Counted from the stretch's first letter, positions 1 through 64,000 are shown. The stretch: 64,000 bases of DNA from an uncultured delta proteobacterium (GCA_963767925.1 CAVYGB010000008.1:2368001-2432000), one strand, 5' to 3'. Made by a program: numbers and translations. Notes: a model not told the origin generated them from the letters alone.

Positions 1-1127
1 TGTCCTGGAACTCGTCGATGAGGACGTGGGAAAAGCGGGTCTGCAGCTCGCGGCGGACGGCGGGCGCGTCGCGGATGAGGTCGCGGGCCCGCAGCAGCAG
101 GTCGACGAAGTCGAGCTTGCCCGCCGCCACCTTGGCCGCCTCGTACTCCGCCACCAGGGGCCGCAGATCCTCGCGCAGGCAGGCGGCCAGATCGGCGTCG
201 CACAGGGCGACCGCCCGGTCGAGCTCGGCCTTGATCCCGTCGCGCAGGGCGATGGCCTCGGACCGGGCGAGGTGGGCCCCGAAGGGTTCGGCCCGCGGGC
301 GCCCCCGGTAGGTCCAGGCCCGGGTCCGGTATTCGTTGGCCAGATCGCGCAACTCGGCCTCGAGCCCGTCGTGATCGCGCCCGCGCAGCCGCTCGCGCCG
401 GTCCAGCTCCTCCTTCCAGCGGCCGAGGGTGGCGATGCCCTGGGCCAGCCAGTCGGCGGGCTCGACCGCCCGGGCGCTCAGCGCGACCAGCTCGTCCAGG
501 CGGGCCACGGCGTCGTCGATGGCCGCCGACCGATCGAAGGGATCGCGCCGCCAGGGGGCCTCGAACCCGCGCAGCTCGACGAGCTTCCAGCCGGCCTCAC
601 GCAGCAACGCCCGCGGGCCCTCGTGGTCCTTGCGCCGGAGCACCCGCCGCACCCCCTCGGGCGGATCGGCCAGGACCCGCTGGAACCAGCGCTCGAAGGC
701 CTGGTCGTAAAGGCCGCTCTGCGCGTCCCCCGCGACGATCTCGAAGGAGGGATCGACGCACGCCTCGACCGGACGCTCGCGCAGGAGATCGCCGCAAAGC
801 GCGTGGATGGTCCCGATGTGGGCCAGCTCCAGCTCGGCCAGGGCCCGGTCCAGGCGCGGGCGCCGGGGGTCGTCGGCGCCCAGCTCCGAGCGGGCCCGCT
901 CGATCTCCGTGCGCAGGCGCAGCTTCATCTCTCCGGCCGCCTTGTCGGTGTAGGTCACCGCTACCAGGCCCTGCAAGGTGGCCTGCCCGCCCCGCACGAG
1001 GGCCACGATGCGGGAGACCAGGCCGGTGGTCTTGCCGGTCCCGGCCGCCGCCGTGACGATCAACGTGGCCGCCGAGATCCTCGCGGATGCGGGCGCGGGC
1101 GGGCTCGTCGGGCAGCGGGGTGCTCAT
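1..1127 (-). CDS. AddA/UvrD-family helicase-nuclease, N-terminal part (runs off the window; one frameshift near 1070)
   Basis: After the frameshift reads LIVTAAAGTGKTT (Walker A), AVTYTDKAAGEMKLRL, IGTIHALC and, at the window edge, HVLIDEFQD (Walker B); start overlaps the stop of the AddB-like gene. Confidence 0.85.
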
Positions 1128-4100
1128 GGCAGGTTGCGCAGGGCTTTGAGGGCGGTGAGATCCCCCCGGTCCTTCTTGCGGCCGGTCCGCTCCTCCTCCC
1201 AGGGGCCGCAGATCGGACGGTAGTCGCAGAAGCGACAGGCGTCTTTGCCCGGCGCCGCCGGCAGGAAGCCCCGGCCGAGGGCGTCGGAGAGGGCGGCGGC
1301 CACCTGGTTGGCGGAGGCGCGGGCCCGGCGATCGAGGGCCACCAGCACCTCCTTGAACTCGCCGGCGCTGGTGCCGTAGCTCAGGCGCCCACCCTCGATC
1401 GCCTTGTCGGGAAAGAGCTTCTCGAGGGCCAGGGCGTAAAAGACCGGCTGGAGCGACTCGCCGCCCCCGATCACCGAGCCCGGCCGCTGGCGGGACTTGC
1501 CGGTCTTGTGGTCGGTGGCGCGGAGCTGGCCGCCGGGGGACACCTCGACGAGGTCGATCGAGCCGCGCAGCTTGATCCCGCAGTCCAGGGCGATCGGGTC
1601 GGGGGTCGACGCGGGGTCGCGCCCGCGCGCCTCGGCCAGACCGAAGGCGAGCTCGAGGTTCAGGGGACTCCAGGGCTCCCGCTCGCTCTCCCGGCGCAGC
1701 GATTCGAGGAGGTCGGCGCGGATGGAGGCCACCCCGTCCTCCCAGACCCGATCGATGGCGGGGGCCAGCCGGTCCCGGTATTGCCCGGCCACCGCGACGA
1801 GGATGCGCTCGAGCGCCGCGCGCACCTCGGCCAGGTTGTCGGGGCGGATGGGGACCAACCCGTGCGCGCGCAGCTCGGTGAGCAGCTCGAAGAGGATCTC
1901 GTGCACGAGCGAGCCGCGATCGAGCGGGTCGATCTTCTCGATGGCCACCGGCTCCTCGCGGGGGGCCAGCTTGTGGAGCGCGTGGAGAACGAAGCGGTAG
2001 GGGCAGGCGGCGAAGCTCTGCATCGCCGTCGGGGAATACGAGCGGGCGGTCAGGGCGTGGGCGGCCAGCGCGGCCCGCGCCGCCTCGTCGGGCTTGACCA
2101 GTCCGTCGGCGTAGGACCAGCGGCCCGGGTCCCAGCGCATGGCCCGGTGGCGGAGGGCGCGGGCCAGGTGCTGGTTGGAGGTGATGAGGTAGCGGGCAGC
2201 CCCGGTGACGGCGGCGGCGTCCGGGCGGACCAGGCGGGCCAGCAGGGAGAGGTCGTGCTCGGCCTCGTCGATGGCGTCGGCGGCCTCCTCGGGGGCGGGC
2301 CAGCCCAGGCGGGTGGCGCCGCCGCGATCGGCGGTGCGGGCCAGCGCCTCGAAGCTGGGCAGCCGTCCCTCGACCGCGCGCAGGACCTCCAGGCCGTAGA
2401 AGGAGGGGACCCGCGGGCGAGCCTGCTCGGCGTCGACCCGGGAGTACGACAGGACCACCCGCCGCCGGGCGCTGCCCACGGCGATCCGAGCGCCAGGCGC
2501 TCGGCCTCGATGCGATCGACGACGGTGGCGAGGTGGCCCCCGAGGGCGGCCCGGGCCTCGTCGCGCAGCAGGGGGTCCTGGTTGACCCGCTGCGGGAACA
2601 TCCGCTCGGCCAGCCCGGGCACGAACACCAGGTCGAACACCAGCCCGCGGGCGGTGGCCACCGGGCCGACGAAGACCCGGCCGGCGCTGCGGCTCGAGGG
2701 GGCCAGCGTGAGGTTGGCCAGGCGGCGGGCCAGCACCACCCGCACCTCGCGCAGCCCGACCGGACCCACCGGCGCCATGGGGTGGAGCTCGGCCAGGACG
2801 GCGAGCACCCGGTCGGGCCGCCGCAGGGTGCGGGTGGCCAGCCCGGCCAGGCGATCCAGCCAGCCGCCCCAGGTGGCGCTGCCGGGCAGCGCCTCGAGAT
2901 CGGCGAGGATCGGCAGGGCGAAGGCGCGCAGGGTCTCGAGCTGGACCAGGTCGCGCTTGATCCCCTCGCCGCGCGGCTCGTCCACCTCGACCTCCGCCAG
3001 CCGCAAGATGAGCTCCTCGCGCCAGCCGGCGAGGCGGCGCTCCCAGCGGGCCCGCCCGCCGATCACCGCGGCGTCGACCAGGATCTGCTCCCAGCGGTGG
3101 GGGGCCCGCAGGGTCCCCGCCACGACCGCGCCGGAGAGGGTAGGCGGCGAGGCGTCGCTCTCCGGAGGCTCCTCCGGGAGCGCCTCGGCCTCGGCGGCGA
3201 GCGCGGCGGGCAGCAGCTCCTCGTCGGGGGGGACCCAGCGGTCGGTGGCCGGCGCGGCCCGCGGCGGCTGGTTCTCGGCGGTGGCGTCGGGCGACTCGCC
3301 GAGGGAGAGGTACTCGGCGAAGCGGCGGGCGGACAGGCCTTCCTCGAGACAGGCGAGCAGGGCCAGGAAGGCCCGCCCGGCCGGGTCGGGCTGCACCGCC
3401 CCGCTCGAGAAGTGAACCGGGATGCGGGCCCGGCGGAGCGCCTCCTGGAGGTGGGCCCGGTACTGCGCGGGTCCTCGCAGCAGCACCGCCATGCGATCGA
3501 AGGGGACGCCCGCCTCGGCCTCCCGGATGATCCGGCGCGCGATCTCCACACACTCGCGGCTCTCGCCGGGCGCCGACATGAACACGACCTCGTCCCGCCG
3601 GTCCGACAGGGCGTTGGTCCCCTCGGAGAACAGGGAGGCCTGCAGCCGCCCGAGCGCGCCCGCAGGTGGGTCCGCGTTCTGGCTCATCCGCGCCTCTGGC
3701 AGGAGGGCGCGCAGGCGGTCGAGCGTGCGCCCGTCGCCGGCCGGGACGGTGGCCAGCGTGTCGGGCGCGGCGCGGGCGAGCTGCTCGACGAGGCGGGCCT
3801 CGAGGGTGGTCCAGACCGGCACGTCGAGCAGCAGCAGGGCGGGCGCGGGCTGCCGGGTGGTGTCGCGGCGGGCGCAGGCTTCGGCCGCCGCGGTCAGGAG
3901 AGCGGCCCGATCCGCGAGCCGCTCCTCCCCGAGGAGGCCGGCCAGCTCGCCGAGGATCCGGGCCAGCTCGGGCGACTCGGCGGCGATCGCCTCTGCGTCC
4001 AGGCCGGCCAGGCGCACCTCCGTGAGCGTGCGCGCCACCGCCGCCGCCAGCCCCGGGCGGTCGGCGATCGCCTCGAGCCGCCCCAGGCCACCCGCCGCGC

Positions 4101-4398
4101 GCAGGCGATGAATGGCCCGGACGCTGAGCGCCTCGAGGATGGCCGCGCCCGCCGCCGCCCGCTGGGTCTCGACCAGCCGGGGGGTGGCGAGGGCGACGGC
4201 CAGGCCACCCAGGGTCGTCGGGCGCCAGCCGAACGAGGCGCCGCAGGCCACGGTCACCTGCCGGACCAGCGTGCGCGCGGCCAGCGCCGTCGCCCCCACC
4301 ACGAGCGTCTCGCGCGCCTTGCCCCCGGCCGCGAGCCAGGCCGAGGCCGCGGCGATCCGCTCCTCACCGCGGGGCGAGGCGACGATGGTGGCGAGCAC
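1124..4398 (-). CDS. AddB-like PD-(D/E)XK nuclease subunit (frameshift near 2480)
   Basis: ORFs 2050..4398 and 1124..3553 join; inactive helicase-like N-part (SAPGESRECVEIARRI, ARGLVFDLVFVPGLAE); C-terminal LRGSIDLVE..TDHKTG nuclease with Fe-S cysteines CPYRF...CRFCDYRPIC. Confidence 0.85.
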
Positions 4399-4410
4399 CC
4401 GGCACTTCCC

Positions 4411-4743
4411 TCATGGGATGGCGAGGACCGCCAGGGTCTGCCCGCGGTCGAACACCCGCCGCACGTCGACCGCCAGGACGTGCTCGCCGGAGGGCCAGGC
4501 CGCGCCGGCCGGGGCGAGGACGATCGCCGCCACGTAGATCCCTTCGCCCCGCGGCGACACCTCCGCGACGGCCACCTGCAAGGCGGCCAGCTCGGCCCCG
4601 GGAGGCGGAGCCAGCGCGCGCACCGAGAGGTCCCCGGCCCGCAGATCGGTGATGGCCTTGCCGGCGTCGTCGGCGACCGAGACGAAGACGGCCGCCGCCC
4701 GACCGGCGCGGGCCGCCCGCGCCTCGACGTTCATCCTCGCCAC
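4411..4743 (-). CDS. Hypothetical protein, beta-rich (Ig-like?)
   Basis: 110-aa ORF, co-oriented and closely spaced with neighbours, protein-like composition. Confidence 0.55.
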   Translation of the reverse strand: MARMNVEARAARAGRAAAVFVSVADDAGKAITDLRAGDLSVRALAPPPGAELAALQVAVAEVSPRGEGIYVAAIVLAPAGAAWPSGEHVLAVDVRRVFDRGQTLAVLAIP

Positions 4744-4831
4744 AGTTCGCTCCGGGAGAAATCAGGGGCGGTCATGGATCCGAGGATGCCACGGCGGACC
4801 GCGGCCGGCACCCTCGGGGCCGCGCGGGCGA

Positions 4832-6610
4832 TCAGCGCAGCGCCGGCGCCGGCCGGGGGCGGGAAGGGGCCCCCCGGGGTGGGCCCGACGCGGGCGGAGC
4901 GTGGACCGGCTCGATGCTCACCTGAGGTGCGCGGGGATCGGGCTGCGCGGCGGCCCGCGCGAAGGCGGGCGCCGCCTCGGCCGCGATCTCGAAGGTGGAG
5001 GAGCGCGGGCCGACCCGGATCGCACCCACCACCTGGCGGGTGACGCCGCCGCGGCGGCAGATCAGGGGCAACAACCAGCCCGGCTCGGCCTTGGCCTCGG
5101 TGCCGAGGTTCACCCGGAAGATGACCGGACCGGACAAGGAGGGGCGACCGCCCCGGGCGGGCGGGCTGCCCCCGTGCAGGCGGGCGGGCTCGCGGGGGCG
5201 GGCCGGACCGGACCCCGCTTCCCGCCTGGCCAGGTCGACCGGGATGAGCGGCAAGGCGCGGGGCAGGCGGTTCATCTCCCGCTCGAGCAGCAGCGCGATC
5301 AGCACGCGCTCGGGCACCGAGGCGCGCAGGCGATCCTCCAGACTGCCGGCCACCTCCTTGCGACCGGGGAGATCGGCAGCGGGCGGAGCGCCCTCCGCCT
5401 GGGCCTCCGTGACCGGGCGGGCCTCCTCGAGCAAGGTGGCCAGAAAGCGGTCCTCCAGCTTGCGGCGAACCTGCTCGGGCGAGGGCGCCGGGGTCCAGGG
5501 CGCCTTCAGGCGGGCGGAGGCCAGCAGGCGCTCGGCCTTGGCCCGCTCGCGCAGGTCGGCGATGAGGACGCTGACCCCCTTCTTGCCGGCGCGGCCGGTG
5601 CGCCCGCTCCGGTGAGTCAGGGCATCCGCGTTCTCCGGGAGGTCGGCGTGGACGATCAGATCCACATCGGGCAGATCGAGCCCGCGGGCGGCGACGTTGG
5701 TGGCCACCAGCACCTGGGCGTTGCCCGAGCGGAGGGTCTCGAGCGCGCGGTTGCGCTCGCCCTGCGCGCGGTCACCGGAGATCGCGGTGGCCCGCAGGCC
5801 GTGCAGGACCAGCCCCTCGTGCAGGTCAGCCACGCCCTCGCGAGTCCGGCAAAACACGATGGCCCGGCTGTCCCCCGCCCCCAGCAGGACGTTGACCACC
5901 GCCGCCCGCCGGTCCTGCGGCCGCACCAGGTGGGCCACGTAGCGGATGTCGGCGTGCGCCGCCCCCTCGCCGCCCACCCGGGCATCAACCCGGACGGCCT
6001 CGCGCTGGTAGGTCGCCGCCAGCTTGGCGATCTCCCGGGGCAACGTCGCGGAGAAGAGCAACGTGCGGCGCGCGGGCGGGCTGGCGGCCAGGACGTACTC
6101 CAGGTCCTCCTTGAAGCCCATGTCGAGCATCTCGTCCGCCTCGTCGAGCACCATCACCTCGATCGCCGACAGGTCGAGGGCGCCCTGCTTGTGCAGGTCG
6201 ACCAGCCGCCCGGGTGTGCCGACCGCCAGGTCGACCCCGCGCCGCAGGCGGCTGATGTCGCCGCCGACCGGCGTGCCCCCGGTGAAGGTGGCGAGGCGGG
6301 AGTGGGTCCCGGTAAACAGCCACTGCAGCTCGCGCTGCACCTGCGCCGCCAGTTCGCGGGTCGGAGCCACGACGAGGGCGCGCGGCAGCTTGCTCTCGGG
6401 CCCGTCGCCGCGCGGCGCCAGGCTCTGGGCGATGAGCGTGCCGAAGGCGACGGTCTTGCCGGATCCGGTCTGGGAGGACACCAGCAGGTCGCGCCCGGCC
6501 AGCGCAGGATCGAGGACCGCCGCCTGCACGGGGGTGGCGGTCTCGTAGCCGCGCGCGGCCAGGGCGGAGGCGAGCGCGGAATGAACGGGGAGGTCGGCGT
6601 AAAGAGGCAA
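4832..6610 (-). CDS. DEAD-box RNA helicase with DbpA-type RNA-binding domain
   Basis: ATPVQ, QTGSGKT, PTRELA, LDEADEMLDMGF, FSAT, ARGLD, HRSGRTGRAG motifs; C-terminal FRVNLG...LICRRGG. Confidence 0.95.
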   Translation of the reverse strand: MPLYADLPVHSALASALAARGYETATPVQAAVLDPALAGRDLLVSSQTGSGKTVAFGTLIAQSLAPRGDGPESKLPRALVVAPTRELAAQVQRELQWLFTGTHSRLATFTGGTPVGGDISRLRRGVDLAVGTPGRLVDLHKQGALDLSAIEVMVLDEADEMLDMGFKEDLEYVLAASPPARRTLLFSATLPREIAKLAATYQREAVRVDARVGGEGAAHADIRYVAHLVRPQDRRAAVVNVLLGAGDSRAIVFCRTREGVADLHEGLVLHGLRATAISGDRAQGERNRALETLRSGNAQVLVATNVAARGLDLPDVDLIVHADLPENADALTHRSGRTGRAGKKGVSVLIADLRERAKAERLLASARLKAPWTPAPSPEQVRRKLEDRFLATLLEEARPVTEAQAEGAPPAADLPGRKEVAGSLEDRLRASVPERVLIALLLEREMNRLPRALPLIPVDLARREAGSGPARPREPARLHGGSPPARGGRPSLSGPVIFRVNLGTEAKAEPGWLLPLICRRGGVTRQVVGAIRVGPRSSTFEIAAEAAPAFARAAAQPDPRAPQVSIEPVHAPPASGPPRGAPSRPRPAPALR

Positions 6611-6750
6611 GCCGGCGATAGTAGCAGCCGATTGCCAGGATGGCCGGGGAGTTGGCGCCCAAAAACGCGCGCCGGGCGCGGGGATGGGCCATCCCGTCTT
6701 GCGTCACGCCGACAGCGGCGGCCGGGCGAGGTGGCACGAGCGCGGGCGGT

Positions 6751-7254
6751 TCACACCGGGGGCAGCAACTCGACCCGATCGCCGGGACGGATCGCGCCCG
6801 GGGTGAGCACCCGCGCGTAGGTCCGGCTGCAGCCCGGGTGGCGCTTCTGGTCGAGCGGGCTGAAGTCGCCGTCGCGGAAACAACCGCGGATGGTCTTGCA
6901 GGGCGCCGCGTAGCTGGTGATGGCGAGGACCACCTCGCCGCCGAGGCGCAGCCGCGCGCCGGGAACGACCCGCCCCCAGTCGAGGCCCCGGACCGTGACG
7001 TTCTCCCCCGCGGCGCCGGGGGCGATGGGGTGCCCCTGCGCTACGAGGGCCTCGACCTGCTCGACGGCAAACAGACAGACCGCCCGCTCGGGGCCGCCGT
7101 GAAACCGCGGGTGCCGCTGCCGATCTCCGTCGAGCCCCAGCGTCCCCACGGTGGCCACCGGCACCGGGAGCTTCGGCACCCCGCCCTGCGAGACGCTCAC
7201 CTGGACGATCGTCCCGACCCGCCCGTCCGGGCCCGGCGATGCCGGCCGGCTCAG
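6751..7254 (-). CDS. MOSC domain protein (start uncertain)
   Basis: VSVSQGGVPK, GLDGDRQ..FHGGPERAV, GENVTV, PCKTI, YARVLTPGAIRPGD. Confidence 0.85.
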   Translation of the reverse strand: MSRPASPGPDGRVGTIVQVSVSQGGVPKLPVPVATVGTLGLDGDRQRHPRFHGGPERAVCLFAVEQVEALVAQGHPIAPGAAGENVTVRGLDWGRVVPGARLRLGGEVVLAITSYAAPCKTIRGCFRDGDFSPLDQKRHPGCSRTYARVLTPGAIRPGDRVELLPPV

Positions 7255-7859
7255 CGCAGCCTCGCGCTCTCCGCAGCGAGCGCCGCCGGCCAGGCCGGCA
7301 AGGCTCGCGCCTCGGCGGTGGTCAGCGGCGCCGCCGGGGCAGACGGCCGGGACTGCAGCGTGAGCTGCCACCAGCCCACGTCGTGCCAGGCACCCAGCTT
7401 CCAGCCGACCGCCGGGTAGACGCCGATCGAACGGAAGCCCAGCGCCTCGTGCAGGCCGACGCTGCCCGGGTTCGGCAAGGTGATCCCGGCGTGGGCCGCG
7501 AAGAAACCTTGCAGGCGCAGCAGGGAGAACAGCGCCTGGTAAAGAGCGCGCCCCAGGCCGCGGCGCTGGTGCCCGGCTCCGACGTAGACCGCGACGTCCA
7601 CCGACCACTGGTAGGCGGCACGATCCCGGTGCCGGGAGGCGTAGGCATACCCCAGCACGGGGCCGCCGCTTGCGCTGTCCCCTTCGACCGCGACGAGCCA
7701 CGGCGCAAATCCGATCAGCGCTCCGATCCGCCGCGCCATCTCGCCCGCGTCCGGCGCCTCGAGCTCGAAGGACGTGGCCGCGTCGCGCACGTGGGGCCGG
7801 TAGACGGCGGCCACCTGCGCGCCGTCGGCCGGGTCCGCCATGCGGAGGGTGATCGCCAT
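7251..7859 (-). CDS. GNAT N-acetyltransferase, phosphinothricin/arsinothricin acetyltransferase-like
   Basis: TSFELEAPD, GYAYASRHRDRAAYQWS, HQRRGLGRALY, PNPGSVGLHEALGF, GWKLGAWHDVGWWQ. Confidence 0.9.
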   Translation of the reverse strand: MAITLRMADPADGAQVAAVYRPHVRDAATSFELEAPDAGEMARRIGALIGFAPWLVAVEGDSASGGPVLGYAYASRHRDRAAYQWSVDVAVYVGAGHQRRGLGRALYQALFSLLRLQGFFAAHAGITLPNPGSVGLHEALGFRSIGVYPAVGWKLGAWHDVGWWQLTLQSRPSAPAAPLTTAEARALPAWPAALAAESARLR

Positions 7860-8012
7860 GGACCTTCCTGGCCCGAGGCTATCGCCGGCGGACCCGGGAT
7901 TCAACCGCGGGCGATGGTCGAGGCCCGATGGGGCCCGCCGGGTGGCTGGGCCGGGGTGATCCTGCGCACCGCCGGTGCGCCCGGCGGGTCGGCGCTGGTC
8001 ACCGCATGCCGA

Positions 8013-8285
8013 TCACTTCTTCTTGGCCGACCCGTTTCCGCCGTCTTCCGGCTTGTGCTGGAGACAGGGAGAACAGTTCACCTCGGTCCAGTTCATGGAG
8101 CGCTTCTCCTGCCACTGCTGCTCCCGCTTCTTGTGGGCTCGCCTCCAGGGAACGAAGAACGAATGGATGATCTTGGGGTCGATCGACTTCGCGCTTTTGT
8201 CCGACGGCTGCATGCCCTCAACATCGGCGGCTATCGATTCCTCCTCGACGACGTACCCCGGCGCCTGCGCTGCGGTTTGCGGCAA
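8013..8285 (-). CDS. Small hypothetical protein (may start at internal Met, MQPSDK)
   Basis: Lys/Glu/Trp-rich ORF unlike shadow ORFs; contains CSPC. Confidence 0.5.
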   Translation of the reverse strand: MPQTAAQAPGYVVEEESIAADVEGMQPSDKSAKSIDPKIIHSFFVPWRRAHKKREQQWQEKRSMNWTEVNCSPCLQHKPEDGGNGSAKKK

Positions 8286-8515
8286 CCCGAGGTTCCCCGA
8301 CGTCTTTCGGAGGTGGCCAGCGCGTTAGCCGCAGCGGTTCGTTCGGCGCTCGTCAGGCGAATCGCGGAGGGAACTTCTGATCGGCGGGACCGGCCGGCGC
8401 GAGGCCGTCGCTGGCCGCGGGGGCGAGCAACTTGGCGGGCCCGGCCATCGTCCACCGGACGCCGAAAGAACAGAGTGGGGACGTCGAAACCAGCCGCTAG
8501 CCAGACCGTCAACCC

Positions 8516-8838
8516 GCCCTGGCCGCCCTCTTCGACGCCACCAACCTGTTCCTCGGCACCCCGATCGGCGAATTCGTCGGGGAGATCGCCACCGCCACCT
8601 GGTTCTTCGCCGTCGCCATCGCCTGGCGCCGGGCCGGCCGCCGCGTCCTGGGCACCGCCGGCCACGCCGCCGCCACCATCGTCGCCATCGCCGCCCTCCG
8701 CAACATCACCCCCGCCGTCAGCCCCATCTCCGAATGAACAACCTCACCCTCCCCCTCTGGATGATCACCATGGGCATCGCCTTCGTGCGGGACCGGCAGC
8801 CAGGGCGCTGGACCGGAAGTCCGGGCAAGTCCCCCTGA
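8516..8838 (+). pseudogene. 5'-truncated membrane protein fragment, DUF4386-like
   Basis: No start codon; reads ALAALFDATNLFLGTPIGEFVGEIATATWFFAVAIAW...ALRNIT, frameshift, then NNLTLPLWMITMGIAFVR. Confidence 0.5.
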
Positions 8839-8871
8839 CAATGGGGTTCCGGGGCGCTATTACGAACGCCC

Positions 8872-9060
8872 ATGAACCCGAAAGAACGCCAGAGCCTGTT
8901 GACCCTGCTCGCGACCCACCTCCGCACCACCGACAACCCCGACGACACGGAGCTCGCCGACCGGATCGGAAAGAACGCCCTGACGGAAGAGGACTACGAA
9001 ACCCTCCAGGGCGTCTGCGAGATGGCCCTCGAGGACCACAAGCTCGCCAACGAAGCCTGA
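8872..9060 (+). CDS. Small acidic hypothetical protein
   Basis: 62-aa ORF with strong GC3 codon bias. Confidence 0.65.
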   Translation: MNPKERQSLLTLLATHLRTTDNPDDTELADRIGKNALTEEDYETLQGVCEMALEDHKLANEA

Positions 9061-9333
9061 TCCCAGGCGCCCCCCCCACCAGGGCCGGTCACCGATCGGC
9101 CCTTTTCGTTTCACACGCCTCTCGGTCGACGCGTAGGGAAGCGTCCTGCGTCAAGCCCGGCGGTCGGGAGCTCTTCCCCGGCCGGAGCTGGTGCCCGTAC
9201 GCCCCTCGCCCGTCGTGAGGTCGACGACCGACAACCGTCCAGGACGTCAGCCCCGAGCGCGCCGGTGGCCGCCCCGAGCCGCGAGCCCCGGCGGCCTGGA
9301 AAAGCTCGGGGAGGCGTGGTTGACTGGGCCACC

Positions 9334-10272
9334 GTGAAGCGTCGCCAGTTCCTTCGAAACACCGGTATCGCCGCCGCCTGCGCGGTGCTCGATGGGCCCG
9401 CCTTCGCCGCTGCCGGCCTGCGCGCGCGGCTTGGCGTCACCAGCGACGAGATCTCCAACGACCTCGAGGTGGCGTTGCGCCTCTTGCAGTCGTTCGGGCT
9501 CGGCTGGGTCGAGCTGCGGAAGGTTTGGGGGCAAAACGTCACCGAGCTCTCGCTCGAAGACTGCAAGCGCGCCCGCGCCCTGATGGACCGCTACAAGGTG
9601 CGCCTGTCCGTCCTCGACACGGCCATGTACAAGTGCGACCTGCCCGGCCTGCCGAGCGGCCGCAAGGAAGACTACCCCTTCGACGGTCAGGACGCCGTTC
9701 TGGCCCGGGCCCTCGAGCGCGCCCCCATCCTCGGCACCCGCTTCATCCGGATCTTCAGCTTCTGGCGCCCCAGCGCGGCCGCGCTCGACGAGCCCGGCTT
9801 CAAGCGCGTCGTCGAGCACCTGAGCAAGGCCAGCGACAAGGCGCGCGCCGCCAAGGCGACCCTGCTGCTGGAGAACGTCAACGGCGCCAACGTCGAGACC
9901 AGCGTCGAGGCGGCCCGCCTGCTGGCCGCCATCCCCTCGCCGGCGTTCGGCCTGGCCTGGGATCCCAACAACGCCTACTGCGGCAAGGAGACCCCCTTCC
10001 CCGACGGCTACCGCGCCCTCGACCGCAAACGGATCCACCACATCCACCTGCGCGACGCCGGCTGGGACCCCGAGACAAAGAAGTGCAAGTGGCTGCCCGT
10101 CGGCAAGGGCCAGGTCGACAACCTCGGGCTGCTGCGCGCCCTCGCCAAGGACCGGTTCCCCGGCACCCTCACCCTCGAAACCCACTACGCCCGCCCCGAC
10201 GGCAACAAGGAGCTCGCCACCCGCGAGTCCCTGCAGGGCCTGCTCCCCCTCTTCGACCGCGCGACAACCTGA
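9334..10272 (+). CDS. Tat-exported sugar-phosphate isomerase/epimerase (xylose isomerase-like TIM barrel)
   Basis: KRRQFL Tat motif; LLLEN, WDPNN, HIHLRD, LTLETH metal ligands. Confidence 0.9.
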   Translation: MKRRQFLRNTGIAAACAVLDGPAFAAAGLRARLGVTSDEISNDLEVALRLLQSFGLGWVELRKVWGQNVTELSLEDCKRARALMDRYKVRLSVLDTAMYKCDLPGLPSGRKEDYPFDGQDAVLARALERAPILGTRFIRIFSFWRPSAAALDEPGFKRVVEHLSKASDKARAAKATLLLENVNGANVETSVEAARLLAAIPSPAFGLAWDPNNAYCGKETPFPDGYRALDRKRIHHIHLRDAGWDPETKKCKWLPVGKGQVDNLGLLRALAKDRFPGTLTLETHYARPDGNKELATRESLQGLLPLFDRATT

Positions 10273-10474
10273 GCCGCCGTCGACCTGTGCTCGCGAACCA
10301 CGGTCGGGGTTCTGCGCCAGCACAGCCGCCACCTGCCCTCCCATCCGCGTCGGGAACCTGGCCATAGATCGCGAGGCACACGCCAGCCGTCTTGCCCGCC
10401 GCCTCCGAACAGAATCCAAAGCAGCGCGCGGCCCGCTCACAGGCCCGCTCCGAGGACAAGGGCTCCGGGCGCTC

Positions 10475-10873
10475 GTGGTGGGCGACGAGAACATCCACGT
10501 CGACGGGCGCAGGATCGCCGAGCTGGAGGCGCACCCGACCAATCACCTCTTCGTCCTCGAAGCGGAGGGCGCCGTGCAGGGAACCGCCTTCCTCACCATC
10601 TGCCTCGACCCGATGTACGGCTTCAGCCCCTACGGCGTGGTCGAGAACGTCTTCGTGCAGCCGGCGCTGCGCGGAACCAGCGCCGGTCGCGCCCTCATGA
10701 GCGCCGTCGAGCAGGAAGCGCGGGCCGCCCACAGCACCAAGCTGATGCTCCTGAGCTCGCTCTCCCGCAGCGACGCCCACCGCTTCTTCCTCCGCCTCGG
10801 CTTCGAGGGCGACAAGAAGCGCGGCTTCGTGAAATACCTCAACCGCACCCCGCCCCTCCCCCCCTCGCCCTGA
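10475..10873 (+). CDS. GNAT N-acetyltransferase (N-terminus possibly frameshifted)
   Basis: GVVENVFVQPALRGTSAGRALM, KLMLLS, AHRFFLRLGF. Confidence 0.8.
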   Translation: MVGDENIHVDGRRIAELEAHPTNHLFVLEAEGAVQGTAFLTICLDPMYGFSPYGVVENVFVQPALRGTSAGRALMSAVEQEARAAHSTKLMLLSSLSRSDAHRFFLRLGFEGDKKRGFVKYLNRTPPLPPSP

Positions 10874-11059
10874 CGATCGCCTTTCCCCCTCCTGCCCAGC
10901 GCCCGAACTGTGGCCAGGCACAGGAGGCCCCACCGCTCACACCAGGGATCCGGCATTCTCGAGGCGGGACGGCAATCGCCAGCGCACCACCCACAGCCGC
11001 TGCCGACGGAGGCGCACGCAGCATGCCAGCCTGTAACGGCTTCAGATCCGAGTAGGTTT

Positions 11060-11091
11060 GTAGCGGGGGCCCGCTACTTCCGTTTTCAAAT
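11060..11091. repeat. Distal att junction of the island
   Basis: GTAGCGGG-GG-CCCGCTAC perfect 8-bp inverted repeat, followed by T-N6-TTCAAAT. Confidence 0.75.
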
Positions 11092-11273
11092 ACCTACCGG
11101 CTGGCGCTGGCACCAGGGTTCGGGCTGGGGCTGGATGAGGGTTGTGGACCCGTCGCGGGGTAGAATCGAGTGCGGTCGGGTTCAGACCACCCTCGTCGTG
11201 TCGATGGGTTTGCGTTCCTGCCCCCGCCAATCTCGCAAGCCAACCAAGCTGGCTAATGACCGAGAGGTGTTAA

Positions 11274-11370
11274 AAGGCACTCCAGCGGTTCGTCTCGACG
11301 ACAAACGCCATCGAGAACCTGATGGGCGTCGTGCGGACGGTCACCCGCATCGAGAAGCGCCTCTATTCGT
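11274..11370 (+). pseudogene. IS256 (Mutator) family transposase fragment
   Basis: KALQRFVSTTNAIENLMGVVRTVTRIEKR resembles the IS256 TTN-x-IE catalytic-Glu helix; preceded by an in-frame stop. Confidence 0.6.
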
Positions 11371-11699
11371 GCTATCTTTTGCGACGCCGGGCAATCCCAG
11401 GGGCCGCTCGAAGCGCTGGATCTATCGCCCTGATGCGCGCAGTTGCGGGTATCCTCAGCTCCGGGCACACCCTCGCGGCTGGCCAGCCAAGCTTCCGCCG
11501 CAATGAAGCCTGCGCCGGGAAGCGGACCCTCGTCAGCCTTGCCCTGCTCAACCAGGCGCCGCGTGCCCACACGCTTCAGCGTGGAGGCCACTCGTGATCT
11601 CAGCAGCCGCAGCGTTCGGCGGACTGACGCGCGCGCGGGCACGGCCTGCCCCGAATCGACCGCATCTTTGAAGATCTGGCAGAGCCGCAACTGCAGGCT

Positions 11700-11945
11700 C
11701 CCCCCGCTGCTGCCGATGACCAGCTGCCGACCGGCACTTCGGAATCCTCGCACGTTGCCGGGACGTTCGCCCACGAGCGGGAGCCACGAAAGGCCTGTCA
11801 GCCCGCCTGCTGGTCGCGACCAGGGCTCGCGCCACCATCTCCTTTCCAGTGCCGGTCTCGCCACGGATGAGCACGGGAACGTCGGACCCCGCCACGCCGC
11901 GCGCGAGCTGGCGGACCTGCGCGACGACGGGCTCCTCTTCCGATC
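11700..11945 (-). pseudogene. Degenerate sigma-54 activator (AAA+) remnant
   Basis: VAGSDVPVLIRGETGTGKEMVARAL..SRRADRPFV followed almost directly, in another frame, by PGNVR; GAFTGA and Walker B are missing. Confidence 0.7.
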
Positions 11946-11965
11946 CGGAACGCAAGAACCGCGGT

Positions 11966-12427
11966 TCAGGGCGAGGAGACCAACTCCCAGGAAGCTCCCG
12001 CGAGGCGGTAGACGCTGCCTTCGGCGGGAACCCGTCGTTCGATCGAGCCGTCGGGCTTGATGGTCCAGGACTCGTCCCAGCGCTCGTCACGATCGAGGTC
12101 GACCTTGAGGCGATTCCAGCGCCGGCCGTCGTCGCTATAAACGTTGATCTTGTAAGGCCTGCCGCGCGTTCCGTCCTTGATCTTGGGCTCGACAGGGCGC
12201 TCGAGCAGCGCCAGCGCGGCGCGGTCGATCTCGCGCATGCCCGGCCCAGGTTGAAGCGGCGCAGACGGGGCTCCGGTCGCCGGTGGGCGTGCCGGGGAGG
12301 CCCTCGGCGCGGCGACGGGAGGCGGCGATAGGGTGCCGGCGCATTTGATGGCGCCGAACATGCCGAGGAGGCCACCGCAGCTGAAAACAACGACCAGGAC
12401 GATGTTGCGAAAGGTGCGGTACTTCAT
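11966..12427 (-). CDS. Membrane-anchored hypothetical protein, 153 aa
   Basis: ATG overlaps the upstream stop (ATGA); N-terminal TM helix, Pro-rich linker, KVDLDRDERWDESW motif. Confidence 0.8.
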   Translation of the reverse strand: MKYRTFRNIVLVVVFSCGGLLGMFGAIKCAGTLSPPPVAAPRASPARPPATGAPSAPLQPGPGMREIDRAALALLERPVEPKIKDGTRGRPYKINVYSDDGRRWNRLKVDLDRDERWDESWTIKPDGSIERRVPAEGSVYRLAGASWELVSSP

Positions 12428-13320
12428 GAGGTGGCCTTTGGTCGCTCCCGAGGCATCATGCCCCGCTCGATGGGGACGGTGCAGTTGCAGTATTGGTAGC
12501 GACACGGCGTGGGCTCGTCGCGAAGGGAAAAAGTCCCCTCGAGCAGGTTCCCGAGAGACTCCCGGCGGTACCGGCGCGCGGGGTAGCACCGGAAGGCGTT
12601 GCCGAGGTCGTCGAGGATGAAATAACGAGCGCCCGCCCAGCAGGGCCGACCGGAGAAGTCGGGGGCGATCTCGCCGGTCGAGTTGTGCCCACCCAGGGCG
12701 AGGATCTGCGCGCGCTCGCCGGGGGTGTAGGCGATGACCTCTCGATCCTGCTTCTCCGGTTGGATCTTGAAGCGAATGCCCGCCGACGCAAAGCGGTCCC
12801 GGAGATCCCCGAGGCGCGGGAGGTTGGCACGGGTCGCCACGCAGGTCACACAGAGCGACGCCGGCGGTCGGGCGCGCTTGGTGATGGTGCGGCAGCGTTC
12901 GATGAAGTCCTCGAGCGTGTCGGGTTTGCCGCCGACGCCGGTGGCGTCCACGTATTCGAGGTGTAGTGAACAGCTCATCACGCCGAGGTGGTCTCCGGCG
13001 GCGTCGAGGAACGCGAGCAGCTTTTTCCGCGAAGCCGACAAGTTCGTCACCATGGATATCAGGAAACCCAGGCCACGCAGGCCCCGCACCAGCTCCAGCA
13101 GTTGGGGGTGCAGGAAGGGTTCTCCCCCGGAGAGCTTCACCTCCCACGCCCCGGGTAGGGCGGCGAAAGCACGCAGGAACCGGGGGACGTCGCGCGCCCA
13201 GCGCCCGCGGTCGTCGACGAAACGTTGGGTGCAGTAGCTGCAGCGGTAGTTGCAGGTGGTGTTCATGTTCCAGCTGATGACCCCGCGCGGGGGGGCGGGG
13301 GTGGGAAGGAAGGGGCTCAT
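12424..13320 (-). CDS. Radical SAM protein with C-terminal Cys-rich auxiliary domain, 298 aa
   Basis: CNYRCSYC, SGGEPF, CWAGARYFILDDLGNAFRC, CRYQYCNC. Confidence 0.92.
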   Translation of the reverse strand: MSPFLPTPAPPRGVISWNMNTTCNYRCSYCTQRFVDDRGRWARDVPRFLRAFAALPGAWEVKLSGGEPFLHPQLLELVRGLRGLGFLISMVTNLSASRKKLLAFLDAAGDHLGVMSCSLHLEYVDATGVGGKPDTLEDFIERCRTITKRARPPASLCVTCVATRANLPRLGDLRDRFASAGIRFKIQPEKQDREVIAYTPGERAQILALGGHNSTGEIAPDFSGRPCWAGARYFILDDLGNAFRCYPARRYRRESLGNLLEGTFSLRDEPTPCRYQYCNCTVPIERGMMPRERPKATS

Positions 13321-14267
13321 TGGCTCGGCCCTGCCTCGGCCGCCCGGGCCGGCACACCCTCGATCATCCCGCGGTTGGCCGGCACACTGCAGGGGCAGAT
13401 GGTGTAGGGGCACCGCACCGGACCCGGGCGCAGAACCACGCTGCCTTGGTGGACGTTGCCGAGGTAACCTTCGTCTTCGCGTTTGGCCGATCGGCACGAC
13501 CAAGCGTCGCCGTTTTGCATGAGGACGAAGTAACGGGCGCCGGTCCAGCAGCGCCGGCCGGTGTAGGCGGGTGCGAGATTGGCGCTGCGCGACTCCTCGG
13601 CGAGCGCAAGCCCGCCGACGATTTCCTCGATGAGCGCCAGCTGCGCCAGGTTGTAGGCGACGACGCCGTGTTTGACCTTCATGAGCTGGGGAAAAAAGCG
13701 GAAGCCCGCGGCCTCGACCGCGCGCTTCGCGGCTCGGGCCTCCGCAAGGCGACTGGGCACCAGCACGCTGTTGACCACGAAGCGGGCGGTGGCATCGGAG
13801 GCCTGCCGCAGGGCCGACAGCCGCTGCAGGAAATCCGCCACCGCGGTGAACTCGAGGTGCAGGCTCGCCGAAACGATGCCGAGCCGGCCCAGGGTAAGAG
13901 CACCGAAACGTCGCAACACCGAGACCGGCGGCGACAGATTGGTCAGCAGCGAGATCCGATGCGGCAGCGCCAGCAGCCCTGGAACGATCCGGCGCAGGAA
14001 GAGCGGCGAGGCGAAGGGCTCGCCGCCGGTCATCTTGATCTCCCAGCTCCCCGGTAGGGCGCCGAGGAAGGCGATCATGCGATCGATCTGCTCGGCCGAT
14101 GGGAAGCCGACACGACGGTCGCGCGCCTGGATGCAATAGCTGCAATCGTAGTTGCAAACCCCGCACACCTGCCACTCGACGGTCGGCTGGTGCGGCCAGG
14201 GAGGTTCGGCCGGTCCCGGTTCCGCGGAGCTCGTGCCCAACCTTCCAACGATGGGTAAGTGTCTCAA
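13317..14267 (-). CDS. Radical SAM protein, paralog of the downstream gene, 316 aa
   Basis: CNYDCSYC, TGGEPF, CWTGARYFVLMQNGDAWSC, CPYTICPC. Confidence 0.92.
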   Translation of the reverse strand: MRHLPIVGRLGTSSAEPGPAEPPWPHQPTVEWQVCGVCNYDCSYCIQARDRRVGFPSAEQIDRMIAFLGALPGSWEIKMTGGEPFASPLFLRRIVPGLLALPHRISLLTNLSPPVSVLRRFGALTLGRLGIVSASLHLEFTAVADFLQRLSALRQASDATARFVVNSVLVPSRLAEARAAKRAVEAAGFRFFPQLMKVKHGVVAYNLAQLALIEEIVGGLALAEESRSANLAPAYTGRRCWTGARYFVLMQNGDAWSCRSAKREDEGYLGNVHQGSVVLRPGPVRCPYTICPCSVPANRGMIEGVPARAAEAGPSQ

Positions 14268-15394
14268 CCGAGCACCCTCAACCGTTTAGGGATAGCCGCC
14301 ACCTCCCCCGGACGCACCGGGCGGGGCGCCTCGCCGAACGCCGCGCGGAAGGCAGCGCCCAGCTTGACGTTCTCGTTCAGCTTTCCGCACTGCCAGCAAC
14401 CCGGGAAGAAGCCACCGGCGGCAAGCCGCGACCGCAAGCTCTCCCAGGCCTCACCTCGCCAGAGGGCGGAGAAACCAGCGGGCCGCTCGAGTCTTCCCAC
14501 CACCACCTCGGTGTTGCAGCAGAACAGGACGGTACCGTCGACGGTGATGCGGCTATATTCGTACCCCAGAAAACATCCGACGTCTTCGATGGGCGCGGTG
14601 GTCTCGCCGCCCGCCTCCACCTGCGCGCGGAAGACGTCCAGGTTGTGTTTCACCCCCAGGGCAAGGGCCTTAACGCGGGCCGCTTCGATCCCCTCGCCCA
14701 GCAACCAATGCCGCTGTGGCTCGCTGATGCGGGCAGCCTCGGTGCCGGCGCGCAAGGAAGCGAGCTTGAAGTTTACCTGGAGGGCCCGATAGCGAGCGGC
14801 CAGCGCGATCATGTCGGGCAGCTGACCGGCATTACAGGCGGCGATGACCTGGACCTGTTTGTAGCGGCGTCCGGCGTCTCGCAGCTGGCCCAGCATCCGG
14901 TGCAGCTTGTCCCAGTGGGCCGGGCCGAACGACGGGTGGAAGGCCAGGTAGGCTTCCGCGCTGGCACCGTGAACGCCAATGAGAAGTTGATCCACGCGCA
15001 GGGCCAGGAGCCGCTCGAGATCCGCGGCGACGAGGTTGGTGATGATCGTGAGATGCAGGCCGCGACCTTTGACGTCGGCGATCAGCTCATAGACGTGAGG
15101 ATGGGTGAACGGCTCGCCCATGCCCGACAGGATCACCGCCTCGAGGCCGCCCAACCCCTGGATGTCGTCGAGCAGCGCGTGCACGAACGCGGTGTCTACC
15201 CGCTGCCGTTTCCACGCCGCTGGTCTCGCCGCGGCCAGCAGGGGACTGTGGTCCCAGCAGGTGATGCAGTCGGTGTTGCAACTGTTCGTGATGTCGATGT
15301 GCACCGTGCGAGGTCCCAGGCGGACGATCCCGTCCCGGAGGCTCTCCAGGCGTTGCCGCGACGGCGAGGGAACAGCGCCGGTGCGCCGGTTCAC
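14264..15394 (-). CDS. Radical SAM protein with SPASM/twitch-like domain, 376 aa
   Basis: CNTDCITC, SGMGEPF, CFLGYEYSRITVDGTVLFCC...CWQC; GTGA overlap with upstream gene. Confidence 0.92.
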   Translation of the reverse strand: MNRRTGAVPSPSRQRLESLRDGIVRLGPRTVHIDITNSCNTDCITCWDHSPLLAAARPAAWKRQRVDTAFVHALLDDIQGLGGLEAVILSGMGEPFTHPHVYELIADVKGRGLHLTIITNLVAADLERLLALRVDQLLIGVHGASAEAYLAFHPSFGPAHWDKLHRMLGQLRDAGRRYKQVQVIAACNAGQLPDMIALAARYRALQVNFKLASLRAGTEAARISEPQRHWLLGEGIEAARVKALALGVKHNLDVFRAQVEAGGETTAPIEDVGCFLGYEYSRITVDGTVLFCCNTEVVVGRLERPAGFSALWRGEAWESLRSRLAAGGFFPGCWQCGKLNENVKLGAAFRAAFGEAPRPVRPGEVAAIPKRLRVLG

Positions 15395-17061
15395 GATGGC
15401 CCCCCCACACTCTGCAGCCGCACCCGCGCGCGTTCGAGGAGCAGCCGGTTTGGTTGCTCCCCGTCGGGCTCGGCCTGAAGGCGGGTCACCTCCTGGACGA
15501 CCCGGAACAGATCGAGCCCCACCGCGGCGCTGACATCCATGACCGTGACGATCTGCTCTGCGGCGCGCGCCGGGGCGACCTCCCGCTCGGTGCGGAGGCG
15601 CTCGACCAGCGAGACCAGGGCGCTCCACTGCCCGTGCGCCGCCGGGTGCGCCAGCAGCGCGGCAGCGGCCTCGCCGATCTCGTCCGGCCCCACCTGAGGC
15701 GCGCAGAGCTTGCGGCCGAGCAGCGTCGCGAGCCGCACGGCCAGTTTCTGAGGCATACCCACCTCCCGGGCCGCCCGCAAGAGGGTGCGGGCAGGCTGGA
15801 GGTCGAGCGCGGCCCGGTCCACCGTCCGCGGATTTCCCAGCAGGCCCACCGCCGCATCTACCAGATGGCCCAGCTCAACGCCCAGCGCCTGCGCCTCCGC
15901 GAGCAACTGGTCGTCGACGATGGCCGCTGCCTGACGCACCACACTGGTGGGTAGCACCAGCTCCAGCAGCTCGGCCGCTGCGTCGCGAGCATGGTTGCGT
16001 GGCACCCTCCGTAGGCCGGCCTCCCGCAAGCCCGCCGCCGTGCTCGGATCGCGGAGAGCGGCCACCGTCGCGGCCAGCGTCGATGGCTCGACGGCGCGCA
16101 GATCCAGCGCCGCCCCCGCGCCCACCATGGCCGCCACCCGGCCGTACTGGTCGTCGGCGATCTTGGTCTGGGCGAAAAATGCGGTGGGAACGCCGAAGTG
16201 CAGGAGCTCGTGGGTGGCGTTGAAACCGGCCGCGGAGATCGCACCGTCCACGCCGGGGAGCACCTCTGCCAGGCGCGTCTCCGTCCAGAATGTGATGCGC
16301 GGACCTCGGCGGGGCTCACCGCGATAGAGCGGCCCGGCCGCGAGCAGCAGATGGATGGTGGGATCGTGGGCCACGGCGGCCACCACGGCGTCGAGGAGGG
16401 CGGCGACCGTCTGGTCGCCGCCGCCGCCCCCGGAGACCAGCAGGCAAAAGGCGTCCTCCGGAACACCGATGCGGGCCCGCGCGGCCCCGCGGGACAGGGC
16501 CTCGAAGCGCTCGGTGAGCATGACCGGACCGACCGCGCGAATCTGATCGCGCCGCACCTCGGCAGGCGGCTCGGCGGGATCGCCATCCGCACCGGGAACG
16601 ATCACCCGATCGTAAAGCGTCACCAGGGCGCGGTAGGCCGGCCGATCCGCGAGCTCCTGGCGAACCCTGCGCGCGACCAGCGCCTTGTGCCGGCAGAGGT
16701 CCAGCACCCCCAGCAGCTCGTCGAACGACCCGTTGGGGAATGTGTCCACCACGAGCAGATCGGGGCGGAGCAGCGCCACCGCGCTCCAGACCCACTGCTT
16801 GGCCAGGGCCAGGTAAGAGGCCTTGGGGATGCCGGCCTCTTCGACGATGGACTTGCTCGGCAGCTTGAAGGAGGCGAAACCCTCGTGGAAAAGCAGCGTG
16901 TCCGCCTCGGAGGTGGTGAGGAACCAGTGCTGGGTGGTGACCCCGGCAAAGGTGGCATAACGCCTCAACCAGCGGTTGATGGCCGCCAGCCGGCAGACGT
17001 GCCCGAGCCCACGGCCGTTCACCGCGTAGTTGACCAGGACGAGCGAGCGCGGCAGTTCCAT
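15391..17061 (-). CDS. GT-B glycosyltransferase (MurG/GT28-C-like) with helical C-terminal extension
   Basis: NGRGLGHVCR, PDLLVVD, VSGGGGG, ISAAGFNATHELL, DDQYGR. Confidence 0.88.
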   Translation of the reverse strand: MELPRSLVLVNYAVNGRGLGHVCRLAAINRWLRRYATFAGVTTQHWFLTTSEADTLLFHEGFASFKLPSKSIVEEAGIPKASYLALAKQWVWSAVALLRPDLLVVDTFPNGSFDELLGVLDLCRHKALVARRVRQELADRPAYRALVTLYDRVIVPGADGDPAEPPAEVRRDQIRAVGPVMLTERFEALSRGAARARIGVPEDAFCLLVSGGGGGDQTVAALLDAVVAAVAHDPTIHLLLAAGPLYRGEPRRGPRITFWTETRLAEVLPGVDGAISAAGFNATHELLHFGVPTAFFAQTKIADDQYGRVAAMVGAGAALDLRAVEPSTLAATVAALRDPSTAAGLREAGLRRVPRNHARDAAAELLELVLPTSVVRQAAAIVDDQLLAEAQALGVELGHLVDAAVGLLGNPRTVDRAALDLQPARTLLRAAREVGMPQKLAVRLATLLGRKLCAPQVGPDEIGEAAAALLAHPAAHGQWSALVSLVERLRTEREVAPARAAEQIVTVMDVSAAVGLDLFRVVQEVTRLQAEPDGEQPNRLLLERARVRLQSVGGPS

Positions 17062-17063
17062 GG

Positions 17064-18344
17064 TCAGCTCGCGTCCATGCTGGAAAAATCGTCCCGGCTC
17101 CCCTGGGCGGTGGCTATCGCGCCGGCAGCTACTTCTCGGTCACGTATCGCATGAGCCGTGCGGTGTTCTGCCACCTCGGGGATGAAGTTTCCTTTAACGC
17201 GCCCGCCGGTCATGAGATCCCACCAGAGATAGTCTCGCGACGGTTCACACACTTGATACGCGTCGAACCCCACCACCGACTGGCAGGCCTGCTGGTAACG
17301 GGCGCGGCGGTCGTCCCAGCGCACGAGCGGCAGAGAGTACTTTGCCCTCACCTCTCGCTCGTCGTACGAGGCGTTGCACTTCCTGGCACTGGCGGTCAGC
17401 TTCTCCTCGGTGCGCGCCAGCTTCTCGAGCATACGTGTGACTTCGGCGCGTGGGCGGCGGATCCATTCTTCCCCAATGGCTGCGAGGTAGCGGGTCTTGG
17501 CCTGCACACCCGCCACCCGCTTGGCCGCCAGCGACAGGGCCGGGTCGTCGCTGAAAACCCCTAGAAAGTCCTGTTCCGGAAGGGCGTCGAGATGATCGCG
17601 CGCTCGACCGCGGGCGGTGGCGAGCGACCAGGGCTCGGTGCTGGCAAGCGCGGTTCCGGCCTCCTCGTACCGGCGGGCGAGCGCTTCGATCTGTCCGGCC
17701 TGATTGATCAGGTCGCCACGCTCGGTATTCAAGGCCTCGAGGGCCTCGCCCTCTCGCAGGTAACCCGCGCGAATCTGCCCGAAGTCCATCGCCCGCAGGC
17801 GCGGACCGTGTCGCTCCAGAATGAGGTCGCCGTGTTTCCAGTGGCGATAATACGAGGACTCCCACCACATTCGGGTGTACCCCTCGACCCCGTATTTCTC
17901 CGCGATCAGCTCGGCGAAGAACGGCTCGCCTTCCAGCAGCGAGCGGCTGGTCGCCAGGGCCGTGATATGCTCCGCTAGATCGTGGGCGCGGATGGAGATG
18001 CGGTTGAGCGCCGCGGCGCGGGTCACGAACCGCTGGTCGACTTCGATGGACGCCCGGGTGATCTCCAGCTGCGCCTTACGTTCTCCGGCACGCTTCGCCA
18101 CCTCGCCCGGAGCCAGGGTCGGGAGGGACAGCCGGGAGGCGGCCGCGCTCAGGGCCGCGGGGTCGAGGTTCGGCAAGAGCAGTCCGAGGAGGTGTTGCCA
18201 GGCACCGTCGAGCGCGGCTCGCACCTCCTGCTCGGTACGCTCGTGCTCCACGCGCGTGGCATCGAGACGGTGAAGCTCCGCTTCGGCCACGGCACGTTGT
18301 CTCCGGGCGAGCTCGCGCAGCTCCTGGCCGGAAAGGCTGCTCAC
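17064..18344 (-). CDS. Hypothetical coiled-coil-rich protein, 426 aa
   Basis: GTG overlaps the upstream TGA; long heptad-like helices with aromatic islands WWESSYYRHWKHGD and YLWWDLMTGG. Confidence 0.8.
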   Translation of the reverse strand: MSSLSGQELRELARRQRAVAEAELHRLDATRVEHERTEQEVRAALDGAWQHLLGLLLPNLDPAALSAAASRLSLPTLAPGEVAKRAGERKAQLEITRASIEVDQRFVTRAAALNRISIRAHDLAEHITALATSRSLLEGEPFFAELIAEKYGVEGYTRMWWESSYYRHWKHGDLILERHGPRLRAMDFGQIRAGYLREGEALEALNTERGDLINQAGQIEALARRYEEAGTALASTEPWSLATARGRARDHLDALPEQDFLGVFSDDPALSLAAKRVAGVQAKTRYLAAIGEEWIRRPRAEVTRMLEKLARTEEKLTASARKCNASYDEREVRAKYSLPLVRWDDRRARYQQACQSVVGFDAYQVCEPSRDYLWWDLMTGGRVKGNFIPEVAEHRTAHAIRDREVAAGAIATAQGSRDDFSSMDAS

Positions 18345-18700
18345 GGCCCGCCGCCTCCCGGGCGGGCGCCCGAACACCTGCGGGCGACCTCGTCGAGGAA
18401 GGCCTCCGCCGCGGCCGCCAGATCCTCGGCGGAGGTCGCGGCGGTTTCATCCACCACGAAGATGTACAGGTCGCCCGCGGCGATGCGCCGGCCAAGCTCT
18501 GCTCGCGCTATCGCAGTGAGCTCGGCGTGATCACCGGCAAGGTGGGTGAGGTATTCGTATCCCACCCGCGCGACGGGGTCCCATCCGTCCGCCGTGAAGT
18601 CGAGCCTGCCCTCCCGGAAGGGGACGTTTTCCTGGATCGAATAGCCACGCCCGGCGAAAGCCCGTTTCAGGACGGCGCATCCTTCCGCTTCGCTCAGCAT
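18341..18700 (-). CDS. Small hypothetical protein, possible restriction-endonuclease-like fold
   Basis: 119 aa; ENVPF..LDFTADGWDPVARVGYEY pattern. Confidence 0.7.
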   Translation of the reverse strand: MLSEAEGCAVLKRAFAGRGYSIQENVPFREGRLDFTADGWDPVARVGYEYLTHLAGDHAELTAIARAELGRRIAAGDLYIFVVDETAATSAEDLAAAAEAFLDEVARRCSGARPGGGGP

Positions 18701-19107
18701 GATGGGCCCGATAGGCTGCCCCGGACTTCGTCCTTAAACCCATTTCTGACGAACGCCCGATCGAGGTGACCGAGCACCGCCAGGGCGGCTGGCCCGGACA
18801 GAGGTGCCGACCACTCCGATCGGTAGACGATGAGGCGGCTCATGTCTATCGTGGAGACCATGATCGAACCGCCTTGACCGCCGGCCCCCACTTCCACGTC
18901 GGCGAGACAGGCGTGGGCGCGGGCCACGTCGTCGTCGCGAGCAGAGCGTTTCAACCAGGTCCGGCACACCTCGCGGGCCTGGTCGAATCGACGTAGCTGA
19001 ACCAGCTGGGAGGAAAGCCGCGAAAGCTCCGCCGGCCCCGTTGGGGCGGCAGGCGCTTCAGCCTGCGAGAGCAGCGATCCCAACAGGATGGAGGGCAGCA
19101 AGATCAT
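18694..19107 (-). CDS. Secreted TPR-like protein, probably truncated
   Basis: Signal-like MILLPSILLGSLLSQA, TPR-like helices (RRFDQAREVC, AHACLADV). Confidence 0.45.
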   Translation of the reverse strand: MILLPSILLGSLLSQAEAPAAPTGPAELSRLSSQLVQLRRFDQAREVCRTWLKRSARDDDVARAHACLADVEVGAGGQGGSIMVSTIDMSRLIVYRSEWSAPLSGPAALAVLGHLDRAFVRNGFKDEVRGSLSGPSC

Positions 19108-19179
19108 GGATGATCTGCCCTTTCGGCAGTTCACTCGGGGATCTGAACGGGCTGCAGCCGCCCTCCACCGATGGTCGGA

Positions 19180-19771
19180 TCAGAGCTTGAGGAGGGCTTC
19201 CCGGGCCACCGCTCCGATGGTCGATTTCTTCGATTTGGGTAGATCGGAGTCGTACAGCATGCAGGGGGTCTCGTCGGAGGTGAACCGGGCGATCTGCTCG
19301 CGCTGCTCGACCACCCTCATGCGCCCGAGCGCCCTCCTCAACTTCAGTCGCCACAGCCGAACCGGAACAAGGTCAAGTACTCCGCACCTGGCGGCTACCG
19401 CCGCCGGCGTTCCGGTGGCCAGCGCAGGCGACCCCACGAAGGCACCACCATCTCCACCTCCGGGGCGTTGTAGGTTCGCTCCACCATCTGGCCATCGTCG
19501 TCGAGGTGCGGACCGTCCTTTGGCCGCCCGCAACCGGTACGCTGAGGCACAGCAACGGCACGGGCTCGCGGCGTTCACGACGATGAGACGTCTCGTAGCG
19601 GACGGGCATCCAGGTGCCGTCCTTCATGGCGAGATCGAGCCCGGTCCCGCAGCGCACGGGCCGGCCGTCGAGGTGGTGGCGATACCCGCCCGTGCTGCAG
19701 TTGTGCCAGAACTCCAGATTCCCCGAGCGGTTAAGGAACTAACCGCATTCGTCGGCGTAGTCGTCGATCAT
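19180..19771 (-). pseudogene. Disrupted gene with DUF5348-like N-terminal domain
   Basis: MIDDYADECG*FLNRSGNLEFWHNCSTGGYRHHLDGRPVRCGTGLDLAMKDGTWMPVRYE: in-frame TAG and later frameshifts. Confidence 0.45.
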
Positions 19772-19887
19772 CGGTGAATTCCGCCACTTCTCTGGGCGCG
19801 ATGAGCATGACGCGATGGCTTTAGCGACTGCGCCTCCCTTCACGCCTGATGGCGGCAATGGGGTCGTGCGGGCCCTATAAAGGTCTG

Positions 19888-20136
19888 ATGGCAAATGCCG
19901 ACGTGGACGAGCTGCTCGCGGCGATTCGCCGTCTCCCGCTTGACGAGCGCCTGCGACTCTTGGACCGCGCCAGTCGCGAAGCCGCTCGCGATGCGCCGAG
20001 ACCGGTGTCGGTCCGTACCAACCTAGCGTCTGCTCTTCTCGGGTTGCTGGCAGACGAACCCGAGCTAGTCGATCAGATGTGCCTCCTGGCCTATCGGTCG
20101 CGCGACGGAGTGCGGATGCGGTCGGTTGATGAGTAG
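19888..20136 (+). CDS. Putative antitoxin (VapB-like)
   Basis: 82 aa, DELLAAIRRLPLDERLRLL; overlaps the PIN gene start. Confidence 0.7.
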   Translation: MANADVDELLAAIRRLPLDERLRLLDRASREAARDAPRPVSVRTNLASALLGLLADEPELVDQMCLLAYRSRDGVRMRSVDE

Positions 20137-20552
20137 GCGGTTGTTGGATACGGACATCCTCTCCGAAATCCTCAAGGGAAGGAACGTCTCGGTTTACGGC
20201 ACGAGCAACGGCGTATCTGGCGGAGCATGGCAGGTTCACCACGTCGGCGGTGACGGTCGCGGAGGTCGTCTACGGATTCCGTCGGGTGGGTCGGGAGGAC
20301 CGTGTGACCCAGTTCGAAACGTCTGCGGACGCATCCGAGGTACTCCCCTTCGATGACCAGGCTGCCCGGCTCGCCGGGCGAATCAATGCCGATCTGGAAC
20401 GCCTCGGCCGCGTCATCGGAATGCCTGACGTCATGGTTGCCGCGATCGCCCTGCGAAACGGTCTCCCGATCGTCACCGGAAACGTCGTGCACTTCGAATA
20501 CGTCATGGCCGCGGGGTACCCGCTGGCTATCGAGAACTGGAAAAATACCTGA
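20129..20552 (+). CDS. vapC: PIN-domain VapC toxin (frameshift near 20190)
   Basis: LLDTDILSE, TVAEVVYG, VLPFDD, DVMVAAIAL, IVTGNVVHF. Confidence 0.85.
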
Positions 20553-21017
20553 CCCTCGGTCCGGGCGTCCCTCGAGGGGAGGACAATCCCCGCAGCAGTG
20601 GCTCCCTCGGGCTGAGCGCGCCCAGTCTGCCGCACTCGCTCACGCCCGCGGCTTCTGTCGCCGGTCCTCGTCGGCGGATCAACCGGCGCACCCGACGTTC
20701 GGAGCCGCGGCATCAGCGACCTGGCCCGGCGACGGTCGCCGGTGAGGTCGGGAGGCGAGATGGGCAAGACCGTGGTCAGGTGTCGAACAACCGGAAGCCG
20801 CAGCGGTGTTGTCCACGGACGACGGGGCAGCATCGGTGCAAGGGGTGCAGTCGTCACCGGGTCAGGTGGACCAGCGGGCCTGCCAGCCGGGGGCGAAAGC
20901 GTCCTCGCCGATCGACCGTTCCGCACGCGGGCGTCCCAGACTGACAGTAGCGGGGTCAGTCAAAGGCGCACGCGGGGTCGCCAACTTCTTGGCGTGACCC
21001 TGATTTGAACGGATGAG

Positions 21018-21091
<74 letters not shown>

Positions 21092-21173
21092 TCAAGGATT
21101 TCAGTCGACTAGGTTAGGCTCTCGCCGGCGGCCGGGATTTTTAGGGGCCCGGAAGTCTTCGAAAGGGACGGAG

Positions 21174-21202
21174 AAACTGCCCCATCGGATGTGCCACGTC
21201 AA
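21174..21202 (-). promoter_or_regulatory. Candidate sigma70 promoter for the tRNA
   Basis: TTGACG-17 bp-CAGTTT about 80 bp upstream of the tRNA. Confidence 0.5.
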
Positions 21203-21409
21203 GTGCGATCGGCAGAGAGGGTGGGGATTGGCATTTCTTGGACGGAGGGAGGGACGTCGGGGAGGGGTCGCGGGGAGGCCCTTCGTGCGCGGGCGACTGC
21301 GGGAGTGAGCTCGGTACGAAGTCCGCTCGGCCAGGCAATGGCCCGCCTGTTCGCGGTCGATTCGAGCGCGGGCACAGACTGGCGCTTGTCGCAGCGGACG
21401 ATCGGGCGA

Positions 21410-21567
21410 GGTTCTCTGGTGTCAGGCACGAGTCTCGGCTGCCGTCTGTCGGCCTCGTGGCGGTTCGCTGGAATCGGGTACGGGTCCCGGGCTGTCGTCG
21501 GTCGGCGTCGTGGCGGTTCGCTGGTGTCGGGTCCGAGTCGCCGGCCGTTGGTCTGCATCGACGGCTC
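21410..21567. repeat. Degenerate tandem repeat, about 3 x 52-53 bp
   Basis: GGTTC[T/G]CTGG starts at 21410, 21462 and 21515 with similar downstream sequence. Confidence 0.65.
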
Positions 21568-22171
21568 GTGCGGCCGTCCGGGGCGTCGGTAGATGGCAGG
21601 TATCGATCCGCGTGGACAGGACCGAAAGATCGCGCGTGGGGGAATGTCGGATGGCGGCTGCCGTCTCCTTGTCGGCGCATGCGGCCTCAGCGATTGAGAT
21701 GCTGCTGCGGTCGCCGGTGTGTCAGCCGGTCGATCTCTTCCCCCTCATCACCTTCCGCCCGCCGCGACCAACCCGCTCGCAGCCACCGTGCCAGCGCGCC
21801 CGTGCGCGGACTCCCGGTGCGAGGGGACAGTAATGCCCGGGAGCACGCTTGTACGCACCGGAGCGCGCGTAGGGGGCGCTGAGGGCGCGCTCGGGCGCAT
21901 CCACGTGACAGCGGCTCTGCGGGGCGCTCGGCGCGCGCGACGATCGAGCGTGGGGGTCCCTCTAACTCGACGCATTGAGACCTCCGGCGGGGCCTGCGGG
22001 GTTTTATGTCGAATGTGTAACGTCGTGGGTTCTGTGGAGGGGGAGTTGGAGTAATCTGGACTACGAGGGGTTTGGCGTCGCTGTGCGACGTCCGGCGCTG
22101 TCGGGGTCGGCCGGGCGAGGGGGAAAGCGCCGAGGGCGGGGCGATTTCCGCGTCTTTCCGGGAGGAAAGAG

Positions 22172-22990
22172 ATGATCGCTGAAGGAGGCTGGGCAAATCC
22201 GAGGCCCCGCAGGCGGCTGGGGGTGATCGTCATCCTGGCGGTGGCGGCGCTTGGCGCGACGGTGGCTTATGCCACCTTCTTCGAGCCCCAGCGGATCGAG
22301 ACGACCCGCCACAATTTCGTCGGCAACGTCCAGCGGCCGCTCCGGATCGTCCACCTCAGCGACCTGCACATGCGCGGGATGGGGGCGCGCGAGCGCGGCC
22401 TCATCCTCCTCGTGCGCAAGGAGAACCCGGATCTTATCGTCATCACGGGCGACACGACCAACGGCGACAGCCTCGAGCCGGCGCGCGACTTCCTCCTCAA
22501 TCTCTCGGCGCCGCTGGGGGTCTGGGTCGTGCGCGGGGACGCCGAGCGCTGGACGGACCAGGACCGGGAGCGGCCGCTGTACGCCCAGGCCGGGGTGCAC
22601 TTCCTCCAGAACCGGGGGGCGGCGGCGCGCGACGACCTATGGCTGGCAGGGCTCGACGATCCGGTGACCGGCACGCCCGACCTGGACTCCGCGCTGCAGG
22701 GCGCGCCCACCGGGTCGTTCAAGGTGGTGCTCATGCACGCGCCCGATCACTTCCCGCGCATCGCCGGGCGCTTCGACCTGGCGCTGGCCGGGCACAGCCA
22801 CGGGGGCCAGATCGTCCTGCCCGGCTACGGCCCGGTGCTGTTGCCCGCGGGCGGGCGGCGTTACGTGCGGGGCTGGTTCACCCAGAACCGCAGCCACCTG
22901 TTCGTCAACCGCGGGGTAGGGACGGGGCCGACGCCGGGGCGGCTGTTCGCGCGCCCCGAGCTGGCGATCATCGACGTGCGGCCGGGCTGA
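22172..22990 (+). CDS. Metallophosphoesterase (YkuE-like), membrane-anchored
   Basis: HLSDLH, ITGD, LAGHSHGGQI, VNRGVG. Confidence 0.9.
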   Translation: MIAEGGWANPRPRRRLGVIVILAVAALGATVAYATFFEPQRIETTRHNFVGNVQRPLRIVHLSDLHMRGMGARERGLILLVRKENPDLIVITGDTTNGDSLEPARDFLLNLSAPLGVWVVRGDAERWTDQDRERPLYAQAGVHFLQNRGAAARDDLWLAGLDDPVTGTPDLDSALQGAPTGSFKVVLMHAPDHFPRIAGRFDLALAGHSHGGQIVLPGYGPVLLPAGGRRYVRGWFTQNRSHLFVNRGVGTGPTPGRLFARPELAIIDVRPG

Positions 22991-23012
22991 GCCCGCGGCC
23001 GCGGCCGGGCCA

Positions 23013-23489
23013 TCAGGCGGTGACGGGGGCAGCGGCGGCGGTGGCGGCGGCCGTCTTGTCGTACTTGTCGACGAGGCGGGAGATACGCGGCACGGCGGCC
23101 TCGACGTGTTTCTTGCCGGCCGGCCGGAGCTTCTCGTAGGCCGACTTGAGCACGGTGTTCTTCGTGCGCTGGGCCCGCTCGTCGGTGATGGCGAGCAGCG
23201 CCTCGGCCACCTCGCCGGTGCGGGCGTTGAAGTAGGCGGTCACCGGCTCGTTCTTGGTCTTGGCCTGCTGGTAGATCGGATCGAGCCGGCGCGCGAAGTC
23301 GTCGAGCAGGTGATCGACGATCTCGGGCACGAAGCCCGGCTTGACGGCCTTCACGATGGCGTAGGCGGCCTTGATCGGCACGCCGAGCAGTCCCTTGGAT
23401 CCGACCTCATCCTCGATGATGCGCTCGCTGTCGGCGACCACCTGGGTGCGGACCCCGGGAGCGCCGAGGATGTCATTGAGCGTGGGCAT
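23013..23489 (-). CDS. Conserved hypothetical helical protein
   Basis: 158 aa, strong codon bias, AEALLAITDERA, AYEKLRPAGKKHVEAAVPR. Confidence 0.8.
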   Translation of the reverse strand: MPTLNDILGAPGVRTQVVADSERIIEDEVGSKGLLGVPIKAAYAIVKAVKPGFVPEIVDHLLDDFARRLDPIYQQAKTKNEPVTAYFNARTGEVAEALLAITDERAQRTKNTVLKSAYEKLRPAGKKHVEAAVPRISRLVDKYDKTAAATAAAAPVTA

Positions 23490-24840
23490 GGTCCGAGCAC
23501 TCTACCCCGGTTCTTCTTCCTGTGGTACCCAGTTGCGGGTGGGCTCGTCCGGGTCGCGTCCCCCGCCTGCCGAGATCCGGGGAGGTTCCGGCGCTGCCGC
23601 AAGCGCCGGCACACCCGCCGGCGCGAGCCGGGCGCTGGCGGTGCTCACCGGTCTCAACGTCCTGAACTACCTGGACCGGTACGTGGGGGCGGCGGTCCTG
23701 CCCCTCGTGATCGCGGGGCTGCACCTGTCGGACGGTCAGGCCGGCAATCTGCAGTCGGCCTTCATCCTCGTCTATTCGCTGATGTCCCCCGTGGCCGGCT
23801 GGTGGGGTGACCGCAAGAACCGCCTGCACCTGGCCGCCCTCGGGGTCGTGCTGTGGAGCCTGGCCACCTTCGGGTCGGGCCTGGCGCCCACCTTCGCCGT
23901 CCTGTTGCTGGCCCGGGCCCTGGTGGGGGTCGGCGAGGCCAGCTACGGCGTCGTCACCCCTTCGCTCCTCTCCGACCTCTACCCGGCCACCCATCGGGGC
24001 CGCGCCCTGGCGATCTTCTACGCGGCCGTGCCCGTGGGCAGCGCCCTCGGCTACATGCTGGGCGGCGCGGTCGGCTCGGCCTACGGCTGGCAGACGGCCT
24101 TCTTCGTGGCCGGGGGACCCGGCCTGCTGCTGGCCCTGGCCCTGCTCCTGCTGCGCGAGCCGTCCCGGGGCCGCTTCGACCCCCTCCGCTCGGACGCGGC
24201 GATCGGCCTGTCGCTGGGGGCCTCCTGGCGGGCCCTGCGCGCCCGGCCCAGCTACCTGGTCAACACGGCAGCCCAGACCGTCTACACCTTCTCGATGGGC
24301 GGCCTCGCCTACTGGATGCCCACCTACTTCGTGCGCGAACGTGGGCTGCGGCTGGACCGAGCCACCTTTCTGTTCGGGCTGTGCCTGGTCGTCTCCGGAT
24401 TCCTGGGGACCATCCTCGGCGGCTACCTCGGCGACCGCTATTCGGCCCGCAACCGGGCCGCCCACTTCGTGTTTTCGGGCTGGGCGCTGGTGCTTTCCGT
24501 CCCCTTCACGCTGATGGCTGTCCTGGCCAGCGACCCTGCTATCTTCTGGTCGGGGATGTTCATCACCTTGTTGCTCCTTTTCCTCAACACCGGCCCGCTC
24601 AACGCGGCGATGTCCAACGTCCTGCCGCCCGAGCTGCGGGCCCGCGGCTTCGGGCTCTACACCATGGCCATCCACCTGCTCGGCGACGGCCTCTCCCCCA
24701 CCCTGATCGGCGTGGCCTCGGACGCGGTCGGGCTGCGCCTGCCGGTCCTGCTCACCGGCCTGCTGCTGGCGGCGGCGGGCGTCATCCTCCTCGTCGGGCA
24801 ACACACCCTCACCCGCGACCTCCAGGCGGAGGCCACATGA
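23488..24840 (+). CDS. MFS transporter (spinster-like); start uncertain
   Basis: NVLNYLDRY, ARALVGVGEASY, about 12 TM segments. Confidence 0.9.
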   Translation: MVRALYPGSSSCGTQLRVGSSGSRPPPAEIRGGSGAAASAGTPAGASRALAVLTGLNVLNYLDRYVGAAVLPLVIAGLHLSDGQAGNLQSAFILVYSLMSPVAGWWGDRKNRLHLAALGVVLWSLATFGSGLAPTFAVLLLARALVGVGEASYGVVTPSLLSDLYPATHRGRALAIFYAAVPVGSALGYMLGGAVGSAYGWQTAFFVAGGPGLLLALALLLLREPSRGRFDPLRSDAAIGLSLGASWRALRARPSYLVNTAAQTVYTFSMGGLAYWMPTYFVRERGLRLDRATFLFGLCLVVSGFLGTILGGYLGDRYSARNRAAHFVFSGWALVLSVPFTLMAVLASDPAIFWSGMFITLLLLFLNTGPLNAAMSNVLPPELRARGFGLYTMAIHLLGDGLSPTLIGVASDAVGLRLPVLLTGLLLAAAGVILLVGQHTLTRDLQAEAT

Positions 24841-25667
24841 CCTTCGAGAAGGAGCTTTTGGCGGCCCAGCGAATCGCCGAGGAGGCGGCCGCCCTGGTGC
24901 GCACCTTCCGGGTGGCGGGCATCGCGGTCGAGAAGAAGTCGGGCGACGAGCCGGTGACCGCCGCCGACCACGCCGCCAGCGAGCTGATCGTGCGCCGCCT
25001 GGGGGAGGCCTTCCCGGCGGACGCGGTGCTGTCCGAGGAGCTGCCCGACGACGGGGCCCGGCGGCACCAGAGCCGGGTCTGGATGGTCGACCCCATCGAC
25101 GGCACCCGGGACTTCATCGCCGGCGACGACGGCTACGCCGTCATGATCGGTCTCTGCGTCGACGGGCGACCGCAGGTGGGCGCCCTGGCCATGCCCGCCA
25201 CCGGCGTGGTCTACGCCGGGATCGCGGGCGGCTCCGGCTGGAAGCAGCTCGCCGACGGCACCCGCGCGCCCCTGAAGACCTCGACCATCAGCCAGCCCCC
25301 CGGGATCCGGCTCGTCGCCTCCAAGTCCCACCGGACCAAGAACATCGATGCCTTTCGCCAGGCCCTCGCCATCGAGGACGAGCTGAACGTGGGCAGCGTG
25401 GGGGTCAAGGTCGGGCTGGTGGCCGACGGCAGCCGCGACCTCTACGTCTACCCCGGCTCCCGCACCAAGCTGTGGGACGCCTGCGCGCCCGAGGCGATCC
25501 TGCTCGCGGCCGGCGGCCGCTTCACCGACGTGCGCGGCAACGCGCTGACCTACACGGACGCCGAGCTGTACAACCGCGGGGGTATCGTCGCCTCCAACGG
25601 CCCCCTGCACGACCGGGTGCTGCGCACCCTGGCCGACCTGATCTCCGCCCAGCCCCTGCCTGGCTGA
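24837..25667 (+). CDS. CysQ/inositol monophosphatase family nucleotidase
   Basis: [34 protein letters not shown]. Confidence 0.9.
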
Positions 25668-25677
25668 GCGGGGCCGC

Positions 25678-27067
25678 TCAGGTCCCGGCCACCGTCATGC
25701 GCACCACCCGGAAGCTCGGACACTGCAAGGCCGAGCGGGTGTCGAGGTCGTCGCCGATGGCGTCGATGCCTTTCCACAGGTCGTCGAAGTTGGCCGAGAT
25801 GGTCACCTCGCTGACCGGGAACGCGCGCTCGCCCTTCTCGATCCAGAAGCCGCCGGCGCCCTGCGAGTAGTCGCCGGTGACCCCGTTGAAGCCGAAGCCC
25901 ATCAGCTCGGTGACGTAGAAGGCGCGGTCGAGCTTCTCCAGATCGGCCGCCCGGGTCTTGCCGGCGCCGCAGGATGAAGTTGGAGGTGGTGACGTGGGGG
26001 CTGCCGCCCACGCCCCGGCCGGCCGAGCCGGTCGACTGCCGCTGCAGCTTGCGGGCCGAGTAGGTGTCGCAGAGGAAGGTCCGGAGGGTGCCGGCCTCCA
26101 CCACGACGTTGCGGCGGGTGGCCAGGCCCTCGCCGTCGAACGGCCGCGAGCCCGGCGCCCGGGGCAGCAGGGGATCGTCGACGATGGTGACCAGCGGGGA
26201 GGCGATGACCGTACCCTCTCGCTGCGCCAGGTAGCTGCTCTTGCGCCAGACCGATCCGCCCGAGACCACGCCCGCGAGCTGGCCCAGCACGCTGCGGCCG
26301 GCGTCGGGCGAGAAGATGACCGGCACCTCGCCGGTGGGGACCTTGCGCGAGCCCAGCTTGGCCAGGGTGCGGCGGGCGGCCTCCAGCCCGACCGCCTCGT
26401 CATCGAGCAAATCACCCCGGAAGCGCGAGGAGGTCCAGAAGTAGCCGTTGCGCTTCTTGCCCTCGGCGTCGTCGCACACCGGCTCGACAACCAGGGAGAC
26501 GTTGGTCCCCCGGTAGTTGCCCGAGAAGCCCGCCGAGCTGGCGAACCCCATGGCGCCCATCACCCGGGCGAAGATGGCCCCCTCCGAGTTGGTGACCCGC
26601 TTGTCCGACTTGAGCGCGGCCGCCTCCCCCTTTATCGCGCGGGCCATGGCCTCGCGCACGGTCAGGCCGGGGACCTGCTCGTCCCACAGGTCGAGCTCGG
26701 GCAGCTCCCGCGCCATCAGCTCGCGGGCGGGCAGCGCGCCGGTGGGGTCGGGCTCGGCCAGGGCGGCCAGCTCGACGCTCTCGCGGGCCAGCCGCTCGAG
26801 CCCGGCCCGGCTGAAATCCGAGGTGTAGGTGACGGCCGAGCGGCCGTCCTTGATGACCCGCAGCCCGAGCGCGCGGCTGCCGGCCTCCTTGACCAGCTCG
26901 GGCTCGCCCATGCGCACCTTGACCTCTAGCTCGGAGCCGTCGCGGACCAGCACCTCGGCCTCGTCGGCGCCGGCGGCGAGGGTCAGGGACAACATCTGCT
27001 CGGCGAAGGCCTGGCAGGCCTGCGCGTCGGGCAAGGGGCGGCGGGAGGGGGCGGGCTGGGCGCTCAT
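25678..27067 (-). CDS. pmbA: PmbA/TldE family protein (frameshift near 25970)
   Basis: [37 protein letters not shown]; no HExxxH. Confidence 0.85.
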
Positions 27068-28532
27068 GAGGTCCTCGTCCCCCCCACGGTGATCTCGCTG
27101 ATCTTGACCGTCGGCGTGCCGATCCCCACCGGAACCGACTGGCCGTCCTTGCCGCAGGTCCAGGTCCCGTCCGACAGCCGGAAGTCGCTGCCGACCATGC
27201 TCACCCGGCGCAGCACGTCGGGCCCGTTGCCGATCAGGTTGACGCCCTTGAGGGGCGCGGTCAGCTTGCCGTCTTCGATCAGGTAGCTCTCGGTCAGCGA
27301 GAAGACGAAGTCGCCGTTCGAGATGTTGACCTGCCCGCCGGAGAACCGCTTGGCATACACCCCCCGGTTCACCGAGCGGATGATGTCCTCGGGCGACTCG
27401 TTGCCTGCCGAGCATGAGGGTGTTGGTCATGCGAGGCAGCGGCTCGTGCCGGAAGCTCTCGCGCCGGCCGTTGCCGGTGGCCTCGGTGCGGAAGTGGCGG
27501 GACGAGATCCGATCCTGCATGTAGCCGACCAGGATCCCGTTCTCGATGAGGACGTTGCGCCGCCCGGGGCTGCCCTCGTCGTCCACGTTGATCGAGCCGC
27601 GGGCGTGGCCGATGGTGCCGTCGTCGACCACCGTGCACAGCGCCGAGGCGACCTCCTTCCCGACCTGATCGGTGTAGTTGGAGGTGCGCTTGCGGTTGAA
27701 GTCGGCCTCCAGGCCGTGACCGACCGCCTCGTGCAGCAGGATCCCTGATTCGCCGGGCCCCAGCACGACCGGCATCGGTCCGGCGGGCGCCTCGGCGGCG
27801 TGGAGCATGGCGATGGCCAGCCGGGCGGCCTCGCGCCCCTGCTCCTCGGGGCTCTGCTCGGGCAGGAGGAAGTGCTCCATGCCCACGGCGCGCCGCCCCG
27901 CCAGCCCGGCCCCCCTGGCGCTTGCCCCCCTCCTCGGCGACGGCGTTGACGCCGAAGCGGATCATCGGCTGCCGGTCGCGGGCGTAGCGGCCGTCCGAGG
28001 TGACGACGAGGACGTCGCGCCACTCCTCCGACATCGAGGCCTCGACCCGAACGATGCGCTTGTCGTAGCCCCGGGCCGCCTGATCGGCCCGCCGGAGCAG
28101 GTCGACCTTGTCCCGGCCGGGCCGCTCCAGCGAAGGCGCCTTCACCGGGTAGAAGTCGGGCAAGGAGACATGCCGGATGGGCACAGGTCCGGGCGAGCCC
28201 CCGCCGGTCGCGATCTGACCGGCGGTGCGGGCCGCATCGCGCATGCGCTCCTCGGACAGCTCCTCGGTGTAGGCGTAGCCGGTGGAATCTCCGCGCAGCA
28301 CCCGCACGCCCAGCCCGAGCACGATGCCCCGCCCCACGGTGCGGACCCGACCCTCCTCGAAGACGAAGTCAGCCCCGGAGCGGTACTCGAAGTAGAGATC
28401 CGCGTATTCCCCGCCCGACCCGAGGGCCTCGCCAAGCAGGCGCTCGGCCAGGGCCACATCGATGCCGTCGAGCGGGCTGGACGGCGGAGGGACCAGATCG
28501 GGAGGCGCAGCGGCCCTGGGGTCCGTGGTCAT
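27064..28532 (-). CDS. tldD: TldD metalloprotease (frameshifts near 27890 and 27405)
   Basis: [42 protein letters not shown]. Confidence 0.9.
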
Positions 28533-28585
28533 GTTGGATACCCATCATGACCAGAACCGGCCGGTCGTGCCAGCCCGGAGGACCC

Positions 28586-29095
28586 TCAGCCCGCGCCCGG
28601 ATCGCCGTCCATAGTCTCGTCGCGCATCTTGCCGAGGCCCCGCACTTCGACCTGACGGATGCGCTCGCGGGTCAGGTTCAGGATCTCGCCGACCTCTTCG
28701 AGGGTGATGCCACCCCGGTCGGCGACGTCGAGGGCGCAGGTCTCCTTCATCTCCCACACCTCGAGGTGCGGGAAGTTGAGCTTGATGGCGCCGCTGGCCG
28801 GATTGACGTCGAGGTAGAGGTGGTGCGAGCAGCTCACGAACGGGCAGGGCCGGGTCATCGACTGGCACTCGGCCCGCGTGCCCGGCTTGTCGATGTCCCC
28901 CGGGTACACGATGAGCTGGGCCAGCCGCCGCTCCTCGCGGGTGAGGCGCTTGCCGGCGATGGTCTTCGACCGCACCCGCCCCTGGCTGATGTTGATGCGC
29001 GAACGGATCTTCTCCACCTCCGGTTGCGCCGGAAGCTCCGCCCCGCCCGTCTGCTCCTCCACTTCCTGGTTCTCGTCTTCCGCGAGCTCGGCCAT
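28586..29095 (-). CDS. Stand-alone sigma70 region-4 HTH protein with Cys/His (Zn-finger-like) domain
   Basis: [23 protein letters not shown]...ETCALDV, then [29 protein letters not shown]. Confidence 0.85.
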
Positions 29096-29135
29096 GGTGA
29101 TCTCCTTCATCTGACTGGCGACGATCGGGCGTCGC

Positions 29136-29739
29136 CTAGAACAAGTCGTTGCCGCCCCCGAAAGCGGCGCCGGAGGCGTTGCCACCCCGGCTAGAAAGTC
29201 GGCTTTCCAAAGTCGAAATCCGTCGGACGAGCTCGCCGGCAGCCTGCTTGGCCTCGACGATCTCCCGTCTCGAGCTCCTCACGCCGCAGCGGGTCGAGGC
29301 CGGTCCCCTTGGCCTCGCGCTCGAACCCGGTCATCAGCGACCGGAGGCTCTTCTCGATCCCGTCGATCTCGTCCTTGAAGCGGACGAACGAGCGCTGGAT
29401 CTCTTCGATGGTCAGGTTCTCTGCCATCATGGCTTTGACGAGGTTCACCCGCCGGACGACATTGGCGGGGTACAGGCCATGAGACCCCTGGTGTTTCCCC
29501 TTCTGACCGACCCGGATCGACCGGGGCAGGAGGCCGAGCTGCACGTATTTGCGAAGCGTCGCCTCGGAGAACCGGATGCCCCGGGCCGTGAAGACGTCGA
29601 CGATCTGGCGCGACGTCAGGCCGTCCGGCGACGTCCGCTCGATCTCCTGGATCTGCTCCTCACTGAGCAGATCCGCGGCTCGAGACCCACTTCGCGAAGG
29701 AAGGGGGTCGAGATCAGGCGGAGGTAAGGCACCATCCAT
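29136..29739 (-). CDS. MerR-like HTH regulator with C-terminal coiled coil (frameshift near 29265)
   Basis: [17 protein letters not shown]...[25 protein letters not shown]. Confidence 0.8.
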
Positions 29740-29755
29740 TAGCTAACACTGAGAG

Positions 29756-29786
29756 TATTCTATTCAAAATATTCTATTCAATAGAA
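29756..29786. promoter_or_regulatory. AT-rich operator-like site
   Basis: TATTCTATTCAA direct repeat (29756, 29770) overlapping palindrome TTCTATT-C-AATAGAA (29772-29786), just upstream of the MerR-like gene. Confidence 0.65.
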
Positions 29787-29970
29787 CCGATACGCGTCAG
29801 ACGTTCAGGTAGGGGTGCGCCCCATGCTCGGGGTCTGTTCGCACCAGAAAAGCCCAAGCCAGACGGGCACTTACGAAGACGGGCCGCGCAGACGCGCCGA
29901 GCGGGTGCGCGGATCTGGAGCGCGCCCGCTCACAGGACCGCCGTGACGCCTCGCCCGGGCGCCCCCCGCA

Positions 29971-30135
29971 CACGCTTCCGTGCACGGAGACGTGTGACGG
30001 ATCCGAGCCCGTGCACGGGGCACGTGTGACGGTGCACGTTCACGAGCACGTGGCACGGCTCACGCTCACGCGCTCGTGCTCGTGCTCGTGCGAAGTGCAC
30101 GTCTGACATCTTTCGTGCACTTTCACGGAAGACGT
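29971..30135. repeat. CACG/CGTG-rich repeat tract
   Basis: GTGCAC at 29980, 30011, 30032, 30095, 30115; (CTCGTG)3 and GCTCAC runs. Confidence 0.7.
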
Positions 30136-30153
30136 ATCCGTCACGACCGAACG

Positions 30154-30188
30154 AAAAAAAGCCCGCCCCCGGGGAGGGAGCGGGCTTT
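30154..30188 (-). terminator. Rho-independent terminator
   Basis: AAAGCCCGC...GCGGGCTTT hairpin with 7-T tail on the minus strand, downstream of the Gfo/Idh/MocA gene. Confidence 0.85.
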
Positions 30189-30221
30189 CTGGGGCCGGGT
30201 GGCCCAGGGTCGGGGCGGGGC

Positions 30222-31688
30222 CTAGGCGGCGCCGTTGCCGCCGAGGTTGGGCACCACGAAGCCCTTGCGGTCGTTCCGCTTGAGCTGCTTGTTGGCGTCC
30301 TTGTCGTTCACGAACTGCTCGCTCTTGCCGTCCCACTTGAGCTCGCGACCCACCCGGTAGGAGATGTTCGCGATGAGGGGCAACACGCTCGACTTGTAGC
30401 CCTCCTCGATGTCGCAGGTGAGCATCTCCTGCTTGCCGGCCTTCACCGCGTCGATGAAGTTGCCGTAGTGGCCGCCGGTGCCGGTGCCCACCTGGTTGCG
30501 GGCGTCCGACTCCTCTTCCTTGATGTTCTTGGAGTCGGTGATGACCTCGTCCTTGTCGCTGAAGGCGGTCCAGTTGCCGCCGTCGTCGATCTCGAGGCGG
30601 CCCTTCTCCCCGTAGAACACGTCGCCGATCATGATGCCGGCGCCGCCGCGGCGGGCGTGCATGCCCTCGGCGTTGGTCGGGAGGCCCCGGGTCCCGAACT
30701 CGAGGATGGTCCCGTCGGCGTATTCGAAGATCGAGGTCTGCTCGTTCGGCGTCTCCTGCTGCGAGTCGCCGTAGAGGTACAGGCCGCCGAAGGAGCGCAC
30801 CTTGACCGGGTGGTCATCGCGCTTGAGGCCCCAGCGGGCCACGTCGAACTGGTGGGGGCCCTGGTTGGCGGTGTCGCCGCCGCCGTACTCCCACTGCCAG
30901 TGCCAGTTGTAGTGGAAGCGGTTCGGGTTGAACGGCTTCTTGGCGGCCGGCCCGATCCAGTTGTCGTAGTGCACCTTCTCCAGGTACGACGCCGTGAAGC
31001 CGTCCATGCTCTGGCCGCCGGGGGCGGCGGTGGTGAACTTGGCGGCGGTCATCGGGCCGTCGGGGTAGCGGCCGATGTTGCCCCGGCGCTTGTAACAGAG
31101 GCCACGCGCCCGGTAGACCTTGCCGAGCCCACCTTCGTGCAAGAACTTCATGGCGGCCATGGTGTTCTTGCGCGAGCGGTTCTGGAACCCGGTCTGGATC
31201 AGCACCTTGTGCTTGCGGGCGGCGTTGACCATCTGCCGGCCTTCCCAGACGGTGTGGCAGGCGGGCTTCTCGACGTAGACGTGTTTGCCGGCCTGGGCCG
31301 CCCAGATCGTGGCCAGCGCGTGCCAGTGGTTCGGGGTGGCGATGGTGACGGCGTGGATGTCCTTGTCGTCGAGCACCCGGCGCATGTCCCAGACCGTGTC
31401 GGGCTTGTACTTGTGGTCCTTCTCGACCCGGGCGGCGTTGCGGGCCGAGATGTTCTCGTCGATGTCACAGAGGGTCTTGAGGTGGACGCCAGCGATCCGG
31501 GGGAACGAGCCGACGTGCGAGCCACCCTGGCCGCGCATGCCGATGACCGCCAGGTTCACGCGGTCGTTGGCGCCGAGCACCTTGCCGGAGGGGTACCAGA
31601 ACATCGCGCTCGCGGTCGCCATTCCGGCGCCCTTCAAAATCTGTCGCCTGCTTGGGTTGCTGCTGGCCTTGGTCATTGTCCCCCCCAT
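30222..31688 (-). CDS. Tat-exported Gfo/Idh/MocA oxidoreductase
   Basis: SRRQILK Tat motif, ANDRVNLAVIG, IATPNHWH, GKHVYVEKP, NQGPHQFD. Confidence 0.93.
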   Translation of the reverse strand: MGGTMTKASSNPSRRQILKGAGMATASAMFWYPSGKVLGANDRVNLAVIGMRGQGGSHVGSFPRIAGVHLKTLCDIDENISARNAARVEKDHKYKPDTVWDMRRVLDDKDIHAVTIATPNHWHALATIWAAQAGKHVYVEKPACHTVWEGRQMVNAARKHKVLIQTGFQNRSRKNTMAAMKFLHEGGLGKVYRARGLCYKRRGNIGRYPDGPMTAAKFTTAAPGGQSMDGFTASYLEKVHYDNWIGPAAKKPFNPNRFHYNWHWQWEYGGGDTANQGPHQFDVARWGLKRDDHPVKVRSFGGLYLYGDSQQETPNEQTSIFEYADGTILEFGTRGLPTNAEGMHARRGGAGIMIGDVFYGEKGRLEIDDGGNWTAFSDKDEVITDSKNIKEEESDARNQVGTGTGGHYGNFIDAVKAGKQEMLTCDIEEGYKSSVLPLIANISYRVGRELKWDGKSEQFVNDKDANKQLKRNDRKGFVVPNLGGNGAA

Positions 31689-31920
31689 TTGAGGTGTCTC
31701 ATGGTCGGTGGCGCCGGGCGTCCTTGCCCGCGGTGCTGCGCAGGTTAATCCGCGTGTGCCGGCGGGTAAACCCCGAGCACCGCGCAGGGGTGCTTTTTAC
31801 CCCTAAATCGCTGACAACGTTGCCGCGAGCGCGCCGCACGCGCGCCGCGGTAGCATCGTTCGGCGAGACCCCCCGCAGGGCCCGGCGCCGCGCTGGCCGC
31901 CGCCGGCAGAGCCCGGGCGT

Positions 31921-32226
31921 CTAGTCGAGCTCGGGGCGCAGCTCGGCCTCGACGGAGACGGCCTGGCCCTCTTCCGCTGAGATCTCGGCGTAGTGGGTGA
32001 AGAACCCCGCCTGCCGGATCTCGACCCGGCGAAAACCCGGCCCCAGGGGCTGCCCGCTCGACCATTCCGCCACACGCCCGGCGTACGCGTCATCTATCCA
32101 CAAGTTCGCGTCCGGGACGTTGCAGCGGATGCGCAGGATGGCCGGGCGCGGGCCAGTCATGGCGCAGCCAGCGGCCAGCCCCAGCCCCAACGTCAGCGCG
32201 ACGCCGACCGCCAGCCTCCGGGTCAC
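31921..32226 (-). CDS. PEGA-domain lipoprotein
   Basis: LAAGC lipobox; CNVPDANLWIDDAYAG, PGFRRVEIRQAGF. Confidence 0.75.
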   Translation of the reverse strand: MTRRLAVGVALTLGLGLAAGCAMTGPRPAILRIRCNVPDANLWIDDAYAGRVAEWSSGQPLGPGFRRVEIRQAGFFTHYAEISAEEGQAVSVEAELRPELD

Positions 32227-33416
32227 GGCAGCGTCCCTCCCGGCAGAGCCGGCCCGCCCGGGTTCGGGGGGCCGGTCGTCACGGCGACAAGCCGCACCTG
32301 GGCCGCCAGGCGATCGCCCACCTCCTGGCCGGTCCGGGTCACGGTGGCCACCGCCGCCAGCTCGCGGGTGAGCGCGCCGATCAGGGCCGCCGGCGCCAGG
32401 CGGCTGCGCACGTGGATCTCGACCCGCCCGACGACGACCCGCCGCACCTCGGCCGCGGCCGGGCCGGCTACCTTGCGCAGGGACCGCAGGACCGGTGAAA
32501 TGACCGCCGGCTCGTTGATGTCGAGGTCGAGCATCACGACCCGCAGATCGCCACCGCCCGCCGCCGACCCCAGATCGGGCAGCAACGCCGGCAGGACCTC
32601 CCGCGCCGCCCGGGCAAAGCAGCTCGCCTGGGCCTCCCGCTCACCCGCGGCGAAGGCCCGGCCGCCGGCCGCCCGCTCCGACCCGCGGGTGCTGCCGTCG
32701 GCGGCCACCAGGCGGACCGACAGGTGACACTCGACCGAATGCTCGGAGGTGCCACGCACCAGCCCTTCGCTGGCCGCGCGCCCGGTGACGAGCACGGCGA
32801 TCCCCCGCCCGGAACGGGCCGCCAGCGCGCGCACGCCGGCCTCATCGGTGGGAGCTGCGGGCTGATACTGGGCCCGCACCCCCTCGCCGCCCAGCGCGGT
32901 GGCCAGCGCCGCGGGCGCCTCGGGCGATCCCGCGCCCACCACGGGCACGACACCGGGGGTGACGCCCCGGTTGGCGGTGCCGCGGGCCTTGTCGAACTCA
33001 CGCCGCATGTAGGCCGCGTCCAGCTCGGCCGAGACCCGCACCCGGAAGTTCCCCTCCAGCTCGCCCTGCTCGAGCACGCGGTAGCCTCGCACGAGCCGCT
33101 TGGGGCGCGCGATCCAGGCCGCCCGCAGGGAAGCCAGCGCGGGGGAGACCGCGCCCGCCCCGGTCTCGCCGACGAGGTCGCTGAAGGCCTGCTCGACGAG
33201 CTGGCGAAAGGCGTCGTCGAGGGCGCGCTCCCGGGCGCTGGCGACGTTGCCCGCGGCCACCGCCGCCTGACCCACCACCCCCTCGAGCGGGAGGGCGCCG
33301 GGGACAGTCGGCGGCAGCGCCGGGGCCCCGGGCGGCGTCACCGGCGCTGGCTGCGCGGAGGCCGCGCCCGCCAGGGCCAGCGGAGCGAGCGCGAGCAGCG
33401 CGGATCGGATCGACAT
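32223..33416 (-). CDS. Secreted hypothetical protein
   Basis: Signal peptide; GQAAVAAGNVASARERALDDAFRQLVEQA resembles FlgT-N/LPP20-like domains. Confidence 0.65.
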   Translation of the reverse strand: MSIRSALLALAPLALAGAASAQPAPVTPPGAPALPPTVPGALPLEGVVGQAAVAAGNVASARERALDDAFRQLVEQAFSDLVGETGAGAVSPALASLRAAWIARPKRLVRGYRVLEQGELEGNFRVRVSAELDAAYMRREFDKARGTANRGVTPGVVPVVGAGSPEAPAALATALGGEGVRAQYQPAAPTDEAGVRALAARSGRGIAVLVTGRAASEGLVRGTSEHSVECHLSVRLVAADGSTRGSERAAGGRAFAAGEREAQASCFARAAREVLPALLPDLGSAAGGGDLRVVMLDLDINEPAVISPVLRSLRKVAGPAAAEVRRVVVGRVEIHVRSRLAPAALIGALTRELAAVATVTRTGQEVGDRLAAQVRLVAVTTGPPNPGGPALPGGTLP

Positions 33417-33460
33417 CGTGAAGCTGAGGCTAACGTATGCGGGCAGCGGCGGCGAGCCCG

Positions 33461-34618
33461 TCACCCGAACCGGGAGACGGAAAACGGAGCCAGATCGAGG
33501 CTGCTGGTGCCACGGGTCACCAGCTCGGCGATCACCTGGGCCGTGATCGGCGTCAGCAGGATGCCGTAGCGGTGGTGGCCGGTCGCCACCAGCAGCCCCT
33601 CGACCGCGGTACGCCCGATGACCGGGAGGGCGTCGGGGGTCAGGGGGCGGAAGTTGGACCAGGTCTCGGTGATCGGCGCTTCACCGAGATCGGGGACCAG
33701 CGTACGAGCGAGGGTGAGGATGTCGCACAACCCGGCGACCGTGACCTCCTTGCGAAAGCCGACCATCTCCAGGGTGCTGCCGGCCAGCGCGACGCCGTCG
33801 GCCCGGGGCACGAGGTAGCCCCGGCCGTGGGCCACCAGCACGTGGCGAAACAGCGGGGGCCGGGTCTCGATGGCCACCATCTGGCCGCGGGCCGGCCGCA
33901 CCACCGGGGCGGGCACGCCGCCCGCCTCGACCAGCGACGACCAGCTCCCCGCGCACAGGACCACCACCTTGGCCGGCAGGCGCTCGCCGTCGAGCTCGAC
34001 CCCGCAGGCCCGGCCGTCCTCGACCAGCACCCGGCGGACGTAGCGGCCCTGCAGGAACCGCGCGCCCACCCGGGCCGCCGCCTGCGACAGCGCGCGGGCC
34101 AGCGCGCGGGCGTGCACGTGGCCCTCGCCGGGATATCGCAGCCCCCCGCGCACGCCCGGTCCCAGGTGGGGCTCGAGCTTGCGCAGCTCCTCGGGCGACA
34201 GGAGCTCGGCGCCGAGGCCCCGCGCCCGCTGCCAGGTCGTGCGCGCGGACAGCGCGGCCTCGTCCGACTCGGTGAGGGCCAGCTCGATGAGCCCCGAGCG
34301 GGTGTGCCCGATGTCGATCCCCGAGAGGTCGTGCAGCTCGGCGGCGAAGGCGGGATAGAGGGCGCGGCTCTTCAGCCCGAGCTCGAGCAGGGGGCCCGGC
34401 CCCTCGGACTCCCACTGCGGGCCCAGGATGCCGGCGGCGGCGCTGGAGGCCTCGGCCCCCGGGATGCCGCGCTCGATGACGGTGACGGCGGCGCCATTCT
34501 GGGCCAGGCGGAGGGCCACGGCGCAGCCCATGACCCCGGCGCCTATCACCGCAACGTCCACAGCGGCGTCCGGGGCGTGGGCGGCCCGGGTCGGCGGGCT
34601 GCTGGGGAGATTCGACAT
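33461..34618 (-). CDS. thiO: Glycine oxidase ThiO-like FAD oxidoreductase
   Basis: VIGAGVMG, ASSAAAGIL, RPARGQM, GHHRYGILLTPITA. Confidence 0.85.
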   Translation of the reverse strand: MSNLPSSPPTRAAHAPDAAVDVAVIGAGVMGCAVALRLAQNGAAVTVIERGIPGAEASSAAAGILGPQWESEGPGPLLELGLKSRALYPAFAAELHDLSGIDIGHTRSGLIELALTESDEAALSARTTWQRARGLGAELLSPEELRKLEPHLGPGVRGGLRYPGEGHVHARALARALSQAAARVGARFLQGRYVRRVLVEDGRACGVELDGERLPAKVVVLCAGSWSSLVEAGGVPAPVVRPARGQMVAIETRPPLFRHVLVAHGRGYLVPRADGVALAGSTLEMVGFRKEVTVAGLCDILTLARTLVPDLGEAPITETWSNFRPLTPDALPVIGRTAVEGLLVATGHHRYGILLTPITAQVIAELVTRGTSSLDLAPFSVSRFG

Positions 34619-34671
34619 GGCCGGGGAGCATATGCGCTCCCGGGCGAGGCCGCGTATCATTGGCGCGGCAG

Positions 34672-35746
34672 ATGACCGCGCGTTTCATCCTGGCCCTGCT
34701 CCTGGCGGCCCTCCCCGCCTGCCGTCAGCCCGATCCGCCGGCGCCCCCACCGCCGCCGGACGCCGCGGCCCGGGCTGCCGAGCCGCCGCCCCGGGTGATC
34801 GTCGTGCAGCGCAAGTGCATGGGCACGCTGTGCGAGATCAAGGCGTTTCACCACGACGACGCCCTCGTGCAGCGGGCGGTGGCCGCCGGCCTGGACGAGA
34901 TGGACCGGATCGAGAAGCTCACGACGAGCTGGACCGACACCTCCGACGTGGCCCACGTGAACCAGGCCGCCGGGAAGGAGGCGGTGGTGGTCGCGCCCGA
35001 CACCCTGGCGGTGGTGAAGAAGGGGCTGTGGGCCGGCGCGCTCAGCCGGGGCGCCTTCGACATCACGGTCGGCGTCTACAAGGGGCTGTGGAAGTTCGAC
35101 GAGGACAACGACGACACGATCCCCGATCCGGCCGAGGTGCGCCGCCGGCGCAAGCTGATCGACTACCGCGACGTCCTCGTCGACGAGGGCGCCGGCACCG
35201 TCAAGCTGCGGCGAGCCGGACAGCGCCTGAACCTGGAGGGCCTGGCCAAGGGGTACGGGGTGGACGCCGCCGTGCGGGCCATGCGCGCGGCGGGGCTGCG
35301 CGACTTCATCTTCCACGCGGGGGGCGATCTGTTCGCCTCGGGCCGCAAGGGGGACCGGGACTGGCGGGTCGGCATCCAGGACCCGCGCGCGCCGCGCGGG
35401 CGGATCATCTTCGAGCTGCCGCTGTCGGACAAGGCCTTCAACACCTCGGGCGACTACGAGCGGTTCGTGTTCAAGGACGGCGTCCGCTACCACCACATCC
35501 TCGACGCCCGCACCGGCTTTCCCGCGCGCGGCTGCCGCTCGGTCACCCTGCTGGCCGATGACGCCTTCACCGCCGACACCCTCGACACCGCTGGTCTTCG
35601 CGGTGGGGCCCAAGCTCGGCATGAAGATCATCGAGGACCAGCCGGGCGTCGAGGGGGTGATCGTCGACGCCGACAACCAGGTCCACGTCTCCTCGGGCCT
35701 GCAGGGGAAGATCGTCCGGCGCGGCGATCCCACCCCCGGTCCCTGA
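34672..35746 (+). CDS. apbE: FAD:protein FMN transferase ApbE lipoprotein (frameshift near 35595)
   Basis: CMGT, GAFDITVG, LAKGYGVD, TSGDYERF, YHHILDARTG. Confidence 0.9.
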
Positions 35747-35799
35747 CGCCGCGGCCGCCCCCCTGCCCTGCCCGCCCCGCCCTGCCCCGGGCGCGCCCG

Positions 35800-37681
35800 T
35801 CACTCGCAGATGACGACGCGGATCTTGTCGGGCAGCTCCGACACGAGCCGCTTGAGCACGCTGCCCTGGAGGAAGTGCCAGACCGAGCCCCGGTGGGTGG
35901 TGCCGATGAACACGGCGTTGACCGCCAGCTCCTCGGCCGCCTCGGCGATCGAGGCGCCCGCGTCGTGGGCCAGCCGCCACATCGGGACCGCGTCCATGCC
36001 CGCCGCCCGCACGTCGTTGACCGCCGTGCGGAGGACCCGCAGGGCCTCCGGGCTGGGACCCCGGCGCGGCGGAAACAGAAACCCCGGGATCTCGTCGACG
36101 AAGATCAGATAGATCGAGGTGTCGCCCACCCCCTGGGCCCGGCGGGCGGCCTCCCGGCACAGGGGCGGGTTGGCGTTTCGCAACGCCACCAGCGTTGTCG
36201 AGGGATACGACTGCCTGAGGGCGACGGTCTCGTCCAGGGTCAATACCTCGACCGCCGTGCTCAGCTCCGCGGCCGAGGCCTCGGCCGACGCCGCCGACAG
36301 GAAGCCGAACCGCCCCGAGCGGATCCAGCCCCGGTGGGTGATGTAGGCGACGAGCAGCAGGGCCCCGCTGGTCAGGGCGCCGTAGAGCGTCGCCTGCCAC
36401 TTGGTGAACCAGCTCGTCACCCAGGGCACCGCTACCGTGAGGCTGACCAGCACCCCCAGCACGAACTTGATGCCGAGGCCACGCTCGCGCAGGCGCAAGA
36501 CGTCGAGGCTGACCGAGGTGATGACGTACGAGCCGAGCAGCCCGAAGGCGAAGAGCTGGGCCAGCAGGTCGGGCTCGCCTCCGGTCCCCAGGACCAGCAG
36601 GATCGCGCCGGCGGTGATCACGATGACCGCGCCCCGGGGCGGCTGCCCCAGGGATCTGCGCCCGCCCCACCGCCGCCGGAAGGTAGCCGTGCTGTCCGAT
36701 GGCCTGGAAGACGTTGTAACAGCCGATGAAGGCCAGCTTGGCCGCCAGCAACAGCAGGATGGCGCCGGTCAGGACCACCGCCAGGCGCATCTCCGGCCCC
36801 CCGTAGCGCATGGCCACCTCGGCCAGCAGGGCGCTGTGGGGGTCGATCTTGCCGGCGGTGACCGCCTCGACCGCCACCGCGGTGAACACGGGCACGGTGA
36901 CCAGCACGCTGCCCACCAGCAGCGCGCTGGCGGTGCGGATGACCTTGCGCCGGGGCTCGCGCACCGCCGGGGCGAGCTGGCCCAGCGACTCCAGGCCCGA
37001 ATAGGCCAGCCAGGCGCTGGCAAAGCCGGTGAACATCTCGGTCCAGCCGAACATGCGCAGGCGGCCCACGTCGCGGAGCAGCTCCGACCAGGCGGCCGGC
37101 GGCAGCGCCTGCACGACCGTCCAGAACAGCCAGGCGTGCACCGCCACCGCCGCCAGGGCGACGACCAGCGCCATGCGCGCCACCAGGCGGGGCCCGCTCC
37201 AGCTCAACGAGCCCACCAGCAGGATCGCCACCACCGACGAGACGAGGCCCCGATCGGGCCAGAACGGATTGACCGTGGCCAGGTAGCGCATGGCCGTGAC
37301 CGTGCTGATGGCGATGGTGAGCAGGTAGGCGCTGACCATGAGCGCCCCCGAGAGCACGCCCACCCGCGGGCCGAAGGCCTCGACCGCCGCCGAGACGCCG
37401 CCGCCTCCGGCCGGATAGCGGTGCGCCACCTCGAGGTGCTCGAGCGCGACGAGGACGAAGGCGACGGTGGTGGCGAGGACGAAGGCCGCCGCTACCCCGC
37501 CCACCTGCCGGTACAGGATTCCTGGCACGTAATAGACCGACGTGCCGAGATCGGCGAACACGACCGCCCAGGCCAGCCAGGGTCCGAGGCTCCCGACGCC
37601 CTTGCCCCGCACCTCTCTGGCGTCGGTGAGATCGATTGCAACGGCGGAACGACCGGGGGCTCCGCGCGCGTCGGTGGGCAT
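35800..37681 (-). CDS. APC-family permease fused to a C-terminal universal-stress-protein domain (frameshift near 36650)
   Basis: VVFADLGTSVYYVPG, YPAGGGG, AYSGLES; C-terminal IAEAAEELAVNAVFIGTTHRG..LQGSV. Confidence 0.85.
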
Positions 37682-37830
37682 GGGGCGCCTAAAATGCCCC
37701 AGGTAGCCGGCTGCAGCAACCCGGCGCCGGAACCGCGAGGCAGACGGCGCCTTTCCGACGGATGGATGGCAGGACCTGACCGGTTGGGGGTAGCGCCCGG
37801 CGGTGGTCCATGTTAGCGACGGAGGCGACC

Positions 37831-39844
<2,014 letters not shown>

Positions 39845-39861
39845 CTCCCCGGACGCCGGGG

Positions 39862-40755
39862 TCAGGCGCGGATCTGCGCGCGCTCGACCTCGGCGAAGCG
39901 ATCGCTGCCGGCATCGTGGGCGTAGGTGACGGCAGCGATGCGCGGCCCCTCGATCTCGTAGACGTTGTAGCGGCTGCGCCGGTTGCTGGCCGCCGCCGTA
40001 GGAGGCCGAGCCGGCCCCCACCACCGGGATGGCGCCGCCGTCGGGCCCGGTGAGGATGGCCCGCTCGTCGCGGTGGTCGTGCCCGTGGATCACGAGGTCG
40101 GCGCCGGCGCGGGCCAGCACCGCGGCGAACCCGGCCCGGTCGCGCAGGTTGCGGCTCTCGGGCGGGCGGTGAAGGACCGGCGGGTGGTGCAGCAGGACCA
40201 CCCGCACCCGCTCCTTGACCCGGGGGGCGAGCAGGAGGGCCTCCAGGCGCGTCGAGCTGCTCGGCGCCGATCTCGCCCCAGGCCCCCAGGTCGCCGGTGG
40301 GGACGCAGGAGTTCACCGCCACGAGCGCCACGCCCTCGCGCAGGCGGGCGAAGGGGTAACGCCCGGGGCCCGGCCGCAGCTCCGCGCTCTGGTAGGGGGC
40401 GAACATCCGCTCGAAGGCGCCCGCCTCCACCACGTCGGTCACGTAGGCGTCGTGGTTGCCGGGAATGACGGTGACCCGGTCGTCGGGCGTCCCCAGGGTG
40501 GTCGAGCCAGGCCCGGGCCTCCTGCCACTCCGACTCGAGGCCCACGTTGCCGAGGTCCCCGGTCAGCGCCAGGTGGTCCACCTTTCGCGCCCGCAGGTCG
40601 TCGCACAGGCGGTCGAGCAGCTCCATCTTGTGCTTGCGCCGGCGGTTGACCAGCAGGTTCAGCAGGCCGATGGCGCGCTTGTTGAAGAACTGGCCGGGGC
40701 GGGCCCCGGCCAGCGAGCGGAAGTGGGGGTCGGTCACGTGGGCGAGCCGGAACAT
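39862..40755 (-). CDS. Metallophosphoesterase, Icc/CpdA-like (frameshifted)
   Basis: AHVTDPH, LTGDL, PGNHD, LLHHPP, HGHDH. Confidence 0.85.
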
Positions 40756-40771
40756 GGCACGTCTCCTTGGG

Positions 40772-41599
40772 TCAGCGGGCGGCGGGGGGGCCGTCCCCAT
40801 CGGGCGCGATCTGCACCTCGGCCAGCACCCCGAAGTGGTCGGAGGCCCAGACCCCGGCGGCGCTGGGGCGATCGAAGACGATCTGGCAATCGAGGACCCG
40901 GCCGCGGCCGTCCCGGCGTTCGGGCGTGACGAAGACGTAGTCGAGCCGGCGATCGGACTGCAGGAAGGCGAGCTGGTTGGTGTAAGGGTTGGTCCGGGCC
41001 CAGGTCCAGCCCGGCTCACCGGGGTGGCAGCGCGCCCAGGCGTCCTGGTAGAGCACCCGCCGCCCTCCCAGCCCGGTCAGGCCGGTCATCCAGCGGATCT
41101 CGTCGGACTCGGGGCGGGCGTTGAAGTCGCCGAGCAGGATCTGGGGCTCGCCGCTGCGCGCGCCAATCGCCGCGTCGATCGCGCCGAGCTGGTCCTCGCG
41201 CTGGCGGCCGTGGGCCAGGCGGTAGTTGAGGTGGCTGTTGTGCACCCAGAGCTCGCCCGCGCCGATGCGCAGGGCCGCCGAGAGCAACACCCGGCGCTCC
41301 TGCTCCGAGGCGTGGGGAAGCTCGATGGAGGTCTGGGTGGCGATGGGGTGGCGCGACAGGAAGGCCAGCCCCTCGTGGCCGCCCCGGAAGGCGATCGCGG
41401 CGGCGAAGGCGACCGAGAGGCCCGTCCGCTCGGCCAGGGTGGCCGCCGTGTTGGGCAGGCCGGGCCATTCGCACACCTCCTGCAGGGCCACCAGGTCGGG
41501 CCGGAGGGTCTCGATGCCCTGCTGCACCAGGGCCAGGCGATCGGCCAGGGGCCCCTCGCCCCCCCACAGGTTCAGGGTCAGGCAGCGCAGGCTCTTCAT
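40772..41599 (-). CDS. Endonuclease/exonuclease/phosphatase family protein
   Basis: TLNLW, DLVALQEV, LGDFNA, RLDYVF, SDHFGV. Confidence 0.92.
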   Translation of the reverse strand: MKSLRCLTLNLWGGEGPLADRLALVQQGIETLRPDLVALQEVCEWPGLPNTAATLAERTGLSVAFAAAIAFRGGHEGLAFLSRHPIATQTSIELPHASEQERRVLLSAALRIGAGELWVHNSHLNYRLAHGRQREDQLGAIDAAIGARSGEPQILLGDFNARPESDEIRWMTGLTGLGGRRVLYQDAWARCHPGEPGWTWARTNPYTNQLAFLQSDRRLDYVFVTPERRDGRGRVLDCQIVFDRPSAAGVWASDHFGVLAEVQIAPDGDGPPAAR

Positions 41600-41618
41600 G
41601 GCGCGTGCACCACCCCCC

Positions 41619-41981
41619 TTAGTCGCCCCGGTAGATGCAGCAGGCGTCCGAGGTCTCCCACACGGTGACCGCGCAGAGCTGGGGCACGGTTTGGCTGATC
41701 CGGGCCCAGATGTAGGCGGCCAGGTTCTCGCAGGTGGAATTTTCCAGCCCGGGGACTTCGTTCAAGGTGTGGTGGTCCACCTGCTGGAAGATGTCGACCC
41801 AGGCGTCGTCGATCACGGCAAAGTCGATCAACCAGCCGGTCCCCGGATCGACCGGCCCGCGGATCGCCAGCTCCACCCGATAGCTGTGGCCGTGCATCCG
41901 GGCGCATTTGTGTCCGGGCGGAACGCGAGGCAAAAAATGCGCGGCCTCGAACCGGTATTCCTTCTTCAGCTCCACCTGCAT
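41619..41981 (-). CDS. queD: 6-carboxy-tetrahydropterin synthase
   Basis: FEAAH, CARMHGHSY, DHHTLNEVPGLENSTCENLA, VWET. Confidence 0.93.
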   Translation of the reverse strand: MQVELKKEYRFEAAHFLPRVPPGHKCARMHGHSYRVELAIRGPVDPGTGWLIDFAVIDDAWVDIFQQVDHHTLNEVPGLENSTCENLAAYIWARISQTVPQLCAVTVWETSDACCIYRGD

Positions 41982-42180
41982 CGTCGGTGACCAGGATTGA
42001 AGCACGCCCACTGCCGCTGCGCACGATATGCCCGCCGGGAGGCAGGGGCGACCTGCCCACCGGATGCGTCAGGACGCGGGAACTCCTGGCCGCGCGGGCC
42101 GGACAAAGTGAAGGTGTCCGGGAAGGTTGGCCGAGGTCACTCGTTCATCCGGCGGGTTCATGGCGAAGGTCAGCAGGCTG

Positions 42181-43879
42181 ATGGCGCACGCCAGCGACGA
42201 GAACGACCCCGAGAACCGGTTTGGAGCCGGGGGCGGGGCCGTGGCGGGTGAGCGGCAGCCGGGCCGGCAGGCCGACCCGCTCCTCGGGCGCATCATCGGG
42301 ACCAACTTCCGGGTGCTCAAGCTGATCGGCATGGGCGCCATGGGCCACGTCTACCAGGCCGAGCAGATGTCGCTCGGCAAGATGGTCGCCCTCAAGCTCC
42401 TGCGTAGCGAGCTGATGGGCGACGAGCGGCTGCTGAAGCGCTTCGAGCTCGAGGCGCGCAATGCCTCGCGCCTGTCTCACCCCAACTCGATCCAGATCAT
42501 CGACTTCGGGCGCGATCAGGACCTGCTCTACATCGCGATGGAGCTGCTGCAGGGGGTGGACCTGGGCCAGCTCATCCTGCGGGAAGGCCCGCTGTCGCTG
42601 CCCCGGGTCGGTCGGATCATGGATCAGGTGCTGGGCGCGCTCGACGAGGCGCACGCGCAGGGGATCGTCCACCGCGACCTCAAGCCCAGCAACATCATGC
42701 TGGCATCGCGACGGGGCGATCCGGATTTCGTGAAGGTGTGCGACTTCGGCATCGCCAAGGCCCAGACCTCGCGCGAGGGGGCAGGGTCTGACCCTCAAGG
42801 GGCTCGTCTGCGGCACCCCCGAATACATGAGCCCCGAGCAGGCCCGCGGCGACGAGGTGGACGGGCGCTCCGACCTCTACGCCGCCGGGGTCATCCTCTA
42901 CCAGCTCGTCACCGGGGACCTCCCCTTCACCGCCTCGTCACCGGTCGGCATCCTCAGCAAGCACCTGTCCGAGCCACCCGAGCCGCCCAGCCTGCGCAAG
43001 CCCGGCCTGGATCTGCCCGCCACGCTCGAGGGGATCATCCTGCAGGCGCTGGCCAAGGAGCCGGGCGACCGCCCCCAGACCGCCGACGAGCTGCGCGGGC
43101 AGCTCCGGGCCGTCCTCGCCGACCTGCCCGAACACGCCAGCGGCTCGATGCCGGCGGTGGCCCTCTGGACACCGCTCGACCGGGGCGTCGTCCCCGGGCA
43201 GCCGACCACCCCGATGGCCATCCGCCAGACCGGGCTCGGGCGCGGCCGGATCGACGTGGGCCCGGTCCCGTCGATGATGGCCTCGGCGGCCACCACCACC
43301 GCGGTGGTGCGCAGTCCGGGCCGCTACCTCTGGTCGAGCCTGGGCCTGGCCGCCGCGTTGGCGACGGCCTGGCTGGTGCTGTGGCCCGCGGCGCCCCGTC
43401 CCCGCGCGCCCGCTCCCAGCAGCCCCCCGGCCGCCGTCGTGCCGGCATCCGGGCGCGCCCCCATCCCGACGGCCCCCGATCCGGTGGTCCTCGGCGGCCC
43501 GCCCTCGGCCAATCCCCCCGCGGCCGAGCGGCCGCCCCGCCCCGATCGTCCCCGCCGGGTGCACGTGAACCGGCGCGTTCGTCGCGCGCCCCTGGCGGCC
43601 GCCGTCCCCGCGGCGCCGGTTGTCGCGCCGGCGCCACCCGCCGGGAACACGCTCATCGAAGCCGAGCGCCTGCTGGCGCAAGGGGAGGTGGTGAGCGCCT
43701 GCGAAAAAGGAGAAGCTCACCGCCTCATGCACCCCCAGGAACCCCGGGTCCACCGTTTCCTCGGCCGCTGCTACATGCGCGCCGGTCAACCCGAACGGGC
43801 GCGGGCGAGCTTCCGGCGTTACCTCGAGCTGGCCCCCGAGGCCTCCGACGCCGCGTTCATCAAGAGCATCGTGAAATGA
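42181..43879 (+). CDS. Membrane Ser/Thr protein kinase with C-terminal TPR (frameshift near 42790)
   Basis: IGMGAMGHVY, VALK, HRDLKPSN, DFGIAK, YMSPEQ, TM segment, Pro linker, TPR (FLGRCY..ARASFRRYLELAP). Confidence 0.92.
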
Positions 43880-45273
43880 AGGGCGGTCGTGGCCTGAACG
43901 GCGTGCTGGCCGCGCTGGTTCCGCTGCTGGCCTGTCAGGTGGACCAGGAGGCCTTCCACCGGCGGATCTTCAGTTGCAACCCGAACGCCGCCCACCCCGC
44001 CTGCGGCACCGATCGGGACGATCGCCCGATGGCCTGCGTGCCGGCCTACCAGCTCGGCGGTCGCAACTTCTGCGCTCCGGGCTGCACGGTGGACGGCGAG
44101 GCGGCCGCTGGCCCCGACGCCATCTGCCTGGCGGCCGGACCGCGCAGCGGCGGCCAGGCGCCCGGCGCGCGGCTGGCCCGCTGCGATCCGTCCCGCTCTC
44201 CCGGGACCTGCGACAGCGAGGAGCTGTCCTGCCTGCGCACCGATCTGCTGAAGCCCGACGAGGGGGTCTGCATGACCCTGAACACCTGCCAGGAGGACCG
44301 CGACTGCCGGGACCCGGTCCGCTCGAAGTGCATGGGCACGCTGCTGCGCGAGACCTACCCCAGGGCCGAGCTCAGCACCGACCAGACCTACTGCCTGCAG
44401 GCCGACTGCCGGGCCCACCGCACCGCCTGCTCGCCGGGCGAGACCTGCATGAGCGACGTCCTGCCGGCCAGCTCGCGGCCCCCGGACATCTGCGTGCCCA
44501 ACTGCGACGCCAACGGCAACTGCCCGCCGAACTACTTCTGTTACAACCGGGTCTACAGCAAGAAGCTGCCGCCCATCTGCATCCCGGGCCTGCTGGGGTT
44601 GCGCTGCGACTCGAACCTGGACTGCCTGTTCGGCGAGTGCGTGAAGGGGGACGCGCCCTTCAAGTCCTGCTCGGTGCGCTGCCAGAACGACGGCGACTGC
44701 GCCCGCTTCGACAGCGTCCACGCCACCCTGTTCTGCAACGAGGCGGGCTGGTGCGCGGGCGTGCGGGCCAGCCGTGGGACCCAGTGCGACGGCGACGCGG
44801 ATTGCCTCTACCCGGGCGAGATCTGCGCACGCCTCACGAATCTGCTGCCCCGGGGACAGTGCCTGCAGGCCTGCCCCTCGCGCCGCTGCCCCGCCTACGG
44901 CGGCGTGCCCCACGCCTGCCGCCCCCAGGTCGACGAGAGCGGCGCCGTGCAGGCCCAGACCCTGCCCTGGGTCTGCTGGCCGGGCTTCCTCGGCCAGCTC
45001 TGCTTCGAGTCCTCCGATTGCCTGCGGGGGCTTGGTTGCCACCCCCTGGGACCGGCCAGCCCCGGGGCCCGGATCTGCAGCTTGCCCTGCGGAGGCGACG
45101 GCGACTGCGCCGGCAGCCGGTTCAGCAAGGAGGGCTGGTGCGATCCGGCCGGGGCGATCTGCCGCGCCCCCCTGCTCGAGGGCGAGCCTTGCGAGCGCAA
45201 CACCCAGTGCGAGTCCCGCCTCTGTCAGGGACCGATGAGCGACAAGCGATGTGCACCGATCTCCGTCTACTGA
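43876..45273 (+). CDS. Cysteine-rich lipoprotein, 465 aa
   Basis: LVPLLAC lipobox-like; repeated CxxDxDC modules. Confidence 0.85.
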   Translation: MKGGRGLNGVLAALVPLLACQVDQEAFHRRIFSCNPNAAHPACGTDRDDRPMACVPAYQLGGRNFCAPGCTVDGEAAAGPDAICLAAGPRSGGQAPGARLARCDPSRSPGTCDSEELSCLRTDLLKPDEGVCMTLNTCQEDRDCRDPVRSKCMGTLLRETYPRAELSTDQTYCLQADCRAHRTACSPGETCMSDVLPASSRPPDICVPNCDANGNCPPNYFCYNRVYSKKLPPICIPGLLGLRCDSNLDCLFGECVKGDAPFKSCSVRCQNDGDCARFDSVHATLFCNEAGWCAGVRASRGTQCDGDADCLYPGEICARLTNLLPRGQCLQACPSRRCPAYGGVPHACRPQVDESGAVQAQTLPWVCWPGFLGQLCFESSDCLRGLGCHPLGPASPGARICSLPCGGDGDCAGSRFSKEGWCDPAGAICRAPLLEGEPCERNTQCESRLCQGPMSDKRCAPISVY

Positions 45274-46311
45274 GCGAGCGCCTCCCCGCGGGGCTCCCCG
45301 TCCGCCTTCCGCCGCGACCCGCACCGGCCGGCCGCTGGCCCCGGGCGCTCGCCAGCGCCAGCGCGCTGGCCGCCCTGGCCCTGGCCACCCTGCTCGCGCC
45401 GCCCGCGCGGGCCCAGGGGGCGGCCCAGAAGGTCGCGGTCCTGGTGCTGGGCGCCTCCGAGAGCGACGCCGAGCTGGCCGACAACGTCACCGAGATGGTG
45501 ATCGCGGCGGTGGCCCGGCGGGGCGGCGTCGAGGTGGCGGGCAAGGAGGAGTTCCGCGCGCGCCTGGGCGTCACCAGCGAGCGGCGCGCGCAAACCTGCC
45601 TCGAGGAGATCACCTGCGTGGGCCGCACCGCGGTCTCGCTCGGCGTGCGGCGGATCGTCACCGGCACCGTGGGACAGCGCGACCGGCAGTTCCTGTTCAG
45701 CCTGAACCTGCACGACGTCGAGGTGGGCAAGGTGGAGAACCGGGTCTTCCGCCTGATCGAGGGGACCCTCGACGACCTCATCCGCGCGGTCGAGGCCGGC
45801 TGTCAGGAGCTCTTCCGGCCGCGCAGTCGAGCCGGGGCGGATCCAGGTGGCCTCCATCCCGCCCGGCGCCCGGGTGGCCATCGACAACGCCTACCTGGGC
45901 GTCACCCCCCTCATCTCGGGGACCTTGTTGCCGGGGGCCCACCGCGTGCGGGTCGAGGCCGACGGCCGCTTCCCCTGGACCTCCCAGGTCGACGTGCGGG
46001 CGGGCCAGGACCTCGGCATCAACCTGACCGAGGCCAATCTGCCCCGCCGCCGGCGCTGGCCGGGCCACGCCGCCTACGGCAGCGCGGGGCTGGCGGCGGC
46101 GGCCGCGGCGGCCGGCGGGTTCCTCGGCGTCCTGTCGCAGGTCAACCCGTCCGGTGAGACGCGCGAGGCGGCGCAGCGCGATCTGTCGCAGAAACGGGAC
46201 CTGGCCGTCGCCTCGACAACCGCCTTCGTCAGCGCCGGCGCGCTCGGCCTCCTGAGCGGCGTCCTCTTTCTCGTTTACCAGGACGACATCTTCGGCCACC
46301 AGGATCCCTGA
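45249..46311 (+). CDS. PEGA-domain protein (frameshift near 45825)
   Basis: Signal peptide ending ARA; SIPPGARVAIDNAYLGVTPL; C-terminal hydrophobic helices. Confidence 0.8.
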
Positions 46312-46361
46312 CGGTTCGCCCGGGCCCGCCGCGCTGGCGGTGTTATGGTGCGCCCGCGTAC

Positions 46362-47579
46362 GTGAGCTGGTTGTCTGAATGCCGGGCGCTCGACCGGCGG
46401 GTCTGGGCGCTGGCCGCCGCCCGCCTCATCGTCACCGCCGGCTACTCGATGGTGATGCCCTTCCTGGCGATGCACCTGGCGGTCGATCGCCTGGTGCCCG
46501 TGACGATCGTTGGCGCGATCTGGCTGGTGGCGGGCGGCCTGGGCGCCCTGGCGCAATGGCTGGTGGGCGAGCTGGCCGATCGGGTGGGCCGGCGGTCGCT
46601 CATGCTCGGCGCGATGCTGGCCCGGGCGGCCAACCTGGCCGGCCTCGGCGCGGCCATCGCAGCCAGCGCCCCCTGGCCGGTGATCGCGGTGCTGACCGTG
46701 CTCAACGCCGTCTTGCGGGGCTTCTTCGAGCCGCTGGCCACCGCCCTCGTCGCCGACGTGGTTCCCCCCGAGCGCCGGGTGGCCGCCTACTCCTTGCAGC
46801 GGGTGGGGCTCAACGTGGGCTGGGCGGCGGGACCGGCGGTGGCCGCGCTGGCGGCGGGCGTGGGCTACGCCCACCTGTTCTACGCGGGCGCCCCCCTCAC
46901 CCTGCTGGCGGCAGCCGGCATCTGGCGCATCCGCGAGCCGGCCCGCACCCGCAGCCAGCGGGCCTTCACCGTCGCCGAGCTGCTCGCCTTCACCCGCGAC
47001 CGGACCCTGCTGCGCCTGCTTTTGTGCACGCTGGCGTTTTTCATCCTTCAGGTGCAGATGTTCCAGACGCTTTCGATCTACTCGGCGAAAGTGTTACACC
47101 TGAGCCGCGCCGAGGTCGGCAGCTTCTACACCCTGAACGGAATCCTGGTTGTTCTCCTCCAGCTACCCGCCGTCCATGCCATCGTCCGACTCGGGACCCG
47201 CCGGGCCCTCATCGTCGGCGCCCTCGTCTATTCGGGCAGCTACGCCGCCGTCGGGCTCGCCAGCGGGTACCTCGGTCTCCTGCTCTGCATCGCCGGCGTC
47301 ACGCTCGCCGAGATCGTCAGCTCGCCCGCGCAGCAGACGACCATCACCGCGCTCGCGCCGGCCGATCGGATCGGGGCCTACACCGGCCTGTTCGGTCTCT
47401 GTCAGGCGGTCGGACAGTCGTGTGGTCCCCTCATCGGCGCAGCGCTTCTGGACGTCCTTCCGTCGCGCAGCGCGTGGTTCGTGCTCGCAATGTTCGGAAT
47501 GGCGGCTGCCTTCGGTTACCGCCGCTTGCCGGGTGCCAGAGCCACGGACAAGCCGCTTCTCAACGCGCCCCAGCCGTGA
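46362..47579 (+). CDS. MFS transporter
   Basis: GELADRVGRR motif, about 12 TM segments. Confidence 0.9.
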   Translation: MSWLSECRALDRRVWALAAARLIVTAGYSMVMPFLAMHLAVDRLVPVTIVGAIWLVAGGLGALAQWLVGELADRVGRRSLMLGAMLARAANLAGLGAAIAASAPWPVIAVLTVLNAVLRGFFEPLATALVADVVPPERRVAAYSLQRVGLNVGWAAGPAVAALAAGVGYAHLFYAGAPLTLLAAAGIWRIREPARTRSQRAFTVAELLAFTRDRTLLRLLLCTLAFFILQVQMFQTLSIYSAKVLHLSRAEVGSFYTLNGILVVLLQLPAVHAIVRLGTRRALIVGALVYSGSYAAVGLASGYLGLLLCIAGVTLAEIVSSPAQQTTITALAPADRIGAYTGLFGLCQAVGQSCGPLIGAALLDVLPSRSAWFVLAMFGMAAAFGYRRLPGARATDKPLLNAPQP

Positions 47580-47639
47580 TGTATCATCGACCGTTCCGGC
47601 GCCTTCGAGGCTGTCGGATGCCACGCCATCGGAGAAGGA

Positions 47640-48630
47640 ATGAGCCGCATCGAACGGGAAGTCCTCCAGGTCCAAGAGAAAACCAAGCTGCTCGAGTATT
47701 ACCGGCAAATGCTGGCGATCCGCCGCGTCGAGGAGGCCTCTGCCAAGGCTTACTCCCAGGGCAAGATCGGCGGCTTTCTGCACCTCTACATCGGGCAGGA
47801 GGCGGTCGCGGTCGGCGCGGTCGCGGCCCTGAAACCCGAGGACTACGTCATGACCTCCTACCGCGATCATGGCCACGCCTACGCCAAGGGCATGTCGGCC
47901 CGGACGATCATCGCCGAGCTGTTCGGCAAGGAGACCGGCTGCTCGAAGGGCCTTGGCGGCTCGATGCACTTCTTCGACGCCAAGAACAACTTCCTCGGCG
48001 GCTACGGCATCGTCGGCGGCCACCTGCCCGCTGGCCGCCGGGGTGGCCTTCGCCTCGAAGTACCGCGGCGACGGGCGGGTCACGCCTCTGCTTCTTCGGC
48101 GACGGCGCCGTGAGCCAGGGCGCCACCCACGAGGCGCTGCTCGCTGGCCGCCCTGTGGAAGCTGCCGGTCGTCTTCATCTGCGAGAACAACCTCTATTCG
48201 ATGGGCACCCCGCTGCACCGGTCGCTCTCGGTCGAGGACGTCTCGCAGAAGGCGCTGGCCTACGGCATGGCCCGCGACCGGTTCGACGGCAACGACGTCA
48301 TCAAGGTGCGCGATCGCATCGCCGATGCGGTCCGCCGCGCCCGCTACGAATCGCAGCCGACCCTCATCGAGATCCGCTGCTACCGCTACCGCGGCCACTC
48401 CATGTCCGACCCTGGTCTGTACCGGACCAAGGAAGAGGTCGAGGAGTACAAGAAGCAGCGACTGCCTCTACATCGCCCAGCAGTACCTGGAGAAGCTGGG
48501 GTCCGACCACAAGGAGCTCGAGGCCATCGAGGAGAGCGTCAAGGCCGAGGTCGAAGACGCCGTGAAGTTCGCCGAGGAGAGCCCGGTGCTCCCCGCCGAC
48601 CGCCTCGAAGAGTTCAACTACGTCGAGCAG
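47640..48630 (+). CDS. pdhA: Pyruvate dehydrogenase E1 alpha (frameshifts; stop codon not resolved)
   Basis: [41 protein letters not shown]. Confidence 0.92.
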
Positions 48631-48677
48631 TTCGCCTACGCTCGCAGAACCGGGACCTTCAGAGGAGCAGTCCGTAC

Positions 48678-49661
48678 ATGCCCGTCGTGCAGATATCGCG
48701 AAGCGCTCAACCAGGCCATGTCCGAGGAGATGGAGCGCGACGAGAACGTCTTTCTCATGGGCGAGGAGGTCGGCCACTACAACGGCGCCTACAAGGTGTC
48801 GCAGGGGATGCTCAAGCGCTTCGGGGAGAAGCGGGTCATCGACACGCCCATCACCGAGAACGGCTTCGCCGGGCTCGGCATCGGCGCCGCCATGGTGGGG
48901 CTGCGCCCGATCATCGAGTTCATGACCTGGAACTTCTCGCTGGTGGCGGCCGATCAGCTCATCAACAACGCCGCCAAGATCCGCCAGATGTCGGGCGGGC
49001 AGTTCAAGGTGCCGATCGTCTTCCGGGGCCCCGGCGGCGCCGCCCACCAGCTCGGCGCCCAGCACAGCCAGGCGCTCGAGTCGCATCTGGACGCCACATC
49101 CCCGGGCTCAAGGTGGTCACGCCGTCCGACCCCAACGACGCCAAGGGTCTGCTGAAGAGCGCCATCCGCGACGACAACCCCATCGTGTTCATCGAGGGCG
49201 AGGTCATCTACGGCGACCAGGGCGAGGTGCCCGAGGGCGAGTACACGATCCCGATCGGGGTGGGCGAGATCAAGCGCGAGGGCACCGACTGCACCATCAT
49301 CGGCTGGTCCAAGATGGTCAAGGTGGCCCTGAAGGCGGCCGAGGCGCTGGCCGCCGAGGGGATCGAGGCCGAGGTGCTCGACCCCCGCACCCTGCGCCCG
49401 CTCGACGAGGAGCTGATCGTCCAGTCGGTCAAGAAGACCGGCCGGGTCATCATCCTCGAGGAGGCTGGCCCTTCAACGGCGTGGGCGCCGAGATCGCCTA
49501 CCGGATCTCAGCGCCGCTGCTTCGACGATCTCGACCACCCGGTCGAGCGGCTCACCAGCCTGGACGTCCCCGCGCCCTACAACCGCCAGGTCGAGGCCTC
49601 GATCCGCCCCGATCCCGAGAAGGCCGCCAAGCTCGTCAAGAAGGTCCTCTACCTCGAGTAG
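48678..49661 (+). CDS. pdhB: Pyruvate dehydrogenase E1 beta (frameshifts)
   Basis: [44 protein letters not shown]. Confidence 0.92.
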
Positions 49662-49751
49662 CTCGGCTGCCCCGCCCGGCCGGCGCCCCTGGCGCCGGCA
49701 ACGGACCGGTACGCGCCGGCGACACCCCGTCAGACCAGCAAGGAATCCCGA

Positions 49752-51196
49752 ATGGCTCAGCTCCTGGAAATGCCGAAGCTCTCCGACACCATGAAGGAGG
49801 GCGTCCTCCGCAAGTGGCAGAAGAAGGAGGGCGACAAGATCGCCCCCGGTGAACTCGTGCGCCGAGGTCGAGACCGACAAGGCCACCATGGACTTCGAGT
49901 CGTTCGACGAGGGGGTGCTGCTCAAGCTGCTGGTGGCCGACGGCGCCACCGTGCCGGTGGGAGCGCCCATCGCGATCATCGGCAAGGCCGGCGAGGACAT
50001 CACCGCCGCCCTGGCCGAGGCGCGAGACGCAAGAAGGGCGCGGCTGTCGCTGCCGCCGGCGGCCAAGCCGGCCCCCGCGCCCGCCCCCGCCCGCCCAGGC
50101 GCCCGCGCCAGAGCGCACCCGCGCCGGCGCCGGCACCCCGGCGCCGGCCCCCGCCGCCGAAGGCGGCGCCAGCCCCGGCGCCCCAGGCCCGACCGGCCGC
50201 CCGCCCCGACCGCGGTGGCGCAACGGCGCCAGCGGCAAGGTCCTCGCCTCGCCGCTCGCCCGCCGCCTGGCCACCGATCTCGGGGTCGACCTGCGCAGCG
50301 TGCACGGGCACCGGTCCCGGCGGCCGCATCGTCGAGCGCGACGTGAAGGCGGCGGCGGAGCGTCCCGCCCCCTCCGCGGGCGGCGCCCAGCGAGCGCCCA
50401 CCGACATCGGCAGCGCGCTGGCCGCGCAGACCCCCAGCGCCGACGGCGGCCTGCCCCACCCGCTGATCCCCGAGCGCCGGACCGAGACCCGTCCCGCCAG
50501 CGCCCCGGCCAGCAAGGAGGACCAGCTCCTCCCGCTGTCCCTGATGCGCAAGACCATCGCCCGCCGGCTGGTCGAGTCCAAGAGCCACGATCCCGCACTT
50601 CTACCTGACGGCCGACGTCGACATGGAGAGCGCCATGGCCTTCCGCGAGCAGGTCAAGGAGGTCCACGGGGCCAAGCTGTCGGTCAACGATCTGGTCATC
50701 AAGGCGGCGGCCCTGGCGCTGCGCCGGGTGCCCGAGGCCAACGCCTCGTTCAGCGACGAGGGGATCATCCGCCACGGCCGGGTCGACATCGGCATGGCGG
50801 TGGCCATCGACGACGGCCTGGTCACCCCGGTCATCCGCAACGCCGACGTCAAGACGCTGGGCCAGATCGCCACCGACGCCCAGGAGCTGGCCCTGCGCGC
50901 CCGCGACCGCAAGCTCAAGGTCGAGGAGATGACCGGCTCGACCTTCAGCGTGTCGAACCTGGGCATGATGGGCATCAAGGACTTCTCGGCCATCATCAAC
51001 CCGCCCGAGGCGCGCCATCCTCGCGGTCGGTGCGGTTCGCCGCGAGCCGGTGGTCAAGAACGACCAGATCGTGATCGGCCAGCGCATGTCGCTGACCCTC
51101 TCCTGCGATCACCGGGTGATCGACGGCGCCCTGGGGGCCCGTCTGGTTGCCGCCATCGTCGCCATCCTCGAGCGGCCCATCACCCTGGCCTTCTGA
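49752..51196 (+). CDS. pdhC: Dihydrolipoamide acetyltransferase E2 (frameshifts)
   Basis: [18 protein letters not shown] lipoyl site, [24 protein letters not shown]. Confidence 0.92.
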
Positions 51197-51197
51197 C

Positions 51198-52605
<1,408 letters not shown>

Positions 52606-52614
52606 GGGCGGCCG

Positions 52615-53386
<772 letters not shown>

Positions 53387-53434
53387 CGTCGCCGCCTCTC
53401 AGAACCAGCAACCGGGCCCCCCCAGGGGAGAACG

Positions 53435-53764
53435 ATGAAGCGGATTGGCGTCACCATCGGCCTGCGCAAGGAGGCCCTGGACGAATACAAGCGGATCCAC
53501 GTCAAGCTGTGGCCGGAGATCGAGCGCGCGATCAAGGAGGCGGGGATCGCCAACTATTCGATCTTCTACAACGACGGGCAGCTCTTCGGTTACTTCGAGC
53601 ACCCGGGCCCGGACGCCGAATTCGCCGCGGCGATGAAGCGCCTGGGCGAGGCCCCCCGCATGCGGCAGTGGTGGGACGTGACCGAACCGCTGCAGGTCCC
53701 CCGGGCCGACCGCAGGCCCGGTGACTGGTGGACCGCCATGGAAGAGGTCTTCCACCTCGACTGA
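53435..53764 (+). CDS. L-rhamnose/L-fucose mutarotase family protein
   Basis: EYKRIH..WPE, GIANYSIF, WW, MEEVFHLD. Confidence 0.9.
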   Translation: MKRIGVTIGLRKEALDEYKRIHVKLWPEIERAIKEAGIANYSIFYNDGQLFGYFEHPGPDAEFAAAMKRLGEAPRMRQWWDVTEPLQVPRADRRPGDWWTAMEEVFHLD

Positions 53765-53773
53765 GACGACCAC

Positions 53774-54382
53774 ATGGCGCCCACCCGGAACAAGATCGCC
53801 CTGTTCGCCGCCGCCCTGGCCGTCGTCGGCGGGGTGATCGTGCTCGTCACCCGGGGCGGCGGAGACGGAGCGACGAGCGGGCCCTCCACCCCGGCGCCGG
53901 CCGCCGCCACGACAGCCGACGCCGCCCGGGTCGTCTACGACCCCACCAAGCTGGTGGAGAACGGCGTGCCGGCGGGCGAGGTCTTCCTGAAAGAGCCGCG
54001 CAATCCGGCCTGGGCCGACCTGGTCGAGGCGGCGATCGGCGACAAGATGCGCGGCGACCTCGCCCGGCTGGTGCCGGAGGCCTCCCTGCAGATCAACTGC
54101 AAGACGCTGAGCTGCCTGATCGGGGTCGACGCGCCCGAGGCCAAGCGGCCACTCGCCCTCGCTGTCCTGAAGATCATCATGCTCGGTCCCATCCTCGTCG
54201 ACTTCGACCCCGAGGAGGACGGGACGCACCGCTTCGCCTTCCTCACCGAGCCCCGGATGGCCGACCCTCAGGTTTTCGTCGAGTGGTATCAGCGCACCCG
54301 CAAGCGGGCCTTCGAGAACATCAAGTCCGGTACCCGCGAGAACCCCCTCCCCGTCGCCGCCGACCAGCTTCCCGACGAATAG
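53774..54382 (+). CDS. Membrane-anchored hypothetical protein
   Basis: N-terminal TM; EPRNPAWA and CKTLSC motifs. Confidence 0.75.
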   Translation: MAPTRNKIALFAAALAVVGGVIVLVTRGGGDGATSGPSTPAPAAATTADAARVVYDPTKLVENGVPAGEVFLKEPRNPAWADLVEAAIGDKMRGDLARLVPEASLQINCKTLSCLIGVDAPEAKRPLALAVLKIIMLGPILVDFDPEEDGTHRFAFLTEPRMADPQVFVEWYQRTRKRAFENIKSGTRENPLPVAADQLPDE

Positions 54383-54541
54383 CTCGGCGCGCGAGCGCGC
54401 GGGCGGGAAATCGCCGGGTAATCGGAGACCTGGGGCGAGCCCTGCCATGGATGTCTCGATCCGGTCGGGCCGAAGGCAGGGACCAGGCCCAGGCGGCCGG
54501 ACTCCGAGCGTGGCGCGCCTCTTGCTGACGAGAAGGTCCGC

Positions 54542-56784
54542 ATGAAAACCGCGCTGCGGGCCCTCGCGCCCTCCCTGGTTCTCGTCAGCCTATCGGCCTG
54601 CACCGGCGCCTTCACGCCGCCGCCTCGCCAGCCCGAGCCGCCCGGTACCCCCGTCGCCGTGCGTCTGAACGCCGAGCAGCAGGCCGAGGTCGACCGACTC
54701 TCGGCGCTGACCGCCGAGACGCGCGCGCTCACCACCGAGCAGCTCCTGACCAGCCGGGCGGTGCCGTTTCGCGCCAGCCTGGGCTACGACCCGCTCTCCG
54801 CCGTGAACTTCGGCCTCATCCAGAGCTCGGCCCTGGCGCTGGTGGGCAACGAGCTCGAGCTGCTGGCAAAGAACGGCTTCGTCGTCTCGGACAAGCGGCG
54901 TTACCCCCACTTCGCCTACGGCTACAAGGCGATCTATTCGCAGGATCTGCCGGTTTTCATCTCGGCCGACTCCATCCTCCAGGCCGTGCACCAGTCCTAC
55001 GACGCCATCCTCGAGGCCCTGGAGCTCGCGGCGCTCGCGCCGGATCTACCCGCCTGCTGGTGTCGATGCGCGAGCGCCTGGCCGTGGCCCGCTTCGACGC
55101 CACCACCCGGCGGGACGCCGACCTGTTCCTGACCCTGGCCCTGTCGCTGCTGCAGGGGAGCGTCCAGGCCCCGGTGGCCGGGGCGAACGCCGCCGAGGTG
55201 GACAAGCTCTACCGGCTGGCCACCGCCGCCAGCGGGAGCGCGACGCTGGACCTGTTTGGTCTGGCGGGACGGGAGATCGACTTCTCGCAGTTCAAGCCGC
55301 GCGGCCACTACGCCGGCAACCCCCTCCTCGAGCCGTACTTCCGGGCCATGATGTGGCTCGGCCGCATCGACTTTCCTTTCCTCCACACCAAAGCCGTCAC
55401 CGGCCAGCCGGAGCTGGTACGCCGCTCGGTGCAAGCGGCGCTGGCCCTGCGCAGCCTGATGGACGCCGATGCCCGGTCGCGCTGGCAGCGGCTCGATGCC
55501 ACCGTGCGAGCCTTCGTGGGGGAGCCCGACTCGATGGCCCCGCCCGACGTCGATCGCCTGAAGAGCGATCTCGCTCTGGCGGGCGACGACCTGGGCGCCC
55601 TCTCCGACGACGCGGTGGCGGCGGCCATCGTGGCGGGGGCCTACGGGCGGCAGCGGATCCTCAGCCAGATCGTCCTGCAAGCTCCCCACGAGGGGACCTG
55701 GCCGCTCGATGCCACCTTCCTGTTCTTCGGGCAGCGCTACGTGTTCGATTCGCACGTGTTCTCGAACGTCGTCTACGATCGGGTCAACGTCGCCGCGGCC
55801 GGCGTGCCCAGGCGCATGATGGCCAACCCCCTGGACGCCGCCTACGGCGCGCTCGGGAACGACCAGGCCGCCGCGCTCCTGCGCGACGAGCTGACCCGCT
55901 ACCGCTATGCCCCCCAGCTCGAGGCGATCCGCCGCCTGGGCGACGCGCACGGGGCCACCTTCTGGGACGCCAACCTGTACAACGTCTGGATGGGCGCCCT
56001 CCGGACGCTCTCGCCCGGCCCCGAGGTGGGCCAGGACAGCTCGGGGCTGCCCGCGGTGGCCCAGACCGAGGCCTGGGGGCGACGCCTGCTCAACACCCAG
56101 CTCGCCTCCTGGGCGCAGCTCCGGCGCGACACAATCCTGTACGCCAAGCAGTCGTACACGGTCGGGGTGGCCTGCGAGTTCCCCGACGCCTACGTCGATC
56201 CCTACCCGGCCTTCTTCGCCCAGATCGAGAAGTTCGCGCGGACCGGCGGCGCCGTCGCCACCGCCCTGCCCGGGGCGGTCGAGGCGACCCTGAAGGGCCG
56301 CGTCTTGACCTACTTCGAAAAGCTGCGGGAGGTGGCGGGCATCCTGCGCGAGATGGCCGAGCACCAGCGCACGGGCCTGCCCCACAAACCCGAGCACATC
56401 GCCTTCGTGAACCAGGCCGTCGACCTGAACCTGGGCTGCGGCGGCCCGGCGGGGATCCGCGGCTGGTACGCCGACCTGTTCTTCCAGTCCGGGGACGCGG
56501 CCAGCTTCGACCCGACCATCGCCGACGTGCACACCCAGCCCACCGACGAGCTGGGCACCCCGGTGGGCCGCGTGCTGCACGTGGGGACCGGTTACGCCCG
56601 GCAGATGGTTGTCACGGTGCCGACCTGCATGGGACCACGGGCCTACACCGGGCTGGTCTCGTCGTACCACGAGGTCGTCACCGACAACCTCGAGCGGCTC
56701 GACGACCAGGCCTGGGCCACGCGCTTCCGCGACGCCGCCATCCCCGACGACGTCCCCTGGATGCGCGACCTCATCGCCCGATAG
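54542..56784 (+). CDS. DUF3160-like lipoprotein (frameshift near 55050)
   Basis: LSAC lipobox; DLPVFISADSILQAVH, DFSQFKPRGHY, YFRAMMWLGR, LASWAQLRRDTILYAKQSY, IADVHT. Confidence 0.85.
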
Positions 56785-56818
56785 CCCCTCGGCCCGGGGA
56801 GGTGCTAGAAACCGGCGG

Positions 56819-57499
56819 GTGGGAAAGCCTCCCGAACGGCCCGAGCCCCTGCTGGTCGCGCTGCACCGGGAGCGGCAGTTGACGCGCGACCACCTGGGCG
56901 ACGGTTACGCCAAGGGGTACCTGGAGGGGCCCGAGCTGGAGCGGCGGCTGGAGCTGGCCGAGCGGGCCACCTCCCTCGAGGAGCTGCGGACCTTGACCGC
57001 CGACCTTGTGGCGCATCCCCCCGCCCGGCCAGCGTCGGAGTCGCTCCCCACCCGGGAGCTGGCCACCGTCCCCGAGGAGGTGAAGGTGTCGGCGGTCTTC
57101 TCGGAGCTGCACAAGGCGGGGCCCTGGCGGCTGGGGCGCAAGACCCTGGTGCGCTCGCTGTTCGCCAGCACCAAGCTCGACCTGCGGGAGGTGCGCCTGC
57201 CCCCGGGCCTGACCGAGCTGCGGGTCAGCGTGACCTTCGCCGAGCTCGAGCTGGTGGTGCCGCCGGGCGTGGTGGTGGAGCTCGCCTGCCGGGCCACCTT
57301 CGCCGAGGTGGTCCAGGAGGGGGGCGACTTCGCGATCGACCCGGAGGCGCCCCGGCTGCTCATCACCGGGCGGATCCTGTTCGGCGCGATGTACGTCCGC
57401 GAGCGCATCGCCGGGGAGAGCCCCGCCGCCGCCCGCAAGCGCCTGCAGGGCTCCGCCGCGGCCCGGGCCCAGGCCCGCCTGCTCCCCCCCGGCCGCTAG
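56819..57499 (+). CDS. DUF1707 (SHOCT-like) protein with LiaF-C-like beta domain
   Basis: YAKGYLEGPELERRLELA..ELRTLTADL; KLDLREVRL, ELVVPPGV. Confidence 0.8.
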   Translation: MGKPPERPEPLLVALHRERQLTRDHLGDGYAKGYLEGPELERRLELAERATSLEELRTLTADLVAHPPARPASESLPTRELATVPEEVKVSAVFSELHKAGPWRLGRKTLVRSLFASTKLDLREVRLPPGLTELRVSVTFAELELVVPPGVVVELACRATFAEVVQEGGDFAIDPEAPRLLITGRILFGAMYVRERIAGESPAAARKRLQGSAAARAQARLLPPGR

Positions 57500-57532
57500 A
57501 GAGGCACCGAGCGCCAGCAGGCGCCCGGCCGT

Positions 57533-58783
57533 TCACTCGAAGCGAAGGGCCTCGACCGGGTCGAGGCGGGAGGCGCGCCAGGCGGGGTAGAGGCCGAAGA
57601 CAACGCCCACCAGGAGGGCGGCGCCGATGGCCACCGGCGGCGCCCAGGCCACCAGGTGGAAGGTCCAGCCGCCCAGCACCTTGTCGAGGACGCGGGCGGC
57701 GATCCAGGTCAGGCCCAGCCCGAAGGCCACCCCCAGGATGCCACCCAGGCCGGCGGTGAGGGTCGACTCGGCGAGGAACTGGGCCATGAGCTGGCGGCGG
57801 GGCGCTCCCACCGCCCGGCGGATGCCGATCTCCCGCGTCCGCTCGGTGACGCTCACGAGCATGATGTTCATGACGTTGATGCCGCCCACCACCAGCGAAA
57901 CGATGGCGGTGCCCAGCACGAGCAGCGAGATGACCATGAGGATCATGTCCTCCTTGCCGTCCTCCGTGTCCCCCTCGAGCTCGAAGTTCTCGATGCCGTA
58001 GTGGCGCCGCAGCAGGGTCTCCCGCACGACGCTGCGGACGGTGCCGATCCGCCCGGCGAAGTCGGAGAGGTCGGCCAGGCGCACGAAGATGCGGTGCAGG
58101 CCGGCCCGCTTCTCGGCGGGCGCGGTGTTGGCGCTCATGGTCGTCTCGGGCACGAGGATGCGCCCGTCCCACTGCCAGGGGCCGTCTCCCCCGCCGAAGG
58201 TCGGCTTGTGGGCCATCACGCCGATGACCACGTAACGCTGGTCCCCGTCGCTCACGGTGAGGTTGTCGAGGGAGTCGGTGCTCTCGAGCAAGTCGGTCCA
58301 CACCTTGTGGCCGACAACTGCCACCGGGCGCCGCTCGTGCACCTCCTGCTCGTTGAAGAAGCGGCCCTGCTGCAGGCGCAGGTGGTAGAGGTCGAGGGCG
58401 TCGGGGCGGGTGCCCACGATGGCCACCTGCTTCTTGTTGCGCTTCCAGTAGACCATGGCCCACTTGCGGCGTTGCCCCACCACCCGGGCGTCGGCCAGCA
58501 GGGCCGACTCGTCGAGGTTCGTCACGTCACCCCCGTCGAGCTCGCGGGTGGTGCGGAACCGGTCCCGCGCCTTGGGCGGGGGGTTGCGCTCGATCTCGAT
58601 CAGGTCTTCCTCCTCGGCCGCGCGCGAGGCCATCACCAGCGCCTCCTGCCCCGCCGCCAGCAACCCCGACAGCAATACGAGCGAGGAGGAGCCGATCATC
58701 ACGCCGGTCAGGGTGAGGACGAAGCGCAGGCGGTTGGCCCGGAACGAGTCCGCCACCCCCCGGAACGTCTCGCGCCACACCAT
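57533..58783 (-). CDS. MacB/FtsX-family ABC permease
   Basis: SLVVGGINVMNIMLVSVTERTREIGIRRAVGA, GLYPAWRASRLDPVEALRFE. Confidence 0.93.
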   Translation of the reverse strand: MVWRETFRGVADSFRANRLRFVLTLTGVMIGSSSLVLLSGLLAAGQEALVMASRAAEEEDLIEIERNPPPKARDRFRTTRELDGGDVTNLDESALLADARVVGQRRKWAMVYWKRNKKQVAIVGTRPDALDLYHLRLQQGRFFNEQEVHERRPVAVVGHKVWTDLLESTDSLDNLTVSDGDQRYVVIGVMAHKPTFGGGDGPWQWDGRILVPETTMSANTAPAEKRAGLHRIFVRLADLSDFAGRIGTVRSVVRETLLRRHYGIENFELEGDTEDGKEDMILMVISLLVLGTAIVSLVVGGINVMNIMLVSVTERTREIGIRRAVGAPRRQLMAQFLAESTLTAGLGGILGVAFGLGLTWIAARVLDKVLGGWTFHLVAWAPPVAIGAALLVGVVFGLYPAWRASRLDPVEALRFE

Positions 58784-58786
58784 GGT

Positions 58787-60007
58787 TCACCCCGCCGCGC
58801 GCAGGCAGTCCACAACCGTGAGCCGGCTGGCCTTGCGCGCCGGCAGCAGCCCGAAGAACACGCCGATCAGGGCCGAGGCGCACACCGCCCCCACCATGGC
58901 CTCGACCGAGAGGACCGGCACCCAGGTCTCCTCGCCCCGGCGGATGATGCGGCCGATGACCTCGGCGGCCAGCCAGCCCCCCGCCACCCCCACCAGCCCG
59001 CCCAGCGCCGAGAGCAGCGCCGACTCGAACAGGAACTGGGCGCCGATGGCCACGTCGGAGGCGCCGATGGCCTTGCGCAGGCCGATCTCGCGGATCCGCT
59101 CGCTCACCGAGACCAGCAGGATGTTCATGACCCCCACCCCGCCCACCAGCAGGGCGATGCTGGCGATGAAGGCCACGATGATCTGCATGATGCGGAACAC
59201 GGCGTAGAACTTCTCGGTCATGGCGCCCACGTCGAAGACCTGGAAGTCGTCGACCCCCCGGTGGCGGTCGCTGAGCAGGGCGAAGGCGACCCGCTTGGCC
59301 ATCTCGTTGTATTCGGTCCCGTCGGTCACGACGATGAGGGCGCCCTGGTCGCCGTCGTTGCGCAGGGTGATGGGGACCAGCACGAAGTCGTTCCAGTCGA
59401 AGCCGAACCCGATCCCGAAGCGCTTGACCTGGCTGACCACGCCGATGACCCGATAGCTCTCGACGCCGACCCGGACCACCCGGCCCAGGGCGGCCTCCGC
59501 CGAGGCGAACAGGTTCTGGGCCACCCCGTGCCCCAGCAGGGCCACCTTGCGCCGCCCCTCGATGTCGTCCTGGTCCAGGTTGCGCCCGGCCGCCAGCTTC
59601 ATGGTGAAGGCGTCGATAAAGTCCCGGTTGGCCGCCACCAGGTCGGCGCTCTTGGGCTCGCTGCCCCCCAGGCGCACGTCCCGCTGTCCCAGCTCGCTGT
59701 GCATCTCGAAGTAGCGGGCGCCCGGGACCCGACCCCGCAGCGCCTCCGCGTCCTCCGGGATGAGCCCCCGGAAGTAGCTGGCCCGCTTGCGCTCGGCGCG
59801 CTCGGGGGCCTTGGGGAAGAAGATGACCATGCGCGCGCCACCCACGTCCTCGATCCCCCGGGAGATGGTGGAGATGCCCGACTTGGCCAGCGAGGACATC
59901 ACGACGATCGAGAAGGCCCCGATCGTGATGGACAGGACGGTCAGGGCCGAGCGGAACTTGTGCGCCCGCAGGACACCGAGCCCGATCCGCAGGAACTCGA
60001 AGAACAT
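58787..60007 (-). CDS. MacB/FtsX-family ABC permease
   Basis: ALLVGGVGVMNILLVSVSERIREIGLRKAIGA. Confidence 0.93.
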   Translation of the reverse strand: MFFEFLRIGLGVLRAHKFRSALTVLSITIGAFSIVVMSSLAKSGISTISRGIEDVGGARMVIFFPKAPERAERKRASYFRGLIPEDAEALRGRVPGARYFEMHSELGQRDVRLGGSEPKSADLVAANRDFIDAFTMKLAAGRNLDQDDIEGRRKVALLGHGVAQNLFASAEAALGRVVRVGVESYRVIGVVSQVKRFGIGFGFDWNDFVLVPITLRNDGDQGALIVVTDGTEYNEMAKRVAFALLSDRHRGVDDFQVFDVGAMTEKFYAVFRIMQIIVAFIASIALLVGGVGVMNILLVSVSERIREIGLRKAIGASDVAIGAQFLFESALLSALGGLVGVAGGWLAAEVIGRIIRRGEETWVPVLSVEAMVGAVCASALIGVFFGLLPARKASRLTVVDCLRAAG

Positions 60008-60017
60008 GGCGGCGGCG

Positions 60018-61190
60018 TCAGAACTTGCGCTCTTCGGCGGGGGGCGGCTTGATCAGCACCCGGGCCCCTTCGCTCAGGCCGCTCTTGACCTCCAGGTCGC
60101 GATCGCTGCGGGCGCCCACCGCGATCTCCTTGCGGGTGGTGATCGGCTTGCCGTCCTTGCCGGTCTCGAGCGCGTGGACGAAGCTCTTGCCCTTCTCCAC
60201 CACGACGGCCTCGATGGGGAGCAGCAGCACCTTGGGCTTGCGGTCGACCAGGATGCGCACGTCGGCGGTCATGCCCGGCTTGATGGCGCTCAGATCCTGG
60301 CTGGCGTCGAGGGCCGCCTCGACCGGGAACACGTCGGGGGCGTGGCCCTGGTTGCCCCCCCGCGCGCTCACCGCCGCGGCCGGCGCCACCCGGGTGACCG
60401 CCCCGGTGAAGGTCTTGCCCGGCAGGGCATCGAGGGAGACCTCGGTCTTCTGACCGCGCTGGACGCGGGCCACGTCGATCTGGTTGAGGTCGATCTTCAC
60501 CAGCAGGACCGAGAGGTCGGCCAGCACGAGCAGGGCCTTGCCCTCCACCGTGGCGGTCACCCCCGGGACGACCACCTCGCCGGGCTGGATGGTCCGCTGG
60601 ATGATGGTGCCGTCGAAGGGGGCCTCGATGTCGGCGTAGCGCAGCCGATCGCGGGCGGTCTCGAGCGCCACCTCGGCCGACCGGAGGCGGGCGCGCGCCA
60701 TGGCCGTCTCGTGACGGGCCTGATCGACCTCGGCGGCGGGGGCGATCGAGCCGGCCTGGGCCTTCTCCGAGCGGACGAGCTGCAGGCGGGTGAATCCGAC
60801 TGCCTCCCGGTACTGGGAGGTCTCGGCCTCCATGCGGGCGACGTCGCGGCGGTAGTCGGTGGGGTCGATGCGCAGCAGGACCTGCCCGGTCTTGACCTTC
60901 TGCCCCTCCTCGACGCTGACCTCGGTCACCTGCCCGCCGACCTTGGACTTGATCTGGGTCTGCAGCCGCGGCTCCACCCGGCCGGTCTCGAGCACCACGA
61001 CGTCGAGGTCGGCCCGCTTGACCACGGCGGTGAGCGCCTTGTCCAGCTCGCTGGCCGCGCCCCCCCGGCCCTGTCTGAGCGCGACGATGCCGCCCACGGC
61101 AACGAGGGGAACCACCACGAGCCATATCATCAGGCGGCGCACGAGGCCCCGGCGTCGTACGACCGGGGCAACTGCCACCGCTTCCGTCAT
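60018..61190 (-). CDS. Periplasmic adaptor (MFP, MacA/HlyD family)
   Basis: SKVGGQVTEVSVEEGQKVKTGQVL, IEAPFDGTI, IKPGMTADV. Confidence 0.93.
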   Translation of the reverse strand: MTEAVAVAPVVRRRGLVRRLMIWLVVVPLVAVGGIVALRQGRGGAASELDKALTAVVKRADLDVVVLETGRVEPRLQTQIKSKVGGQVTEVSVEEGQKVKTGQVLLRIDPTDYRRDVARMEAETSQYREAVGFTRLQLVRSEKAQAGSIAPAAEVDQARHETAMARARLRSAEVALETARDRLRYADIEAPFDGTIIQRTIQPGEVVVPGVTATVEGKALLVLADLSVLLVKIDLNQIDVARVQRGQKTEVSLDALPGKTFTGAVTRVAPAAAVSARGGNQGHAPDVFPVEAALDASQDLSAIKPGMTADVRILVDRKPKVLLLPIEAVVVEKGKSFVHALETGKDGKPITTRKEIAVGARSDRDLEVKSGLSEGARVLIKPPPAEERKF

Positions 61191-61378
61191 CTGTGCCTCC
61201 ACGAGCGGGCTTGCCTCCACGAGCGGGCGACGAGCTTACCAGGCGCGACCGCGGCGCGCCGCGGGAGCCCATCGATTGTCGAGCATTGCGTGATCGAGAA
61301 CACCGGTGCCGTCTGCTTCCATTCCCGCGGGAACCTTCCGGCCGACGCGACGTGGTAGACCGCGCCGGGGTTCCCGAC

Positions 61379-62275
61379 ATGCAACAACCAACGAAGCAGC
61401 CCCCTCGACATGACACCGCTCGCGGCGGCCGCCTCGCGATTTCGGCGACGGTCGCCGCCTTCCACCGGAGCTTCGCCGCGCTGGGATCCCCCCGGCGAGC
61501 GGCTGGGGAAAAGTCCTACCTCAAGAGCGCCCTCCACTTTCACGGGGTCACCGTCCCCCAGGTGCGGCAGGCCGCGGCCGCCTTCTGCAAGCGCCATCCG
61601 GCCCTCACCCGGGCGCAACTCCGGGCGCTCGCCGGCGCGCTCCTGGCGACCGACTACCACGACGTCCGCAGCCTCGGCATCGCGGTGCTGGAGCGGAGGC
61701 ACAACCTCCTGCTGCCCGGCGATTTGCCCTGGCTCGTCGAGGGCGTCCGATCGACGGCGAACTGGGCCCACGTCGACTGGCTGGCGACGAAGGTCGTCGG
61801 TCCCCTGGTGGCCGCGCTACCAGCGGCCCGGCGAGCCGCCGTCCTCACCCGCTGGGCCCGCGACGAGCACCTTTGGGTCCGGCGAACCGCGCTGCTGGCC
61901 CAGCTCGACACGCTTCGGGCCGGGGGCGGAGACTTCCCCCTCTTCGCCCGCCTGGCGGCGCCCCTCCTGCCGGAGAAGGAGTTCTTCATCCGCAAGGCCA
62001 TCGGCTGGATCTTGCGGGACGTGTCCCGGCGGCGGCCCGAGCTGACCTTCGCCTTCCTCACCCGCCACCGGGCGGCGCTCTCCGGCCTGACACTGCGCGA
62101 GGGCTCGCGCCACCTGCCGGCCAGCCTGCGCGCCGCCCTCGCCCCTTCCTCGCCAGGCCGGGCCCCCGCCCCGCCCCGGTCCCGGGCGGCCGGCACGCCG
62201 CTCAGGGAACGTCGACGTACGCCCGCGCCGCCCGCACCGAAACCAGCTTCCGCTCGGGCAACACGAGCCCGCTGA
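61379..62275 (+). CDS. DNA alkylation repair protein (AlkD-like HEAT repeats)
   Basis: GVTVPQVR, NWAHVD, HLWVRRTA, EKEFFIRKAIGWILRD. Confidence 0.88.
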   Translation: MQQPTKQPPRHDTARGGRLAISATVAAFHRSFAALGSPRRAAGEKSYLKSALHFHGVTVPQVRQAAAAFCKRHPALTRAQLRALAGALLATDYHDVRSLGIAVLERRHNLLLPGDLPWLVEGVRSTANWAHVDWLATKVVGPLVAALPAARRAAVLTRWARDEHLWVRRTALLAQLDTLRAGGGDFPLFARLAAPLLPEKEFFIRKAIGWILRDVSRRRPELTFAFLTRHRAALSGLTLREGSRHLPASLRAALAPSSPGRAPAPPRSRAAGTPLRERRRTPAPPAPKPASARATRAR

Positions 62276-62888
62276 GCAACCCGCCGTAGACGCAGCCGGT
62301 GTCGAGCCCGGTGGCGTAGGCGTACTCCTGCAGCCCGCGAACGGCGTCGTGACCGAACACGATGCGCTCGGGCCCGCGCCACTGCGACGCCCAGGGCATC
62401 CCCTTGCCCTTCTTCGTCGGCTCGCCCTCCCGGGTGATGCTCCTCAAGGTGAGCAGGTGCTCGCGGTCCTGCTGCTCGAGCGGCACGCCGGGGACGACGC
62501 CGGCGTGCACGACCGCCGTGTCGGGACCACCCGCGCGCTCGGGCCCCAGCCGGAGCAACACGGGCAAGGCCTCGAGGAAGGCCCAGTCCGGCTCGGTGAG
62601 TGTGTCGAGCACCTGCTGGTGCTCGGGGCGGGCCCTGCGCCCGTCGTCCGCCGCCCGGCCGAGCGCCACCTCCCGCAGGCGCAACACGTGGGCGTCGTGG
62701 TTGCCCATCACGGCCAGGGCCCCGCGCTCCCGGGCGAAGGCGAGCACCCCCTGGCTGTCGGGCCCCTTGGCCACGAGGTCGCCGACGAGGACCAGGCGGT
62801 CGCCCGCCTGGAAGCCGGCCTTGGCCACGAGCTGCTTCAGCTCGTCGGCGCAGCCGTGGATATCACCGATGACGATGGTCCGCTGCAT
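62202..62888 (-). CDS. PPP-family metallophosphoesterase (ApaH/Ppn2-like)
   Basis: IGDIHGC, VGDLVAKGPDS, GNHD, FGHDA, GLDTGCVYG. Confidence 0.92.
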   Translation of the reverse strand: MQRTIVIGDIHGCADELKQLVAKAGFQAGDRLVLVGDLVAKGPDSQGVLAFARERGALAVMGNHDAHVLRLREVALGRAADDGRRARPEHQQVLDTLTEPDWAFLEALPVLLRLGPERAGGPDTAVVHAGVVPGVPLEQQDREHLLTLRSITREGEPTKKGKGMPWASQWRGPERIVFGHDAVRGLQEYAYATGLDTGCVYGGLLSGLVLPERKLVSVRAARAYVDVP

Positions 62889-62964
62889 CCCAGGCGATCA
62901 AGTGTATCCGAGGGACGGACGAACGGCTTGTCCGACGCCGGCCGGCAGTCGTAGGCTGCGGGCC

Positions 62965-63798
62965 ATGCCACGCATCGATGCCCACCAGCACTTCTGGCGT
63001 TACAGCCCCCAGACCCACGGCTGGATCGGGGATCACATGGCGGTCCTGAAGCGGGACTACCTGCCGCCCGACCTCGAGCCCCTCCTGCGGGCCAAGGGCT
63101 ACGACGGCTGCGTGGCGGTCCAGGCGCAGCAGACGGTGGACGAGACCACCTGGCTGCTCGATCTGGCCGATCAGTTCCCCTTCATCCGGGGGGTGGTGGG
63201 CTGGGTCGATCTGCGCGCCCCCGACGTGGCGGCGGTGCTGGCCGGGCTCGCCGGGCGAAAGAAGCTGAAAGGCATCCGGCACATCGTGCAGGGCGAGCCC
63301 GACCCGCGCTTCATGCTGGGGACCGAGTTTCAGCGGGGCATCGCCGCCCTGGCGGCCCACGGCCTGGCCTACGACATCCTCGTGTTCCCCAAGCAGCTCC
63401 CGGCGGCCATCGAGCTGGCCGAGCGCTTCCCCCGGCAACCCTTCGTGCTCGACCACATCGCCAAGCCCGACATGAAGGGGGGGGCCCGCGAGCCCTGGGC
63501 CACCCAGGTCCGCCGCCTGGCCGCCCACCCGAACGTCTTCTGCAAGCTGTCGGGGCTCGTCACCGAGGCCGACTGGGCCCGCTGGACGCCCGACGACATC
63601 GCCCCTTACCTCGACGTGATCAGCGAGGCCTTCGGCCCCGAGCGGCTCATGATCGGCTCGGACTGGCCGGTCTGCACCCTGGCCGGCGACTACAGCCGGG
63701 TGATGACGCTGGTCGAGGGCTACCTGGCACGGCTTCCGGCCGGATCGGCGGAAGCCGTGCTGGGCAGCACCGCGAGCCGGTTTTACCGGCTCGGCTAG
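62965..63798 (+). CDS. Amidohydrolase, L-fuconolactonase-like
   Basis: IDAHQHFW, VAVQA, VLDHIAKP, CKLSGL, GSDWPVC. Confidence 0.9.
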   Translation: MPRIDAHQHFWRYSPQTHGWIGDHMAVLKRDYLPPDLEPLLRAKGYDGCVAVQAQQTVDETTWLLDLADQFPFIRGVVGWVDLRAPDVAAVLAGLAGRKKLKGIRHIVQGEPDPRFMLGTEFQRGIAALAAHGLAYDILVFPKQLPAAIELAERFPRQPFVLDHIAKPDMKGGAREPWATQVRRLAAHPNVFCKLSGLVTEADWARWTPDDIAPYLDVISEAFGPERLMIGSDWPVCTLAGDYSRVMTLVEGYLARLPAGSAEAVLGSTASRFYRLG

Positions 63799-64000
63799 GT
63801 CGTCCGGCTGGTCCGCTCCAGCCGCTCCCAGGAGAGCGCGTACCAGAGCACCACGCAGAAGCAGACCATCGGCACGACGAACCCGGCCGCCATGTTGATG
63901 CGACCGGAGATGAGCCCGTTGAGGAAGGGGAAGACGCCCCCGCCCGCGATGGCCATGACGATGAACGAGGAGGCCTTCTTGGTCTGCTCGCCGAGGCCGT
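63795..64000 (-). CDS. FucP-like sugar MFS permease, C-terminal end (partial)
   Basis: GLGEQTKKASSFIVMAIAGGGVFP...FVVPMVCFCVVLWYA. Confidence 0.8.
   Translation of the reverse strand, partial: GLGEQTKKASSFIVMAIAGGGVFPFLNGLISGRINMAAGFVVPMVCFCVVLWYALSWERLERTSRTT

Follow-up and report, generated by a model that had tools for sequence, protein, structure and literature searches.

A putative large serine recombinase insertion, now devoid of its recombinase, at the initiator tRNA gene of an uncultured delta proteobacterium

We analyzed a 64,000-nucleotide window of the genome of an uncultured delta proteobacterium (GCA_963767925.1 CAVYGB010000008.1:2368001-2432000) and conclude, with a probability that we put at roughly two thirds, that the segment from 11060 to 21027 is the remnant of a mobile element which was inserted by a large serine recombinase (LSR) at the initiator tRNA gene, has lost its recombinase and is now a fixed island. 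The target of the LSR would have been the end of the acceptor stem in the single initiator tRNA gene. The att site of the element would have carried a copy of the last bases of the tRNA, so that the tRNA gene stayed whole, and the inverted copy of the tRNA end in the same site would have allowed two recombinase subunits to bind symmetrically around a putative 2-bp crossover. Integration would have left a palindromic attL (11060-11091) and a partner attR (21003-21027) on the tRNA. The recombinase gene, which in related elements reads into the tRNA-side junction, would then have been completely lost here, fixing the island. The DNA found between the junctions today may be a part or a remodelled version of the original element.

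The sequence GTAGCGGGGGC is present on the same strand at 11060-11070 and at 21017-21027, an 11-bp direct repeat whose coordinates and sequence agree with the initial annotation of the window. The second copy is the 3' end of a tRNA-Met(CAT) gene (tRNA-fMet, 21017-21091, minus strand) which has the GGG/CCC anticodon stem of initiators and is the sole initiator-type gene among the 64 tRNA genes found in the assembly. The first copy, on the plus strand, repeats the last 11 bases of this gene and belongs to an 18-bp palindrome (11060-11077, 8+2+8) with an asymmetric central GG, a junction core of the LSR type; over the 20-bp core these two bases are the only asymmetric ones. The two inverted inner arms lie where they had initially been placed. 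Of the two element-side arms, the left one (P', 11070-11091) corresponds imperfectly to the reverse complement of the right one (P, 21003-21024), which supplies the present 3' trailer of the tRNA, and the match is exact over the inner 9 bases and over the outer ATTTGAA/TTCAAAT. The arms had been described as nested inverted repeats with identical spacing; the N6 blocks between the inner and outer motifs differ by 2-nt shifts. ATTTGAA is also found at 21031-21037, where it is the T-loop of the tRNA, as had been claimed for the outer 7-mer. The 11-bp identity, the 9-bp exact inner arms and the 7-bp exact outer motifs agree with what is expected of LSR junctions, in which element-side arms of about 20-25 bp each form an imperfect inverted repeat about an asymmetric 2-bp centre and share only a short identity with the target, and from the symmetry and the 11-bp identity we infer that the crossover took place exactly at the GG.

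The left half of attL (11047-11069) is presumably the original chromosomal trailer of the tRNA (B arm), which leads into the shared core. It does not resemble the tRNA-side arm, and in other genomes its position is occupied by tRNA-trailer terminator hairpins. The tRNA-side arm is non-coding and is followed by a hairpin 17 nt from the tRNA end, much as in the native trailers of relatives, so the loss of the LSR gene requires a tidy deletion. About 450 bp next to this arm (20553-21002) have no coding signal and contain a partial copy of the core, AGTAGCGGGG, at 20946-20955; in related elements the LSR gene has its 3' end at this position. A possible extension of the direct repeat, a 10-mer common to 11010 and 20964, was rejected because about two such 10-mers are expected by chance, as estimated from the size and composition of the region.

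The assignment to a serine recombinase is supported by the recurrence of the core in other genomes. The 19-base palindrome at 11060-11078 recurs in 46 metagenome contigs of 42-69% GC, with left and right flanks shuffled, and in seven reference genomes of different phyla, in which the left flanks are terminator hairpins like tRNA trailers. In five of the 46 contigs an LSR gene with Resolvase and Recombinase domains, accompanied in four cases by a Zn-ribbon match, ends inside the palindrome with …VAGARY and a stop codon; the palindrome of the window also translates as VAGARY. These five genes fall into three clades that are 24-28% identical, so that LSR genes of three divergent clades terminate at this left-junction palindrome, and in several other contigs about 180 nt of an LSR 3' end is all that is left there. 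The second line of support is the read-through of LSR homologues into the tRNA. For one such LSR, 27 of the 120 homologues listed run at their ends into antisense tRNA(CAU), with tails of the type G-x-G-[FI]-EP...GL and stop, 13 of which are VAGAGFEPATFGL, and a further 18 have the palindrome-coded VAGAR[YF] within their last 60 residues. A tail of this type is also obtained when the window's own tRNA is read in antisense, which gives VAGARFELATFGL followed by a stop.

The symmetry of the window was not found in the LSR-linked contigs, whose outer arms are not symmetric. A pattern search for the 18-mer in 401 genomes of the class detected it in the window's own genome and in none of the 400 others. 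Exact scans for the left arm in a collection of genome contigs, and for the right arm and the 19-mer in viral contigs, gave no match. Relatives of two metagenomic LSRs were not found in viral contigs either, and the phage and plasmid collections searched contained no close relatives of the fMet-linked LSRs (at most 34% identity).

The same genome provides a positive control that further supports the involvement of a serine recombinase. Two LSR genes adjoin tRNA-Glu(CTC) genes in islands at C8:1941266-1961459 and C9:173679-182417. Both LSRs read into the 3' end of the tRNA, 14-bp direct repeats are present 20.1 and 8.65 kb away at the far ends, and the inner arms of the C9 island form a 14-nt inverted repeat. 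The geometry is that of the window: the island lies on the 3' side of the tRNA, its far end is marked by a direct repeat of the end of the tRNA (14 bp at tRNA-Glu) and the sizes are similar (8.7 and 20 kb at tRNA-Glu). Unlike the window, these islands have kept their LSR genes, one intact and one frameshifted, and their site sequences are unrelated to the fMet sites. The stretch GGATGA precedes the core both in the arms of the window and at the tRNA-Glu sites, but this link was discarded because the Glu stretch is an inverted copy of the tRNA-Glu end.

The initial annotation had noted that the island has no integrase, and indeed the window has no match to Resolvase, Recombinase or Phage_integrase. 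The Pfam domains of an LSR (Resolvase, Recombinase and zinc ribbon) and of Phage_integrase were absent from the 90 open frames of the 9-23 kb region, tblastn of eight LSR sequences against the window gave nothing significant, and the best hit of an LSR family profile to its six-frame translation had an E value of 12. Genome-wide there are three Resolvase and 32 Phage_integrase matches, none of them in the window. The further proposal that a recombinase might be supplied in trans found no support in the genome, whose only two LSRs are of a different clade, with 22-26% identity to the fMet clades, and use unlike sites at tRNA-Glu; no fMet-type LSR was found in the 13 contigs of the assembly, which is estimated to be 84% complete.

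We consider it unlikely that the island is, as the trans proposal would imply, a recombinase-less cassette or satellite still excised and inserted through its strongly symmetric att site by a tRNA-fMet-specific LSR, which could be encoded in unassembled DNA of the genome, by a co-resident element or by a phage. The incompleteness of the assembly speaks for such a cassette, as do the intact state of both junctions and inner arms that are far more symmetric than those of the LSR-linked contigs. Comparable cases also exist: contig L055, from the same bacterial family, contains a palindrome of this type that is perfect over 46 bp, with no LSR up to 1.8 kb away, and core-bounded islands without a recombinase occur in two other genomes, G401, which has no PF07508 match at all, and G403, where an island of about 20 kb has none. 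However, the right flank of L055 is a gene conserved in three genomes of the family, so its palindrome may not bound a mobile unit; for this reason L055 is ambiguous as an example of an attP. In addition to the lack of an fMet-type LSR in the assembly, LSR P0012 had no match at E<=1e-30 in any of 76 genomes of the family, a search run without a positive control that shows little, and genes inside the island appear decayed (see below). The excised form was not seen in sequencing records that are too thin to tell: three contig-level runs, all of low depth and with 2-4x in the only holder, contained no junction-skipping record at the island ends, one low-depth contig spans 10889-11115 unchanged, and one soil run contained 14% of the sampled words. 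We consider it quite improbable that the window and L055 together represent a class of recombinase-less cassettes with near-perfect symmetric sites that are shuttled in trans into the single initiator tRNA gene by tRNA-fMet-specific LSRs; if true, serine recombinases and a universally conserved target would together form the basis of a cargo system resembling integrons or satellites.

The content of the island can be read as a radical-SAM/SPASM operon, a decayed-looking VapBC pair and gene debris. Next to the left junction, 11092-11968 has no clear coding frame and holds a gene remnant, a 53-residue fragment of a sigma-54 activator AAA+ domain (11778-11934, minus strand). The following genes are all on the minus strand. 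They encode a small membrane-anchored protein (11969-12440) whose KINVYSDDG...DLDRDE(K/R)WDE domain is found twice in the homologous cluster of a relative, G003, two radical SAM proteins (12427-13300, start approximate, and 13320-14285), a radical SAM/SPASM protein (14267-15628, start uncertain), a glycosyltransferase-like protein (15394-17061) with weak family matches below the curated cut-offs, a protein without family match that is conserved in the G003 cluster with 32% identity (17067-18377) and an open frame without family match (18344-18733) which is the first gene of the cluster common to G003 (41% identity). On the plus strand a VapB-like open frame without family match (19849-20136) lies directly upstream of a gene for a PIN-domain VapC (20133-20552), for which the nearest NCBIfam models, matched below cut-off, are those of the tRNA(fMet)-specific endonuclease VapC. 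Because its first usual start codon (20250) falls within the domain, this vapC may be decayed.

Synteny is broken on the 3' side of the tRNA in every relative examined and conserved on its 5' side. An empty site was not found, as no relative examined keeps the left flank beside the tRNA; the sole genome of the same genus is about 78% identical, fragmented and rearranged, and its synteny with the window is broken already at 10270. The radical-SAM cluster was matched in one of the 30 relatives searched by DNA (G003), in an unrelated context with flanks that are not syntenic with the window genome. Its radical-SAM genes are 67-71% identical to those of G003 at the nucleotide level, about as diverged as core genes, and consequently the cargo need not be a recent import. 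The composition of the island is only mildly atypical, with a GC content of 0.678 that corresponds to the 6.9th percentile of 9.9-kb windows and a tetranucleotide distance exceeded by 14% of random windows, and the low GC content extends over about 8-32 kb without an edge at either junction.

These observations would also suit a scenario in which the recombinase scars are genuine but enclose mostly ordinary chromosomal DNA that a later rearrangement moved there, so that a 10-kb element would be the wrong unit. The weak compositional signal without an edge, the uniformly lower GC from about 8 to 32 kb and the core-like divergence from G003 all fit it, the additional partial core at 20946-20955 may be a sign of more than one event, and L055 joins a palindrome of this kind to a conserved chromosomal gene. 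We nevertheless give this scenario only a slim chance, since the junctions are in direct orientation with the arm arrangement expected of a single integration, the cluster has one DNA match among 30 relatives with non-syntenic flanks there, and islands typically contain toxin-antitoxin pairs and gene debris.

Several comparisons with chance favour a real signal at the junctions. Counting both strands, the 9,336,993-bp genome has 15 copies of the 11-mer GTAGCGGGGGC, of which the 13 outside the island ends lie in unrelated GC-rich sequence, and a same-strand copy within 10 kb is a chance event of only about 1 in 100; the 11-mer alone is roughly a 1-3% coincidence. A search of the genome (9.3 Mb) for further copies of the arm motif, as suggested in the initial annotation, found TTTGAA-N4-10-GTAGCGG only twice, at the two island ends and in inverted orientation. 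The outer 14-nt arms had a score of 6 in a gapped comparison for which the 99th percentile of the null, made of cross-pairs of unrelated flanks, is 3. Against a real signal, the score of the inverted arm in an ordinary local alignment is only 12 (E=32 genome-wide), comparable to that of dozens of other matches. The palindrome at 11060-11077 also scores as a plus-strand terminator-like hairpin with 7 pairs, a loop of 4 and the tail TTCCGTTTTC, and the left junction may double as a terminator; since the scan detected 9 sites versus 5.8±2.5 in shuffles, a single match means little.

On this ground one could argue that there is no island, the hairpin at 11060-11077 being the terminator of an acetyltransferase gene that matches the tRNA end by chance and the tRNA trailer being native. 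The hairpin with its T-rich tail, the modest improbability of the 11-mer, the unexceptional local alignment score and the resemblance of the trailer hairpin to those of relatives are all compatible with this view. Other observations weighed against the preferred reading, a remnant of an LSR-inserted element, were the asymmetric outer arms of the LSR-linked contigs, the absence of the 18-mer from the 400 class genomes, the mild composition, the core-like divergence of the cargo from G003, the tidy deletion that loss of the LSR gene requires, the lack of an empty site and of an excised form in the low-depth records, and the fit of the palindrome to a terminator. The view that there is no island is already disfavoured, and in our opinion very improbable, because the two junctions are the only places in 9.3 Mb at which the arms occur in combination, the same 19-mer is encountered in different phyla together with LSR genes that terminate inside it, and the excess of the terminator scan over shuffles is small. 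The terminator pattern explains neither the matching arm at the tRNA nor the recurrence across phyla. Another view is that a tyrosine integrase or a transposase inserted the island, the 11-bp repeat then being core identity or a target duplication. It might be considered given that tRNA 3' ends are classic targets of tyrosine integrases, that the cores of tyrosine recombinases are also inverted repeats around a spacer and that the genome has 32 Phage_integrase matches, but it is very improbable, as no Phage_integrase, rve or other transposase domain was found in 10-22.7 kb, all recombinases found ending in the core elsewhere are LSRs, and a centre with only two asymmetric bases would, from the known mechanisms, fit serine and not tyrosine recombinases.

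Elements and prophages that use LSRs, of the phiC31, Bxb1, A118/LI and SPbeta SprA types, have att sites of about 46 bp, with imperfect inverted-repeat arms, an asymmetric central dinucleotide and a short identity between partner sites. The remnant in the window resembles them in its short att site, imperfect arms, 2-bp centre and short identity. Their recombinase gene lies next to attP, as it does in the related contigs and in the tRNA-Glu islands of this genome. The remnant differs from them in that the target is a tRNA gene, the initiator, and not a protein-coding gene, and in that the copy in the window has no recombinase at all. A further difference concerns the related elements, whose LSR reading frames cross the deduced crossover point, so that the last residues of the enzyme are predicted to change on integration and its tail to differ between the free and the integrated state. 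The retention of junction repeats after loss of the integration and excision genes is shared with grounded prophages and islands at tRNA genes. Grounded tRNA islands are usually tied to tyrosine integrases with longer repeats, whereas the window has scars typical of a serine recombinase.

The end of a tRNA gene is also used as attB by the filamentous phiRSM phages of Ralstonia, in which, according to the published account (PMC4471427), a small serine recombinase of the resolvase/invertase type targets the 3' 13 bp of a tRNA-Ser gene. The short identity (about 13 bp in phiRSM) is similar to that of the window; the small resolvase-type enzyme, the different tRNA and the presence of an active recombinase are not. 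A limited literature search, which is not proof of absence, found no description of a serine recombinase using tRNA-fMet. An LSR insertion would explain why a radical-SAM operon and a toxin-antitoxin pair lie beside the only initiator tRNA gene, and would make the 3' side of this gene an insertion hotspot. The sequences compared here indicate that several divergent LSR clades, in several phyla, share one 20-bp palindromic core derived from the acceptor end of the initiator tRNA. Recombinases aimed at a sequence present in nearly all bacteria could be of interest to builders of integration tools.

The window holds a single tRNA gene, a minus-strand tRNA-Met(CAT) (21017-21091) with three G:C pairs in its anticodon stem. 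ARAGORN makes it the sole initiator-type tRNA among the 64 of the source assembly (9.34 Mb, 71% GC, 13 contigs). The initial annotation proposed that 11060-21027 is an island inserted at this gene by a serine recombinase, and our analysis supports this reading in its main points, by att-type junctions and by large serine recombinase (LSR) genes that end in the same core elsewhere. The 11-bp repeat GTAGCGGGGGC is present, as described, at 11060-11070 and at 21017-21027, and its left copy continues into an 18-bp palindrome (11060-11077). The arms also mirror each other as proposed: the bases up to 11091 mirror 21003-21024, exactly in the inner 9 and the outer 7 bases and with an offset of 2 between the intervening 6-base blocks. 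The motif ATTTGAA is, as claimed, that of the T-loop at 21031-21037, and a 9-mer containing it forms a direct repeat at 21002 and 21030. The palindrome fits the pattern of a plus-strand terminator and may serve as one as well. Of note, a third, partial (10-base) copy of the tRNA end, AGTAGCGGGG, lies at 20946-20955, 70 nt from the tRNA and framed by 7-nt inverted repeats; it may have been left by a separate integration.

On its own, the 11-mer carries little weight. It has 15 copies in the genome, counting both strands, the other 13 of them in unrelated sequence, so that a same-strand copy within 10 kb is an event of about 1%, before the reader's freedom of choice is taken into account. Short-query BLAST of the tRNA end gave the inverted arm a score of 12 (E=32), with dozens of equal matches. 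Stronger evidence comes from the arm pattern and from the outer arms. The pattern TTTGAA-N4-10-GTAGCGG has only two matches in the whole genome, one at each island end and in inverted orientation, which makes the two junction sequences unique in this genome. The outer 14-nt arms reached a gapped score of 6 against a 99th percentile of 3 in a null built from cross-pairs of unrelated flanks.

Serine integrases act as a dimer on the inverted half-sites of each site, cut at a central dinucleotide and exchange the halves, leaving one junction made of a chromosomal arm and an element arm and another made of an element arm and the tRNA. Read in this way, the crossover would lie at the GG at 21025-21026 / 11068-11069, and the element would have provided the last 9 bases of the tRNA together with its present trailer.

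To search public collections we used the unchanged 19 bases at 11060-11078. The 19-mer was found in 46 metagenome contigs (42-69% GC) with highly varied flanks, none of them with a tRNA within 4 kb of it, and in 7 reference genomes labelled as different phyla. Left flanks that are not genes usually carry a hairpin and a T-run, resembling the terminators that follow tRNA-fMet in genomes of the family, which is the appearance expected of a displaced tRNA trailer. Contigs sharing a habitat combine left and right flanks differently, a pattern expected of recombination partners. Five of the 46 contigs carry a gene that encodes Resolvase and Recombinase domains (and, in four, matches a Zn-ribbon) and terminates within the palindrome. 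These five LSRs form three clades: those of contig loci L037, L040 and L051 are 62-77% identical to one another, that of L043 shares 28% identity with these, and that of L073 24-26% with the rest. In the first two clades the palindrome encodes a common tail, MVAGARY followed by a stop; the L073 gene crosses the palindrome in another frame. Further contigs have just ~180 nt of the LSR 3' end, or an IS-type transposase, at the place expected for the LSR, and loss of the recombinase with survival of the junction is therefore seen elsewhere.

A search with the L043 LSR returned 435 proteins at E<=1e-20, and we inspected the tails of the 120 listed among them. Twenty-seven of these 120, assigned to the tRNA on the basis of their peptide tails, end in G-x-G-[FI]-E-P-...-GL and a stop, 13 exactly in VAGAGFEPATFGL and 5 in VAGAGFEPATSGL. 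Another 18 of the 120 listed have VAGAR[YF] within their last 60 residues, and 75 end otherwise. Translation of the window tRNA in antisense, starting at its last base, yields VAGARFELATFGL and then a stop codon complementary to the anticodon loop; the window palindrome, translated, gives VAGARY. Since the tRNA antisense and the palindrome encode matching tails, the two tail types appear to correspond to two states of one LSR family, one integrated at tRNA(CAU) and the other joined to a palindromic partner arm. The two forms part exactly after the 11 shared bases. The reading frame of the LSRs linked to tRNA-fMet would thus cross the crossover point, and the tail of the enzyme would change with its integration state, being ...VAGARY on the palindromic partner and ...VAGAGFEPATFGL on reading into the tRNA. 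The phage and plasmid collections searched contained no close relatives of these LSRs (at most 34% identity). The main value of the junction is this LSR family spanning several phyla, to which it led, rather than the stranded copy in the window.

No recombinase is left at the island. In agreement with the initial annotation, which reported no integrase, Resolvase, Recombinase, Phage_integrase and transposase domains were absent from the 90 open frames at 9-23 kb. The window holds none of the 3 Resolvase matches and none of the 32 Phage_integrase matches of the genome; tblastn of the window with the genome's own LSRs and the five metagenomic ones gave a best E of 0.26, and an LSR-family profile run against all six frames a best E of 12. 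Searched against the whole assembly, whose completeness by marker genes is about 84%, the fMet-linked LSRs matched only two LSRs at tRNA-Glu genes (22-26% identity). P0012, one of the listed L043 homologues, had no match at E<=1e-30 in 76 genomes of the bacterial family, and the 18-mer palindrome was absent from 400 other genomes of the class. Because the tRNA-side arm is non-coding and a hairpin follows it at 17 nt from the tRNA, the LSR gene must have been removed cleanly and in full. The island's junctions thus have the site structure of serine-integrase elements, but the recombinase that defines such elements is absent, and for this reason we classify the island as a relic rather than a functional member. 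A serine recombinase at a tRNA gene has a precedent in phiRSM, but that enzyme is of the small resolvase type and targets tRNA-Ser (PMC4471427), whereas the fMet core elsewhere is linked to LSRs. A limited literature search returned nothing on LSRs at tRNA-fMet.

Cores that lack a recombinase occur in other genomes too. One Solirubrobacterales genome contains the palindrome yet gave no match to the Recombinase domain. In a Bacteroidetes genome (G403, C100:67783-88472 and C59:53629-84992), several paired copies of the tRNA-fMet end, ~130-170 nt apart, bound ~20-kb stretches without recombinase genes, one copy being a decayed tRNA 3' half. A metagenome contig (L055, 67% GC) carries at 1794-1839 a perfect palindrome of 46 bp built on this type of core; on its left, the flank matches 250 nt of the tRNA-fMet trailer of the relative G004 at 91% identity, and its right flank leads into a chromosomal gene conserved in three relatives (G004, G001 and G009). 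These cases leave some room for two readings that we hold to be less probable than a relic, namely that the island is still mobilised in trans, or that its junctions are scars that have ceased to delimit an element.

The geometry proposed for the relic at tRNA-fMet exists in this organism, as two LSR islands at tRNA-Glu(CTC) genes display it (G000:C8:1941266-1961459 and G000:C9:173679-182417). Their LSRs, the two of the assembly, are 84-88% identical, one intact (617 aa) and one frameshifted and split over two frames, and the reading frame of each enters a tRNA-Glu(CTC) gene at the 3' end. The far side of each island, 20.1 kb and 8.65 kb off, is marked by a 14-bp direct repeat of the tRNA-Glu terminus, and in the C9 island the element-side arms form a 14-nt inverted repeat about a 20-nt centre that holds the tRNA-derived bases. 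Their att sequences are unlike those at tRNA-fMet. Also present in the C8 island are genes for a tyrosine integrase and a DUF6119 protein.

We mapped the interval between the junctions by GC-frame analysis and family scans. A stretch at 11092-11968 without a clear coding frame includes a sigma-54 activator fragment of 53 residues. It is followed by a minus-strand operon (about 18733 to 11969) whose genes encode two proteins without a known family, then one resembling glycosyltransferases, three radical SAM proteins (the first of them with SPASM) and a small membrane-anchored protein bearing the motif DLDRDE(K/R)WDE. DNA searches found the radical-SAM cluster in one of 30 relatives (G003, L023:3916-10944), in an unrelated context and with the small domain doubled; divergence between the two (67-71% nt) resembles that of core genes. 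The cargo could be an old one, or the interior could have undergone remodelling. The plus strand then carries a VapB-like frame and a VapC with a PIN domain (19849-20552). The VapC (20133-20552) adjoins the initiator tRNA region, and among NCBIfam models it comes closest to those for tRNA(fMet)-specific endonuclease VapC, below cut-off (64 bits vs 140). Its first usual start codon falls within the domain, and a start before the first PIN motif is seemingly absent. The ~450 bp before the tRNA show no coding signal; the LSR gene would formerly have lain between VapC and the tRNA.

Island GC (0.678) falls at the 6.9th percentile, and 14% of random windows have a greater tetranucleotide distance. 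Low GC extends from about 8 to 32 kb without a step at the junctions, with GC of about 0.64-0.72 at 8000-32000 against 0.76 at 1-8 kb and a second dip at 28.5-32 kb (0.667), and the variable region may extend beyond the island. Synteny on the tRNA 5' side is conserved across the family; the 3' side differs in every relative examined, mostly with a terminator directly after the tRNA. None of the relatives examined showed an empty site. The sole same-genus genome (about 78% nucleotide identity, 870 contigs) stops 167 nt beyond the tRNA, and on the other side its synteny is already broken at 10270. Among low-depth contigs from the sequencing runs, one crosses the left junction unchanged. At 21092-23060, ~1.9 kb with a thioredoxin-like frame and a metallophosphoesterase separates the tRNA 5' side from a gene which other genomes of the family have ~175 nt from the tRNA; from 22046 on, this stretch is also present in the same-genus genome. 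In the relative G005 (L019) tRNA-fMet has the opposite orientation with respect to its conserved neighbour, and in G009 (L014) 13 bases of the tRNA end recur ~790 nt downstream of the gene.

Follow-up and report, generated by a model that had tools for sequence, protein, structure and literature searches.

A conserved glycosyltransferase and radical SAM cassette with a proposed role in modifying the serine-ending tail of a co-encoded helical protein

The locus raises the question of what a glycosyltransferase (GT) and three radical SAM (rSAM) enzymes, encoded in one block with three further proteins, would act upon. Within the window, the whole 64,000-nucleotide stretch of DNA that was analysed, seven intact open-reading frames (P0001–P0007) without internal stops lie on the minus strand at 11966-18700, joined by five 4-bp overlaps (GTGA, GTGA, TTGA, ATGA, ATGA) and a single 2-bp gap between gene 2 and the GT gene, gene 3. 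A sequence-only reading had described this block as an intact seven-gene operon with five overlaps and one gap, containing no precursor peptide, NRPS/PKS or sugar-nucleotide gene, and the gene count, overlaps and gap proved exact. The features are as follows.

Gene 1 (P0001), 18341-18700, minus strand: 119 aa; small cytoplasmic protein with no family match, an optional accessory
Gene 2 (P0002), 17064-18344, minus strand: 426 aa; all-helical protein of elongated shape, putative substrate or scaffold
P0002 C-terminal tail (residues 401-426), 17067-17144, minus strand: proposed modification or recognition site
Gene 3 (P0003), 15391-17061, minus strand: 556 aa; GT-B glycosyltransferase-like enzyme
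Gene 4 (P0004), 14264-15394, minus strand: 376 aa; rSAM with a partial SPASM domain
Gene 5 (P0005), 13317-14267, minus strand: 316 aa; rSAM with a twitch-like Cys-rich C-terminal domain
Gene 6 (P0006), 12424-13320, minus strand: 298 aa; rSAM, paralogue of P0005
Gene 7 (P0007), 11966-12427, minus strand: 153 aa; one TM helix and an extracytoplasmic beta-rich domain

Conservation and surroundings of the cassette

A neighbourhood check found the genes together in other genomes with their order kept across phyla, including Myxococcota, Acidobacteriota, Planctomycetota, Cyanobacteriota and others. The order of genes 2–7 is preserved in nearly all full-type loci with room for them (n = 69), a recurrence across dozens of genomes that far exceeds chance. 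Among full-type loci with room for the gene in question, P0004 is present in 61/61, P0005 in 65/65, P0007 in 67/67, the GT in 51/54 and P0002 in 46/49, with two further divergent P0002 copies recognised by eye at loci L041 and L045. Gene 1 is found in 21 of 49, at the expected place in 20 of these 21. In 43/46 loci, the distance between the gene for the tail protein and the start of the GT is between -13 and +146 bp, and at one locus, L054, the three rSAMs and gene 7 are retained while the GT and the tail protein are both missing. Conservation within the cassette is highest for P0006, with 973 homologues, the best 120 of which share 60–81% identity across phyla; phyla are intermingled in its tree, and occurrence is patchy (19/301 genomes of the phylum). 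Flanking genes show no conservation across loci, and no transporter, sugar-nucleotide gene, NRPS/PKS, short precursor or lipid- or acceptor-synthesis gene is found in the cassette or conserved beside it. No model in Pfam, NCBIfam or PADLOC claims the cassette as a system, the cassette maps to no characterised pathway, and a literature search found no description of it, consistent with the earlier view of an undescribed system.

The surroundings bear out less of what had been read from them. A tRNA-Met is present at 21017-21091, and with neither an integrase nor an att-like repeat found near the locus the description as a tRNA island was not upheld. Nor was that of decayed flanks, the basis for which amounts to flanking ORFs without family matches and one sigma-54-activator-like fragment of 52 aa at ~11782-11937. 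The GC content of the locus, 0.66-0.71, is below the 0.73-0.79 of the window's opening 8 kb; elsewhere it varies, with dips to 0.64-0.69 in further stretches.

The serine-ending tail and its neighbouring enzymes

An AF2 model of P0002 (pLDDT 95.3) is an elongated all-helical bundle, for which structure searches returned no specific fold match; its resemblance to BAR/ESCRT-III-like membrane-binding bundles is non-significant (Z 7-9). The family comprises 269 representative clusters at E<=0.001, no Pfam family was found among 80 members, and neither a TM helix nor a signal peptide is predicted for P0002. Its acidic, disordered tail, along which pLDDT drops to 76/61/49 in the last blocks, ends Asp424-Ala425-Ser426. 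Ser is the terminal residue in all 47 locus homologues and in 125/136 full-length representatives, the other 11 ending in a non-Ser residue, and Asp occupies the -3 position in 35/47 and 117/136, respectively. The 47 locus endings comprise 35 DxS, 9 YxS, 2 ExS and 1 GxS, and the rest of the tail is variable in sequence among homologues. By comparison, a [DE]xS ending occurs in 45 of the 9397 coding-like ORFs of this genome (~0.5%), and a terminal Ser in 778.

The same ending recurs in a reduced form of the cassette, which consists of a GT lacking the C-terminal extension, the SPASM rSAM and one further rSAM (37–44% identity to P0005, 36–38% to P0006), the P0005 paralogue being the one retained. 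The tail-protein slot of these loci holds a different protein with a signal peptide, TPR, a TM helix and a Cys4 motif, whose probability of being related to the P0002 family is 1.5% by hhalign. This TPR/membrane protein ends D-[HN]-S in 7/7 reduced loci, while a D-x-S ending is found in 18/21 of its database homologues, the remaining 3 of which look truncated, and in 16/17 of the metagenome loci examined. A borderline hydrophobic Ala/Gly-rich segment precedes its tail (Kyte-Doolittle 1.6-1.9, above threshold in 5/7).

P0003 consists of a GT-B-like part of ~370 aa followed by a helical C-terminal extension (~370-556). As a single sequence it gave weak Pfam matches to EryCIII-like_C and Glyco_tran_28_C, below cut-off, and its family profile matched YjiC (E 5.1e-11), MurG (6.5e-8) and OleD (2.5e-6) in the PDB, all over the second Rossmann half (profile positions ~214-367). 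Invariant residues are N15-G-x-G-x-G-H21, R24, G279, N281, E285, D303 and Q305, and their roles are presumably those described for GT1 enzymes. The homology of the Rossmann half, together with a Gly-rich loop in the N-terminal half that contains the presumed catalytic His, identifies the protein as GT-B (GT1/GT28-like). Assignment as MurG itself was rejected (TIGR01133, 18.9 bits against a cut-off of 250.25).

The presence of three rSAMs, two of them paralogous, was confirmed, as P0004, P0005 and P0006 score 43.3, 36.1 and 52.6 bits for PF04055 (gathering cut-off 29.5) and P0005 and P0006 share 38% identity (E 2.1e-45). The CxxxCxxC motif is invariant in each, at C39/C43/C46 of P0004 (32 homologues), C38/C42/C45 of P0005 (32) and C23/C27/C30 of P0006 (25). 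The SPASM/twitch motif is a Cx9-15Gx4C hairpin with more cysteines C-terminal to it, and by this signature all three proteins carry an auxiliary-cluster domain of this type. For P0004, the previous SPASM/twitch assignment agrees with a PF13186 match above the Pfam cut-off (26.9 bits against 21.5) and with further invariant cysteines at C274, C292, C293, C333 and C336. P0005 (C240, C258, C286, C291, C293) and P0006 (C227, C245, C273, C278, C280) lack a SPASM Pfam match and show C-x12-G-x4-C spacing within their invariant C-terminal cysteines. All NCBIfam matches of P0004 fell far under cut-off, and no PqqD/RRE-type peptide-recognition domain was detectable with Pfam in the three rSAMs. Substrates of the SPASM/twitch class are mostly peptides, proteins or sugars.

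Of the two remaining proteins, P0007 has a conserved N-terminal MK[FY]xTFR, a predicted TM helix at 9-27, a Pro/Ala-rich linker and a conserved, beta-rich outer domain of ~90 aa with a DLDRDxKWDE motif. AF2 places residues 61-153 in a domain with pLDDT >90, for which no fold match was found (best Z 6.7, Foldseek E >0.2). P0001 has conserved residues D38, E49, T52, G56-D57 and D84; it had been called nuclease-like, a label for which we found no basis in Pfam, NCBIfam or PDB searches, a profile of 20 homologues finding no PDB sequence at E<=10.

Proposed function and its alternatives

Modification of the gene 2 product is favoured, on the evidence of an invariant Ser-ending tail common to two unrelated proteins that occupy the same place in the operon. 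We tentatively propose, at somewhat short of an even chance, that the cassette serves protein maturation, with the GT and three SPASM/twitch rSAMs modifying the C-terminal tail of P0002. What has been observed is that the gene order is conserved, that the catalytic Cys motifs are intact, that two mutually unrelated proteins share the conserved tail, and that the tail gene sits tightly against that of the GT; the tail as substrate, the reaction order, the chemistry and the cellular role are what we infer. The block would be a self-contained, horizontally mobile maturation cassette, in which a cytoplasmic helical protein bears a flexible acidic tail composed of an Ala-rich stretch, a variable linker and the invariant terminal Ser (usually D-x-S-COOH). 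The enzymes whose genes immediately follow gene 2 would recognise this tail and modify it. The GT-B enzyme may glycosylate the tail at its terminal Ser or close by, probably through His21-centred catalysis with the second Rossmann half binding the nucleotide-sugar, and the three rSAMs would then rework that sugar or residues of the tail; alternatively, the sugar donor may be tailored first. P0007 would be a membrane-anchored partner with its domain facing outward, and P0001 an optional accessory. A further step, that the C-terminal Ser is glycosylated and the adduct rebuilt by the three rSAMs into a protein-borne prosthetic group, a cofactor or a membrane or envelope tether, we regard as rather doubtful. 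If true, it would represent C-terminal protein modification of a kind not seen before, and with an unrelated TPR membrane protein as the target in the sister cassette, D-x-S would be a portable 'tag' grafted onto different proteins.

Several observations weigh against modification of the tail. The rSAMs show no RRE-type domain that Pfam can detect, the best solved relatives of the GT profile are small-molecule GT1 enzymes and the lipid-II enzyme MurG, and the models that the N-terminal half of P0006 fits best are those of viperin and MoaA, both nucleotide-acting enzymes. The -3 residue is Tyr in 9/47 homologues, 11/136 representatives have a non-Ser end, and L054 has neither GT nor tail protein. 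If the hydrophobic segment before the tail of the TPR/membrane protein is membrane-spanning, that tail would be beyond the reach of cytoplasmic rSAMs. A conserved C-terminus could equally serve as a docking, sorting or degradation signal.

Some of these points would fit the synthesis of a small molecule or glycolipid, in which the GT glycosylates a lipid or hydrophobic metabolite, the rSAMs modify the sugar or the aglycone part, P0002 and P0007 act only as a scaffold or membrane tether for the enzymes, and the C-terminus has another purpose. The best solved matches of the GT profile (YjiC/OleD-type GT1 enzymes and MurG), the undetectable RRE domain, the rSAMs without a tail protein at L054 and the non-significant likeness of P0002 to membrane-binding bundles are all consistent with it, as are weak PDB matches of P0004 and P0006 to the sugar-nucleoside decarboxylase BlsE (7vob/7voc, E ~2e-3). 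We nevertheless consider it unlikely, since transporter, sugar-nucleotide, lipid and acceptor-synthesis genes are not conserved in or beside the cassette and it would not account for the D-x-S ending shared by the two unrelated proteins encoded ahead of the GT. An anti-phage role, through either a viperin-like modified nucleotide or an HXS-like matured, envelope-acting effector, is less probable still, its second form overlapping with modification of the tail. The patchy occurrence, the mixed phyla in the P0006 tree, the locally lower GC and the adjacent tRNA gene would suit it, as would a weak PADLOC pVip match to P0006 (62.9 bits, over N-terminal positions 1-150 of 257). Phage defence by rSAM-matured proteins also has a precedent in HXS (PMC13128918). 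The earlier suggestion of a defence role was nonetheless not supported. With PADLOC v2.0.0, the matches were generic pVip-type ones for the three rSAMs and one to GajA at E 0.016, none accepted as a system, and there was nothing for P0002, P0003 or P0007. Viperin was rejected as well, with 52.3, 26.0 and 21.1 bits for NF038283, over the N-terminal half only, against a cut-off of 180. Flanking ORFs across loci, judged by reading, are mostly housekeeping or of no assigned role, with ~6/101 defence- or mobile-like, and the best 80 matches on viral contigs are rSAMs at 22–38% identity, not the cassette. A modified nucleotide as product, also suggested before, is possible, its backing being generic rSAM similarity to viperin and MoaA.

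The sequence-only reading had allowed either the coiled-coil or the membrane protein as substrate; the tail evidence favours the former, gene 2, and leaves gene 7 as the weaker rival. That the exported P0007 is modified in the cytoplasm prior to insertion, as in the maturation of sulfatases or HxsA, appears very improbable. Its presence in 67/67 full-type loci, its conserved N-terminus and the tandem arrangement of its domain, with two matches per ORF at several loci (e.g. L006, L007, L009 and L013), speak for such a role. On the other hand, gene 7 is missing from every one of the 10 reduced-type loci with room for it, although the GT and two rSAMs persist, and its alignment shows none of the conserved repeats of Cys, Tyr or Ser that typify known rSAM substrates.

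Comparison with known systems

One of the closest known systems is mycofactocin, in which the MftA precursor of ~30 aa, ending Val-Tyr, is accompanied by the rSAM-SPASM MftC and the glycosyltransferase MftF. Common to both are a SPASM rSAM and a glycosyltransferase beside a polypeptide and, as proposed here, chemistry at the extreme C-terminus. Here, however, a folded helical protein of 426 aa that ends in Ser takes the place of the short peptide as putative substrate, there are three rSAMs, the GT has a GT-B fold, and an MftB/RRE partner, peptidase, flavoenzyme and conserved short ORF are lacking; membership was rejected (MftC model, 32.9 bits for P0004 and 14.6 for P0005 against a cut-off of 265). 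In class IIb microcins (MccE492), the C-terminal Ser carries a glycosylated moiety and the cluster contains a GT1-family enzyme; here too, the terminal Ser of a gene-encoded polypeptide is the proposed point of glycosylation. The cassette differs in having no siderophore, MceIJ-type or export genes and a large cytoplasmic protein as putative substrate, and we know of no part played by rSAM enzymes in microcin maturation.

BtrN, BlsE and relatives share with the cassette small rSAMs (~300–380 aa) with a single auxiliary-cluster domain and a glycosyltransferase neighbour. They belong to antibiotic clusters with sugar-nucleotide and export genes, whereas here no such genes are conserved and what is conserved is a protein whose terminus is invariant. 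The Cys-rich C-terminal halves of P0005 and P0006 align with STM4011 (NF038073) over model positions 118-255 of 278, with scores (40.2 and 44.8 bits; 39.6 and 35.2 in the genome search) that reject membership at a cut-off of 200. In the literature, the term STM4011 leads to one paper, which reportedly concerns a Salmonella regulator.

In HXS (HxsA-D, Nat Commun 2026), two rSAMs mature a co-encoded anti-phage protein effector (PMC13128918). Membership was rejected by the HxsC models (TIGR03977, 12 bits against 267.9; NF038332, 27.7 and 15.5 bits against 500), and P0002 differs in having neither His-x-Ser repeats nor a signal peptide; HXS is not known to include a glycosyltransferase. Paired rSAMs maturing a co-encoded protein instead of a short peptide, as proposed here, a small accessory protein and an envelope-facing component are nevertheless common to both, and this precedent supports reading the cassette as one for protein maturation (PMC13128918).

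Organization and genomic setting of the cassette

The seven minus-strand genes of the cassette (genes 1 to 7, P0001 to P0007) lie exactly where the sequence-only reading had placed them, with no internal stop in any of the seven, and the junctions it described, five 4-bp overlaps (GTGA, GTGA, TTGA, ATGA, and ATGA) and one 2-bp gap, were found as claimed. The start codons of genes 1 to 7 are ATG, GTG, ATG, GTG, TTG, ATG, and ATG, respectively, and the stop codon is TGA in each case. The cassette and the tRNA gene are positioned as follows:

11966–18700, minus strand, seven-gene cassette
21017–21091, tRNA-Met gene

The GC content of the cassette stretch is 0.66–0.71 compared to 0.73–0.79 for the first 8 kb of the window, with GC elsewhere in the window being variable and other stretches likewise dropping to 0.64–0.69, and GC3 is 0.79–0.87 across the seven genes. 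This genome contains one copy of the cassette. It had been proposed to sit in a tRNA-associated island; a Pfam scan around the cassette for an integrase and a search for a repeat of the tRNA end (att site) within 8000–21200 found neither, and the island is, therefore, plausible but without demonstrated borders. No Pfam match was obtained for the ORFs that separate the cassette from the tRNA or for those immediately downstream of gene 7. The tRNA was the sole match in an Rfam scan, which found no riboswitch, and consensus scans gave no promoter-like sites (0) and eight terminator-like sites compared to 4.5 ± 2.5 in shuffled sequence. Among sequencing runs, no RNA run was listed as containing the sequence, and one soil-metagenome DNA run contains 0.13 of the words.

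Just downstream of gene 7, inside ORF 11548–12390, a 52-aa fragment resembling a sigma-54 activator ATPase (~ 11782–11937, minus strand) has a visible GETGTGKE Walker A motif and 40–56% identity over 45–52 aa to full-length activators elsewhere, and is probably a pseudogene remnant. On the other side, an ORF of 146 aa whose N-terminus is signal-peptide-like (18694–19134, minus strand) ends 7 bp within gene 1; it had no Pfam match, and a counterpart was present upstream of the cassette in none of 80 related loci. Farther away, an 803-aa stop-to-stop frame for which no start codon was chosen (25553–27961, minus strand) has PmbA/TldD domains 1–3 in its C-terminal half (residues 335–666), while its N-terminal ~ 330 residues are without a Pfam match and may precede the true start.

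Enzymes of the cassette and their distribution

Genes 4, 5, and 6 belong to the radical SAM (rSAM) superfamily by Pfam matches above cut-off, gene 4 additionally carrying a SPASM domain, and the CxxxCxxC motif as well as five further C-terminal cysteines are kept in each of the three enzymes across the 25 to 32 homologues aligned. Genes 5 and 6 are paralogous, their products being 38% identical. Every NCBIfam or PADLOC match of the cassette fell far under its curated cut-off, including those to viperin (52 bits, cut-off 180), STM4011 (45 bits, cut-off 200), MftC (33 bits, cut-off 265), and HxsC (12 bits, cut-off 268). Among solved structures in the PDB, none was close to the rSAM enzymes; an unnamed "Fe-S radical SAM" came first (E 9e-9), with PqqE and BlsE next. 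For the glycosyltransferase (GT) encoded by gene 3, GT28 and EryCIII Pfam matches of the single sequence were below threshold and a single-sequence PDB search gave nothing at E ≤ 1, but a profile of 52 homologues matched the nucleotide-sugar half of YjiC, MurG, and OleD (E 5e-11 to 2.5e-6). An N-terminal N-G-x-G-x-G-H..R loop is invariant in this family, and residues ~ 370–556 form a helical extension.

The spread of the cassette was followed through P0006, the third rSAM enzyme, which has 973 homologues, the best 120 of them at 60–81% identity and drawn from Myxococcota, Acidobacteriota, and Planctomycetota, among others. When genomes were scanned at one per species, 407 loci with a gene for a P0006 relative were recovered; the best 80 of these were studied, counting for each gene only the loci with room for it. 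The full type, with a cassette like that of the window, accounted for 69 of the 80. In these loci the rSAM genes P0005 (65/65) and P0004 (61/61) and the membrane-anchored P0007 (67/67) were always present, the GT and P0002, a helical tail protein, nearly so (51/54 and 46/49), and P0001 in 21/49, making gene 1 an optional member. Two of the three loci apparently missing P0002, L041 and L045, hold divergent copies found by eye, while L054 is truly without both GT and P0002.

The remaining 11 of the best 80 loci carry a reduced cassette that lacks genes 2 and 7 and is composed of a GT missing the extension, one SPASM rSAM, and only one further rSAM, nearer to P0005. The enzymes found in both types are the core of the GT, the SPASM rSAM, and a twitch-type rSAM. 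In the full type, P0006, P0002, and P0007 go together with the extension of the GT as one set. The enzyme set of one GT-B enzyme with two or three SPASM/twitch rSAMs was present in at least five phyla. Within the phylum of the window, P0006 orthologues were found in 19 of 301 sampled genomes, scattered over families, and a quick P0006 tree mixed phyla, with at least two forced changes for Acidobacteriota and both cyanobacterial rows grouping with Acidobacteriota rows, the phylum labels being those of submitters and unreliable. In viral contigs the cassette was not found; the best 80 matches were distant rSAM proteins alone at 22–38% identity. Genes outside the cassette were not conserved, the largest such family occurring in 9/80 loci, and a scan of 101 flanking ORFs returned a mixture of housekeeping functions, unknown functions, and a few mobile or defence-like genes.

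Several individual loci depart from this arrangement. Four (L044, L052, L055, and L061) have an insertion of ~ 2–3 kb separating the P0005-type gene from the P0006-type gene, indicating that the cassette tolerates interruption at this junction. The L052 locus, on a Polyangiaceae contig, also encodes an extra 664-aa radical SAM protein (PF04055, E 3.8e-13; L052:10944–12935, minus strand) ~ 1.7 kb downstream of the cassette. A reduced-type locus has a BRO-N gene, of a phage-associated family, and a 235-aa ORF between GT and SPASM rSAM (L079:7188–8737). At L054:6933–11372, labelled Acidobacteria, three rSAM genes and gene 7 are kept and two long divergent (minus-strand) ORFs with membrane-like stretches at their ends lie upstream. 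Another locus, on a very GC-rich metagenome contig, was set aside as not the cassette: its GT homologue (L189:5959–7107) is 42% identical to the reduced-type GT and has the same N-G-x-G-x-G-H loop, with no rSAM gene visible downstream within the 7.9-kb stretch; a neighbouring ORF ends G-L-S, and the next ORF, 7082–7831, extends almost to the end of the stretch.

Tail proteins and the other unannotated genes

Genes 1, 2, and 7 had no Pfam, NCBIfam, or PADLOC family, and one-by-one scans of relatives, 80 for gene 2 and 32 for gene 7, still gave nothing in Pfam. The P0002 family comprises 269 representative clusters. P0002 itself is modelled as a long helical bundle (pLDDT 95.3) with low confidence confined to the last ~ 25 residues and no predicted transmembrane helix. 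Foldseek found no PDB match at E ≤ 0.001, and the best hits of a wide VIA-align search (coiled-coil, BAR, and Smc fragments, Z up to 9.4) were dismissed as not rising above the noise for helical bundles. A conserved LWWDLMTDGRxDGxFIPEV motif in the family is followed by a variable acidic tail with a median of 12 Asp and Glu in the last 60 residues. The last residue is serine at 47/47 loci, as it is for 125 of 136 full-length representatives, and the ending is mostly D-x-S. In this genome as a whole, only 45 of 9397 coding-like ORFs end [DE]xS; when these were searched for additional substrates, an Ala-rich stretch before the end was seen in 0 of the 45 using a crude pattern that was unchecked on known tails and a filter that omitted P0002. 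At least four histidines occur in the last 60 residues of 41 of the 136 full-length members and at least six in 18, some tails (e.g., L006:4860–6212 and L035) having HHHH..HHHHHH-type runs right before the terminal D-x-S, a composition that hints at metal binding.

The tail-protein gene lies −13 to +146 bp from the GT gene in 43/46 full-type loci. In the reduced type, the slot before the GT is occupied by a protein with a signal peptide, TPR repeats, a strong transmembrane helix, a helical region, and a CFFCARPL..CPxCA motif, whose homology to the P0002 family was rejected (hhalign probability 1.5%). This protein ends D-[HN]-S in 7/7 loci. Of 21 database homologues, 18 had a D-x-S end and the remaining three looked truncated; the tag was also present in 16 of 17 metagenome loci (22 were found, five too short).

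Gene 7 encodes a conserved N-terminal MK[FY]xTFR peptide, one transmembrane helix, a Pro/Ala linker, and a six-stranded domain, modelled at pLDDT > 90, that is doubled inside one ORF in several loci. The domain carries a DLDRDxKWDE loop, which we take to resemble Ca-binding DxDxDG loops. No fold match was obtained (Foldseek best E 0.26, VIA-align best Z 6.7), a likeness to the beta-domains of TarM, GtfA, and Gap123 was discarded as below significance (Z 5–6), and a gene-7 profile gave only chance-level matches in the PDB. Gene 1 had been called nuclease-like, a description that found no support, its profile matching nothing in the PDB.

The serine terminus as a candidate target

Two unrelated proteins thus share one invariant terminus in one slot beside homologous enzymes, suggesting that the terminus is recognised or modified by those enzymes, which is the simplest explanation of these sequence patterns. 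The enzyme set that both cassette types have in common would then be the minimal machinery. The GT might glycosylate the tail at or near the terminal serine, and the rSAM enzymes would tailor the sugar or the tail by radical chemistry; alternatively, the radical tailoring could act on the sugar donor instead. Speculatively, P0002 and P0007 together may act as the reduced type's single tail protein, since that protein itself has a periplasmic domain and a transmembrane helix.

Several observations weigh against the tail as the target. No RRE domain was detectable by Pfam, the N-terminal half of P0006 is viperin/MoaA-like in flavour, and the solved relatives of the GT use small molecules or lipid II. 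The reduced-type protein family has a borderline hydrophobic segment ahead of the tail, tail variants ending Y-L-S exist, and L054 has neither GT nor tail protein. A complex prediction for GT and P0002, run without controls, scored 0.00 and counts neither way.

The cassette enzymes are tied to a simple sequence tag, a terminal serine behind an acidic tail. Should this tag be the target, it would define a new protein post-translational modification and give a handle on two uncharacterised families, P0002 and P0007, both without a Pfam model, with cultured entry points in Enhygromyxa salina DSM 15201 (locus L007) for the full type and in Stigmatella erecta and S. hybrida (homologues P0285 and P0289) for the reduced type. 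Otherwise, the cassette remains an undescribed conserved three-rSAM pathway. No description of the cassette was found in the literature covered, which excludes most subscription journals, and every NCBIfam test of family-level membership run on it came out negative.

We rate the cassette as belonging with radical-SAM protein or peptide maturation, with two of its protein families unannotated. Radical SAM maturation is well established for short peptides, as in RiPPs, PQQ, and mycofactocin. The cassette is close in concept to mycofactocin, in which a SPASM rSAM and a GT act on a C-terminus, and also to the microcins modified at a C-terminal serine and to the twitch-type sugar-tailoring rSAM enzymes. 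Maturation of whole proteins by radical SAM enzymes has been shown only recently, for HXS. In that system, a further close parallel to the cassette, an rSAM pair matures a protein (PMC13128918).
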